Origin: Eledone cirrhosa
Taxonomy: Eukaryota
Reading direction: 5' to 3'
NCBI GenBank assembly: GCA_964016885.1
Contig: OZ024743.1
Coordinates: 136,152,001 to 136,216,000, forward strand
Length of the DNA: 64,000 bases
This document shows, one piece after another, positions 1 to 64,000 of this stretch (within the stretch, counting starts at the first letter, position 1; every line of letters begins with the position of its first letter). The notes beneath the pieces are model-generated. The model saw only the letters and a program-made list of their open reading frames with translations. It had not been told where the DNA came from and did no database searches. Made by a program: the position numbers and the translations under genes.

Positions 1-3000
1 CACCAATCACCAAGCACCAAGCACCAAGCAACAAACATAAAGCACCAATCACCAAGCACCGAGCACCAAGCACCAAGCACCAAGCACCAAACACCAAGCA
101 CCAAAGACTAAACACCAAGCATCAAGCACCAATCACCAAACACCAAGCACCAAGCACCAAACACCAAACAGCAAGCACCAAGCACCAAACACCAAACACC
201 AAGTACCAAGCCCAAAGCACCAAACACCAAGCACCTAGCAGCAAGCACCAAACACCAAACACCAAGCACCAAGCACTAAGCACCAAGCACCAAGCACCAA
301 GCAGCACGCACCAAACACCAATCACCAAGCCCCAAGCACCAAACACCAAGCACCAAGCACCCAGAACCAAGCACCAAGCACCAAACACCAAACACCATCC
401 ACCAAGCACCAAACACCAAACACCAAGCACCAAGCACCTAGCACCAAGCACCAAACACCAAACACCAAACACCAAACACCAAGGACCAATCACCAAACAC
501 CAAGCACCAAGCACCAAACACCAAACACCAAACACCTAGCACCAAGCACCAAGCACCAAACACCAAGCACCAAACACCAAGCACCAAGCACCAAGCACCA
601 AGCACCAAGCACCAAACACCAATCACCAAGCCCCAAGCACCAAACACCAAGCACCCAGCACCATACACCAAACACCAAGCACCAAGCACCCAGAACAAAG
701 CACCAAGCACCAAACACCAAACACCAAGCTCCAAGCACCAAACACCAAACACGAAGCACCATGCACCAAGCACCAAGCACCAAACACCAAACACCAAGCA
801 CCAAGCACCAAACACCAAACACCAAGCACCAATCACCATACACCAAGCACCAAGCACCAAACACCAAACACCAAGCACCAATCACCATACACCTAGCACC
901 AAGCACCAAGCACCAAACACCAAGCACCAAACACCAAGCACCATGCACCAAGCACCAAGCACCAAGCACCAAACACCAATCACCAAGCCCCAAGCACCAA
1001 ACACCAAGCACCAAGCACCAAACACCAAACACCAAGCACCAAGCACCCAGAACCAAGCACCAAGCACCAAACACCAAACACAAAGCACCAAGCACCAAAC
1101 ACCAAACACCAAGCACCAAGCACCAAGCACCAAGTACCAAACACCATACACCAAGCACCAAGCACCAAACACCAAAAACCAATCACCAAGCACCAAAGAG
1201 CAAACACCAAGCCCCAAGCACCAAACAACAAACACCAAACACCAAAAAGCAAACACTAAACACAAAACACCAAACAGCAAACACAAAACAGCAAACACCA
1301 AACAGCAAACGCCAAACAGCAAACACAAACACCAAACACCAAACACCAAGCACCAAGCACCAAGCACAAAACACCAAGTACCAAGCGCCAAGCACCAAAC
1401 ACCAAACACCAAACACCAAACAGCAAACACCAATCACCAAACACCAGACACCAAACACCAAACAGCAAACACCAAACACCAAACAGCAAACACCAAACAC
1501 CAAACACCAAACAGCAAACACGAAACAGCAAACACCAAACAGCAAACACCAAACAGCAAACACTCAAACAGCAAACAGCAAACACCAAACTCCAAACACC
1601 AAGCACCAAGCACCAAACACCAAGCACCAAGCAACAAGCACCAATCACCAAGCACCAAGCACTAAACACCAAACACCTAGCACCAAGCACCAAGAACCAA
1701 ACACCAAGCACCAAGCACCAAGCACCAAACACCAAGCACCAAAGACCAAGCCCCAAATACCAAGCACCAAGCACCAAACACTAATCACCAGGGACCAAGC
1801 ACCAAACACCAAGAACCAAGCACCAAGCACTAAACACCAAACACCAAGCACCAAGCACCAAACACCAAACACCAAGCACCAAGTACCAAACTCCAAACAC
1901 CAAACACCAAGCACCAAGCACCAAATCCCAAGCACCAAACACCAAGCACCAATCACCAAACACCAAACACCAAGCGCCAAGCACCAAACACCAAGCACCA
2001 AGCACGAAACACCAAGCACCAAGCACCGAGCACCAAACACCAAGTACCAAGCACCAATCACCAAACACCAAGCACCAAGCACCAAACACCAAACAGCAAG
2101 CACCAAGCACCAAGCACCAAACATAAAACAACAAGTACCAAGCACCAAACACCAAACACCAAACACCAAACACCAAGCACAAAGCACCAAACACCAAACA
2201 CCAAGCACCAAGCACCAGACACCAAGCACCAAGCACCAAGCACCAAGCACCAAAAACCAAGCACCAAGCTCCAAGGACCAAACACCAAGCACCAAACACC
2301 AAACACAAAGCACCAAGCACCAAACACCAAACACCAAGCACCAAGCACCAAACACCATACACCAAGCACCAATCACCATACACCAAGCACCAAGCGCCAA
2401 ACACCAAACACCAAACACCTAGCACCAAGCACCAAGCACCGAACACCAAGCACCAAACACCAAGCACCAAGCACCAAGCACCAAGCACCAAGCACCAAAC
2501 ACCAATCACCAAGCCCCAAGCACCAAACACCAAGCACCAAGACCCAAACACCAAACACCAAGCACCATGCACCCAGAACCAAGCACCAAGCACCAAACAC
2601 CAAACACCAAGCACCAAGCACCAAACACCAAACACCAAGCACCAAGCACCAAACACTATACACCAAGCACCAAGCACCAAACACCAAAAACCAATCACCA
2701 AGCACCAAAGAGCAAACACCAAGCCCCAAGCACCAAACACCAAACACCAAACACCAAAAAGCAAACACTAAACACAAAACACCAAACAGCAAACACCAAA
2801 CACCAAATAGCAAACACCAAACACCAACCAGGAAACAGCAAACACCAAACAGCAAACGCCAAACAGCAAACACAAACACCAAACACCAAACACCAAGCAC
2901 CAAGCACCAAGCACAAAACACCAAGCACCAAGCGCCAAGCACCAAACACCAAACACCAAACACCAAACAGCAAACACCAATCACCAAACACCAGACCCTA

Positions 3001-6000
3001 AACACCAAACAGCAAACACCAAACACCAAACAGCAAACACCAAACACCAAACACCAAACAGCAAACACGAAACAGCAAACACCAAACAGCAAACACCAAA
3101 CAGCAAACACCAAACAGCAAACAGCAAACACCAAACTCCAAACACAAAGCACCAAGCACCAAACACCAAGCACCAAGCAACAAGCACCAATCACCAAGCA
3201 CCAAGCACTAAACACCAAACACCTAGCACCAAGCACCAAGCACCAAACACCAAGCACCAAGCACCAAGCACCAAACACCAAGCACCAAAGACCAAGCCCC
3301 AAATACCAAGCACCAAGCACCAAACACTAATCACCAGGGACCAAGCACCAAACACCAAGAACCAAGCACCAAGCACTAAACACCAAACACCAAGCACCAA
3401 ACACCAAACACCAAGCACCAAGCACCCAGAACAAAGCACCAAGCACCAAACACCAAACACCAAACACCAAACACCAAGCACCAAGCACCAGACACCAAGC
3501 ACCAAGCACCAAGCACCAAGCACCAAAGACCAAGCACCAAGCTCCAAGCACCAAACACCAAGCACCAAACACCAAACACCAAGCACCAAGCACCAAACAC
3601 CAAGCACCAACCACCAAGCACCAAACACCAAGCACCAGGCACCAAGCACCAAGCACCAAGCACCAAACACCAAGCACCAAGCACCAAACAGCAAACACCA
3701 AGCACCAAACACCAAACACCAAGCACCAAGCAACAAACACCAAACACCAAGCACCAAACACCAATCACCAAGCCCCAAGCACCAAACACCAAGCACCAAG
3801 CACCAAACACCAAGCACCAAGCACCAAGCACCATGCACCAAACACCAAGCACCAAACAGCAAACACCAAACAGCAAACACCAAACAGCAAACACCAAACA
3901 GCAAACACCAAACACCAAACACCAAACAGCAAACGCCAAAAAGCAAACGCCAAACTCCAAACGCCAAACAGCAAATGCCAAACCCCAAACGCCAAACAGC
4001 AAACGCCAAGCACCAAACACCAAACACCAAGCGCCAAGCACCAAACACCAAACACCAAGCACCAAGCACCAAACACCAAACACCAAGCTCCAAGTACCAA
4101 ACACCAAACACCAAGCACCAAACACCAAACATCAAACGCAAAAAAGCAAACGCCAAACCCCATACGCCAAACAAAAATGCCAAACCCCAAATGCCAAACA
4201 GCAAACGCCAAGCACCAAACACCAAACACCAAGCGCCAAGCGCCAAGCACCAAGCACCAATCACCAATCACCAAACAGCAAGCACCAAACGCCAAGCACC
4301 AAGCACCAAGCACCAAGCACCAAGCACCAAACACCAATCACCAAGCCCCAAGCACCAAACACCAAGCACCCAGCACCAAACACCAAACACCAAGCACCAC
4401 GCACCCAGAACAAAGCACCAAGCACCAAACACCAAGCACCAAGCACCAAGCACCAAGCACCAAACACCAATCACCAAGCCCCAAACACCAAACACCAAGC
4501 ACCAAGCACCCAGAACCAAGCACCAAGCACCAAACACCAAACACCAAGCACCAAGCACCAAACACCAAACACCAAGCACCAAGCACCAAGCACCAAGCAC
4601 CAAACACCATACACCAAGCACCAAGGACCAAACACCAAAAACCAATCACCAAGCACCAAAGAGCAAACACCAAGCCCCAAGCACCAAACACCAAACACCA
4701 AACACCAAATAGCAAACACTAAACACCAAACACCAAACAGCAAACACAAAACACCAAATAGCAAACACCAAACAGCAAACACCAAACACCAAACAGCAAA
4801 CACCAAACACCAACCAGGAAACACCAACCAGGAAACACCAAACACCAAGCACCAAGCCCCAAGCACCAAACACCAAGCACCAAGCACCAAACACCAAGCA
4901 CCATGCACCAAGCACCATGCACCAAACACCAAGCACCAAGCACCAAACAGCAAACACCAAACAGTAAACACCAAACACCAAACACCAACCAGCAAACACC
5001 AAACACCAAACACCAAACAGCAAACACCAAACAGCAAACACCAAACAACAAACACCAAACACCAAACACCAAACAGCAAACGCCAAAAAGCAAACGCCAG
5101 ACTCCAAACGCCAAACAGCAAACGCCAAGGACCAAGCACCAAACACCAAGCGCCAAGCACCAAACACCAAACACCAAGCACCAAGTACCACACATCAAAC
5201 ACCGAGCACCAAACACCAAACACCAGGCCCAAACACCAAGCACCAATCACCAAGCACCAAGCACCAAGCAACAAACATAAAGCACCAATCACCAAGCACC
5301 GAGCACCAAGCACCAAGCACCAAGCACCAAACACCAAGCACCAAACACTAAACACCAAGCATCAAGCACCAATCACCAAACACCAAGCACCAAGCACCAA
5401 ACACCAAACAGCAAGCACCAAGCACCAAACACCAAACACCAAGTACCAAGCCCAAAGCACCAAACACCAAGCACCTAGCAGCAAGCACCAAACACCAAAC
5501 ACCAAGCACCAAGCACTAAGCACCAAGCACCAAGCACCAAGCACCACGCACCAAACACCAATCACCAAGCCCCAAGCACCAAACACCAAGCACCAAGCAC
5601 CCAGAACCAAGCACCAAGCACCAAACACCAAACACCATCCACCAAGCACCAAACACCAAACACCAAGCACCAAGCACCTAGCACCAAGCACCAAACACCA
5701 AACACCAAACACCAAACACCAAGGACCAATCACCAAACACCAAGCACCAAGCACCAAACACCAAACACCAAACACCTAGCACCAAGCACCAAGCACCAAA
5801 CACCAAGCACCAAACACCAAGCACCAAGCACCAAGCACCAAGCACCAAGCACCAAACACCAATCACCAAGCCCCAAGCACCAAACACCAAGCACCCAGCA
5901 CCATACACCAAACACCAAGCACCAAGCACCCAGAACAAAGCACCAAGCACCAAACACCAAACACCAAGCTCCAAGCACCAAACACCAAACACGAAGCACC

Positions 6001-6800
6001 ATGCACCAAGCACCAAGCACCAAACACCAAACACCAAGCACCAAGCACCAAACACCAAACACCAAGCACCAATCACCATACACCAAGCACCAAGCACCAA
6101 ACACCAAACACCAAGCACCAATCACCATACACCTAGCACCAAGCACCAAGCACCAAACACCAAGCACCAAACACCAAGCACCATGCACCAAGCACCAAGC
6201 ACCAAGCACCAAACACCAATCACCAAGCCCCAAGCACCAAACACCAAGCACCAAGCACCAAACACCAAACACCAAGCACCAAGCACCCAGAACCAAGCAC
6301 CAAGCACCAAACACCAAACACAAAGCACCAAGCACCAAACACCAAACACCAAGCACCAAGCACCAAGCACCAAGTACCAAACACCATACACCAAGCACCA
6401 AGCACCAAACACCAAAAACCAATCACCAAGCACCAAAGAGCAAACACCAAGCCCCAAGCACCAAACAACAAACACCAAACACCAAAAAGCAAACACTAAA
6501 CACAAAACACCAAACAGCAAACACAAAACACCAAATAGCAAACACCAAACACCAACCAGGAAACACCAAACAGCAAACACCAAACAGCAAACGCCAAACA
6601 GCAAACACAAACACCAAACACCAAACACCAAGCACCAAGCACCAAGCACAAAACACCAAGTACCAAGCGCCAAGCACCAAACACCAAACACCAAACACCA
6701 AACAGCAAACACCAATCACCAAACACCAGACACCAAACACCAAACAGCAAACACCAAACACCAAACAGCAAACACCAAACACCAAACACCAAACAACAAA
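1..6800 (+). repeat. Higher-order repeat, offset 5240 bp (1-~1290 matches 5241-~6530, then offset 5282 after a 42-bp insertion)
   Basis: Bases 1-40 recur at 5241. ORF pairs are offset by 5240 (122/5362, 438/5678, 980/6220). The GAGCAAA marker is at 1198 and 6438. Only isolated substitutions were seen (e.g. 106 vs 5346, 304 vs 5544). Confidence 0.95.
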
Positions 6801-7735
6801 CACTAAACAACAAACACCAAACAGCAAACACCAAACACCAAATAGCAAACACCAAACACCAACCAGGAAACACCAAACAGCAGACACCAAACAGCAATCG
6901 CCAAACAGCAAACACAAACACCAAACACCAAACAGCAAGCACCAAGCACCAAGCACAAAACACCAAGCACCAGGCGCCAAGTACCAAACACCAAACACCA
7001 AACACCAAACAGCAAACACCAATCACCAAACACCAAACCACCAAACACCAAACAGCAAACACCAAACACCAAACAGCAAACACCAAACACCAAACACCAA
7101 ACAGCAAACACCAAACAGCAAACACCAAACACCAAACACCAAACACCAAGCACGAAGCACCAAACACCAAGCACCAAGCAACAAACACCAATCACCAAGC
7201 ACCAAGCACTAAAAACCAAACACCCAGCACCAAGCACCAAGCACCAAAGACCAAGCACCAAGCACCAAGCACCAAACACCAAGCACCAAAGACCAAGCCC
7301 CAAATACCAAGCACCAAGCACCAAACACCAATCACCAGGCACCAAGCACCAAACACCAAGAACCAAGCACCAAGCACTAAACACCAAATACCAAGCACCA
7401 AGCACCAAACTCCAAACACCAAGCACCAAGTACCAAACTCCAAACACCAAACACCAAGGACCAAGCACCAAATCCCAAGCACCAAACACCAAGCACCAAT
7501 CACCAAACACCAAACACCAAGCACCAAGCACCAAACACCAAAAACCAAGCACCAAGCACCAAGCACCAAACACCAAACGCCAAACACCGAACACCAAGTA
7601 CCAAGCGCCAAACACCAAGCACCAAGCGCCAAAGACCAAACACCAGGCACCGAGCACGAAACACCAAGCACCAAGCACCAAACACCAAGAACCAAGCACC
7701 AAACACCAGACAGCAAGCACCAAGCACCAAACACC

Positions 7736-10700
7736 ATGCACCCAGAACCAAGCACCAAGCACCAAACACCAAACACCAAGCACCAAGCACCAAACACCAA
7801 ACACCAAGCACCAAGCACCAAGCACCAAGCACCAAACACCATACACCAAGCACCAAGCACCAAACACCAAAAACCAATCACCAAGCACCAAAGAGTAAAC
7901 ACCAAGCCCCAAGCACCAAACACCAAACACCAAACACCAAACAACAAACACTAAACACCAAACAACAAACAGCAAACACCAAACACCAAATAGCAAACAC
8001 CAAACACCAACCAGGAAACACCAAACAGCAAACACCAAACAGCAAACGCCAAACAGCAAACACAAACACCAAACACCAAACACCAAGCACCAAGCACCAA
8101 GCACAAAACACCAAGCACCAAGCGCCAAGCACCAAACACCAAACACCAAACACCAAACAGCAAACACCAATCACCAAATACCAGACACCAAACACCAAAC
8201 AGCAAACACCAAACACCAAACAGCAAACACCAAACACCAAACACCAAACAGCAAACACGAAACAGCAAACACCAAACAGCAGACACCAAACAGCAAACAC
8301 CAAACAGCAAACACCAAACACCAAACACCAAACACCAAGCACCAACCACCAAACACCAAGCACCAAGCAACAAACACCAATCACCAAGCACCGAGCACTA
8401 AAAACCAAACATCTAGCACCAAGCACCAAGCACCAAACACCAAGCACCAAGCACCAAGCACCAAACACCAAGCACCAAAGACCAAGCCCCAAATACCAAG
8501 CACCAAGCACCAAACACCAATCACCAGGCACCAAGCACCAAACACCAAGAACCAAGCACCAAGCACTAAACACCAAATACCAAGCACCAAGCACCAAACA
8601 CCAAACACCAAGCACCAAGTACCAAACTCCAAACACCAAACACCAAGCACCAAGCACCAAATCCCAAGCACCAAACACCAAGCACCAATCACCAAACACC
8701 AAACACCAAGCACCAAGCACCAAACACCAAAAACCAAGCACCAAGCACCAAGCACCAAACACCTAACGCCAAACACCGAAAACCAAGTACCAAGCACCAA
8801 ACACCAAGCACCAAGCGTCAAAGACCAAACACCTAGCACCAAGCACGAAACACCAAGCACCAAGCACCGAGCACCAAACACCAAGTACCAGGCACCAATC
8901 ACCAAACACCAAGAACCAAGCACCAAACACCAGACAGCAAGCACCAAGCACCAAACACCAAACTCCAAGCACCAAGCACCAAACACCAAGCACCAAGCGC
9001 CAAAGACCAAACACCAGGCACCAAGCACGAAACACCAAGCACCAAGCACCAAACACCAAGAACCAAGCACCAAACACCAGACAGCAAGCACCAAGCACCA
9101 AACACCAAACACCAAGCACCAAGCACCAAACACCAAGCACCAAGCGCCAAACACCAAACACCAAGCACCAAGCACCAAACACCAAGCACCAACCACCAAG
9201 CACCAAACACCAAGCACCAAGCACCAAACACCAAGCACCAATCACCAAACAGCAAGCACCAAGCACCAAACACCAAACACCAAGCACCAAGCACAAAACA
9301 CCAAGCACCAAGCACCAAACACCAAGCACCAAGCACCAAACACCAAAAACCAATCACCAAGCACCAAAGAGCAAACACCAAGCCCCAAGCACCAAACACC
9401 AAACACCAAACACCAAATAGCAAACACTAAACACCAAACACCAAACAGCAAACACAAAACCCCAAATAGCAAATACCAAACAGCAAACACCAAACAGCAA
9501 ACAGCAAACACCAAACACCAACCAGGAAACACCAAAGACCAAGCACCAAACACCAAGCACCAAGCCCCAAGCACCAAACACCAAGCACCAAGCACCAAAC
9601 ACCAAGCACCAAGCACCAAGCACCATGCACCAAACACCAAGCACCAAGCACCAAACAGCAAACACCAAACAGCAAACACCAAACACCAAACACCAACCAG
9701 CAAACACCAAATACCAAACACCAAACAGCAAACACCAAACAGCAAACACCAAACAGCAAACACCAAACACCAAACACGAAACACCAAACGCCAAAAAGCA
9801 AACGCCAAACCCCAAACGCCAAACAGCAAATGCCAAACCCCAAACGCCAAACAGCAAACGCCAAGCGCCAAACACCAAAGACCAAGCGCCAAGCAACAAA
9901 CACCAAACACCAAGCACCAAGCACCAAATACCAAACACCAAGCACCAAGTACCAAACACCAAACACCAAGCACCAAACACCAAACAGCAAACGCCAAAAA
10001 GCAAACGCCAAACCCCAAACGCCAAACAGCAAACGCCAAGGACCAAACACCAAACACCAAGCGCCAAGCACCAAATACCAAACACCAAGCACCAAGCACC
10101 AAACACCAAACACCAAGGACCAATCACCAAACACCAAGCACCAAGCGCCAAACACCAAACACCATACACCTAGCACCAAGCACCAAGCACCAAACACCAA
10201 GCACCAAGCACCCAGAACAAAGCACCAACCACCAAACACCAAACACCAAGCTCCAAGCACCAAACACCAAACACCAAGCACCAAGCACCAAGCACCAAGC
10301 ACCAAACACCAAACACCAAGCACCAAGCACCAAACACCAAGCACCAAGCGCCAAACACCAAACACCAAACACCTAGCACCAAGCACCAAGCACCGAACAC
10401 CAAGCACCAAACACCAAGCACCAAGCACCAAGCACCAAGCACCAAGCACCAAACACCAAACACCAAGCACCAAGCACCCAGAACCAAACACCAAGCACCA
10501 AGCACCAAACACCAAACACCAAGCACCAAGCACCAAGCACCAAGCACCAAACACCATACACCAAGCACCAAGCACCAAACACCAAAAACCAATCACCAAG
10601 CACCAAAGAGCAAACACCAAGCCCCAAGCACCAAACACCAAACACCAAACAGCAAACACTAAACACCAAACACCAAACAGCAAACACCAAACAGCAAATA

Positions 10701-12035
10701 GCAAACACCAAACACCAACCAGGAAACACCAAACAGCAAACACCAAACAGCAAACGCCAAACAGCAAACACAAACACCAAACACCAAGCACCAAGCACCA
10801 AGCACAAAACACCAAGCACCAAGCGCCAAGCACCAAACACCAAACACCAAACACCAAACACCAAACACCAATCACCAGACACCAGACACCAAACACCAAA
10901 CAGCAAACACCAAACACCAAACAGCAAACACCAAACACCAAACACCATGCACCCAGAACCAAGCACCAAGCACCAAACACCAAACACCAAGCACCAAGCA
11001 CCAAACACCAAACACCAAGCACCAAGCACCAAGCACCAAGCACCAAACACCATACACCAAGCACCAAGCACCAAACACCAAAAACCAATCACCAAGCACC
11101 AAAGAGCAAACACCAAACCCCAAGCACCAAACACCAAACACCAAACACCAAACAACAAACACTAAACACCAAACACCAAACAGCAAACACCAAACACCAA
11201 ATAGCAAACACCAAACACCAACCAGGAAACACCAAACAGCAAACACCAAACAGCAAACGCCAAACAGCAAACACAAACACCAAACACCAAACACCAAGCA
11301 CCAAGCACCAAGCACAAAACACCAAGCACCAAGCGCCAAGCACCAAACACCAAACACCAAACACCAAACAGCAAACACCAATCAGCAAATACCAGACACC
11401 AAACACCAAACAGCAAACACCAAACACCAAACAGCAAACACCAAACACCAAACACCAAACAGCAAACACGAAACAGCAAACACCAAACAGCAGACACCAA
11501 ACAGCAAACACCAAACAGCAAACACCAAACACCAAACACCAAACACCAAGCACCAACCACCAAACACCAAGCACCAAGCAACAAACACCAATCACCAAGC
11601 ACCGAGCACTAAAAACCAAACATCTAGCACCAAGCACCAAGCACCAAACACCAAGCACCAAAGACCAAGCCCCAAATACCAAGCACCAAGCACCAAACAC
11701 CAATCACCAGGCACCAAGCACCAAACACCAAGAACCAAGCACCAAGCACTAAACACCAAATAACAAGCACCAAGCACCAAACACCAAACACCAAGCACCA
11801 AGTACCAAACTCCAAACACCAAACACCAAGCACCAAGCACCAAATCCCAAGCACCAAACACCAAGCACCAATCACCAAACACCAAACACCAAGCACCAAG
11901 CACCAAACACCAAAAACCAAGCACCAAGCACCAAGCACCAAACACCTAACGCCAAACACCGAAAACCAAGTACCAAGCACCAAACACCAAGCACCAAGCG
12001 TCAAAGACCAAACACCTAGCACCAAGCACGAAACA
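7736..12035 (+). repeat. Dispersed duplication of ~1.1 kb: ~7736-8850 matches ~10947-12035 (offset 3211, then ~3183)
   Basis: ORF pairs 7736/10947, 7951/11162 and 8171/11382. Shared rare variants include CATCTAG, CACCTAACGCC and GCGTCAAAGACC. Confidence 0.9.
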
Positions 12036-13199
12036 CCAAACACCAAGCACCAAGCACCAAACACCAAGCACCAACCACCAAGCACCAAACACCAAGCACC
12101 AAGCACCAAACACCAAGCACCAATCACCAAACAGCAAACACCAAGCACCAAACACCAAACACCAAACACCAAGCACCAAGCACCAAACAGCAAACACCAA
12201 ACAGCAAACACCAAACACCAAACACCAACCAGCAAACACCAAACACCAAACACCAAACAGCAAACACCAAACAGCAAACACCAAACACCAAACACCAAAC
12301 ACCAAACGCCAAAAAGTAAACGCCAAACCCCAAACGCCAAACAGCAAATGCCAAACCCCAAGCGCCAAACACCAAAGACCAAGCGCCAAGCAACAAACAC
12401 CAAACACCAAGCACCAAGCACCAAACACCAAACACCAAGCACCAAGTACCAAACACCAAACACCAAGCACCAAACACCAAACAACAAACGCCAAAAAGCA
12501 AACGCCAAACCCCAAACGCCAAACAGCAAACGCCAAGGACCAAACACCAAACACCAAGCGCCAAGCACCAAATACCAAACACCAAGCACCAAGCACCAAA
12601 CACCAAACACCAAGGACCAATCACCTAACACCAAGCACCAAGCGCCAAACACCAAAAACCAAACACCTAGCACCAAGCACCAAGCACCAAACACCAAGCA
12701 CCAAGCCCCAAGCACCAAACAGCAAGCATCCAGCACCATACACCAAACACCAAGCACCAAGCACCCAGAACAAAGCACCAAGCACCAAACACCAAACACC
12801 AAGCTCCAAGCACCAAACACCAAACACCAAGCACCAAGCACCAAGCACCAAGCACAAAACACCAAACACCAAGCACCAAGCACCAAACACCAAGCACCAA
12901 GCGCCAAACACCAAACACCAAACACCTAGCACCAAGCACCAAGCACCGAACACCAAGCACCAAACACCAAGCACCAAGCACCAAGCACCAAGCACCAAGC
13001 ACCAAACACCAATCACCAAGCCCCAAGCACCAAACACCAAGCACCAAGCACCAAACACCAAACACCAAGCACCAAGCACCCAGAACCAAGCACCAAGCAC
13101 CAAACACCAAACACCAAGCACCAAGCACCAAACACCAAACACCAAGCACCAAGCACCAAGCACCAAGCACTAAACACCATACACCAAGCAACAAGCACC

Positions 13200-16100
13200 A
13201 ATCACTAAACACTAAACACCAAGCACCAAGCACCAAACACAAACACCAAGCACCAAGTACCAAACTCCAAACACCAAACACCAAGCACCAAGCACCAAAT
13301 CCCAAGCACCAAACACCATTCACCATAAAACAAACACCAAACACCAAGCATGAAGCACCAAGCACCAAATACCAATCACCAAGCACCAAAGAGCAAACAC
13401 CAAGCCCCAAGCACCAAACACCAAACACCAAACACCAAACAGCAAACACTAAACACCAAACACCAAAGAGCAAACACCAAACACCAAATAGCAAACACCA
13501 AACACCAACAAGGAAACACCAAACAGCAAACACCAAACAGCAAACGCCAAACAACAAACACAAACACCAAACACCAAACACCAAACACCAAGCACCAAGC
13601 ACAAAACACCAAGCACCAAGCGCCAAGCACCAAACACCAAACACCAAACACCAAACACCAAACACCAATCACCAAACACCAGACACCAAACACCAAACAG
13701 CAAACACCAAACACCAAACAGCAAACACCAAACACCAAACACCAAACAGCAAACACCAAACAGCAAACACCAAACAGCAAACACCAAACAGCAATCAGCA
13801 AACACCAAACACCAAACACCAAGCACCAAGCAGCAAACACCAACACCAAGCAACAAGCACCAATCACCAAGCACCAAGCACTAAACACCAAACACCTAGC
13901 ACCAAGCACCAAGCACCAAACACCAAGCACCAAGCACCAAGCACCAAACACCAAGCACCAAAGACCAAGCCCCAAATACCAAGCACCAAGCACCAAACAC
14001 CAATCACCAGGCACCAAGCACCAAACACCAAGAACCAAGCACCAAGCACTAAACACCAAACACCAAGCACCAAGCACCAAACACCAAGAACCAAGCACCA
14101 AGCGCAAACACCGAACACCAAGCACCAAGCACCAAACACCAAGCACCAACCACCAAGCACCAAACACCAAGCACCAAGCACCAATCACCAAACACCAAGC
14201 ACCAAGCACCAAACACCAAACATCAAGCACCAAGCACCAAACACCAAACTACAAGCACCAAGCACCAAACACCAAATACCAAGCACCAAGCACCAACCAC
14301 CAAGCACCAAACACCAAGAACCAAGCACCAAGCACCAAACACCAAGCACCAAATACCAAGCACCAGACGCAAAGCACCAAGCACCAAGCACCAAAAACCA
14401 AGCACCAAGCTCCAAGCACCAAACACCAAGCACCAAACAACAAACACCAAGCACCAAGCACCAAACACCAAGCACCAAGCGCCAAAAACCAAACAATAAG
14501 CACCAAGCACCAAATACCAAGCACCAAGCACCAAGCACCAAGCACCAAACACCAAACACCAAACACCAAACACCAAACAGCAAACACCAAACACCAAACA
14601 CCAAACAGCAAACGCCAAACATCAAACGCCAAACACCAAACGCCAAACAGCAAACGCCAAACACCAAACGCCAAACAGCAAGCGCCAAGCACGAAACGCC
14701 AAACACCAAGCACCAAGCACCAAACACCAAACACCTAGCACCAAGCACCAAACACCAAACACCAAGCACCAAGCACTAAACGCCAAACACCAAGCGCCAA
14801 GCACCAAGCACCAAACACCAAGCACCAAGCACCGAGCACCAAACACCAAACAACGAGCACCAAGCACCAAGCACCAAACACCAAGCCCCAAGCACCAAAC
14901 ACCAACCAGCAAACACCAAACACCAAACACTAAAAAGCAAACACCAAACAGCAAACACCAAACAGAAACACCAAACACCAAACACCAAACAGCAAACGCC
15001 AAGCACCAAACGCCAAAAAGCAAATGCCAAAACCCAAACGCCAAACAGCAAACGCCATACCCCAAACGCCAAGCACCAAACACCGAACACCAAGCACCAA
15101 GCACCAAACACCAAACACCAAGCACCAATCACCAAGCACCAAACACCAATCACCAAGCCCCAAGCACCAAACACCAAGCGTCAAGCACCAAACACCAAAC
15201 ACCAAGCACCAAGCACCCAGAACCAAGCACCAAGCACGAAACACCAAACACCAAGCACCAAGCACCAAACACCAAATACCAAGCACCAAGCACCAAGCAC
15301 CAAACAGCATACACCAAGCACCGAGCACCAAACACCAAAAACCAATCACCAAGCACCAAAGAGCAAACACCAAGCCCCAAGCACCAAACACCAAACACCA
15401 AACACCAAACACTAAACAGCAAACACCAACCAGCAAACACCAAACAGCAAACACCAAACAGCAAACGCCAAACAGCAAACACAAACACCAAACACCAAAC
15501 AACCAAACACCAAGCACCAAACACCAAACACCAATCACCAGGCACCAAGCACAAAACACCAAGCACCAAGCTCCAAACACCAAACACCAAGCACCAACCA
15601 CCAAGCACCAAGCACAAAGCACCAAGCACCAAACACAAAACACCAAGTACCAGTCACCAAGCACCAAACACCAAACACCAAACACCAAACACCAAACACC
15701 AAACACTAAACACCAAACACAAAACACCAAACACCCAACAGCAAACACCAAACACCAAACACCCAACAGCAAACACCAAACAGCAAACACCAAACAGCAA
15801 ACACCAAACAGCAAACAGCAAACACCCAACACCAAACACAAAGCACCAAGCACCAAACACCAAGCACCAAGCAACAAGCACCAATCACCAAGCACCAAGC
15901 CCTAAACACCAAACACCAAGCACCAAGCACCAAGCACCAAACACCAAGCACCAAGCACCAAGAACCAAACGCCAAGCACCAAGCACCAAACACCAAGCAC
16001 CAAGCACCATGCACCAAGCACCAAAAACCAAGCACTAAGGACCAAGCACCACACACCAAGGACCAAGCACCAAACACCAAACACCAAGCACCAAGCACTA

Positions 16101-18630
16101 AACACCAAACACCAAGCACCAAGCACCAAACACCAAACACCAAGCACCAAGTACCAAACTCCGAACACCAAACACCAGGCACCAAGCACCAAGAACCAAG
16201 CAGCAAACACGAAACACCAAGCACCAAGCACCAAACACCAAACACCAAGCACCAAGCACCAAACACCAAATACCAAGCACCAAGCACTAAACACCAAACA
16301 CCAAACACCAAGCACCAAGCACTAAACACCAAACACCAAGCACCAAGCACCAAACACCAAACACCAAGCACCAAGTACCAAACTCTGAACACCAAACACC
16401 AGGCACCATGCACCAAGAACCAAGCAGCAAACACCAAACACCAAGCACCAAGCACCAAGCACCAAACACCAAACACCAAACACCAAGCACCAAGCACCAA
16501 ACACCAAGCACCAAGCGCCAAAGACCAAACACCAAGCACCAAGCATGAAACACCAAGCACCAAGCACCGAGCACCAAACACCAAGTACCAAGCACCAATC
16601 ACCAAACACCAAGAACCAAGCAGCAAACACCAAACACCAAGCACCAAGCACCAAACACCAAACACCAAGCACCAAGCACCAAACACCAAATACCAAGCAC
16701 CAAGCACTAAACACCAAACACCAAGCACCAAGCACCAAGCATCATGCACCAAGCACCAAACACCAAGCACCAAGCACCAAGCACCAAGCACCAAACACAA
16801 AACACCAAGTACCAAGCACCTACCACAAAACACCAAACACCAAACACCAAGCACCAGACACCAAGCACCAAGCACTAAGCACCAAGCACCAAAAACCAAG
16901 CACCAAGCTCCAAGCACCAAACACCAAGCACCAAGCACCAAACACCAAACACCAAGCACCAACCACCAAACACCAAATACCAAGCACCAAGCACCAGGCA
17001 CCAAGCACCAAATACCAAGCACCAAGCACCAAGCACCAAACACCAAGCACCAAACACCAAGCACCAGACACCAAGCACCAAGCACCAAACACCAAACAGC
17101 AAACACCAAACACCAAACAGCAAACACCAAACAGCAAACACCAAACACCAAACACCAACCAGCAAACACCAAGCACCAAGCACTAAACAGCAAACACCAA
17201 GCACCAAGCACCAAGCACCAAACACCAAGCACCAAGCACCAAGCACCAAACACCAAGCACCAAGCACCAACCACCAAGCAGCAAGCACCAAGCACCAAGC
17301 ACCAAACACCAAGCACCAAGCACCAAACACCAAACACCAAGCACCAATCACCAAACACCAAACACCAAGCACCAAGCACCAAACACCAAGCACCAAGCAC
17401 CAAAGAGAAAAAAACCAAGCACCAAGCATCAAACACCAAACACCAAACACCACACAGCAAACAGCAAACAGCAAACACCAAACAGCAAACACCAAATAGC
17501 AAACACCAAACAGCAAACACCAAACACCAAACAGCAAACACTAAACACCAAACACCAAGCACCAAGCACCAAGCACCAAACAACAAGCACCAAGCACCAA
17601 GCACCAAGCACCAAACACCAAACACCAATCGCCAAACACCAAACACCAAGCATCAAGCACCAAACACCAAACACCAAGCACCAAGCACCAAGCACCAAGC
17701 ACCAAACACCAAGCACCAAGCACCAATCACCAAACACCAAACACCAGGCACCAAACACCAAACAGCAAACACCAATCACCAAACACCAAACACCAAACAG
17801 CAAACACCAATCACCAAACAACAAACACCAAACACCAAACAGTAAACACCAAACACCAAACAGCAAACACCAAACACCAAACACCAAACAGCAAACACCA
17901 AACACCAAACACCAAACACCAAACACCAAACAAACAGCAAACAGCAAACACCAAACAGCAAACAGCAAACACCAAACACCAAACAACAAACGCCAAACAG
18001 CAAATGCCAGCCACCAGATGCCTAACAGCAAACGCCAAACACCAAACGCCAAACAGCAAACACCAAACACCAAACAGCAAACACCAAACACCAAACACCA
18101 AATAGCAAACACCAAACAGCAAACACCAAACACCAAACACCAAACAGCAAACACCAAACAGCAAACAGCAAACACCAAACACCAAACACCAAGCACCAAG
18201 CACCAAACACCAAGCACCAATCAACAAGCACCAATCACCAAGCACCAAGCACTAAACACCAAACACCAAGCACCAAGCACCAAGCACCAAACACCAAGCA
18301 CAAAGCACCAAGCACCAAACGCCAAGCAACAAGCACCAAACACCAAGCACCAAGCACCAAGAACCAAACACCAAGCACCAAAGACCAAGCACCAAATACC
18401 AAGCACCAAGCACCAAACACCAATCACCAAGCACCAAGCACCAAACACCAAGAACCAAGCACCAATCACTAAACACTAAACACCAAGCACCAAGCACCAA
18501 ACACAAACACCAAGCACTAAGTACCAAACTCCAAACACCAAACACCAAGCACCAAGCACCAAATCCCAAGCACCAAACACCATGCACCATAAAACAAACA
18601 CCAAACACCAAGCATGAAGCACCAAGCACC
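13200..18630 (+). repeat. Diverged block duplicated at offset 5264 bp (752 monomers): ~13200-13360 matches ~18465-18630
   Basis: ATCACTAAACACTAAAC at 13201 and 18465; CACCATAAAACAAACACC at 13321 and 18585; AGCATGAAGCACC in both copies. Confidence 0.85.
16090..16720 (+). repeat. Local ~200-224 bp tandem sub-repeats
   Basis: GTACCAAACTCYGAACACC at 16151 and 16375 (+224). AAGAACCAAG-CAGCAAAC, with the CAGC at 16201, 16425 and 16621. Confidence 0.8.
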
Positions 18631-21600
18631 AAATACCAAACACCAAACACCAAGCACCACATCAAACACCAAGCACCAAGCACCAATCGCCAAGCACCAA
18701 GCACCAAGCAACAAACACAAAGCACCAAACACCAAGCACCAAGCACCAAGCACCAAACACCAAGCACCAAGCACCCAACACCAAACACCAATCACCAAGC
18801 ACCAAAGAGCAAACACCAAGCCCCAAGCACCAAACACCCAACACCAAACACCAAAACATCAAACACCAATCACGAATCACCAAACAGCAAACAGCAAACA
18901 CCAAACACCAAACACCAAGCACCAAGCACCAAACACCAAACACCAAGCACTAAGCACCAAACACCAAATACCAAGCACCAAGCACTAAACACGAAACACC
19001 AAGCACCAAGCACCAAGCACCAAGCACCAAACACCAAGCACCAAGCACCAAGCACCAAACACCAAGCACCAAACACCAAGCACCAAACACCAAGCACCAA
19101 GCACCAAGCACCAGACACCAAGCACCAAGCACCAAACACCAAGCACCAAACACCAACCACCAAGCACCAAACACCAAACATCAAGCACCAAGCACCAAAC
19201 ACCAAACACCAAGCACCAAACAGCAAACACCAAGCACCAAACACCAAACACCAAGTACCAAGCACCAAACACCAAACACCAAGCACCAAACACCAAGCAC
19301 CAAGCCCCAAGCACCAAACACCAAGCACCAAGCACCAAACACCAAGCACCAAGCACCAAGCACCAAGCACCATTCACCAAACACCAAGCACCAAGCACCA
19401 AACAGCAAACACCAAACAGCAAACACCAAACACCAAACACCAACCGGCAAACACCAAACACCAAACACCAAACAGCAAACACCAAACAGCAAACGCCAAA
19501 CAGCAAATGCCAAACCCCATACGCCAAAAAGCAAACGCCAAGCGCCAAACACCAAACACCAAGCGCCAAGCACCAAACACCAAACACCAAGCACCAAGCA
19601 CCAAGTACCAAACACCAAGCACCAATCACCAAACACCAAGCACCAAGTGCCAAACACCAAACACCAAACACCTAGCACCAAGTACCAAGCACCAAACACC
19701 AAGCACCAAACACCAGGCACCAAGCACCAAGCACCAAACACCAAGCACCAAACACCAAGCACCAGACACCAAGCACCAAGCTCCAAGCACCAAGCACCAA
19801 AAACCAAGCACCAAGCTCCAAGCACCAAACACCAAGCACCAAACACCAAACACCAAGCACCAAGCACCAAACACCAAGCACCAAGCGCCAAACACCAAAC
19901 ACCAAGCACCAAGCACCAAATACCAAGCACCAAGCACCAAGCACCAAACACCAAACACCAAACACCAAACACCAAACACCAAGCACCAAGCACCAAACAC
20001 CAAACACCAAGCACCAAGCACCAAACACCAAACACCAAGCACCAAGCACCAAACACCAAATACCAAGCACCAAACACCAAGCACCAAGCACCAAGCACCA
20101 AACACCAAGCACCAAACACCAAGCACCAGACACCAAGCACCAAGCACCAAACACCAAGCACCAAACAACAAACACCAAGCACCAAGCACCAAACACCAAG
20201 CACCAAGCGCCAAACACCACACACCAAGCACCAAATACCAAGCACTAAACACCAAACACCAAGCACCAAGCACCAAACACCAAGCACCAAACACCAAACA
20301 GCAAAAACCAAACACCAAACACCAAACAGCAAACAGCAAACACCAAACAGCAAACACCAAACAGCAAACACCAAACACCAAACACCAACCAGCAAATACC
20401 AAACACCAAACACCAAACGCCAAACATTAAACGCCAAACACCAAACGCCAAACAGCAAACACCAAACACCAAATGCCAACCAGCAAGCACCAAGCACCAG
20501 ACACCAAGCACCAAGCACCAAACACCAAACACCAAGCACCAAGCACCAAACACCAAACACCAAGCACCAAGCACCAAGCACCAAACACCAAACACCAAAC
20601 ACCAAACAGCAAACACCAAACAGCAAACACCAAATAGCAAACACCAAACAGCAAACAGCAAACACAAAACACCAAACACCAAGCACCAAGCACCAAACAC
20701 CAAGCACCAAGCAACAAGCACCAATCACCAAGCACCAAGCACTAAACACCAAACACCTAGGACCAAGCACCAAGCACCAAATACCAAGCACCATGCACCA
20801 AGCACCAAACACCAAGCACCAAAGACCAAGCACCAAATACCAAGCACCAAGCACCAAACACCAATCACCAAGTACCAAGCACCAAGTCCCAAGCACCAAA
20901 CACCAAGCACCAATCACCAAACACCAAACACCAAGCACCAAGCACCAAACACCAAAAATCAAGCACCAAGCACCAAGCACCATACACAAAACGCCAAACA
21001 CAAAATACCAAGCACCAAGCACCAAACACCAAGCACCAAGCGCCAAAGACCAAACACCAAAAACCAAGCACAAAACACCAAGCACCAAGCACCGAGCACC
21101 AAACACCAAGTACCAAGCACCAATCACCAAACACCAAGCACCAAGCACCAAACACCAAACACCAAGCACCAAGCACCAAGCACCAAGCATCAAGCACCAA
21201 GCACCAAACACCAAGCACCAAGCACCAAGCACCAAACACAAAACAACAAGTACCAAGCACCAAACACTTAACACCAAACACCAAGCACCAAGCACCAAAC
21301 ACCAAACACCAAGCACCAAGCACCAGACACCAAGCACCAAGCACCAATCACCAGACACTAAGCACCAAGCACCAAACACCAAGCACCAAACACCAAGCAC
21401 CAAGCACCAAACACCAAACACCAAGCACCAAGCACTAAACACCAAACACCAAGCACTAAGCACCAAGCACCAAGCACCAAGCACCAAGCACCAAGCACCA
21501 AACACAAAGCACCAAGCACCAAACAGCAAACACCAAGCACCAAACACCCAACCCCAAGCACCAAGCACCAAGCACAAAACACCAAGCACCAAACACCAAG

Positions 21601-22451
21601 CACCAAGCCCCAAGCACCAAACACCAAGCACCAAGCACCAAACTCCAAGCACCAAGCACCAAGCACCATACACCAAACACCAAGCACCAAGCACCAAACA
21701 GCAAACACCAAACAGCAAACACCAAACACCAAACACCAACCAGCAAACACCAAACACCAAACACCAAACAGCAAACACCAAACAGCAAACACCAAACAGC
21801 AAACACCAAACAGCAAACGCCAAAAAGCAAACGCCAAACACCAAACGCCAAACAGCAAACGCCAAGCGCCAAACACCAAACACCAAGCGCCAAGCACCAA
21901 ACAGCAAACACCAAGCACCAAACACCAAGTACCAAACACCAAACACCAAGCACCAAACACCAAACAGCAAACACCAAAAAGCAAACACCAAGCCCCATAC
22001 GCCAAACAGCAAATGCCAAACCCCAAACGCCAAACAGCAAACGCCAATCACCAAACACCAAACACCAAGCGACAAGCACCAAACACCAAACACCAAGCAC
22101 CAAGCACCAAACACCAAACACCAAGCACCAATCACCAGACACCAAACACCAAGCACCAATCACCAAACACCAAGCACCAAGCGCCAAACACTAAACACCA
22201 AACACCTAGCACCAAGCACCAAGCACCAAACACCAAGCACCAAACACCAAGCACCAAGCACCAAGCACCAAACACCAAGCACCAAACACCAAGCACCAGA
22301 CACCAAGCACCAAGCACCAAGCACCAAGCACCAAAAACCAAGCACCAAGCTCCAAGCACCAAACGCCAAGCACCAAACACCAAGCAGCACCAAGCACCAA
22401 ACACCAAGCACCAAGCGCCAAACACCAAACACCAAGCACCAAGCACCAAAT

Positions 22452-22491
22452 ACCAAGCACCAAGCACCAAGCTTGGTGCTTGGTGCTTGGT
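22452..22491. other. Array inversion junction; perfect 40-bp spacer-less palindrome centred on AAGCTT (22469-22474)
   Basis: ACCAAGCACCAAGCACCAAG|CTTGGTGCTTGGTGCTTGGT. The first mismatch is 22451(T) against 22492(G). Confidence 0.98.
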
Positions 22492-22840
22492 GCTTGGTGT
22501 TTGGTGCTTGGTGCTTGGTGCTTGGTGTTTGGTGCTTGGTGCTTGGTGCTTGCACTTTGGTGGTTGCTGTTTGGTGCTTGGTGTTTGGTGCTTGGTGCTT
22601 GGTGCTGGGTGGTTGGTGTTTGGTGCTTGGTGCTTGGTGTTTGGTGCTTGGTGCTTGGTGCTTGTTGTTTGGTGCTTGGTGCTTGGTCTTTGGTGCTTGG
22701 TGTTTGGTGTTTGGTGATTGGTGCTTGGTGCTTGGTGCTTGGTGTTTGGTGCTTGGTGCTTGGTGATTAGTGTTTGGTGCTTGGTGCTTGGGGTTTGGTG
22801 TTTTGTGCTTAGTGCTTGGTGTTTGGTGTTTGGTGTTTGC

Positions 22841-23290
22841 TGTTTGCTGTTTGGTGTCTGCTTTTTGGTATTTGGTGTTTGCTGTATGGTGTTTGCTGTT
22901 TCGTATTTGGTGTTTGCTGTTTGGTGTTTGGTGTTTGGTGTTTGGTGCTTGGTGTTTGGTGCCTGGTGCTTGGTGTTTGGCGTTTGGTGTTTGGTGTTTG
23001 GTGCTTGGTGCCTGGTGCTTGTTGTTTGGTGTTTGGTACTTGGTGCTTGGTGTTTGGTGTTTGGTGTTTGCTGTTTGGTGTCTGCTTTTTGGTATTTGGT
23101 GTTTGCTGTATGGTGTTTGCTGTTTCGTATTTGGTGTTTGCTATTTGGTGTTTGGTGTTTGGTGTTTGGTGCTTGGTGTTTGGTGCCTGGTGCTTGGTGC
23201 TTGGTGTTTGGTGTTTGGTGTTTGGTGCTTGGTGCCTGGTGCTTGTTGTTTGGTGTTTGGTACTTGGTGCTTGGTGTTTGGTGTTTGGTG
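22841..23290 (-). repeat. 224-bp (32-monomer) tandem duplication
   Basis: TCTGCTTTTTGGTATTTGG…GCTGTATGG…TTCGTATTTGG starts at 22857 and 23081. TACTTGG at 23037 and 23261. Confidence 0.9.
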
Positions 23291-26200
23291 CTTGGTGTCT
23301 GGTGTTTGGTGCTTGGTGTTTGGTGTTTGGTGCTTGGTGCTTGGTGTTGGTGTTTGGTGTTTGGTGCTTGGTGCTTGGTGTTTTGTGTTTGGTGCTTAGT
23401 GCTTGGTGTTTGGTGTTTGGTGCTTGGTGTTTGGTGTTTGGTGTTTGCTGTATGTTGTTTGCTGTTTCGTGTTTGGTGTTTGCTGTTTGGTGTTTAATGC
23501 TTGGTGCTTGGTGCTTGGTGTTTGGTGCTTGGTGTTTGGTGTTTGGCGTTTGCTGTTTGCTGTTTGGTGTTTGGTGCTGGCTGTTTGGTGCTTGGTGCTT
23601 GGTGCTGGTTGGTTGGTGTTTGGTGCTTGGTGCTTGGTGTTTGGTGCTTGGTGCTTGGTGCTTGTTGTTTGGTGCTTGGTGTTTGGTGTTTGGTGCTTGG
23701 TGCTTGGTGCTTGGTGTTTGGTGCTTGGTGCTTGGTGCTTGGTGTTTGGTGGTTGGTGCTTGGTGATTAGTGTTTGGTGCTTGATGCTTGGGGTTTGGTG
23801 TTTTGTGCTTAGTGCTTGGTGTTTGGTGTTTGCTGTTTGGTGTCTGCTTTTTGGTATTTGGTGTTTGCTGTATGGTGTTTGCTGTTTCGTATTTGGTGTT
23901 TGCTGTTTGGTGTTTGGTGTTTGGTGTTTGGTGCTTGGTGTTTGGTGCTTGGTGCTTGGTGTTTGGCGTTTGGTGCTTGGTGCTTGGTGTTTGGTGCTTG
24001 GTGCTTGGTGTTTGGTGTTTGGTGCTTGGTGTTTGGTGTTTGGTGCTTGGTACTTGGTGTTTGGTGTGTGAAGCTTGGTGATTGATGCTTGTTGCTTGGT
24101 GCTTGGTGTTTGCTGTTTGGTGTTTGGTGCTTGGTGTATGTACTTGGTGCTTGGTGCTTGGTGTTTGGTGCTTGGTTCTTGGTGTTTGGTGCTTGGTGCT
24201 TGGTGCTTGGTGTTTGGTGCTTGGTGCTTGGTGTTTGGTGCTTGGTGTTTGGTGTTTGGTGCTTGGTGTTTGGTGCTTGGTGCCTGTTGCTTGGTGTTAA
24301 GTGTTTGGTGCTTGGTGCTTGGTGTTTGGTGCTTTGTGGTTGGTGCTTGGTGTTTGGTGCATGGTGCTTGGTGTTTGGGGCTTGGTGCCTGGTGCTTTGT
24401 GTTTGGTGCTAGGTGCTTGGTGCTTGGTCTTTGGTGTTTGGTGCTTGGTGCTCGGTGTTTGGTGCTAGGTGTTTGGTGCTTGGTGTTCGGTGCTTGGTGC
24501 TTGGTGCTTGGTGCTTGGTGTTAGGTGTTTGGTGCTTGGTGCTTGGTGTTTGATGTTTGGTCCTTGGTGCTTGGTGTTTGGTGTTTGGTGCTTGGTGCTT
24601 GGTGTTTCGTGTTTGGTGCTTGCTGCTTGCTGCTTGGTGTTTGGTGCTTGGTGATTGGTGCTTGGTGCTTGGTGCTTGGTGCTTGGTGTTTGGTGCTTGG
24701 TGCTTGGTGTTTGGTGTTTGGTGCTTGGTGCTTGGGGCTTGGTGTTTGGTGCTTGGTGTTAGGTGCTTGGTGTTTGGTGCTTGGTGCTTGGTGCTTGGTG
24801 TTTGGTGTTTGGTGTTTGGTGCTTGGTGTTTTGTGCTTGGTGCTTGTTGCTGGGTGGTTAGTGTTTGGTGCTTGTTGCTTGGTGTTTGGTGCTTGGTGCT
24901 TGGTGCTTATTGTTTGGTGATTGGTGCTTGGTGCTTGGTGCTTGGTGTTTGGTGCTTGGTGCTTGGTGCTTGGTGTTTGGTGCTTGGTGCTTGGTGCTTG
25001 GTTATTAGTGTTTGGTGCTTGGTGCTTGGGGTTTGGTGTTTGGTGCTTGGTGTTTGGTGTTTGGTGTTTGCTTTATGGTGTTTGCTGTTTCGTGTTTGGT
25101 GTTTGCTGTTTGGTGTTTAATGCTTGGTGCTTGGTGCTTGGTGTTTGGTGCTTGGTGCTTGGTGTTTGGAGTTTGCTGTTTGCTGTTTGGTGTTTGGCGC
25201 TTGCTGTTTGGTGCTTGGTGCTTGGTGCTGGTTGGTTGGTGTTTTGTGCTTGGTGCTTGGTGTTTGTTGCTTGGTGCTTGGTGCTTGTTGTTTGGTGCTT
25301 GGTGCTTGGTCTTTGGTGCTTGGTGTTTGGTGTTTGGTGCTTGGTGCTTGGTGCTTGGTGTTTGGTGCTTGGTGCTTGGTGCTTGGTGTTTGGTGGTTGG
25401 TGCTTGGTGATTAGTGTTTGGTGCTTGATGCTTGGGGTTTGGTGTTTTGTGCTTAGTGCTTGGTGTTTGGTGTTTGCTGTTTGGTGTCTGCTTTTTGGTA
25501 TTTGGTGTTTGCTGTAAGGTGTTTGCTGTTTTGTATTTGGTGTTTGCTGTTTGGTGTTTAGTGTTTGGTGTTTGGTGTTTGGTGCTTGGTGCTTGGTGTT
25601 TAGTGTTTGGTGTTTGGTGCTTGGTGTTTGGTGCTTGGTGCTTGGTGCTGGGTGGTTGGTGTTTGGTGCCTGGTGCTTGGTGCTTGGTGTTTGGTGCTTG
25701 GTGCTTGGTGCTTGTTGTTTGGTGCTTGGTGCTTGGTGCTTGGTCTTTGGTGCTTGGAGTTTGGTGGTTGGTGCTTGGTGCTTGGTGTTTGGTGTTTGGT
25801 GTTTGCTGTTTGGTGTTTGCTGTTTGGTGTCTGCTTTTTGGTGTTTGGTGTTTGCTGTATGGTGTTTGCAGTTTCGTATTTGGTTTATGCTGTTTGGTGT
25901 TTGGTGTTTGTTGTTTGATGCTGCGTGCTTGGTGTTTGGTGTTTGGTGCTTTGTGCTTGGTGCTTGGTGTTTGGCATTTGGTGCTTGGTGCTTGGTGTTT
26001 GGTGCTTGGTGCTTGGTGCTTGGTGTTTGGTGTTTGGTGCTTGGTGCCTGGTGCTTGTTGTTTGGTGTTTGGTGCTTAGTGCTTGGTGTTTGGTGTTTGG
26101 TGCTTGGTGCTTGGTGGCTGGTGGTTGGTGCTTGGTGTTTGGTGTTTGGTGTTTGGTACTTGGTGCTTGGTGCCTGGTGTTTGGTGCCTGGTGCTTGGTG

Positions 26201-29200
26201 CTTGTTGTTTGGTATTTGGTGCTTGGTGTTTGGTGTTTGGTACTTGGTGCTTGGTGCTTGGTGCTTGGTGTTTGGTCCTTGGTGCTTGGTGCTTGGTCTT
26301 TGCTGCTTGGGGTTTGGTGTTTGGTGCTTGGTGCTTGGTGTTTGGTGCCTGGTGCTTGGTGCTTGGTGTTTGGTATTTAATGCTTGGTGCTTGGTGCTTG
26401 GTGTTTGGTACTTGGTGCTTGGTGCTTGGTGTTTGGCATTTGCTGTTTGCTGTTTGGTGATTGGTGCTTGCTGTTTGGTGTTTGGTGTTTGGTGTTTGGT
26501 GTTTGGTGCTTGCTGTTTGGTGTTTGGTGCTTGGTGCTTGGTGATTAGTGTTTGGTGCATGGTCCTTGGTGTTTGTTGTTTGGTGTTTGGTGCTTGGTGT
26601 TTGGTGCTTGGTGCTTGCTGTTTGGTGGTTGGTGCTTGGTGTTTGGTGTTTGGTGTTTGGTGCTTGGTGCTTGGTGTTTGGTCCTTGGTGCTTGGTGCTT
26701 GGACTTTGCTGCTTGGGGTTTGGTGTTTGGTGCTTGGTGCTTGGTGCTTGGTGTTTGGTGCTTGCTGCTTGGTGCTTGGTGCTTGGTGTTTGGTGATTGG
26801 TGCTTGGTGCTTGGTGTTTGGCGTTTGCTGTTTGCTGTTTGGTGTTTGGTGTTTGCTGTTTGGTGTTTGCTGTTTGGTGTTTGGTGCTTGGTGCTTGGTG
26901 GCTGGTGTTTGGTGCTTGGTGTTTGGATTTTGGTGCTTGGTGCTTGGTGCCTTTTGTTTCGTGCTTGGTGCTTGGTGCTTGGTGTTTGGTGTTTGGTGCT
27001 TGGTGTTTGGTGTTTGGTACTTGGTGCTTGGTGCTTGGTGCTTGGTGTTTGGTGCTTGGTGCTTGGTGATTGGTGTTTGATGCTGCGTGTCTTGGTGTTT
27101 GGTGTTTGGTGCTTGGTGCTTGGTGTTTGGTGTTTGGAGCTTGGTGCCTGGTGCTTGTTGTTTGGTGCCTGGTGCTTGTTTTTTGGTGTTTGGTGTTTGG
27201 TGCTTGGTGTTTGGTGCTTGGTGCTTGGTGCTTGGTGTTTGGTGCTTAGTGCTTGGTGTTTGGTGCTTGGTGCTTGGTGTTTGGTGCTTGGTGCTTGGTG
27301 GTTGGTGCTTGGTGTTAGGTGTTTGGTGCTTGGTGCTTGGTGTTTGATGTTTGGTCCCTGGTGCTTGGTGTTTGGTGTTTGGTGCTTGGTGCTTGGTGTT
27401 TGGTGTTTGGTGCTTGCTGCTTGGTGCTTGGTGTTTTGTGTTTGGAGTTTGGTGTTGGTGTTTGGTGCTTCGGTCTTGGTGCTTGGTGTTTGGTGCTTGG
27501 TGCTTGGTGTTTGGTGCTTGGTGCCTGGTGCTTGGTGTTTGGTGCTTGGTGCTTGGTGTTTGGTGATTGGTGCTTGGTGTTTGGTGCTTGGTGCTTGGTG
27601 CTTGGTGCTTGGTGTTAGGTGTTTGATGCTTGGTGCTTGGTGTTTGATGTTTGGTGCTTGGTGCTTGGTGTTTGGTGTTTGGTGCTTGGTGCTTGGTGTT
27701 TGGTGTTTGGTGCTTGCTGCTTGCTGCTTGGTGTTTGGTGCTTGGTGATTGGTGCTTGGTGTTTTGTGCTTGGTGCTTGGTGTTTGGTGTTTGGTGCTAG
27801 GGGCTTGGTGCTTGGTGCTTGGTGTTTGGTGCTTGGTGCTTGCTGTTTGGTGTTTGGTGCTTGGTGCGTTGGACTTAGTGTTTGGTGTTTGGTGCTTGGT
27901 GTTTGGTGCTTGGTGTTTGGGGCTTGGTGTTCGGTGCTTGGTGCTTGGTGCTTGGGGCTTGGTGTTTGGTGTTTGGTGCTTGGTGCTTGGTGTTTGATGT
28001 TGGGTCCTTGGTGCTTGGCGTTTGGTCTTTGGTGCTTTGTGTTTGGTGTTTGGTGCTTGGTGCTTGATGTTTGGTGTTTGGTGCTTGGTGCTTGGGGCTT
28101 GGTGTTTGGTGCTTGGGGCTTGGTGTTTGGTGCTTGGTGCTTGGGGCTTGGTGTCTGGTGCTTGGTGCTTGGTGCTTGGTGTTTAGTGTTTGGTGTTTGG
28201 TGCTTGGTGTTTGGTGCTTGGTGCTTGGTGCTGGGTGGTTGGTGTTTGGTGCTTGGTGCTTGGTGTTTGGTGCTTGGTGCTTGGTGCTTGTTGTTTGGTG
28301 CTTGGTGCTTGGTGCTTGGTCTTTGGTGCTTGGAGTTTGGTGGTTGGTGCTTGGTGCTTGGTGTTTGGTGTTTGGTGTTTGGTGTTTGCTGTTTGGTGTT
28401 TGGTGCTTGGTGCTTGGTGGCTGGTGTTTGGTGCTTGGTGTTTGGATTTTGGTGCTTGGTGCTTGGTGCTTGGTGTTTCGTGCTTGGTGCTTGGTGCTTG
28501 GTGTTTGGTGTTTGGTGCTTGGTGTTTGGTGTTTGGTACTTGGTGCTTGGTGCTTGGTGCTTGGTGTTTGGTGCTTGGTGCTTGGTGATTGGTGTTTGAT
28601 GCTGCGTGTCTTGGTGTTTGGTGTTTGGTGCTTGGTGCTTGGTGTTTGGTGTTTGGAGCTTGGTGCCTGGTGTTTGCTGTTTGGTGTCTGCTTTTTGGTG
28701 TTTGGTGTTTGCTGTATGGTGTTTGCTGTTTCGTATTTGGTTTTTGCTGTTTGGTGTTTGGTGTTTGCTGTTTGGTGTTTGGTGTTTGGTGCTTGGTGCT
28801 TGGTCTTTGGTGCTTGGGGTTTGGTGTTTGGTGCTTGGTGCTTGGTGTTTGGTGCCTGGTGCTTGGTGCTTGGTTCTTGGCGTTTGCTGTTTGCTGTTTG
28901 CTGTTTGGTGCTTGCTGTTTGGTGTTTGGTGTTTGGTGTTTGGTGTTTGGTGCTTGCTGTTTGGTATTTGGTGCTTGGTGCTTGGTGATTAGTGTTTGGT
29001 GCATGGTCCTTGGTGTTTGTTGTTTGGTGCTTGGTGCTTGGTGTTTGGTGCTTGGTGCTTGCTGTTTGGTGCTTGGTGCTTGGTGTTTGGTGTTTGGTGT
29101 TTGGTGCTTGGTGCTTGGTGTTTGGTGCTTGGTGCTTGGTGCTGGGTGTTTGGTGCTTGGTGCTTGGTGTTTGGTGCTTTGTGCTTGGTGCTTGGTGCTT

Positions 29201-30999
29201 GGTGTTTGGTCCTTGGTGCTTGGTGCTTGGTCTTTGGTGCTTGGGGTTTGGTGTTTGGTGCTTGGTGCTTGGTGTTTGGTGCTTGGTGCTTGGTGCTTGG
29301 TGCTTGGTGCTTGGTGTTTGGTGTTTGGTGCTTACTGCTTGGTGCTTGGTGTTTGGTGCTTGGTGCTTGCTGTTTGGTGTTTGGTGTTTGGTGCTTGGTG
29401 CTTGGTGTTTGGTGTTTGGTGTTTGGTGATTGGTGTTTGGTGCTTGGTGCTTGGTGTTTGGTGCTTGGTGCTTGGTGCTTGTTGTTTGGTGTTTGGTGCT
29501 TGGTGCCTGGTGCTTGTTGTTTGGTGTTTGGTGCTTAGTGCTTGGTGTTTGGTGTTTGGTGCTTGGTGCTTGGTGGCTGGTGTTTGGTGCTTGGTGTTTG
29601 GTGTTTGGTGCTTGGTGCTTGGTGGCTGGTGTTTGGTGCCTGGTGCTTGGTGCTTGGTGTTTGGTGTTTGGCGCTTGGTGTTTGGTGTTTGGTACTTGGT
29701 GCTTGGTGCTTGGTGCTTGGTGTTTGGTGCTTGGTGCTTGGTGCTGTGTGATTAGTGTTTGGTGCTTGGTGCTTGGGGTTTGCTGTTTGGTGCTTGGTTC
29801 TTGGTGTTTGGTGCTTGGTGTTTTGTGTTTGGTGTTTGGTGCTTGGTGTATGTACTTGGTGCTTGGTGCTTGGTGTTTGGTGCTTGGTGCTTGGTGTTTT
29901 GTGTTTGGTGTTTGGTGCTTGGTGTATGTACTTGGTGCTTGGTGTTTGGTGTTTGGTGCATGGTGCTTGATGTTTGGGGCTTGGTGCCTGGTGCTTGGTG
30001 TTTGGTGCTTGGTGCTTGGTGCTTGGTGTTTGGTGCTTGGTGCTTGGTGCTTGGTGTTTGGTGCTTGGTGTTCGGTGCTTGGTGCTTGGTGCTTGGTACT
30101 TGGTGTTAGGTTTTTGGTGCTTGGTGCTTGGTGTTTGATGTTTGGTCCTTGGTGCTTGGTGTTTGGTGTTTGGTGCTTGGTGCTTGGTGTTTCGTGTTTG
30201 GTGCTTGCTGCTTGCTGCTTGGTGTTTGGTGCTTGGTGATTGGTGCTTGGTGTTTGGTGCTTGGTGCTTGGTGCTTGGTGTTTGGTGTTTGGTGCTAGGT
30301 GCTTGGTGCTTGGTGCTTGGTGTTTGGTGCTTGGTGCTTGGTGTTTGGTGTTTGGTGCTTGGTGCTTGGGGCTTGGTGTTTGGTGCTTGGTGCTTGCTGT
30401 TTGGTGCTTGGTGCTTGGTGCTTGGTGCTTGGTGCTTGGTGTTTGGTGCTTGGTGCTTGGTGCTGGGTGGTTGATGTTTGGTGCTTGGTGCTTGGTGTTT
30501 GGTGCTTGGTGCTTTGTGCTTATTGTTTGGTGCTTGGTGCTTGGTGCTTGGTCTTTGGTGCTTGGTGTTTGGTGTTTGTGCTTGGTGCTTGGTGCTTGGT
30601 GTTTGGTGCTAGGTGCTTGACGCTTGGTGTTTGGTGCTTGGTGCTTGGTGCTTGGTGATTAGTGTTTGGTGCTTGGGGTTTGGTGTTCGGTGTTTGCTGT
30701 TTGGTGTTTGCTGTTTGGTGTCTGCTGTTTGGTGTTTGGTGTTTGCTGTATGGTGTTTGTTGTTTTGTGTTTCGTGTTTGCTGTTTGGTATTTGGTGCTT
30801 GGTGCTTGGTGCTTGGTGCTTGGTGCTTGGTGGCTGGTGTTTGGTGCTTGGTGTTTGGATTTTGGTGCTTGGTGCTTGGTGCCTGGTGTTTCGTGCTTGG
30901 TGCTTGGTGCTTGGTGTTTGGTGTTTGGTGCTTGGTGTTTGGTGTTTTGTACTTGGTGCTTGGTGCTTGGTGCTTGGTGTTTGGTGTTTGGTGCTTGGT

Positions 31000-33900
31000 G
31001 CTTGGGGCTTGGTGTTTGGTGCTTGGTGCTTGGTGCTTGGTGTTTAGTGTTTGGTGTTTGGTGCTTGGTGTTTGGTGCTTGGTGCTTGGTGCTGGGTGGT
31101 TGGTGTTTGGTGCTTGGTGCTTGGTGTTTGGTGCTTGGTGCTTGGTGCTTGTTCTTTGGTGCTTGGTGCTTGGTGCTTGGTCTTTGGTGCTTGGAGTTTG
31201 GTTGTTGGTGCTTGGTGCTTGGTGTTTGGGGTTTGGTGTTTGCTGTTTGGTGTTTGCTGTTTGGTGTCTGCTTTTTGGTGTTTGGTGTTTGCTGTATGGT
31301 GTTTGCTGTTTCGTATTTGGCTTTTGCTGTTTGGTGTTTGGTGTTTGCTGTTTGGTGTATGGTGTTTGGTGTTTGGTGCTTTGTGCTTGGTGCTTGGTGT
31401 TTGGCATTTGGTGCTTGGTGCTTGGTCTTTGGTGCTTGGTGCTTGGTGCTTGGTGTTTGGTGTTTGGTGCTTGGTGCCTGGTGCTTGTTGTTTGGTGTTT
31501 GGTGCTTAGTGCTTGGTGTTTGGTGTTTGGTGCTTGGTGCTTGGTGGCTGGTGGTTGGTGCTTGGTGTTTGGTGTTTGGTGCTTGGTGCTTGGTGCCTGG
31601 TGTTTGGTGCCTGGTGCTTGGTGCTTGGTGTTTGGTATTTGGTGCTTGGTGTTTGGTGTTTGGTCCTTGGTGCTTGGTGCTTGGTCTTTGCTGCTTGGGG
31701 TTTGGTGTTTGGTGCTTGGTGCTTGGTGTTTGGTGCCTGGTGCTTGGTGCTTGGTGTTTGGTGTTTAATGCTTGGTGCTTGGTGCTTGGTGTTTGGTGCT
31801 TGGTGCTTGGTGCTTGGTGTCTGGCGTTTGCTGTTTGCTGTTTGCTGTTTGGTGTTTGCTGTTTGGTGTTTGGTGTTTGGTGTTTGGTGTTTGGTGCTTG
31901 CTGTTTGGTGTTTGGTGCTTGGTGCTTGGTGATTAATGTTTGGTGCATGGTCCTTGGTGTTTGTTGTTTGGTGCTTGGTGCTTGGTGTTTGGTGCTTGGT
32001 GCTTGCTGTTTGGTGGTTGGTGCTTGGTGTTTGGTGTTTGGTGTTTGGTGCTTGGTGCTTGGTGTTTGGTGTTTGGTGCTTGCTGCTTGGTGCTTGGTTC
32101 TTGGTGTTTGGTGTTTGCTGTTTGCTGTTTGGTGTTTGGTGTTTGCTGCTTGCTGCTTGGTGTTTGGTGCTTGGTGCTTGGTGCTTGGTGTTTGGCGTTT
32201 GCTGTTTGCTGTTTGGTGTTTGGTGTTTGCTGTTTGGTGTTTGCTGTTTGGTGTTTGGTGCTTGGTGCTTGGTGGCTGGTGTTTGGTGCTTGGTGTTTGG
32301 ATTTTGGTTCTTGGTGCTTGGTGCCTGGTGTTTCGTGCTTGGTGCTTGGTGCTTGGTGTTTGGTGTTTTGTGCTTGGTGTTTGGTGTTTGGTACTTGGTG
32401 CTTGGTGCTTGGTGCTTGGTGTTTGGTGCTTGGTGCTTGGTGATTGGTGTTTGATGCTGCGTGCTTGGTGTTTGGTTTTTGGTGCTTGGTGCTTGGTGTT
32501 TGGTGTTTGGAGCTTGGTGCCTGGTGCTTGTTGTTTGGTGCCTGGTGCTTGTTGTTTGGTGCTTGGTGCTTGGTGGTTGGTGCTTGGTGTTAGGTGTTTG
32601 GTGCTTGGTGCTTGGTGTTTGATGTTTGGTCCCTGGTGCTTGGTGTTTGGTGTTTGGTGCTTGGTGCTTGGTGTTTGGTGTTTGGTGCTTGCTGCTTGGT
32701 GCTTGGTGTTTTGTGTTTGGAGTTTGGTGCTTGGTGTTTGGTGCTTCGGTCTTGGTGCTTGGTGTTTGGTGCTTGGTGCTTGGTGTTTGGTGCTTGGTGC
32801 CTGGTGCTTGGTGTTTGGTGCTTGGTGCTTGGTGTTTGGTGATTGGTGCTTGGTGTTTGGTGCTTGGTGCTTGGTGCTTGGTGCTTGGTGTTAGGTGTTT
32901 GGTGCTTGGTGCTTGGTGTTTGATGTTTGGTGCTTGGTGCTTGGTGTTTGGTGTTTGGTGCTTGGTGCTTGGTGTTAGGTGTTTGGTGCTTGCTGCTTGC
33001 TGCTTGGTGTTTGGTGCTTGGTGATTGGTGCTTGGCGTTTTGTGCTTGGTGCTTGGTGTTTGGTGTTTGGTGCTAGGGGCTTGGTGCTTGGTGCTTGGTG
33101 TTTGGTGCTTGGTGCTTGCTGTTTGGTGTTTGGTGCTTGGTGCGTGGGACTTAGTGTTTGGTGTTTGGTACTTGGTGTTTGGTGATTGGTGTTTGGGGTT
33201 TGGTGTTCGGTGCTTGGTGCTTGGTGCTTGGGGCTTGGTGTTTGGTGTTTGGTGCTTGGTGCTTGGTGTTTGATGTTGGGTCCTTGGTGTTTGGTGTTTG
33301 GTCTTTGGTGCTTGGTGTTTGGTGTTTGGTGCTTGGTGCTTGATGTTTGGTGTTTGGTGCTTGGTGCTTGGGGCTTGGTGTTTGGTGCCTGGGGCTTGGT
33401 GTTTGGTGTTTGGTGCTTGGTGCTTGGGGCTTGGTGTCTGGTGCTTGGTGCTTGGTGCTTGGTGTTTAGTGTTTGGTGTTTGGTGCTTGGTGTTTGGTGC
33501 TTGGTGCTTGGTGCTGGGTGGTTGGTGTTTGGTGCTTGGTGCTTGGTGTTTGGTGCTTGGTGCTTGGTGCTTGTTGTTTGGTGCTTGGTGCTTGGTGCTT
33601 GGTCTTTGGTGCTTGGAGTTTGGTGGTTGGTGCTTGGTGCTTGGTGTTTGGTGCCTGGTGCTTGGTGCTTCGTGTTTGGCGTTTGCTGTTTGCTGTTTGC
33701 TGTTTGGTGCTTGCTGTTTGGTGTTTGGTGTTTGGTGTTTGGTGTTTGGTGTTTGCTGTTTGCTGTATGGTGTTTGCTGTTTCGTATTTGGTTTTTGCTG
33801 TTTGGTGTTTGGTGTTTGCTGTTTGGTGTTTAGTGTTTGGTGCATGGTCCTTGGTGTTTGTTGTTTGGTGCTTGGTGCTTGGTGTTTGGTGTTTGGTGTT

Positions 33901-36900
33901 TGGTGCCTGGTGCTTGGTGTTTGGAGCTTGGTGCTTGGTGCTGGGTGTTTGTTGCTTGGTGCTTGGTGTTTGGTGCTTGGTGCTTGGTGCTTGGTGCTTG
34001 GTGCTTGGTGTTTGGTCCTTGGTGCTTGGTGCTTGGTCTTTGGTGCTTGGGGTTTGGTGTTTGGTGCTTGGTGCTTGGTGTTTGGTGGTTGGTGGTTGGT
34101 GCTTGGTGTTTGGTGTTTGGTGCTTGCTGCTTGGTGCTTGGTGTTTGATGCTTGGTGCTTGGTGTTTGGTGTTTGGTGCTTGGTGCGTGGGACTTGGTGT
34201 TTGGTGCTTGGTGTTTGGTGCTTGGTGTTTGGTGCTTGGTGCTTGGTGCTTGGTGTTTGGTGTTTGATGTTTGCTGCCTGGTGCTTGGTGTTTTGTGTTT
34301 GGAGTTTGGTGCTTGGTGTTTGGTGCTTCGGTCTTGGTGCTTGGTGTTTGGTGCTTGGTGCTTGGTGTTTGGTGCTTGGTGCCTGGTGCTTGGTGTTTGG
34401 TGCTTGGTGCTTGGTGTTTGGTGATTGGTGCTTGGTGTTTGGTGCTTGGTGCTTGGTGCTTGGTGCTTGGTGTTAGGTGTTTGGTGCTTGATGCTTGGTG
34501 TTTGTTGTTTGGTCCTTGGTGCTTGGTGTTTGGTGCTTGGTGCTTGGTGATTGGTGTTTGGTGTTTGGTGTTTGCTGCTTGCTGCTTGGTGTTTGGTGCT
34601 TGGTGATTGGTGCTTGGTGTTTTGTGCTTGGTGCTTGGTGTTTGGTGTTTGGTGCTAGGGGCTTGGTGCTTGGTGCTTGGTGTTTGGTGCTTGGTGCTTG
34701 CTGTTTGTTGTTTGGTGCTTGGTGCGTGGGACTTAGTGTTTGATGTTTGGTGCTTGGTGTTTGGTGCTTGGTGTTTGGGGCTTGGTGTTCGGTGCTTGGT
34801 GCTTGGTGCTTGGGGCTTGGTGTTTGGTGTTTGGTGCTAGGTGCTTGGTGTTTGATGTTGGGTCCTTGGTGCTTGGTGTTTGGTGTTTGGTGCTTGGTTT
34901 TTGGTGTTTGGTGCTTGGTGCTTGATGTTTGGTGTTTGGTGCTTGGTGCTTGGGGCTTGGTGTTTGGTGCTTGGTGCTTGGTGTTTGGTGTTTGGTGCTT
35001 GGTGCTTGGGGCTTGGTGTTTGGTGCTTGGTGCTTGGTGCTTGGTGTTTAGTGTTTGGTGTTTGGTGCTTGGTGTTTGGTGCTTGGTGCTTGGTGCTGGG
35101 TGGTTGGTGTTTGGTGCTTGGTGCTTGGTGTTTGGTGCTTGGTGCTTGGTGCTTGTTGTTTGGTGCTTGGTGCTTGGTGCTTGATCTTTGGTGCTTGGAG
35201 TTTGGTGGTTGGTGCTTGGTGCTTGGTGTTTGGTGTTTGGTGTTTGCTGTTTGGTGTTTGCTGTTTGGTGTCTGCTTTTTGGTGTTTGGTGTTTGCTGTA
35301 TGGTGTTTGCTGTTTCGTATTTGGTTTTTGCTGTTTGGTGTTTGGTGTTTGCTGTTTGGTGTTTGGTGTTTGGTGTTTGGTGCTTTGTGCTTGGTGCTTG
35401 GTGTTTGGCATTTGGTGCTTGGTGCTTGGTGTTTGGTGCTTGGTGCTTGGTGTTTGGTGTTTGGTGCTTGGTGCCTGGTGCTTGTTGTATGCTGTTTGGT
35501 GCTTGGAGCTTGGTGTTTGGTGTTTGCTGCTTGGTGTCTGGTGTTTGGTGCTTGGTGTTTGGTGTTTGATGCTTGGTGCTTGGTGATTGTTGTTTGGTGC
35601 TGGGTGCTTGGAGTTTGGTGCTTGGTGCTTGGTGCTTAGTGCTTGGTGTTTGGTGTTTGGTGCTTGGTGTTGGGTGTTTGGTGTTTGATGCTTGGTGTGT
35701 GCTGCTTGGTGCTTGGTGCTTGGTGTTTTGTGTTTGGTGCTTGGTGCTTGGTGCCTGGTGCTTGGTGCTTGGTGCTTGTTGTTTGGTGCTTGGTGCTTGG
35801 TGATTAGTGTTTGGTGCTTGGTGCTTGGGGTTTGCTGTTTGGTGCTTGGTGCTTGGTGTTTGGTGCTTGGTGCTTGGTGTTTGGTGTTTGGTGCTTGGTG
35901 CTTGGTGTTTGGGTTTTGGTGCTTGGTGCTTGGTGTTTGGTGTTTGGTGCTTGGTGTTTGGTGCTTGGTGTTTGGTGCTGAGTGCTTGGTGTTTGGTGTT
36001 TGACGCTTGGTGTTTGATGCTTGTTGCTTGGTGCTTGGTGTTTTGTGTTTGGTGTTTGGTGCTTGGTGTATGTACTTGGTGCTTGGTTCTTGGTGTTTGG
36101 TGCTTGGTTCTTGGTGTTTGGTGATTGGTGCTTGGTGCTTGGTGTTTGGTGCTTGGTGCTTGGTGTTTGGTACTTGGTGCTTGGTGTTTGGTTTTTGATG
36201 CTTGGTGTTTGATGCTTGGTGCTTGGTGCTTGGTGTTAAGTGTTTGGGGCTTGGTGCTTGGTGCATGGTGCTTGGTGTTTGGTGCTTGGTGCCTGGTGCT
36301 TGGTGTTTGGTGCTTGGTGCTTGGTGTTTGGTGCTTGGTATTTGGTGCTTGGTGCTTGGTGTTTGGTGCTTGGTGTTTGGTGCTTGGTGTTCGGTGCTTG
36401 GTGCTTGGTGTTTGGTGCTTGGTGTTAGGTGATTGGTGCTTGGTGCTTGGTGTTTGATGTTTGATCCTTGGTGCTTGATGTTTGGTGCTTGGTGCTTGGT
36501 GCTTGGTGTTTGGTGCTTGCTGCTTGCTGCTTGGTGTTTGGTGCTTGGTGATTGGTGCTTGGTGTTGGGTACTTGGTGCTTGTTGTTTGGTGTTTGGTGC
36601 TAGGTGCTTGGTGCTTGGTGCTTGGGGTTTGGTGCTTGGTGCTTGGTGTTTGGTGTTTGGTGCTTGGTGCTTGGGGCTTGGTGTTTGGTGCTTTGTGCTT
36701 GGTGCTTGTTGTTTGGTGCTTGGTGCTTGGTGCTTCGTGTTTGGTGTTTGGTGTTTGGTGCTTGGTGTTTGGTGCTTGGTGCTTGGTGCTGGGTGGTTGG
36801 TGTTTGGTGCTTGGTGCTTGGTGTTTGGTGCTTGGTGCTTGGTGCTTGTTGTTTGGTGCTTGGTGCTTGGTGCTTGGTCTTTGGTGCTTGGAATTTTGGT

Positions 36901-39900
36901 GGTTGGTGCTTGGTGCTTGGTGTTTGGTGTTTGGTGTTTGCTGTTTGGTGTTTGCTGTTTGGTGTCTGCTTTTTGGTGTTTGGTGTTTGCTGTATGGTGT
37001 TTGCTGTTTCGTATTTGGTTTTTGCTGTTTGGTGTTTGGTGTTTGCTGTTTGGTGTTTGGTGTTTGGTGTTTGGTGCTTTGTGCTTGGTGCTTGGTGTTT
37101 GGCATTTGGTGCTTGGTGCTTGGTGTTTGGTGCTTGGTGCTTGGTGTTTGGTGTTTGGTGCTTGGTGCCTGGTGCTTGTTGTATGCTGTTTGGTGCCTGG
37201 TGCTTGGTGTTTGGTGTTTGGTGTTTGGTGCTTGGTGTCTGGTGTTTGGTGTTTGTTGTTTGGTGCTTGCTGCTTGGTGTTTGGGTTTTGGTGCTTGGTG
37301 CTTGGTGTTTGGTGTTTGGTGCTTGGTGTTTGGTGCTTGGTGTTTGGTGCTGAGTGCTTGGTGTTTTGTGCTTGGTGCGTGGTGCTTGGTGTTTGGTGTT
37401 TGGTGCTTGGTGCTTGGTGTTTGGTGTTTGATGCTTGGTGTTTGATGCTTGTTGCTTGGTGCTTGGTGTTTTGTGTTTGGTGTTTGGTGCTTGGTGTATG
37501 TACTTGGTGCTTGGTTCTGGGTGTTTGGTGCTTGGTTCTTGGTGTTTGGTGATTGGTGCTTGGGGCTTGGTGTTTGGTGCTTGGTGCTTGGTGTTTGGTA
37601 CTTGGTGCTTGGTGTTTGGTTTTTGATGCTTGGTGTTTGATGCTTGGTGCTTGGTGCTTGGTGTTAAGTGTTTGGGGCTTGGTGCTTGTTGCATGGTGCT
37701 TGGTGTTTGGTGCTTGGTGCCTGGTGCTTGGTGTTTGGTGCTTGGTGCTTGGTGCTTGGTGTTTGGTGCTTGGTATTTGGTGCTTGGTGCTTGGTGTTTG
37801 GTGCTTGGTGTTTGGTGCTTGGTGTTCGGTGCTTGGTGCTTGGTGTTTGGTGCTTGGTGTTAGGTGATTGGTGCTTGGTGCTTGGTGTTTTATGTTTGAT
37901 CCTTGGTGCTTGGTGTTTGGTGCTTGGTGCTTGGTGTTTGGTGTTTGGTGCTTGGTGCCTGGTGCTTGTTGTATGCTGTTTGGTGCTTGGTATTTGGTGT
38001 TTGCTGCTTGTTGTCTGGTGTTTGGTGCTTGGTGTTTGGTGTTTGGTGCTTGGTGCTTGGTGCTTGGTATTTGGTGTTTGGTGCTTGGTGCTTGGTGTTT
38101 GTTGTTTGGTGCTGGGTGCTTGGAGTTTGGTTCTTGGTGCTTGGTGCTTAGTGCTTGGTGTTTGGTGTTTGGTGCTTGGTGTTGGGTGTTTGGTGTTTGA
38201 TGCTTGGTGTGTGCTGCTTGGTGCTTGGTGCTTGGTGCCTGGTGCTTGGTGCTTGGTGCTTGTTGTTTGGTGCTTGGTGCTTGGTGATTAGTGTTTGGTG
38301 CTTGGTGCTTGGGGTTTGCTGTTTGGTGCTTGGTGCTTGGTGTTTGGTGTTTGGTGTTTGGTGCTTGGTGTCTGGTGTTTGGTGTTTGGTGTTTGGTGCT
38401 TGGTGCTTGGTGTTTGGGTTTTGGTGCTTGGTGCTTGGTGTTTGGTGTTTGGTGCTTGGTGTTTGGTGCTGAGTGCTTGGTGTTTTGTGCTTGGTGCGTG
38501 GTGCTTGGTGTTTGGTGTTTGGCGCTTGGTGCTTGGTGTCTGGTGTTTGATGCTTGGTGTTTGATGCTTGTTGCTTGGTGCTTGGTGTTTTGTGTTTGGT
38601 GTTTCGTGCTTGGTGTATGTACTTGTTGCTTGGTTCTTGGTGTTTGGTGCTTGGTTCTTGGTGTTTGGTGATTGGTGCTTGGTGCTTGGTGTTTGGTGCT
38701 TGGTGCTTGGTGTTTGGTACTTGGTGCTTGGTGTTTGGTTTTTGATGCTTGGTGTTTGATGCTTGGTGCTTGGTGCTTGGTGTTTAAGTGTTTGGGGCTT
38801 GGTGCTTGGTGCATGGTGCTTGGTGTTTGGTGCTTGGTGCCTGGTGTTTGGTGTTTGGTGCTTGGTGCTTGGTGCTTGGTGTTTGGTGCTTGGTATTTGG
38901 TGCTTGGTGCTTGGTGTTTGGTGCTTGGTGTTTGGTGCTTGGTGTTCGGTGCTTGGTGCTTGGTGTTTGGTGCTTGGTGTTAGGTGATTGGTGCTTGGTG
39001 CTTGGTGTTTGATGTTTGATCCTTGGTGCTTGGTGTTTGGTGCTTGGTGCTTGGTGTTTGGTGTTTGGTGCTTGTTGCTTGCTGCTTGGTGTTTGGTGCT
39101 TGGTGATTGGTGCTTGGTGTTGGGTACTTGGTGCTTGTTGTTTGGTGTTTGGTGCTAGGTGCTTGGTGCTTGGTGCTTGGGGTTTGGTGCTTGGTGCTTG
39201 GTGTTTGGTGTTTGGTGCTTGGTGCTTGGGGCTTGGTGTTTGGTGCTTTGTGCTTGGTGCTTGGTGTTTGGTGCTTGGTGCTTGGTGCTTCGTGTTTGGT
39301 GTTTGGTGTTTGGTGCTTGGTTTTTGGTGCTTGGTGTTTGGTGTTTGGTGCTTGGTGCTTGGGGCTTGGTGTTTGGTGCTTGGTGCTTGGTGCTTGGTGT
39401 TTAGTGTTTGGTGTTTGGTGCTTGGTGCTTGGTGCTGGGTGGTTGGTGTTTGGTGCTTGGTGCTTGGTGTTTGGTGCTTGGTGCTTGGTGCTTGTTGTTT
39501 GGTGCTTGGTGCTTGGTGCTTGGTCTTTGGTGCTTGGAGTTTGGTTGTTGGTGCTTAGTGCTTGGTGTTTGGGGTTTGGTGTTTGCTGTTTGGTGTTTGC
39601 TGTTTGGTGTCTGCTTTTTGGTGTTTGGTGTTTGCTGTATGGTGTTTGCTGTTTCGTATTTGGCTTTTGCTGTTTGGTGTTTGGTGTTTGCTGTTTGGTG
39701 TATGGTGTTTGGTGTTTGGTGCTTTGTGCTTGGTGCTTGGTGTTTGGCATTTGGTGCTTGGTGCTTGGTGTTTGGTGCTTGGTGCTTGGTGCTTGGTGTT
39801 TGGTGTTTGGTGCTTGGTGCCTGGTGCTTGTTGTTTGGTGTTTGGTGCTTAGTGCTTGGTGTTTGGTGTTTGGTGCTTGGTGCTTGGTGGCTGGTGGTTG

Positions 39901-42900
39901 GTGCTTGGTGTTTGGTGTTTGGTGCTTGGTGCTTGGTGCCTGGTGTTTGGTGCCTGGTGCTTGGTGCTTGGTGTTTGGTATTTGGTGCTTGGTGTTTGGT
40001 GTTTGGTCCTTGGTGCTTGGTGCTTGGTCTTTGCTGCTTGGGGTTTGGTGTTTGGTGCTTGGTGCTTGGTGTTTGGTGCCTGGTGCTTGGTGCTTGGTGT
40101 TTGGTGTTTAATGCTTGGTGCTTGGTGCTTGGTGTTTGGTGCTTGGTGCTTGGTGCTTGGTGTCTGGCGTTTGCTGTTTGCTGTTTGCTGTTTGGTGCTT
40201 GCTGTTTGGTGTTTGGTGTTTGGTGTTTGGTGTTTGGTGCTTGCTGTTTGGTGTTTGGTGCTTGGTGCTTGGTGATTAATGTTTGGTGCATGGTCCTTGG
40301 TGTTTGTTGTTTGGTGCTTGGTGCTTGGTGTTTGGTGCTTGGTGCTTGCTGTTTGGTGGTTGGTGCTTGGTGTTTGGTGTTTGGTGTTTGGTGCTTGGTG
40401 CTTGGTGTTTGGTGTTTGGTGCTTGCTGCTTGGTGCTTGGTGCTTGGTGTTTGGTGCTTGGTGCTTGGTGCTTGGTGTTTGGCGTTTGCTGTTTGCTGTT
40501 TGGTGTTTGGTGTTTGCTGTTTGGTGTTTGCTGTTTGGTGTTTGGTGCTTGGTGCTTGGTGGCTGGTGTTTGGTGCTTGGTGTTTGGATTTTGGTTCTTG
40601 GTGCTTGGTGCCTGGTGTTTCGTGCTTGGTGCTTGGTGCTTGGTGTTTGGTGTTTTGTGCTTGGTGTTTGGTGTTTGGTACTTGGTGCTTGGTGCTTGGT
40701 GCTTGGTGTTTGGTGCTTGGTGCTTGGTGATTGGTGTTTGATGCTGCGTGCTTGGTGTTTGGTGTTTGGAGCTTGGTGCCTGGTGCTTGTTGTTTGGTGC
40801 CTGGTGCTTGTTGTTTGGTGCTTGGTGCTTGGTGGTTGGTGCTTGGTGTTAGGTGTTTGGTGCTTGGTGCTTGGTGTTTGATGTTTGGTCCCTGGTGCTT
40901 GGTGTTTGGTGTTTGGTGCTTGGTGCTTGGTGTTTGGTGTTTGGTGCTTGCTGCTTGGTGCTTGGTGTTTTGTGTTTGGAGTTTGGTGCTTGGTGTTTGG
41001 TGCTTCGGTCTTGGTGCTTGGTGTTTGGTGCTTGGTGCTTGGTGTTTGGTGCTTGGTGCCTGGTGCTTGGTGTTTGGTGCTTGGTGCTTGGTGTTTGGTG
41101 ATTGGTGCTTGGTGTTTGGTGCTTGGTGCTTGGTGCTTGGTGCTTGGTGTTAGGTGTTTGGTGCTTGGTGCTTGGTGTTTGATGTTTGGTGCTTGGTGCT
41201 TGGTGTTTGGTGTTTGGTGCTTGGTGCTTGGTGTTAGGTGTTTGGTGCTTGCTGCTTGCTGCTTGGTGTTTGGTGCTTGGTGATTGGTGCTTGGCGTTTT
41301 GTGCTTGGTGCTTGGTGTTTGGTGTTTGGTGCTAGGGGCTTGGTGCTTGGTGCTTGGTGTTTGGTGCTTGGTGCTTGCTGTTTGGTGTTTGGTGCTTGGT
41401 GCGTGGGACTTAGTGTTTGGTGTTTGGTACTTGGTGTTTGGTGATTGGTGTTTGGGGTTTGGTGTTCAGTGCTTGGTGCTTGGTGCTTGGGGCTTGGTGT
41501 TTGGTGTTTGGTGCTTGGTGCTTGGTGTTTGATGTTGGGTCCTTGGTGCTTGGTGTTTGGTCTTTGGTGCTTGGTGTTTGGTGTTTGGTGCTTGGTGCTT
41601 GATGTTTGGTGTTTGGTGCTTGGTGCTTGGGGCTTGGTGTTTGGTGCCTGGGGCTTGGTGTTTGGTGTTTGGTGCTTGGTGCTTGGGGCTTGGTGTCTGG
41701 TGCTTGGTGCTTGGTGCTTGGTGTTTAGTGTTTGGTGTTTGGTGCTTGGTGTTTGGTGCTTGGTGCTTGGTGCTGGGTGGTTGGTGTTTGGTGCTTGGTG
41801 CTTGGTGTTTGGTGCTTGGTGCTTGGTGCTTGTTGTTTGGTGCTTGGTGCTTGGTGCTTGGTCTTTGGTGCTTGGAGTTTGGTGGTTGGTGCTTGGTGCT
41901 TGGTGTTTGGTGCCTGGTGCTTGGTGCTTCGTGTTTGGCGTTTGCTGTTTGCTGTTTGCTGTTTGGTGCTTGCTGTTTGGTGTTTGGTGTTTGGTGTTTG
42001 GTGTTTGGTGTTTGCTGTTTGCTGTATGGTGTTTGCTGTTTCGTATTTGGTTTTTGCTGTTTGGTGTTTGGTGTTTGCTGTTTGGTGTTTAGTGTTTGGT
42101 GCATGGTCCTTGGTGTTTGTTGTTTGGTGCTTGGTGCTTGGTGTTTGGTGTTTGGTGTTTGGTGCCTGGTGCTTGGTGTTTGGTGCTTGGTGCTTGGTGC
42201 TGGGTGTTTGTTGCTTGGTGCTTGGTGTTTGGTGCTTGGTGCTTGGTGCTTGGTGCTTGGTGCTTGGTGTTTGGTCCTTGGTGCTTGGTGCTTGGTCTTT
42301 GGTGCTTGGGGTTTGGTGTTTGGTGCTTGGTGCTTGGTGTTTGGTGGTTGGTGGTTGGTGCTTGGTGTTTGGTGTTTGGTGCTTGCTGCTTGGTGCTTGG
42401 TGTTTGATGCTTGGTGCTGGGTGTTTGGTGTTTGGTGCTTGGTGCGTGGGACTTGGTGTTTGGTGCTTGGTGTTTGGTGCTTGGTGTTTGGTGCTTGGTG
42501 CTTGGTGCTTGGTGTTTGGTGTTTGATGTTTGCTGCCTGGTGCTTGGTGTTTTGTGTTTGGAGTTTGGTGCTTGGTGTTTGGTGCTTCGGTCTTGGTGCT
42601 TGGTGTTTGGTGCTTGGTGCTTGGTGTTTGGTGCTTGGTGCCTGGTGCTTGGTGTTTGGTGCTTGGTGCTTGGTGTTTGGTGATTGGTGCTTGGTGTTTG
42701 GTGCTTGGTGCTTGGTGCTTGGTGCTTGGTGTTAGGTGTTTGGTGCTTGATGCTTGGTGTTTGTTGTTTGGTCCTTGGTGCTTGGTGTTTGGTGCTTGGT
42801 GCTTGGTGATTGGTGTTTGGTGTTTGGTGTTTGCTGCTTGCTGCTTGGTGTTTGGTGCTTGGTGATTGGTGCTTGGTGTTTTGTGCTTGGTGCTTGGTGT

Positions 42901-45900
42901 TTGGTGTTTGGTGCTAGGGGCTTGGTGCTTGGTGCTTGGTGTTTGGTGCTTGGTGCTTGCTGTTTGTTGTTTGGTGCTTGGTGCGTGGGACTTAGTGTTT
43001 GATGTTTGGTGCTTGGTGTTTGGTGCTTGGTGTTTGGGGCTTGGTGTTCGGTGCTTGGTGCTTGGTGCTTGGGGCTTGGTGTTTGGTGTTTGGTGCTAGG
43101 TGCTTGGTGTTTGATGTTGGGTCCTTGGTGCTTGGTGTTTGGTGTTTGGTGCTTGGTTTTTGGTGTTTGGTGCTTGGTGCTTGATGTTTGGTGTTTGGTG
43201 CTTGGTGCTTGGGGCTTGGTGTTTGGTGCTTGGTGCTTGGTGTTTGGTGTTTGGTGCTTGGTGCTTGGTGTTTGGTGTTTGGTGCTTGGTGCCTGGTGCT
43301 TGTTGTATGCTGTTTGGTGCTTGGTATTTGGTGTTTGCTGCTTGTTGTCTGGTGTTTGGTGCTTGGTGTTTGGTGTTTGGTGCTTGGTGCTTGGTGCTTG
43401 GTATTTGGTGTTTGGTGCTTGGTGCTTGGTGTTTGTTGTTTGGTGCTGGGTGCTTGGAGTTTGGTTCTTGGTGCTTGGTGCTTAGTGCTTGGTGTTTGGT
43501 GTTTGGTGCTTGGTGTTGGGTGTTTGGTGTTTGATGCTTGGTGTGTGCTGCTTGGTGCTTGGTGCTTGGTGCCTGGTGCTTGGTGCTTGGTGCTTGTTGT
43601 TTGGTGCTTGGTGCTTGGTGATTAGTGTTTGGTGCTTGGTGCTTGGGGTTTGCTGTTTGGTGCTTGGTGCTTGGTGTTTGGTGTTTGGTGTTTGGTGCTT
43701 GGTGTCTGGTGTTTGGTGTTTGGTGTTTGGTGCTTGGTGCTTGGTGTTTGGGTTTTGGTGCTTGGTGCTTGGTGTTTGGTGTTTGGTGCTTGGTGTTTGG
43801 TGCTGAGTGCTTGGTGTTTTGTGCTTGGTGCGTGGTGCTTGGTGTTTGGTGTTTGGCGCTTGGTGCTTGGTGTCTGGTGTTTGATGCTTGGTGTTTGATG
43901 CTTGTTGCTTGGTGCTTGGTGTTTTGTGTTTGGTGTTTCGTGCTTGGTGTATGTACTTGTTGCTTGGTTCTTGGTGTTTGGTGCTTGGTTCTTGGTGTTT
44001 GGTGATTGGTGCTTGGTGCTTGGTGTTTGGTGCTTGGTGCTTGGTGTTTGGTACTTGGTGCTTGGTGTTTGGTTTTTGATGCTTGGTGTTTGATGCTTGG
44101 TGCTTGGTGCTTGGTGTTTAAGTGTTTGGGGCTTGGTGCTTGGTGCATGGTGCTTGGTGTTTGGTGCTTGGTGCCTGGTGTTTGGTGTTTGGTGCTTGGT
44201 GCTTGGTGCTTGGTGTTTGGTGCTTGGTATTTGGTGCTTGGTGCTTGGTGTTTGGTGCTTGGTGTTTGGTGCTTGGTGTTCGGTGCTTGGTGCTTGGTGT
44301 TTGGTGCTTGGTGTTAGGTGATTGGTGCTTGGTGCTTGGTGTTTGATGTTTGATCCTTGGTGCTTGGTGTTTGGTGCTTGGTGCTTGGTGTTTGGTGTTT
44401 GGTGCTTGTTGCTTGCTGCTTGGTGTTTGGTGCTTGGTGATTGGTGCTTGGTGTTGGGTACTTGGTGCTTGTTGTTTGGTGTTTGGTGCTAGGTGCTTGG
44501 TGCTTGGTGCTTGGGGTTTGGTGCTTGGTGCTTGGTGTTTGGTGTTTGGTGCTTGGTGCTTGGGGCTTGGTGTTTGGTGCTTTGTGCTTGGTGCTTGGTG
44601 TTTGGTGCTTGGTGCTTGGTGCTTCGTGTTTGGTGTTTGGTGTTTGGTGCTTGGTTTTTGGTGCTTGGTGTTTGGTGTTTGGTGCTTGGTGCTTGGGGCT
44701 TGGTGTTTGGTGCTTGGTGCTTGGTGCTTGGTGTTTAGTGTTTGGTGTTTGGTGCTTGGTGCTTGGTGCTGGGTGGTTGGTGTTTGGTGCTTGGTGCTTG
44801 GTGTTTGGTGCTTGGTGCTTGGTGCTTGTTGTTTGGTGCTTGGTGCTTGGTGCTTGGTCTTTGGTGCTTGGAGTTTGGTTGTTGGTGCTTGGTGCTTGGT
44901 GTTTGGGGTTTGGTGTTTGCTGTTTGGTGTTTGCTGTTTGGTGTCTGCTTTTTGGTGTTTGGTGTTTGCTGTATGGTGTTTGCTGTTTCGTATTTGGCTT
45001 TTGCTGTTTGGTGTTTGGTGTTTGCTGTTTGGTGTATGGTGTTTGGTGTTTGGTGCTTTGTGCTTGGTGCTTGGTGTTTGGCATTTGGTGCTTGGTGCTT
45101 GGTGTTTGGTGCTTGGTGCTTGGTGCTTGGTGTTTGGTGTTTGGTGCTTGGTGCCTGGTGCTTGTTGTTTGGTGTTTGGTGCTTAGTGCTTGGTGTTTGG
45201 TGTTTGGTGCTTGGTGCTTGGTGGCTGGTGGTTGGTGCTTGGTGTTTGGTGTTTGGTGCTTGGTGCTTGGTGCCTGGTGTTTGGTGCCTGGTGCTTGGTG
45301 CTTGGTGTTTGGTATTTGGTGCTTGGTGTTTGGTGTTTGGTCCTTGGTGCTTGGTGCTTGGTCTTTGCTGCTTGGGGTTTGGTGTTTGGTGCTTGGTGCT
45401 TGGTGTTTGGTGCCTGGTGCTTGGTGCTTGGTGTTTGGTGTTTAATGCTTGGTGCTTGGTGCTTGGTGTTTGGTGCTTGGTGCTTGGTGCTTGGTGTCTG
45501 GCGTTTGCTGTTTGCTGTTTGCTGTTTGGTGCTTGCTGTTTGGTGTTTGGTGTTTGGTGTTTGGTGTTTGGTGCTTGCTGTTTGGTGTTTGGTGCTTGGT
45601 GCTTGGTGATTAATGTTTGGTGCATGGTCCTTGGTGTTTGTTGTTTGGTGCTTGGTGCTTGGTGTTTGGTGCTTGGTGCTTGCTGTTTGGTGGTTGGTGC
45701 TTGGTGTTTGGTGTTTGGTGTTTGGTGCTTGGTGCTTGGTGTTTGGTGTTTGGTGCTTGCTGCTTGGTGCTTGGTGCTTGGTGTTTGGTGCTTGGTGCTT
45801 GGTGCTTGGTGTTTGGCGTTTGCTGTTTGCTGTTTGGTGTTTGGTGTTTGCTGTTTGGTGTTTGCTGTTTGGTGTTTGGTGCTTGGTGCTTGGTGGCTGG

Positions 45901-48900
45901 TGTTTGGTGCTTGGTGTTTGGATTTTGGTTCTTGGTGCTTGGTGCCTGGTGTTTCGTGCTTGGTGCTTGGTGCTTGGTGTTTGGTGTTTTGTGCTTGGTG
46001 TTTGGTGTTTGGTACTTGGTGCTTGGTGCTTGGTGCTTGGTGTTTGGTGCTTGGTGCTTGGTGATTGGTGTTTGATGCTGCGTGCTTGGTGTTTGGTGTT
46101 TGGAGCTTGGTGCCTGGTGCTTGTTGTTTGGTGCCTGGTGCTTGTTGTTTGGTGCTTGGTGCTTGGTGGTTGGTGCTTGGTGTTAGGTGTTTGGTGCTTG
46201 GTGCTTGGTGTTTGATGTTTGGTCCCTGGTGCTTGGTGTTTGGTGTTTGGTGCTTGGTGCTTGGTGTTTGGTGTTTGGTGCTTGCTGCTTGGTGCTTGGT
46301 GTTTTGTGTTTGGAGTTTGGTGCTTGGTGTTTGGTGCTTCGGTCTTGGTGCTTGGTGTTTGGTGCTTGGTGCTTGGTGTTTGGTGCTTGGTGCCTGGTGC
46401 TTGGTGTTTGGTGCTTGGTGCTTGGTGTTTGGTGATTGGTGCTTGGTGTTTGGTGCTTGGTGCTTGGTGCTTGGTGCTTGGTGTTAGGTGTTTGGTGCTT
46501 GGTGCTTGGTGTTTGATGTTTGGTGCTTGGTGCTTGGTGTTTGGTGTTTGGTGCTTGGTGCTTGGTGTTAGGTGTTTGGTGCTTGCTGCTTGCTGCTTGG
46601 TGTTTGGTGCTTGGTGATTGGTGCTTGGCGTTTTGTGCTTGGTGCTTGGTGTTTGGTGTTTGGTGCTAGGGGCTTGGTGCTTGGTGCTTGGTGTTTGGTG
46701 CTTGGTGCTTGCTGTTTGGTGTTTGGTGCTTGGTGCGTGGGACTTAGTGTTTGGTGTTTGGTACTTGGTGTTTGGTGATTGGTGTTTGGGGTTTGGTGTT
46801 CAGTGCTTGGTGCTTGGTGCTTGGGGCTTGGTGTTTGGTGTTTGGTGCTTGGTGCTTGGTGTTTGATGTTGGGTCCTTGGTGCTTGGTGTTTGGTCTTTG
46901 GTGCTTGGTGTTTGGTGTTTGGTGCTTGGTGCTTGATGTTTGGTGTTTGGTGCTTGGTGCTTGGGGCTTGGTGTTTGGTGCCTGGGGCTTGGTGTTTGGT
47001 GTTTGGTGCTTGGTGCTTGGGGCTTGGTGTCTGGTGCTTGGTGCTTGGTGCTTGGTGTTTAGTGTTTGGTGTTTGGTGCTTGGTGTTTGGTGCTTGGTGC
47101 TTGGTGCTGGGTGGTTGGTGTTTGGTGCTTGGTGCTTGGTGTTTGGTGCTTGGTGCTTGGTGCTTGTTGTTTGGTGCTTGGTGCTTGGTGCTTGGTCTTT
47201 GGTGCTTGGAGTTTGGTGGTTGGTGCTTGGTGCTTGGTGTTTGGTGCCTGGTGCTTGGTGCTTCGTGTTTGGCGTTTGCTGTTTGCTGTTTGCTGTTTGG
47301 TGCTTGCTGTTTGGTGTTTGGTGTTTGGTGTTTGGTGTTTGGTGTTTGCTGTTTGCTGTATGGTGTTTGCTGTTTCGTATTTGGTTTTTGCTGTTTGGTG
47401 TTTGGTGTTTGCTGTTTGGTGTTTAGTGTTTGGTGCATGGTCCTTGGTGTTTGTTGTTTGGTGCTTGGTGCTTGGTGTTTGGTGTTTGGTGTTTGGTGCC
47501 TGGTGCTTGGTGTTTGGTGCTTGGTGCTTGGTGCTGGGTGTTTGTTGCTTGGTGCTTGGTGTTTGGTGCTTGGTGCTTGGTGCTTGGTGCTTGGTGCTTG
47601 GTGTTTGGTCCTTGGTGCTTGGTGCTTGGTCTTTGGTGCTTGGGGTTTGGTGTTTGGTGCTTGGTGCTTGGTGTTTGGTGGTTGGTGGTTGGTGCTTGGT
47701 GTTTGGTGTTTGGTGCTTGCTGCTTGGTGCTTGGTGTTTGATGCTTGGTGCTTGGTGTTTGGTGTTTGGTGCTTGGTGCGTGGGACTTGGTGTTTGGTGC
47801 TTGGTGTTTGGTGCTTGGTGTTTGGTGCTTGGTGCTTGGTGCTTGGTGTTTGGTGTTTGATGTTTGCTGCCTGGTGCTTGGTGTTTTGTGTTTGGAGTTT
47901 GGTGCTTGGTGTTTGGTGCTTCGGTCTTGGTGCTTGGTGTTTGGTGCTTGGTGCTTGGTGTTTGGTGCTTGGTGCCTGGTGCTTGGTGTTTGGTGCTTGG
48001 TGCTTGGTGTTTGGTGATTGGTGCTTGGTGTTTGGTGCTTGGTGCTTGGTGCTTGGTGCTTGGTGTTAGGTGTTTGGTGCTTGATGCTTGGTGTTTGTTG
48101 TTTGGTCCTTGGTGCTTGGTGTTTGGTGCTTGGTGCTTGGTGATTGGTGTTTGGTGTTTGGTGTTTGCTGCTTGCTGCTTGGTGTTTGGTGCTTGGTGAT
48201 TGGTGCTTGGTGTTTTGTGCTTGGTGCTTGGTGTTTGGTGTTTGGTGCTAGGGGCTTGGTGCTTGGTGCTTGGTGTTTGGTGCTTGGTGCTTGCTGTTTG
48301 TTGTTTGGTGCTTGGTGCGTGGGACTTAGTGTTTGATGTTTGGTGCTTGGTGTTTGGTGCTTGGTGTTTGGGGCTTGGTGTTCGGTGCTTGGTGCTTGGT
48401 GCTTGGGGCTTGGTGTTTGGTGTTTGGTGCTAGGTGCTTGGTGTTTGATGTTGGGTCCTTGGTGCTTGGTGTTTGGTGTTTGGTGCTTGGCTTTTGGTGT
48501 TTGGTGCTTGGTGCTTGATGTTTGGTGTTTGGTGCTTGGTGCTTGGGGCTTGGTGTTTGGTGCTTGGTGCTTGGTGTTTGGTGTTTGGTGCTTGGTGCTT
48601 GGGGCTTGGTGTTTGGTGCTTGGTGCTTGGTGCTTGGTGTTTAGTGTTTGGTGTTTGGTGCTTGGTGTTTGGTGCTTGGTGCTTGGTGCTGGGTGGTTGG
48701 TGTTTGGTGCTTGGTGCTTGGTGTTTGGTGCTTGGTGCTTGGTGCTTGTTGTTTGGTGCTTGGTGCTTGGTGCTTGGTCTTTGGTGCTTGGAGTTTGGTG
48801 GTTGGTGCTTGGTGCTTGGTGTTTGGTGTTTGGTGTTTGCTGTTTGGTGTTTGCTGTTTGGTGTCTGCTTTTTGGTGTTTGGTGTTTGCTGTATGGTGTT

Positions 48901-51900
48901 TGCTGTTTCGTATTTGGTTTTTGCTGTTTGGTGTTTGGTGTTTGGTGTTTGGTGCTTTGTGCTTGGTGCTTGGTGTTTGGCATTTGGTGCTTGGTGCTTG
49001 GTGTTTGGTGCTTGGTGCTTGGTGTTTGGTGTTTGGTGCTTGGTGCCTGGTGCTTGTTGTATGCTGTTTGGTGCTTGGTGCTTGGTGTTTGGTGTTTGCT
49101 GCTTGGTGTCTGGTGTTTGGTGCTTGGTGTTTGGTGTTTGGTGCTTGGTGCTTGGTGCTTGGTATTTGGTGTTTGATGCTTGGTGCTTGGTGATTGTTGT
49201 TTGGTGCTGGGTGCTTGGAGTTTGGTGCTTGGTGCTTGGTGCTTAGTGCTTGGTGTTTGGTGTTTGGTGCTTGGTGTTGGGTGTTTGGTGTTTGATGCTT
49301 GGTGTGTGCTGCTTGGTGCTTGGTGCTTGGTGTTTTGTGTTTGGTGCTTGGTGCTTGGTGCCTGGTGCTTGGTGCTTGGTGCTTGTTGTTTGGTGCTTGG
49401 TGCTTGGTGATTAGTGTTTGGTGCTTGGTGCTTGGGGTTTGCTGTTTGGTGCTTGGTGCTTGGTGTTTGGTGCTTGGTGCTTGGTGTTTGGTGTTTGGTG
49501 CTTGGTGCTTGGTGTTTGGGTTTTGGTGCTTGGTGCTTGGTGTTTGGTGTTTGGTGCTTGGTGTTTGGTGCTTGGTGTTTTGTGTTTGGTGTTTGGTGCT
49601 TGGTGTATGTACTTGGTGCTTGGTTCTTGGTGTTTGGTGCTTGGTTCTTGGTGTTTGGTGATTGGTGCTTGGTGCTTGGTGTTTGGTGCTTGGTGCTTGG
49701 TGTTTGGTACTTGGTGCTTGGTGTTTGGTTTTTGATGCTTGGTGTTTGATGCTTGGTGTTTGGTGCTTGGTGTTAAGTGTTTGGGGCTTGGTGCTTGGTG
49801 CATGGTGCTTGGTGTTTGGTGCTTGGTGCCTGGTGCTTGGTGTTTGGTGCTTGGTGCTTGGTGCTTGGTGTTTGGTGCTTGGTATTTGGTGCTTGGTGCT
49901 TGGTGTTTGGTGCTTGGTGTTTGGTGCTTGGTGTTCGGTGCTTGGTGCTTGGTGTTTGGTGCTTGGTGTTAGGTGATTGGTGCTTGGTGCTTGGTGTTTG
50001 ATGTTTGATCCTTGGTGCTTGATGTTTGGTGCTTGGTGCTTGGTGTTTGGTGTTTGGTGCTTGCTGCTTGCTGCTTGGTGTTTGGTGCTTGGTGATTGGT
50101 GCTTGGTGTTGGGTACTTGGTGCTTGTTGTTTGGTGTTTGGTGCTAGGTGCTTGGTGCTTGGGGTTTGGTGCTTGGTGCTTGGTGTTTGGTGTTTGGTGC
50201 TTGGTGCTTGGGGCTTGGTGTTTGGTGCTTTGTGCTTGGTGCTTGTTGTTTGGTGCTTGGTGCTTGGTGCTTCGTGTTTGGTGTTTGGTGTTTGGTGCTT
50301 GGTGTTTGGTGCTTGGTGCTTGGTGCTGGGTGGTTGGTGTTTGGTGCTTGGTGCTTGGTGTTTGGTGCTTGGTGCTTGGTGCTTGTTGTTTGGTGCTTGG
50401 TGCTTGGTGCTTGGTCTTTGGTGCTTGGAGTTTGGTGGTTGGTGCTTGGTGCTTGGTGTTTGGTGTTTTGTGTTTGCTGTTTGGTGTTTGCTGTTTGGTG
50501 TCTGCTTTTTGGTGTTTGGTGTTTGCTGTATGGTGTTTGCTGTTTCGTATTTGGTTTTTGCTGTTTGGTGTTTGGTGTTTGGTGTTTGGTGTTTGGTGTT
50601 TGGTGTTTGGTGCTTTGTGCTTGGTGCTTGGTGTTTGGCATTTGGTGCTTGGTGCTTGGTGTTTGGTGCTTGGTGCTTGGTGTTTGGTGTTTGGTGCTTG
50701 GTGCCTGGTGCTTGTTGTATGCTGTTTGGTGCCTGGTGCTTGGTGTTTGGTGTTTGGTGTTTGGTGCTTGGTGTCTGGTGTTTGGTGTTTGTTGTTTGGT
50801 GCTTGCTGCTTGGTGTTTGGGTTTTGGTGCTTGGTGCTTGGTGTTTGGTGTTTGGTGCTTGGTGTTTGGTGCTTGGTGTTTGGTGCTGAGTGCTTGGTGT
50901 TTTGTGCTTGGTGCGTGGTGCTTGGTGTTTGGTGTTTGGTGCTTGGTGCTTGGTGTTTGGTGTTTGATGCTTGGTGTTTGATGCTTGTTGCTTGGTGCTT
51001 GGTGTTTTGTGTTTGGTGTTTGGTGCTTGGTGTATGTACTTGGTGCTTGGTTCTGGGTGTTTGGTGCTTGGTTCTTGGTGTTTGGTGATTGGTGCTTGGG
51101 GCTTGGTGTTTGGTGCTTGGTGCTTGGTGTTTGGTACTTGGTGCTTGGTGTTTGGTTTTTGATGCTTGGTGTTTGATGCTTGGTGCTTGGTGCTTGGTGT
51201 TAAGTGTTTGGGGCTTGGTGCTTGTTGCATGGTGCTTGGTGTTTGGTGCTTGGTGCCTGGTGCTTGGTGTTTGGTGCTTGGTGCTTGGTGCTTGGTGTTT
51301 GGTGCTTGGTATTTGGTGCTTGGTGCTTGGTGTTTGGTGCTTGGTGTTTGGTGCTTGGTGTTCGGTGCTTGGTGCTTGGTGTTTGGTGCTTGGTGTTAGG
51401 TGATTGGTGCTTAGTGCTTGGTGTTTTATGTTTGATCCTTGGTGCTTGGTGTTTGGTGCTTGGTGCTTGGTGTTTGGTGTTTGGTGCTTGGTGCCTGGTG
51501 CTTGTTGTATGCTGTTTGGTGCTTGGTGTTTGGTGTTTGCTGCTTGTTGTCTGGTGTTTGGTGCTTGGTGTTTGGTGTTTGGTGCTTGGTGCTTGGTGCT
51601 TGGTATTTGGTGTTTGGTGCTTGGTGCTTGATGTTTGTTGTTTGGTGCTGGGTGCTTGGAGTTTGGTTCTTGGTGCTTGGTGCTTAGTGCTTGGTGTTTG
51701 GTGTTTGGTGCTTGGTGTTGGGTGTTTGGTGTTTGATGCTTGGTGTGTGCTGCTTGGTGCTTGGTGCTTGCTGATTAGTGTTTGGTGCTTGGTGCTTGGG
51801 GTTTGCTGTTTGGTGCTTGGTGCTTGGTGATTGGTGTTTGGTGTTTGGTGCTTGGTGTCTGGTGTTTGGTGTTTGGTGTTTGGTGCTTGGTGCTTGGTGT

Positions 51901-52800
51901 TTGGGTTTTGGTGCTTGGTGCTTGGTGTTTGGTGTTTGGTGCTTGGTGTTTGGTGCTTGGTGTTTGGTGCTGAGTGCTTGGTGTTTTGTGCTTGGTGCGT
52001 GGTGCTTGGTGTTTGGTGTTTGGCGCTTGGTGCTTGGTGTCTGGTGTTTGATGCTTGGTGTTTGATGCTTGTTGCTTGGTGCTTGGTGTTTTGTGTTTGG
52101 TGTTTCGTGCTTGGTGTATGTACTTGTTGCTTGGTTCTTGGTGTTTGGTGCTTGGTTCTTGGTGTTTGGTGATTGGTGCTTGGTGCTTGGTGTTTGGTGC
52201 TTGGTGCTTGGTGTTTGGTACTTGGTGCTTGGTGTTTGGTTTTTGATGCTTGGTGTTTGATGCTTGGTGCTTGGTGCTTGGTGTTTAAGTGTTTGGGGCT
52301 TGGTGCTTGGTGCATGGTGCTTGGTGTTTGGTGCTTGGTGCCTGGTGCTTGGTGTTTGGTGCTTGGTGCTTGGTGCTTGGTGTTTGGTGCTTGGTATTTG
52401 GTGCTTGGTGCTTGGTGTTTGGTGCTTGGTGTTTGGTGCTTGGTGTTCGGTGCTTGGTGCTTGGTGTTTGGTGCTTGGTGTTAGGTGATTGGTGCTTGGT
52501 GCTTGGTGTTTGATGTTTGATCCTTGGTGCTTGGTGTTTGGTGCTTGGTGCTTGGTGTTTGGTGTTTGGTGCTTGTTGCTTGCTGCTTGGTGTTTGGTGC
52601 TTGGTGATTGGTGCTTGGTGTTGGGTACTTGGTGCTTGTTGTTTGGTGTTTGGTGCTAGGTGATTGGTGCTTGGTGCTTGGGGTTTGGTGCTTGGTGCTT
52701 GGTGTTTGGTGTTTGGTGCTTGGTGCTTGGGGCTTGGTGTTTGGTGCTTTGTGCTTGGTGCTTGGTGTTTGGTGCTTGGTGCTTGGTGCTTCGTGTTTGG
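31000..52800 (-). repeat. ~8.3 kb higher-order unit (~31.0-39.3 kb) repeated at ~44.7-52.8 kb, with an internally shortened 5.3 kb copy between them
   Basis: ORF offsets of 8259 (32594/40853, 33298/41557, 34495/42754), 13593 (34495/48088, 35055/48648), 13536 (37435/50971) and 13501 (38554/52055). Confidence 0.88.
37905..48590 (-). repeat. Near-identical tandem pair with period 5334 bp (762 x 7)
   Basis: Constant offset of 5334 across ORF pairs 38155/43489, 39107/44441, 40279/45613, 41557/46891 and 42999/48333. ATGTAC marker at 38617 and 43951. Confidence 0.96.
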
Positions 52801-55800
52801 TGTTTGGTGTTTGGTGCTTGGTGTTTGGTGCTTGGTGCTTGGTGCTGGGTGGTTGGTGTTTGGTGCTTGGTGCTTGGTGTTTGGTGCTTGGTGGTTGGTG
52901 CTTGGGGTTTGGTGCTTGGTGCTTGGTGCTTGGTGCTTGGTCTTTGGTGCTTGGTGTTTGGTGTTTGGTGCTTGGTGCTTGGTGTTTGATGCTTGGTGCT
53001 TGGTGATTGGTGTTTGGTGCTTGGTGCTTGGTGCTTGGTGATTAGTGTTTGGTGCTTGGTGCTTGGTGCCTGGTGCTTGGTGCTTGGTGCTTGTTGTTTG
53101 ATGCTTGGTGCTTGGTGATTAGTGTTTGGTGCTTGGTGCTTGGGGTTTGGTGTTTGGTGCTTGGGGTTTGGTGTTTGGTGCTTGGTGCTTGGTGTTTGCT
53201 GCTTGGTGCTTGGTGTTTGGTGCTTGGTGCTTTGTGTTTGATGCTTGGTGTTTGGTGCTTGGTGCTTGATGCTTGGTGCTTGGTGTTAGGTGTTTGGTGC
53301 TTGGTCCTTGGTGTTTGATGTTTGGTCCTTGGTGCTTGGTGTTTGGTGTTTGGTGCTTGGTGCTAGGTGTTTTGTGTGTGGTGCTTGCTGCTTGGTGCTT
53401 GGTGTTTTGTGTTAGGAGTTTGGTGCTTGATGTTTGGTGCTTCTGTCTTGGTGCTTGGTGTTTGGTGTTTGGTGTTTGGTGTATGGTGCTTGGTGCTTGG
53501 TGTTTGGTGCTTCGTGCTTGGTGCTTGGTGTTTGGTGCATGGTGCTTGGTGTTTGGGGCTTGGTGCCTGGTGCTTTGTGTTTGGTGCTAGGTGCTTGGTG
53601 CTTGGTGTTAGGCGTTTGGTGCTTGGTGCTTGGTGTTTGATGTTTGGTCCTTGGTGCTTGGTGTTTGGTATTTGGTGCTTGGTGCTTGGTGTTTGGTGTT
53701 TGGTGCTTGCTGCTTGCTGCTTGTTGTTTGGTGCTTGGTGATTGGTGCTTGGTGTTTTGTGCTTGGTGCTTGGTGTTTGGTGTTTGGTGCTAGGGGCTTG
53801 GTGCTTGGTGCTTGGTGTTTGGTGCTTGGTGCTTGGTGTTTGGTGTTTGGTGCTTGGTGCGTGGGACTTGGTGTTTGGTGCTTGGTGTTTGGTGCTTTGT
53901 GTTTGGTGCTTGGTTCTTGGTGCTTGGTGGTTGGTGTTTGGTGCTTGGTATTTGGTGATTGGTGCTTGGTGCTTGGTGTTTGGTGCTTGGTGCTTGGTGT
54001 TTGGTACTTGGTGCTTGGTGTTTGGTCTTTGGTGCTTGGTGTTTGGTGCTTGGTGCTTGGTGCTTGGTGCTTGGTCTTAAGTGTTTGGGGCTTGGTGCTT
54101 GGTGCATGGTGCTTGGTGTTTGGTGCTTGGTGCCTGGTGCTTGGTGTTTGTTGCTTGGTGCTTGGTGCTTTGTGTTTGGTGCTTGGTATTTGGTGCTTGG
54201 TGCTTGGTGTTTGGTGCTTGGTGTTTGGTGCTTGGTGTTCGGTGCTTGGTGCTTGGTGTTTGGCATTTGGTGCTTGGTGCTTGGTGTTTGGTGCTTGGTG
54301 CTTGGTGTTTGGTGTTTGGTGCTTGGTGCCTGGTGCTTGTTGTATGCTGTTTGGTGCTTGGTGCTTGGTGTTTGGTGTTTGCTGCTTGGTGTCTGGTGTT
54401 TGGTGCTTGGTGTTTGGTGTTTGGTGCTTGGTGCTTGGTGCTTGGTATTTGGTGTTTGGTGCTTGGTGCTTGGTGATTGTTGTTTGGTGCTGGGTGCTTG
54501 GAGTTTGGTGCTTGGTGCTTGGTGCTTAGTGCTTGGTGTTTGGTGTTTGGTGCTTGGTGTTGGGTGTTTGGTGTTTGATGCTTGGTGTGTGCTGCTTGGT
54601 GCTTGGTGCTTGGTGTTTTGTGTTTGGTGCTTGGTGCTTGGTGCCTGGTGCTTGGTGCTTGGTGCTTGTTGTTTGGTGCTTGGTGCTTGGTGATTAGTGT
54701 TTGGTGCTTGGTGCTTGGGGTTTGCTGTTTGGTGCTTGGTGCTTGGTGTTTGGTGCTTGGTGCTTGGTGTTTGGTGTTTGGTGCTTGGTGCTTGGTGTTT
54801 GGGTTTTGGTGCTTGGTGCTTGGTGTTTGGTGTTTGGTGCTTGGTGTTTGGTGCTTGGTGTTTGGTGCTGAGTGCTTGGTGTTTGGTGTTTGACGCTTGG
54901 TGTTTGATGCTTGTTGCTTGGTGCTTGGTGTTTTGTGTTTGGTGTTTGGTGCTTGGTGTATGTACTTGGTGCTTGGTTCTTGGTGTTTGGTGCTTGTTTC
55001 TTGGTGTTTGGTGATTGGTGCTTGGTGCTTGGTGTTTGGTGCTTGGTGCTTGGTGTTTGGTACTTGGTGCTTGGTGTTTGGTTTTTGATGCTTGGTGTTT
55101 GATGCTTGGTGCTTGGTGCTTGGTGTTAAGTGTTTGGGGCTTGGTGCTTGGTGCATGGTGCTTGGTGTTTGGTACTTGGTGCCTGGTGCTTGGTGTTTGG
55201 TGCTTGGTGCTTGGTGCTTGGTGTTTGGTGCTTGGTATTTGGTGCTTGGTGCTTGGTGTTTGGTGCTTGGTGTTTGGTGCTTGGTGTTCGGTGCTTGGTG
55301 CTTGGTGTTTGGTGCTTGGTGTTAGGTGATTGGTGCTTGGTGCTTGGTGTTTGATGTTTGATCCTTGGTGCTTGGTGTTTGGTGCTTGGTGCTTGGTGTT
55401 TGGTGTTTGGTGCTTGCTGCTTGCTGCTTGGTGTTTGGTGCTTGGTGATTGGTGCTTGGTGTTGGGTACTTGGTGCTTGTTGTTTGGTGTTTGGTGCTAG
55501 GTGCTTGGTGCTTGGTGCTTGGGGTTTGGTGCTTGGTGCTTGGTGTTTGGTGTTTGGTGCTTGGTGTTTGATGCTTGGTGCTTGGTGCTTGGTGTTAAGT
55601 GTTTGGGGCTTGGTGCTTGTTGCATGGTGCTTGGTGTTTGGTGCTTGGTGTCTGGTGCTTGGTGTTTGGTGCTTGGTGCTTGGTGCTTGGTGTTTGGTGC
55701 TTGGTATTTGGTGCTTGGTGCTTGGTGTTTGGTGCTTGGTGTTTGGTGCTTGGTGTTCGGTGCTTGGTGCTTGGTGTTTGGTGCTTGGTGTTAGGTGATT

Positions 55801-58800
55801 GGTGCTTGGTGCTTGGTGTTTTATGTTTGATCCTTGGTGCTTGGTGTTTGGTGCTTGGTGCTTGGTGTTTGGTGCTTGGTATTTGGTGCTTGCTGCTTGC
55901 TGCTTGGTGTTTGGTGCTTGGTGATTGGTGCTTGGTGTTGGGTACTTGGTGCTTGTTGTTTGGTGTTTGGTGCTAGGTGCTTGGTGCTTGGTGCTTGGGG
56001 TTTGGTGCTTGGTGCTTGGTGTTTGGTGTTTGGTGCTTGGTGCTTGGGGCTTGGTGTTTGGTGCTTTGTGCTTGGTGCTTGTTGTTTGGTGCTTGGTGCT
56101 TGGTGCTTCGTGTTTGGTGTTTGGTGTTTGGTGCTTGGTGTTTGGTGCTTGGTGCTTGGTGCTGGGTGGTTGGTGTTTGGTGCTTGGTGCTTGGTGTTTG
56201 GTGCTTGGTGCTTGGTGCTTGTTGTTTGGTGCTTGTTGCTTGGTGCTTGGTCTTTGGTGCTTGGAGTTTGGTGGTTGGTGCTTGGTGCTTGGTGTTTGGT
56301 GTTTGGTGTTTGCTGTTTGGTGTTTGCTGTTTGGTGTCTGCTTTTTGGTGTTTGGTGTTTGCTGTATGGTGTTTGCTGTTTCGTATTTGGTTTTTGCTGT
56401 TTGGTGTTTGGTGTTTGCTGTTTGGTGTTTGGTGTTTGGTGTTTGGTGCTTTGTGCTTGGTGCTTGGTGTTTGGCATTTGGTGCTTGGTGCTTGGTGCTT
56501 GGTGTTTGGTGTTTGGTGCTTGGTGCCTGGTGCTTGTTGTATGCTGTTTGGTGCCTGGTGCTTGGTGTTTGGTGTTTGGTGTTTGGTGCTTGGTGTCTGG
56601 TGTTTGGTGTTTGGTGTTTGGTGCTTGCTGCTTGGTGTTTGGGTTTTGGTGCTTGGTGCTTGGTGTTTGGTGTTTGGTGCTTGGTGTTTGGTGCTTGGTG
56701 TTTGGTGCTGAGTGCTTGGTGTTTTGTGCTTGGTGCGTGGTGCTTGGTGTTTGGTGTTTGGTGCTTGGTGCTTGGTGTTTGGTGTTTGATGCTTGGTGTT
56801 TGATGCTTGTTGCTTGGTGCTTGGTGTTTTGTGTTTGGTGTTTGGTGCTTGGTGTATGTACTTGGTGCTTGGTTCTTGGTGTTTGGTGCTTGGTTCTTGG
56901 TGTTTGGTGATTGGTGCTTGGGGCTTGGTGTTTGGTGCTTGGTGCTTGGTGTTTGGTACTTGGTGCTTGGTGTTTGGTTTTTGATGCTTGGTGTTTGATG
57001 CTTGGTGCTTGGTGCTTGGTGTTAAGTGTTTGGGGCTTGGTGCTTGTTGCATGGTGCTTGGTGTTTGGTGCTTGGTGCCTGGTGCTTGGTGTTTGGTGCT
57101 TGGTTCTTGGTGCTTGGTGTTTGGTGCTTGGTATTTGGTGCTTGGTGCTTGGTGTTTGGTGCTTGGTGTTTGGTGCTTGGTGTTCGGTGCTTGGTGCTTG
57201 GTGTTTGGTGCTTGGTGTTAGGTGATTGGTGCTTGGTGCTTGGTGTTTTATGTTTGATCCTTGGTGCTTGGTGTTTGGTGCTTGGTGCTTGGTGTTTGGT
57301 GTTTGGTGCTTGGTGCCTGGTGCTTGTTGTATGCTGTTTGGTGCTTGGTGCTTGGTGTTTGGTGTTTGCTGCTTGTTGTCTGGTGTTTGGTGCTTGGTGT
57401 TTGGTGTTTGGTGCTTGGTGCTTGGTGCTTGGTATTTGGTGTTTGGTGCTTGGTGCTTGGTGTTTGTTGTTTGGTGCTGGGTGCTTGGAGTTTGGTTCTT
57501 GGTGCTTGGTGCTTAGTGCTTGGTGTTTGGTGTTTGGTGCTTGGTGTTGGGTGTTTGGTGTTTGATGCTTGGTGTGTGCTGCTTGGTGCTTGGTGCTTGG
57601 TGTTTTTTGTTTGGTGCTTGGTGCTTGGTGCCTGGTGCTTGGTGCTTGGTGCTTGTTGTTTGGTGCTTGGTGCTTGGTGATTAGTGTTTGGTGCTTGGTG
57701 CTTGGGGTTTGCTGTTTGGTGCTTGGTGCTTGGTGTTTGGTGTTTGGTGTTTGGTGCTTGGTGTCTGGTGTTTGGTGTTTGGTGTTTGGTGCTTGGTGCT
57801 TGGTGTTTGGGTTTTGGTGCTTGGTGCTTGGTGTTTGGTGTTTGGTGCTTGGTGTTTGGTGCTTGGTGTTTGGTGCTGAGTGCTTGGTGTTTTGTGCTTG
57901 GTGCGTGGTGCTTGGTGTTTGGTGTTTGGTGTTTCGTGCTTGGTGTATGTACTTGTTGCTTGGTTCTTGGTGTTTGGTGCTTGGTTCTTGGTGTTTGGTG
58001 ATTGGTGCTTGGTGCTTGGTGTTTGGTGCTTGGTGCTTGGTATTTGGTACTTGGTGCTTGGTGTTTGGTTTTTGATGCTTGGTGTTTGATGCTTGGTGCT
58101 TGGTGCTTGGTGCTTGGTGCCTGGTGCTTGGTGTTTGGTGCTTGGTGATTGGTGCTTGGTGTTTGGTGCTTGGTGTTTGGTGCTTGGTGCCTGGTGCTTG
58201 GTGTTTGGTGCTTGGTGATTGGTGCTTGGTGTTTGGTGCTTGGTATTTGGTGCTTGGTGCTTGGTGTTTGGTGCTTGGTGTTTGGTGCTTGGTGTTCGGT
58301 GCTTGGTGCTTGGTGTTTGGTGCTTGGTGTTAGGTGATTGGTGCTTGGTGCTTGGTGTTTGATGTTTGATCCTTGGTGCTTGGTGTTTGGTGCTTGGTGC
58401 TTGGTGTTTGGTGTTTGGTGCTTGTTGCTTGCTGCTTGGTGGTTGGTGCTTGGTGATTGGTGCTTGGTGTTGGGTACTTGGTGCTTGTTGTTTGGTGTTT
58501 GGTGCTAGGTGCTTGGTGCTTGGTGCTTGGGGTTTGGTGCTTGGTGCTTGGTGTTTGGTGTTTGGTGCTTGGTGCTTGGGGCTTGGTGTTTGGTGCTTTG
58601 TGCTTGGTGTTGTGTACTTGGTGCTTGTTGTTTGGTGTTTGGTGCTAGGTGCTTGGTGCTTGGTGCTTGGTGCTTGGTGCTTGGTGCTTCGTGTTTGGTG
58701 TTTGGTGTTTGGTGCTTGGTGTCTGGTGCTTGGTGCTTGGTGCTGGGTGGTTGGTGTTTGGTGCTTGGTGCTTGGTGTTTGGTGCTTGGTGGTTGGTGCT

Positions 58801-60890
58801 TGGGGTTTGGTGCTTGGTGCTTGGTGCTTGGTGCTTGGTCTTTGGTGCTTGGTGTTTGGTGTTTGGTGCTTGGTGCTTGGTGTTTGATGCTTGGTGCTTG
58901 GTGATTGGTGTTTGGTGCTTGGTGCTTGGTGCTTGGTGATTAGTGTTTGGTGCTTGGTGCTTGGTGCCTGGTGCTTGGTGCTTGGTGCTTGTTGTTTGAT
59001 GCTTGGTGCTTGGTGATTAGTGTTTGGTGCTTGGTGCTTGGGGTTTGGTGTTTGGTGCTTGGGGTTTGGTGTTTGGTGCTTGGTGCTTGGTGTTTGCTGC
59101 TTGGTGCTTGGTGTTTGGTGCTTGGTGGTTTGTGTTTGATGCTTGGTGTTTGGTGCTTGGTGCTTGATGCTTGGTGCTTGGTGTTAGGTGTTTGGTGCTT
59201 GGTCCTTGGTGTTTGATGTTTGGTCCTTGGTGCTTGGTGTTTGGTGTTTGGTGCTTGGTGCTAGGTGTTTTGTGTGTGGTGCTTGCTGCTTGGTGCTTGG
59301 TGTTTTGTGTTAGGAGTTTGGTGCTTGATGTTTGGTGCTTCTGTCTTGGTGCTTGGTGTTTGGTGTTTGGTGTTTGGTGTATGGTGCTTGGTGCTTGGTG
59401 TTTGGTGCTTCGTGCTTGGTGCTTGGTGTTTGGTGCATGGTGCTTGGTGTTTGGGGCTTGGTGCCTGGTGCTTTGTGTTTGGTGCTAGGTGCTTGGTGCT
59501 TGGTGTTAGGCGTTTGGTGCTTGATGCTTGGTGTTTGATGTTTGGTCCTTGGTGCTTGGTGTTTGGTATTTGGTGCTTGGTGCTTGGTGTTTGGTGTTTG
59601 GTGCTTGCTGCTTGCTGCTTGGTGTTTGGTGCTTGGTGATTGGTGCTTGGTGCTTTGTGCTTGGTGCTTGGTGTTTGGTGTTTGGTGCTAGGGGCTTGGT
59701 GCTTGGTGCTTGGTGTTTGGTGCTTGGTGCTTGGTGTTTGGTGTTTGGTGCTTGGTGCGTGGGACTTGGTGTTTGGTGCTTGGTGTTTGGTGCTTGGTGT
59801 TTGGTGCTTGGTGCTTGGTGCTTGGTGTTTGGTGTTTGGTGCTTGGTATTTGGTGATTGGTGCTTGGTGCTTGGTGTTTGGTGCTTGGTGCTTGGTGTTT
59901 GGTACTTGGTGCTTGGTGTTTGGTCTTTGGTGCTTGGTGTTTGGTGCTTGGTGCTTGGTGCTTGGTGCTTGGTCTTAAGTGTTTGGGGCTTGGTGCTTGG
60001 TGCATGGTGCTTGGTGTTTGGTGCTTGGTGCCTGGTGCTTGGTGTTTGTTGCTTGGTGCTTGGTGCTTTGTGTTTGGTGCTTGGTATTTGGTGCTTGGTG
60101 CTTGGTGTTTGGTGCTTGGTGTTTGGTGCTTGGTGTTCGGTGCTTGGTGCTTGGTGTTTGGCATTTGGTGCTTGGTGCTTGGTGTTTGGTGCTTGGTGCT
60201 TGGTGTTTGGTGTTTGGTGCTTGGTGCCTGGTGCTTGTTGTATGCTGTTTGGTGCTTGGTGCTTGGTGTTTGGTGTTTGCTGCTTGGTGTCTGGTGTTTG
60301 GTGCTTGGTGTTTGGTGTTTGGTGCTTGGTGCTTGGTGCTTGGTATTTGGTGTTTGGTGCTTGGTGCTTGGTGATTGTTGTTTGGTGCTGGGTGCTTGGA
60401 GTTTGGTGCTTGGTGCTTGGTGCTTAGTGCTTGGTGTTTGGTGTTTGGTGCTTGGTGTTGGGTGTTTGGTGTTTGATGCTTGGTGTGTGCTGCTTGGTGC
60501 TTGGTGCTTGGTGTTTTGTGTTTGGTGCTTGGTGCTTGGTGCCTGGTGCTTGGTGCTTGGTGCTTGTTGTTTGGTGCTTGGTGCTTGGTGATTAGTGTTT
60601 GGTGCTTGGTGCTTGGGGTTTGCTGTTTGGTGCTTGGTGCTTGGTGTTTGGTGCTTCGTGCTTGGTGTTGGGTGTTTGGTGCTTGGTGCTTGGTGTTTGG
60701 GTTTTGGTGCTTGGTGCTTGGTGTTTGGTGTTTGGTGCTTGGTGTTTGGTGCTTGGTGTTTGGTGCTGAGTGCTTGGTGTTTGGTGTTTGACGCTTGGTG
60801 TTTGATGCTTGTTGCTTGGTGCTTGGTGTTTTGTGTTTGGTGTTTGGTGCTTGGTGTATGTACTTGGTGCTTGGTTCTTGGTGTTTGGTG
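52780..60890 (-). repeat. Higher-order repeat, offset 5898 bp (~52780-54990 matches ~58680-60890)
   Basis: ORF pairs 53049/58947, 53273/59171, 53630/59528 and 54582/60480. Shared rare variants include TGTGTGTGGTGC, TGTTAGGAG and GGTCTTAAGTG. Confidence 0.93.
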
Positions 60891-63290
60891 TTTGGTACTT
60901 GGTGCTTGGTGTTTGGTTTTTGATGCTTGGTGTTTGATGCTTGGTGCTTGGTGCTTGGTGTTAAGTGTTTGGGGCTTGGTGCTTGGTGCATGGTGCTTGG
61001 TGTTTGTTGCTTGGTGCCTGGTGCTTGGTGTTTGGTGCTTGGTTCTTGGTGCTTGGTGTTTGGTGCTTGGTATTTGGTGCTTGGTGCTTGGTATTTGGTG
61101 CTTGGTGTTTGGTGCTTGGTGTTCGGTGCTTGGTGCTTGGTGTTTGGTGCTTGGTGTTAGGTGATTGGTGCTTGGTGCTTGGTGTTTGATGTTTGATCCT
61201 TGGTGCTTGGTGTTTGGTGCTTGGTGCTTGGTGTTTGGTGTTTGGTGCTTGCTGCTTGCTGCTTGGTGTTTGGTACTTGGTGATTGGTGCTTGGTGTTGG
61301 GTACTTGGTGCTTGTTGTTTGGTGTTTGGTGCTAGGTGCTTGGTGCTTGGTGCTTGGGGTTTGGTGCTTGGTGCTTGGTGTTTGGTGTTTGGTGCTTGGT
61401 GCTTGGGGCTTGGTGTTTGGTGCTTTGTGCTTGGTGCTTGTTGTTTGGTGCTTGGTGCTTGGTGCTTCGTGTTTGGTGTTTGGTGTTTGGTGCTTGGTGT
61501 TTGGTGCTTGGTGGTTGGTGCTGGGTGGTTGGTGTTTGGTGCTTGGTGCTTGGTGTTTGGTGCTTGGTGCTTGGTGCTTGTTGTTTGGTGCTTGGTGCTT
61601 GGTGCTTGGTCTTTGGTGCTTGGAGTTTGGTGGTTGGTGCTTGGTGCTTGGTGTTTGGTGTTTGGTGTTTGCTGTTTGGTGTTTGCTGTTTGGTGTCTGC
61701 TTTTTGGTGTTTGGTGTTTGCTGTATGGTGTTTGCTGTTTCGTATTTGGTTTTTGCTGTTTGGTGTTTGCTGTTTGCTGTTTGGTGTTTGGTGTTTGGTG
61801 TTTGGTGCTTTGTGCTTGGTGCTTGGTGTTTGGTGTTTGGTGCTTGGTGCTTGGTGTTTGGTGCTTGGTGCTTGGTGTTTGGTGTTTGGTGCTTGGTGCC
61901 TGGTGCTTGTTGTATGCTGTTTGGTGCCTGGTGCTTGGTGTTTGGTGTTTGGTGTTTGGTGCTTGGTGTCTGGTGTTTGGTGTTTGGTGTTTGGTGCTTG
62001 GTGCTTGGTGTTTGGGTTTTGGTGCTTGGTGCTTGGTGTTTGGTGTTTGGTGCTTGGTGTTTGGTGCTTGGTGTTTGGTGCTGAGTGCTTGGTGTTTTGT
62101 GCTTGGTGCGTGGTGCTTGGTGTTTGGTGTTTGGTGCTTGGTGCTTGGTGTTTGGTGTTTGATGCTTGGTGTTTGATGCTTGTTGCTTGGTGCTTGGTGT
62201 TTTGTGTTTGGTGTTTGGTGCTTGGTGTATGTACTTGGTGCTTGGTTCTTGGTGTTTGGTGCTTGGTTCTTGGTGTTTGGTGTTTGGTGCTTGGTGCTTG
62301 GTGTTTGGTACTTGGTGCTTGGTGTTTGGTTTTTGATGCTTCGTGTTTGATGCTTGGTGCTTGGTGCTTGGTGTTAAGTGTTTGGGGCTTGGTGCTTGTT
62401 GCATGGTGCTTGGTGTTTGGTGCTTGGTGCCTGGTGCTTGGTGTTTGGTGCTTGGTGCTTGGTGCTTGGTGTTTGGTGCTTGGTATTTGGTGCTTGGTGC
62501 TTGGTGTTTGGTGCTTGGTGTTTGGTGCTTGCTGTTCGGTGCTTGGTGCTTGGTGTTTGGTGCTTGGTGTTAGGTGATTGGTGCTTGGTGCTTGGTGTTT
62601 TATGTTTGATCCTTGGTGCTTGGTGTTTGGTGCTTGGTGCTTGGTGTTTGGTGTTTGGTGCTTGGTGCCTGGTGCTTGTTGTATGCTGTTTGGTGCTTGG
62701 TGCTTGGTGTTTGGTGTTTGCTGCTTGTTGTCTGGTGTTTGGTGCTTGGTGTTTGGTGTTTGGTGCTTGGTGCTTGGTGCTTGGTATTTGGTGTTTGGTG
62801 CTTGGTGCTTGGTGTTTGTTGTTTGGTGCTGGGTGCTTGGAGTTTGGTTCTTGGTGCTTGGTGCTTAGTGCTTGGTGTTTGGTGTTTGGTGCTTGGTGTT
62901 GGGTGTTTGGTGTTTGATGCTTGGTGTGTGCTGCTTGGTGCTTGGTGCTTGGTGTTTTTTGTTTGGTGCTTGGTGCTTGGTGCCTGGTGCTTGGTGCTTG
63001 GTGCTTGTTGTTTGGTGCTTGGTGCTTGGTGATTAGTGTTTGGTGCTTGGTGCTTGGGGTTTGCTGTTTGGTGCTTGGTGCTTGGTGTTTGGTGTTTGGT
63101 GTTTGGTGCTTGGTGTCTGGTGTTTGGTGTTTGGTGTTTGGTGCTTGGTGCTTGGTGTTTGGGTTTTGGTGCTTGGTGCTTGGTGTTTGGTGTTTGGTGC
63201 TTGGTGTTTGGTGCTTGGTGTTTGGTGCTGAGTGCTTGGTGTTTTGTGCTTGGTGCGTGGTGCTTGGTGTTTGGTGTTTGGCGCTTGGTG
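56990..63290 (-). repeat. Higher-order repeat, offset 5352 bp (~57.0-57.9 kb matches ~62.35-63.3 kb)
   Basis: ORF pairs 57026/62378, 57226/62578, 57569/62921 and 57688/63040. Shared variant GGTGTTTTTTGTTTGG. Confidence 0.9.
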
Positions 63291-64000
63291 CTTGGTGTTT
63301 GGTGTTTGATGCTTGGTGTTTGATGCTTGTTGCTTGGTGCTTGGTGTTTTGTGTTTGGTGTTTCGTGCTTGGTGTATGTACTTGTTGCTTGGTTCTTGGT
63401 GTTTGGTGCTTGGTTCTTGGTGTTTGGTGCTTGGTGCCTGGTGCTTGTTGTATGCTGTTTGGTGCTTGGTGCTTGGTGTTTGGTGTTTGCTGCTTGGTGT
63501 CTGGTGTTTGGTGCTTGGTGTTTGGTGTTTGGTGCTTGGTGCTTGGTGCTTGGTATTTGGTGTTTGGTGCTTGGTGCTTGGTGATTGTTGTTTGGTGCTG
63601 GGTGCTTGGAGTTTGGTGCTTGGTGCTTGGTGCTTAGTGCTTGGTGTTTGGTGTTTGGTGCTTGGTGTTGGGTGTTTGGTGTTTGATGCTTGGTGTGTGC
63701 TGCTTGGTGCTTGGTGCTTGGTGTTTTGTGTTTGGTGCTTGGTGCTTGGTGCCTGGTGCTTGGTGCTTGGTGCTTGTTGTTTGGTGCTTGGTGCTTGGTG
63801 ATTAGTGTTTGGTGCTTGGTGCTTGGGGTTTGCTGTTTGGTGCTTGGTGCTTGGTGTTTGGTGCTTGGTGCTTGGTGTTTGGTGTTTGGTGCTTGGTGCT
63901 TGGTGTTTGGGTTTTGGTGCTTGGTGCTTGGTGTTTGGTGTTTGGTGCTTGGTGTTTGGTGCTTGGTGTTTGGTGCTGAGTGCTTGGTGTTTGGTGTTTG

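What the first reader, a model, noticed from the sequence alone, without database searches (positions are those of the whole stretch)
22452..22491. Seamless strand switch in the satellite: perfect spacer-less palindrome between two long inverted arms
Seen: the array flips from (CACCAAR)n to (YTTGGTG)n with no inserted base. Both orientations share the GC at 22471-22472, a 2-bp microhomology that is the self-complementary dinucleotide of the G-type monomer. The result is a perfect 40-bp palindrome and a HindIII site, flanked by at least 22 kb of imperfect inverted repeat on each side. Known: spacer-less palindromes extrude cruciforms and are fragile, and orientation switches occur in centromeric satellite arrays. 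Inference: it formed by fold-back/template switching or microhomology joining, and may be a structural landmark such as a fragile site or chromatin boundary.
Basis: partly seen in the sequence, partly recalled or inferred. Interest (0 to 1): 0.75.

Follow-up and report, generated by a model that had tools for sequence, protein, structure and literature searches.

The report
Copied strand-flip seam in satellite DNA
The seamless flip of this 7-base repeat is real, but the same seam occurs eleven times along one 14.6-megabase array, so it is likely one old join at a shared GC that was copied as the array grew rather than a unique landmark.

Summary
Observation confirmed: the (CACCAAR)n array flips at window 22471/22472 with no insert, giving a perfect 40-bp palindrome. 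The arms are not mirror copies: they share no 100-mer, so this is no fold-back duplication. The seam is not unique. It occurs 11 times in a 14.6-Mb array on C4: 9 intact, 1 point mutant, 1 centre-deleted; 9 in one direction, 2 inverted; flanks 0.26-2.2% diverged. Ten copies pair with one non-palindromic opposite seam 105-256 kb away, inside 0.4-1.9 Mb macro-units. Copy-specific variants and short public-run contigs across the centre argue against a mis-join. Best reading: one old microhomology join at the monomer's only self-complementary dinucleotide, passively amplified. A second, independent seam uses the same GC without making a palindrome. Fragility or protection is not shown: centre loss of 1 in 11 is near background, though that deletion looks like a palindrome-stabilising one. 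It resembles amplified inversion sites of Tribolium and human satellites. The scan reported this class before in this genome, including the partner seam of this array.

The parts
1..22471 (+). Arm A: C-rich orientation of the 7-bp satellite (CACCAAR)n; the near end of a 185-kb C-rich island that starts at the partner seam J3 (C4:135.989 Mb), outside the window
22452..22491 (.). Perfect spacer-less 40-bp palindrome (20-bp arms, 55% GC) at seam J1
22471..22472 (.). Shared GC, the 2-bp microhomology that fits both orientations; centre of the HindIII site 22469-22474
   Evidence: sequence; natural continuations (homologs weak, so read from the canonical monomer)
22451..22451 (+). Variant base of arm A that ends the perfect arm; present in all 10 copies that keep the centre, so it marks common descent
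22472..64000 (-). Arm B: the same satellite in G-rich orientation (YTTGGTG)n, a different sub-family with its own kb-scale duplications; G-rich orientation continues outside the window to the next mapped switch at C4:136.967 Mb
24071..24076 (.). Second HindIII site, a point variant inside arm B; its distance from the seam differs between copies

Best explanation
The seam is one of eleven copies of a single junction in a 14.6-Mb satellite array; it was likely made once by joining two oppositely oriented satellite blocks at their shared GC and then likely multiplied passively by megabase-scale duplications and inversions. Step 1 (inferred): a break or template switch joined sub-family A to sub-family B in opposite directions through 2 bp of microhomology. 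GC is the only dinucleotide of the canonical monomer that reads the same on both strands, so such a join between G-type monomers is a spacer-less palindrome by arithmetic. Step 2 (inferred): a duplication of a large segment spanning the seam created a new opposite seam, J3. Step 3 (inferred): unequal exchange and inversions multiplied the unit to about eleven copies. Step 4 (shown): copies have since diverged by point changes and in-register indels; one has a point change next to the centre and one has lost the centre. No function is needed to explain it.
For: Same two arms, with the same rare variants, at all copies. 9 are A|B and 2 are B|A, and one opposed pair lies in a gap-free 104-kb stretch. 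Flanks differ by 0.26-2.19%. 10 J3 seams each lie 105-256 kb from a J1-type seam on its arm-A side, and sampled 5-kb blocks show the same order of sub-families in each unit. There are 11 J1-type seams against 10 J3, the n+1 count expected if J3 is the duplication seam. The terminal unit has no J3 and holds the best unjoined homolog of J3's G-rich arm (763-bp ungapped match at 143.083 Mb). J3's arms have unjoined homologs of 611-626 bp, J1's only 93-105 bp, which fits J1 being older. Seam J2 (3 copies, other flanks) joins at the same GC but is not a palindrome. Of 8 junction sequences, 3 show 2 bp and 6 show at least 1 bp of microhomology, against 2.7% and 17% by chance (p about 0.001 and 0.0005). 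The non-palindromic J3 has similar copy number and divergence (mean 0.69% vs 0.79%). In human satellites the number of strand switches scales with array length and is read as a by-product of expansion (10.64898/2026.07.22.740206, passages).
Against: Distances between J1 flanks do not correlate with distances between J3 flanks of the same units (Mantel rho -0.12, p 0.65, 10 units), so clean block co-duplication is not shown by the tree signal. The 20-bp perfect arm is in the upper 4% tail for a GC join. The centre deletion (about 80 bp of A and 650 bp of B) is the largest deletion seen within 1.5 kb in the 11 copies and the only sizeable one that in-register slippage cannot make. Only about a tenth of the array was read directly (1.46 Mb fetched in all, some outside the array). 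One scaffold gap was met (137.411 Mb), so order across gaps and duplicated haplotypes are not excluded. Microhomology lengths were read by eye, and the homologs for J1, J4 and J7's right arm are weak.
Confidence: 0.75

Rival explanations
1. The palindrome is active: hairpins at the seam break or stall replication and drove the megabase duplications, or the seam is kept as a structural landmark of (peri)centromeric chromatin.
For: J1 has the only spacer-less arm longer than 2 bp among 8 junction sequences and the most stable 50-nt hairpin (-25 vs -10 to -20 kcal/mol). It is the most amplified C-to-G seam. One copy has an asymmetric centre deletion, the lesion described as stabilising palindromes (PMC8701086, passages). 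Tribolium authors propose a function for conserved inversion sites (PMC13081366, sections 7 and 10, first parts).
Against: Centre loss of 1 in 11 matches flank loss of 8-13%. At 200 nt the non-palindromic seams J5, J6 and J7 fold about as well (-95 to -100 vs -103 kcal/mol). J3 is amplified as often without a palindrome. Unit ends lie 100 kb to 1 Mb or more from J1, not at it. The satellite was seen on C4 and in a small block on C2 only (first 100 of 228 matches listed), unlike a pan-centromeric repeat.
Confidence: 0.1
2. The seam began as a short fold-back: arm A's end copied itself for about 20 bases and then switched to a B-family template in register (or quasi-palindrome correction perfected the first 20 bp), before amplification.
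For: Arms of 20 bp or more occur in only 4% of GC joins. In a satellite a second, in-register switch would leave no scar.
Against: The 20 bp are the commonest monomer, so they carry no signature. No mirror identity beyond 20 bp. ODIRA-type junctions use interrupted repeats with 40-80 bp spacers (PMC10766186, passages). J2 uses the same GC without perfect arms.
Confidence: 0.12
3. The seam, or most of its copies, is an assembly artefact (mis-join, chimeric read or stacked haplotypes).
For: The array has at least one scaffold gap. No contig bridges the seam with 31 bases on both sides, and raw reads of three other individuals were uninformative (4, 0 and 0 reads laid). Runs X17-X19 are one sample and may be the assembly's source.
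Against: All copies share one breakpoint yet carry private variants and indels. Arms are not mirror copies, as in a fold-back chimera. 43-bp contigs with no mismatch cross the centre in X17 (28+15 bp, depth 188.5) and X18 (15+28 bp, depth 77.3). No N in the 10-kb stretches around the copies. Stacked haplotypes could lower the copy number but not remove the seam.
Confidence: 0.03

Closest known systems
Conserved, amplified inversion sites and macro-dyad symmetries of Tribolium madens TmSat1/TmSat2 (PMC13081366) and T. freemani (PMC12581902)
   Same: Back-to-back sub-arrays of one satellite; the inversion site is a small set of sequences copied many times (98.2-98.9% alike there, 97.8-99.7% here).
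   Different: There: thousands of sites, dyads up to 75 kb, all chromosomes, degenerate subunits and loops at the site. Here: 11 copies, 100-kb to Mb blocks, one array, 7-bp monomer, no spacer.
Strand switches in human beta-satellite and HSat3 arrays (10.1101/2021.07.12.452052; 10.64898/2026.07.22.740206)
   Same: Many switches inside long simple-sequence arrays, read as by-products of expansion.
   Different: Hundreds of switches per array there; 31 mapped in 14.6 Mb here, two-thirds of them copies of two seams in Mb-scale units.
Fold-back / ODIRA inverted duplications (PMC10766186)
   Same: Strand switch at very short homology.
   Different: Arms there are mirror copies of one locus with a 40-80 bp spacer; here the arms are different sub-families and there is no spacer.
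Fragile palindromes such as PATRRs (PMC7999016) and transgene palindromes (PMC8701086)
   Same: Spacer-less symmetry; one copy shows an asymmetric centre deletion.
   Different: PATRRs are several hundred bp and over 90% AT; this perfect part is 40 bp and 55% GC, and 10 of 11 copies keep the centre.

Membership tests
Amplified satellite inversion site (Tribolium type) | Opposite sub-arrays of the same satellite meet at the site | tested here: met
Amplified satellite inversion site (Tribolium type) | The site recurs as near-identical copies of one junction | tested here: met
   11 copies, 0.26-2.19% apart
Amplified satellite inversion site (Tribolium type) | Present on all chromosomes as the dominant satellite | tested here: not met
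   All junction hits are on C4; the listed satellite matches are on C4 and one block on C2 (100 of 228 listed)
Amplified satellite inversion site (Tribolium type) | (Peri)centromeric location or CENH3 binding | not testable with these tools
   No chromatin or cytogenetic data; array lies at 129-143 Mb of a 379-Mb sequence
Fold-back / ODIRA inverted duplication | Arms are mirror copies of one stretch of DNA | tested here: not met
   0 shared 100-mers, longest exact match 77 bp and off-diagonal
Fold-back / ODIRA inverted duplication | Junction at an interrupted short inverted repeat with a spacer | tested here: not met
   No spacer; definition from passages of PMC10766186
Simple reciprocal inversion (J1 and J3 as the two ends) | Re-inverting restores the natural neighbours of each arm | tested here: not met
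   Unjoined homologs of J3's arms continue into sequence that is neither arm A nor arm B
Microhomology-mediated join (MMEJ/NHEJ or template switch) | 1-3 bases shared by both parental sequences at the joint, above chance | tested here: met
   GC at J1; 3 of 8 junctions with 2 bp, 6 of 8 with at least 1 bp. The pathway itself cannot be told from sequence.
Fragile palindrome (PATRR type) | Several hundred bp, over 90% AT | tested here: not met
   40 bp, 55% GC; definition from passages of PMC7999016
Fragile palindrome (PATRR type) | Excess of rearrangements at the centre | tested here: inconclusive
   1 of 11 centre-deleted, 1 of 11 point mutant; background loss 8-13%
Fragile palindrome (PATRR type) | Cruciform extrusion or breakage in vivo | not testable with these tools
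   Only single-strand folding was computed
Assembly mis-join or chimeric read | Junction absent from read-derived data, or sitting at a gap | tested here: not met
   Short contigs cross the centre in 2 of the 4 runs laid (below the tool's 31-base bridging standard, possibly the source sample); no N near the copies

The most novel reading that the evidence does not exclude
The spacer-less seam is the founding centre of the array and an active break or hairpin site that drove, or is retained within, a megabase-scale higher-order repeat (0.4-1.9 Mb units, about eleven copies) built from a 7-bp monomer. The array then holds a natural allelic series (intact, point mutant, centre-deleted, and non-palindromic control seams) in which the macro-dyad hypothesis of satellite and centromere function can be tested within one genome.
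Probability: 0.1. Interest if true: 0.6.

Novelty: new member of a known kind. Interest (0 to 1): 0.3.

Why it matters
It shows that a perfect, spacer-less palindrome in a satellite need not be a fold-back scar or a landmark: monomer arithmetic plus copying explains it. The copies give the order of events and the unit of growth (about a megabase) in a 14.6-Mb simple-sequence array. If function or fragility were found, the intact, mutant and deleted copies next to non-palindromic seams would be a ready internal control for the proposal that dyad symmetry shapes (peri)centromeric chromatin.

Tried and rejected
Fold-back mirror test: negative. Palindromic G-to-C seam with up to 12 bp spacer between canonical monomers: 0 hits. 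My interim idea that all G-to-C seams are unique was wrong: patterns with canonical monomers missed J3, which an earlier scan note pointed to and one search found 10 times. J1 and J3 as reciprocal ends of one inversion: rejected. Co-phylogeny of J1 and J3 flanks: no correlation. RAD-seq raw reads X21-X23: 4, 0 and 0 reads laid, no test. X19 and X20 showed no listed contig across the centre, but the table was cut. Small-share metagenome rows were not used. The folding z-score of -16 was set aside because any strand switch folds this way. ORFs in the inserted block at 140.10 Mb are repeat read-throughs. Telomere fusion was rejected from general knowledge: a fusion reads G-rich then C-rich, the opposite order. 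Six literature searches listed no paper on this satellite; the library lacks most subscription journals. No supplementary files were read, and those of the Tribolium and human centromere papers may hold junction sequences that bear on the comparison. The organism was not tested; earlier scan notes call it octopus-like.

Full report
Observation. The whole window is one 7-bp satellite, C-rich (CACCAAR) to 22471 and G-rich after it. The switch has no inserted base. The perfect palindrome is 22452-22491, the only one with arms of 5 bp or more in the window, and AAGCTT lies at 22469 and 24071.

The arms are not mirror images. Read outward from the centre they are identical for 20 bp only. They share no 100-mer and the longest exact match is 77 bp, off the diagonal, while each arm has long internal duplications (up to 2861 bp exact). 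This rules out a fold-back duplication or a fold-back chimeric read of one molecule.

The seam is one of eleven. The window is G000:C4:136,152,001-136,216,000. The exact seam (J1) occurs 9 times on C4 between 130.4 and 142.9 Mb. A tenth copy at 138.931 has one change 3 bases from the centre. An eleventh at 131.693 has lost about 80 bp of arm A and 650 bp of arm B across the centre. All carry the same two arms with the same rare variants; 9 are A|B and 2 are B|A. Flanks of 2 kb each side differ by 0.26-2.19%. The junction therefore arose once (inference from shared variants).

Array map. The array runs from about 128.823 Mb (C-rich) to 143.422 Mb (G-rich). Pattern searches and probes gave 31 switches that alternate correctly: J1-type 11, J2 3, J3 10, J4 1, J5 1, J6 2, J7 1, and 2 across an inserted block or gap. 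J3 was found after an earlier scan note (e1-10312946) pointed to it; I verified it. Each of the 10 J3 seams lies 105-256 kb from a J1-type seam on its arm-A side. Clustering 189 sampled blocks by shared 80-mers shows the same order of sub-families in each unit (output partly cut); successive same-direction J3 seams are 0.44-1.85 Mb apart. Only 1.46 Mb was fetched, some of it outside the array, so small inversions may be missing. One 200-N scaffold gap was met at 137.411 Mb.

Order of events (inferred). J1 and J3 are not the two ends of one clean inversion: unjoined homologs of J3's arms continue into neither arm A nor arm B. The data fit J3 as the seam of a duplication that spanned J1. There is one more J1 than J3. 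The terminal unit has no J3 and holds the best unjoined homolog of J3's G-rich arm (763 bp, 143.083 Mb). J3's arms have unjoined relatives of 611-626 bp and J1's only 93-105 bp. Against a tidy history: J1 and J3 flank distances do not correlate across the 10 units (rho -0.12, p 0.65), and the terminal unit lacks the sub-family that abuts J3 inside the island.

Why a palindrome. GC is the only self-complementary dinucleotide of the canonical monomer (sequence). Random joins have 2 bp or more of microhomology in 2.7% and at least 1 bp in 17% of draws. By my reading, 3 of 8 junction sequences have 2 bp (J1, J2, J5), 3 have at least 1 bp (J3, J4, the deletion) and 2 have none (J6, J7); p is about 0.001 and 0.0005, with weak homologs for some. 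J2 has other flanks, joins at the same GC, and is not a palindrome because the next monomer is a variant. Given a GC join, arms of 20 bp or more occur in 4% of draws, which leaves some room for a short fold-back or later perfection.

Real or artefact. Private variants and indels at a shared breakpoint, an opposed pair in a gap-free 104-kb stretch, and mismatch-free 43-bp contigs across the centre in runs X17 and X18 support a real seam. Those contigs fall short of 31 bases on both sides and may come from the assembly's own sample. Raw reads of three other samples gave no test. Stacked haplotypes could reduce the copy number.

Fragile or functional. 10 of 11 copies keep the centre. An average flank position is missing in 8-13% of copies, so neither excess loss nor protection is shown. 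The one centre deletion is the largest deletion within 1.5 kb, is asymmetric, and cannot arise by in-register slippage, which explains nearly all other indels (multiples of 7). It resembles the palindrome-stabilising deletions reviewed in PMC8701086 (passages), but it is a single case. J1 has the best local hairpin, yet at 200 nt three non-palindromic seams fold about as well. J3 is copied as often with similar divergence. No chromatin data were available.

Comparison. Closest are the conserved, amplified inversion sites of Tribolium madens (PMC13081366: abstract and first parts of sections 7 and 10) and T. freemani (PMC12581902: abstract and outline), and the strand switches of human beta-satellite and HSat3 (10.1101/2021.07.12.452052, passages; 10.64898/2026.07.22.740206, passages). 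It fails the tests for fold-back/ODIRA duplications (PMC10766186, passages) and PATRR-type palindromes (PMC7999016, passages). Six searches listed no paper on this satellite. No supplements were read. The scan has reported copied inversion seams in other satellites of this genome; those notes are unchecked leads apart from the one tested.

Verdict. A real, seamless strand switch; likely one old microhomology join copied about eleven times within megabase units; new member of a known kind; interest 0.3.

Noticed in passing
window about 37910-48577: Recent 5334-bp tandem duplication in arm B (exact runs of 1647 and 2861 bp); arm A has 5240-bp and 3.2-kb periods. The array grows locally in kb-scale steps.
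   Followed up: partly
L163, L177-L184, L123, L164 (C4:140.036-140.135 Mb or more): About 35 kb of non-satellite DNA followed by over 60 kb of a second satellite (about 25-27-bp units with a TTATCTCC core) is inserted in the array, and the 7-bp repeat changes strand across it.
   Followed up: partly
L160:1371-2175 (C4:137.411 Mb): A 200-N scaffold gap followed by about 600 bp of the same second satellite, at the place matching the 140.04-Mb insertion; the rest of that block may be missing from the assembly here.
   Followed up: partly
L170-L174 (C2:250.86-250.92 Mb): A block of at least 60 kb of the 7-bp satellite sits inside an array of the second satellite on another chromosome, the reverse of the arrangement on C4.
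   Followed up: partly
L008, L014-L022, L009 (C4:134.432-134.526 Mb): Two J1 copies face each other 94 kb apart with B arms of 35 and 59 kb meeting at the unique seam J5: a true large inverted duplication of arm B.
   Followed up: partly
L076, L077, L034 (C4:129.212-129.226 Mb): A 13.8-kb G-rich block inside the C-rich left part, bounded by J2 and J4.
   Followed up: partly
G000:C1:279079704-279079779: An isolated 76-bp near-perfect inverted repeat whose ends resemble the satellite monomer; possibly a MITE-like element or chance.
   Followed up: no
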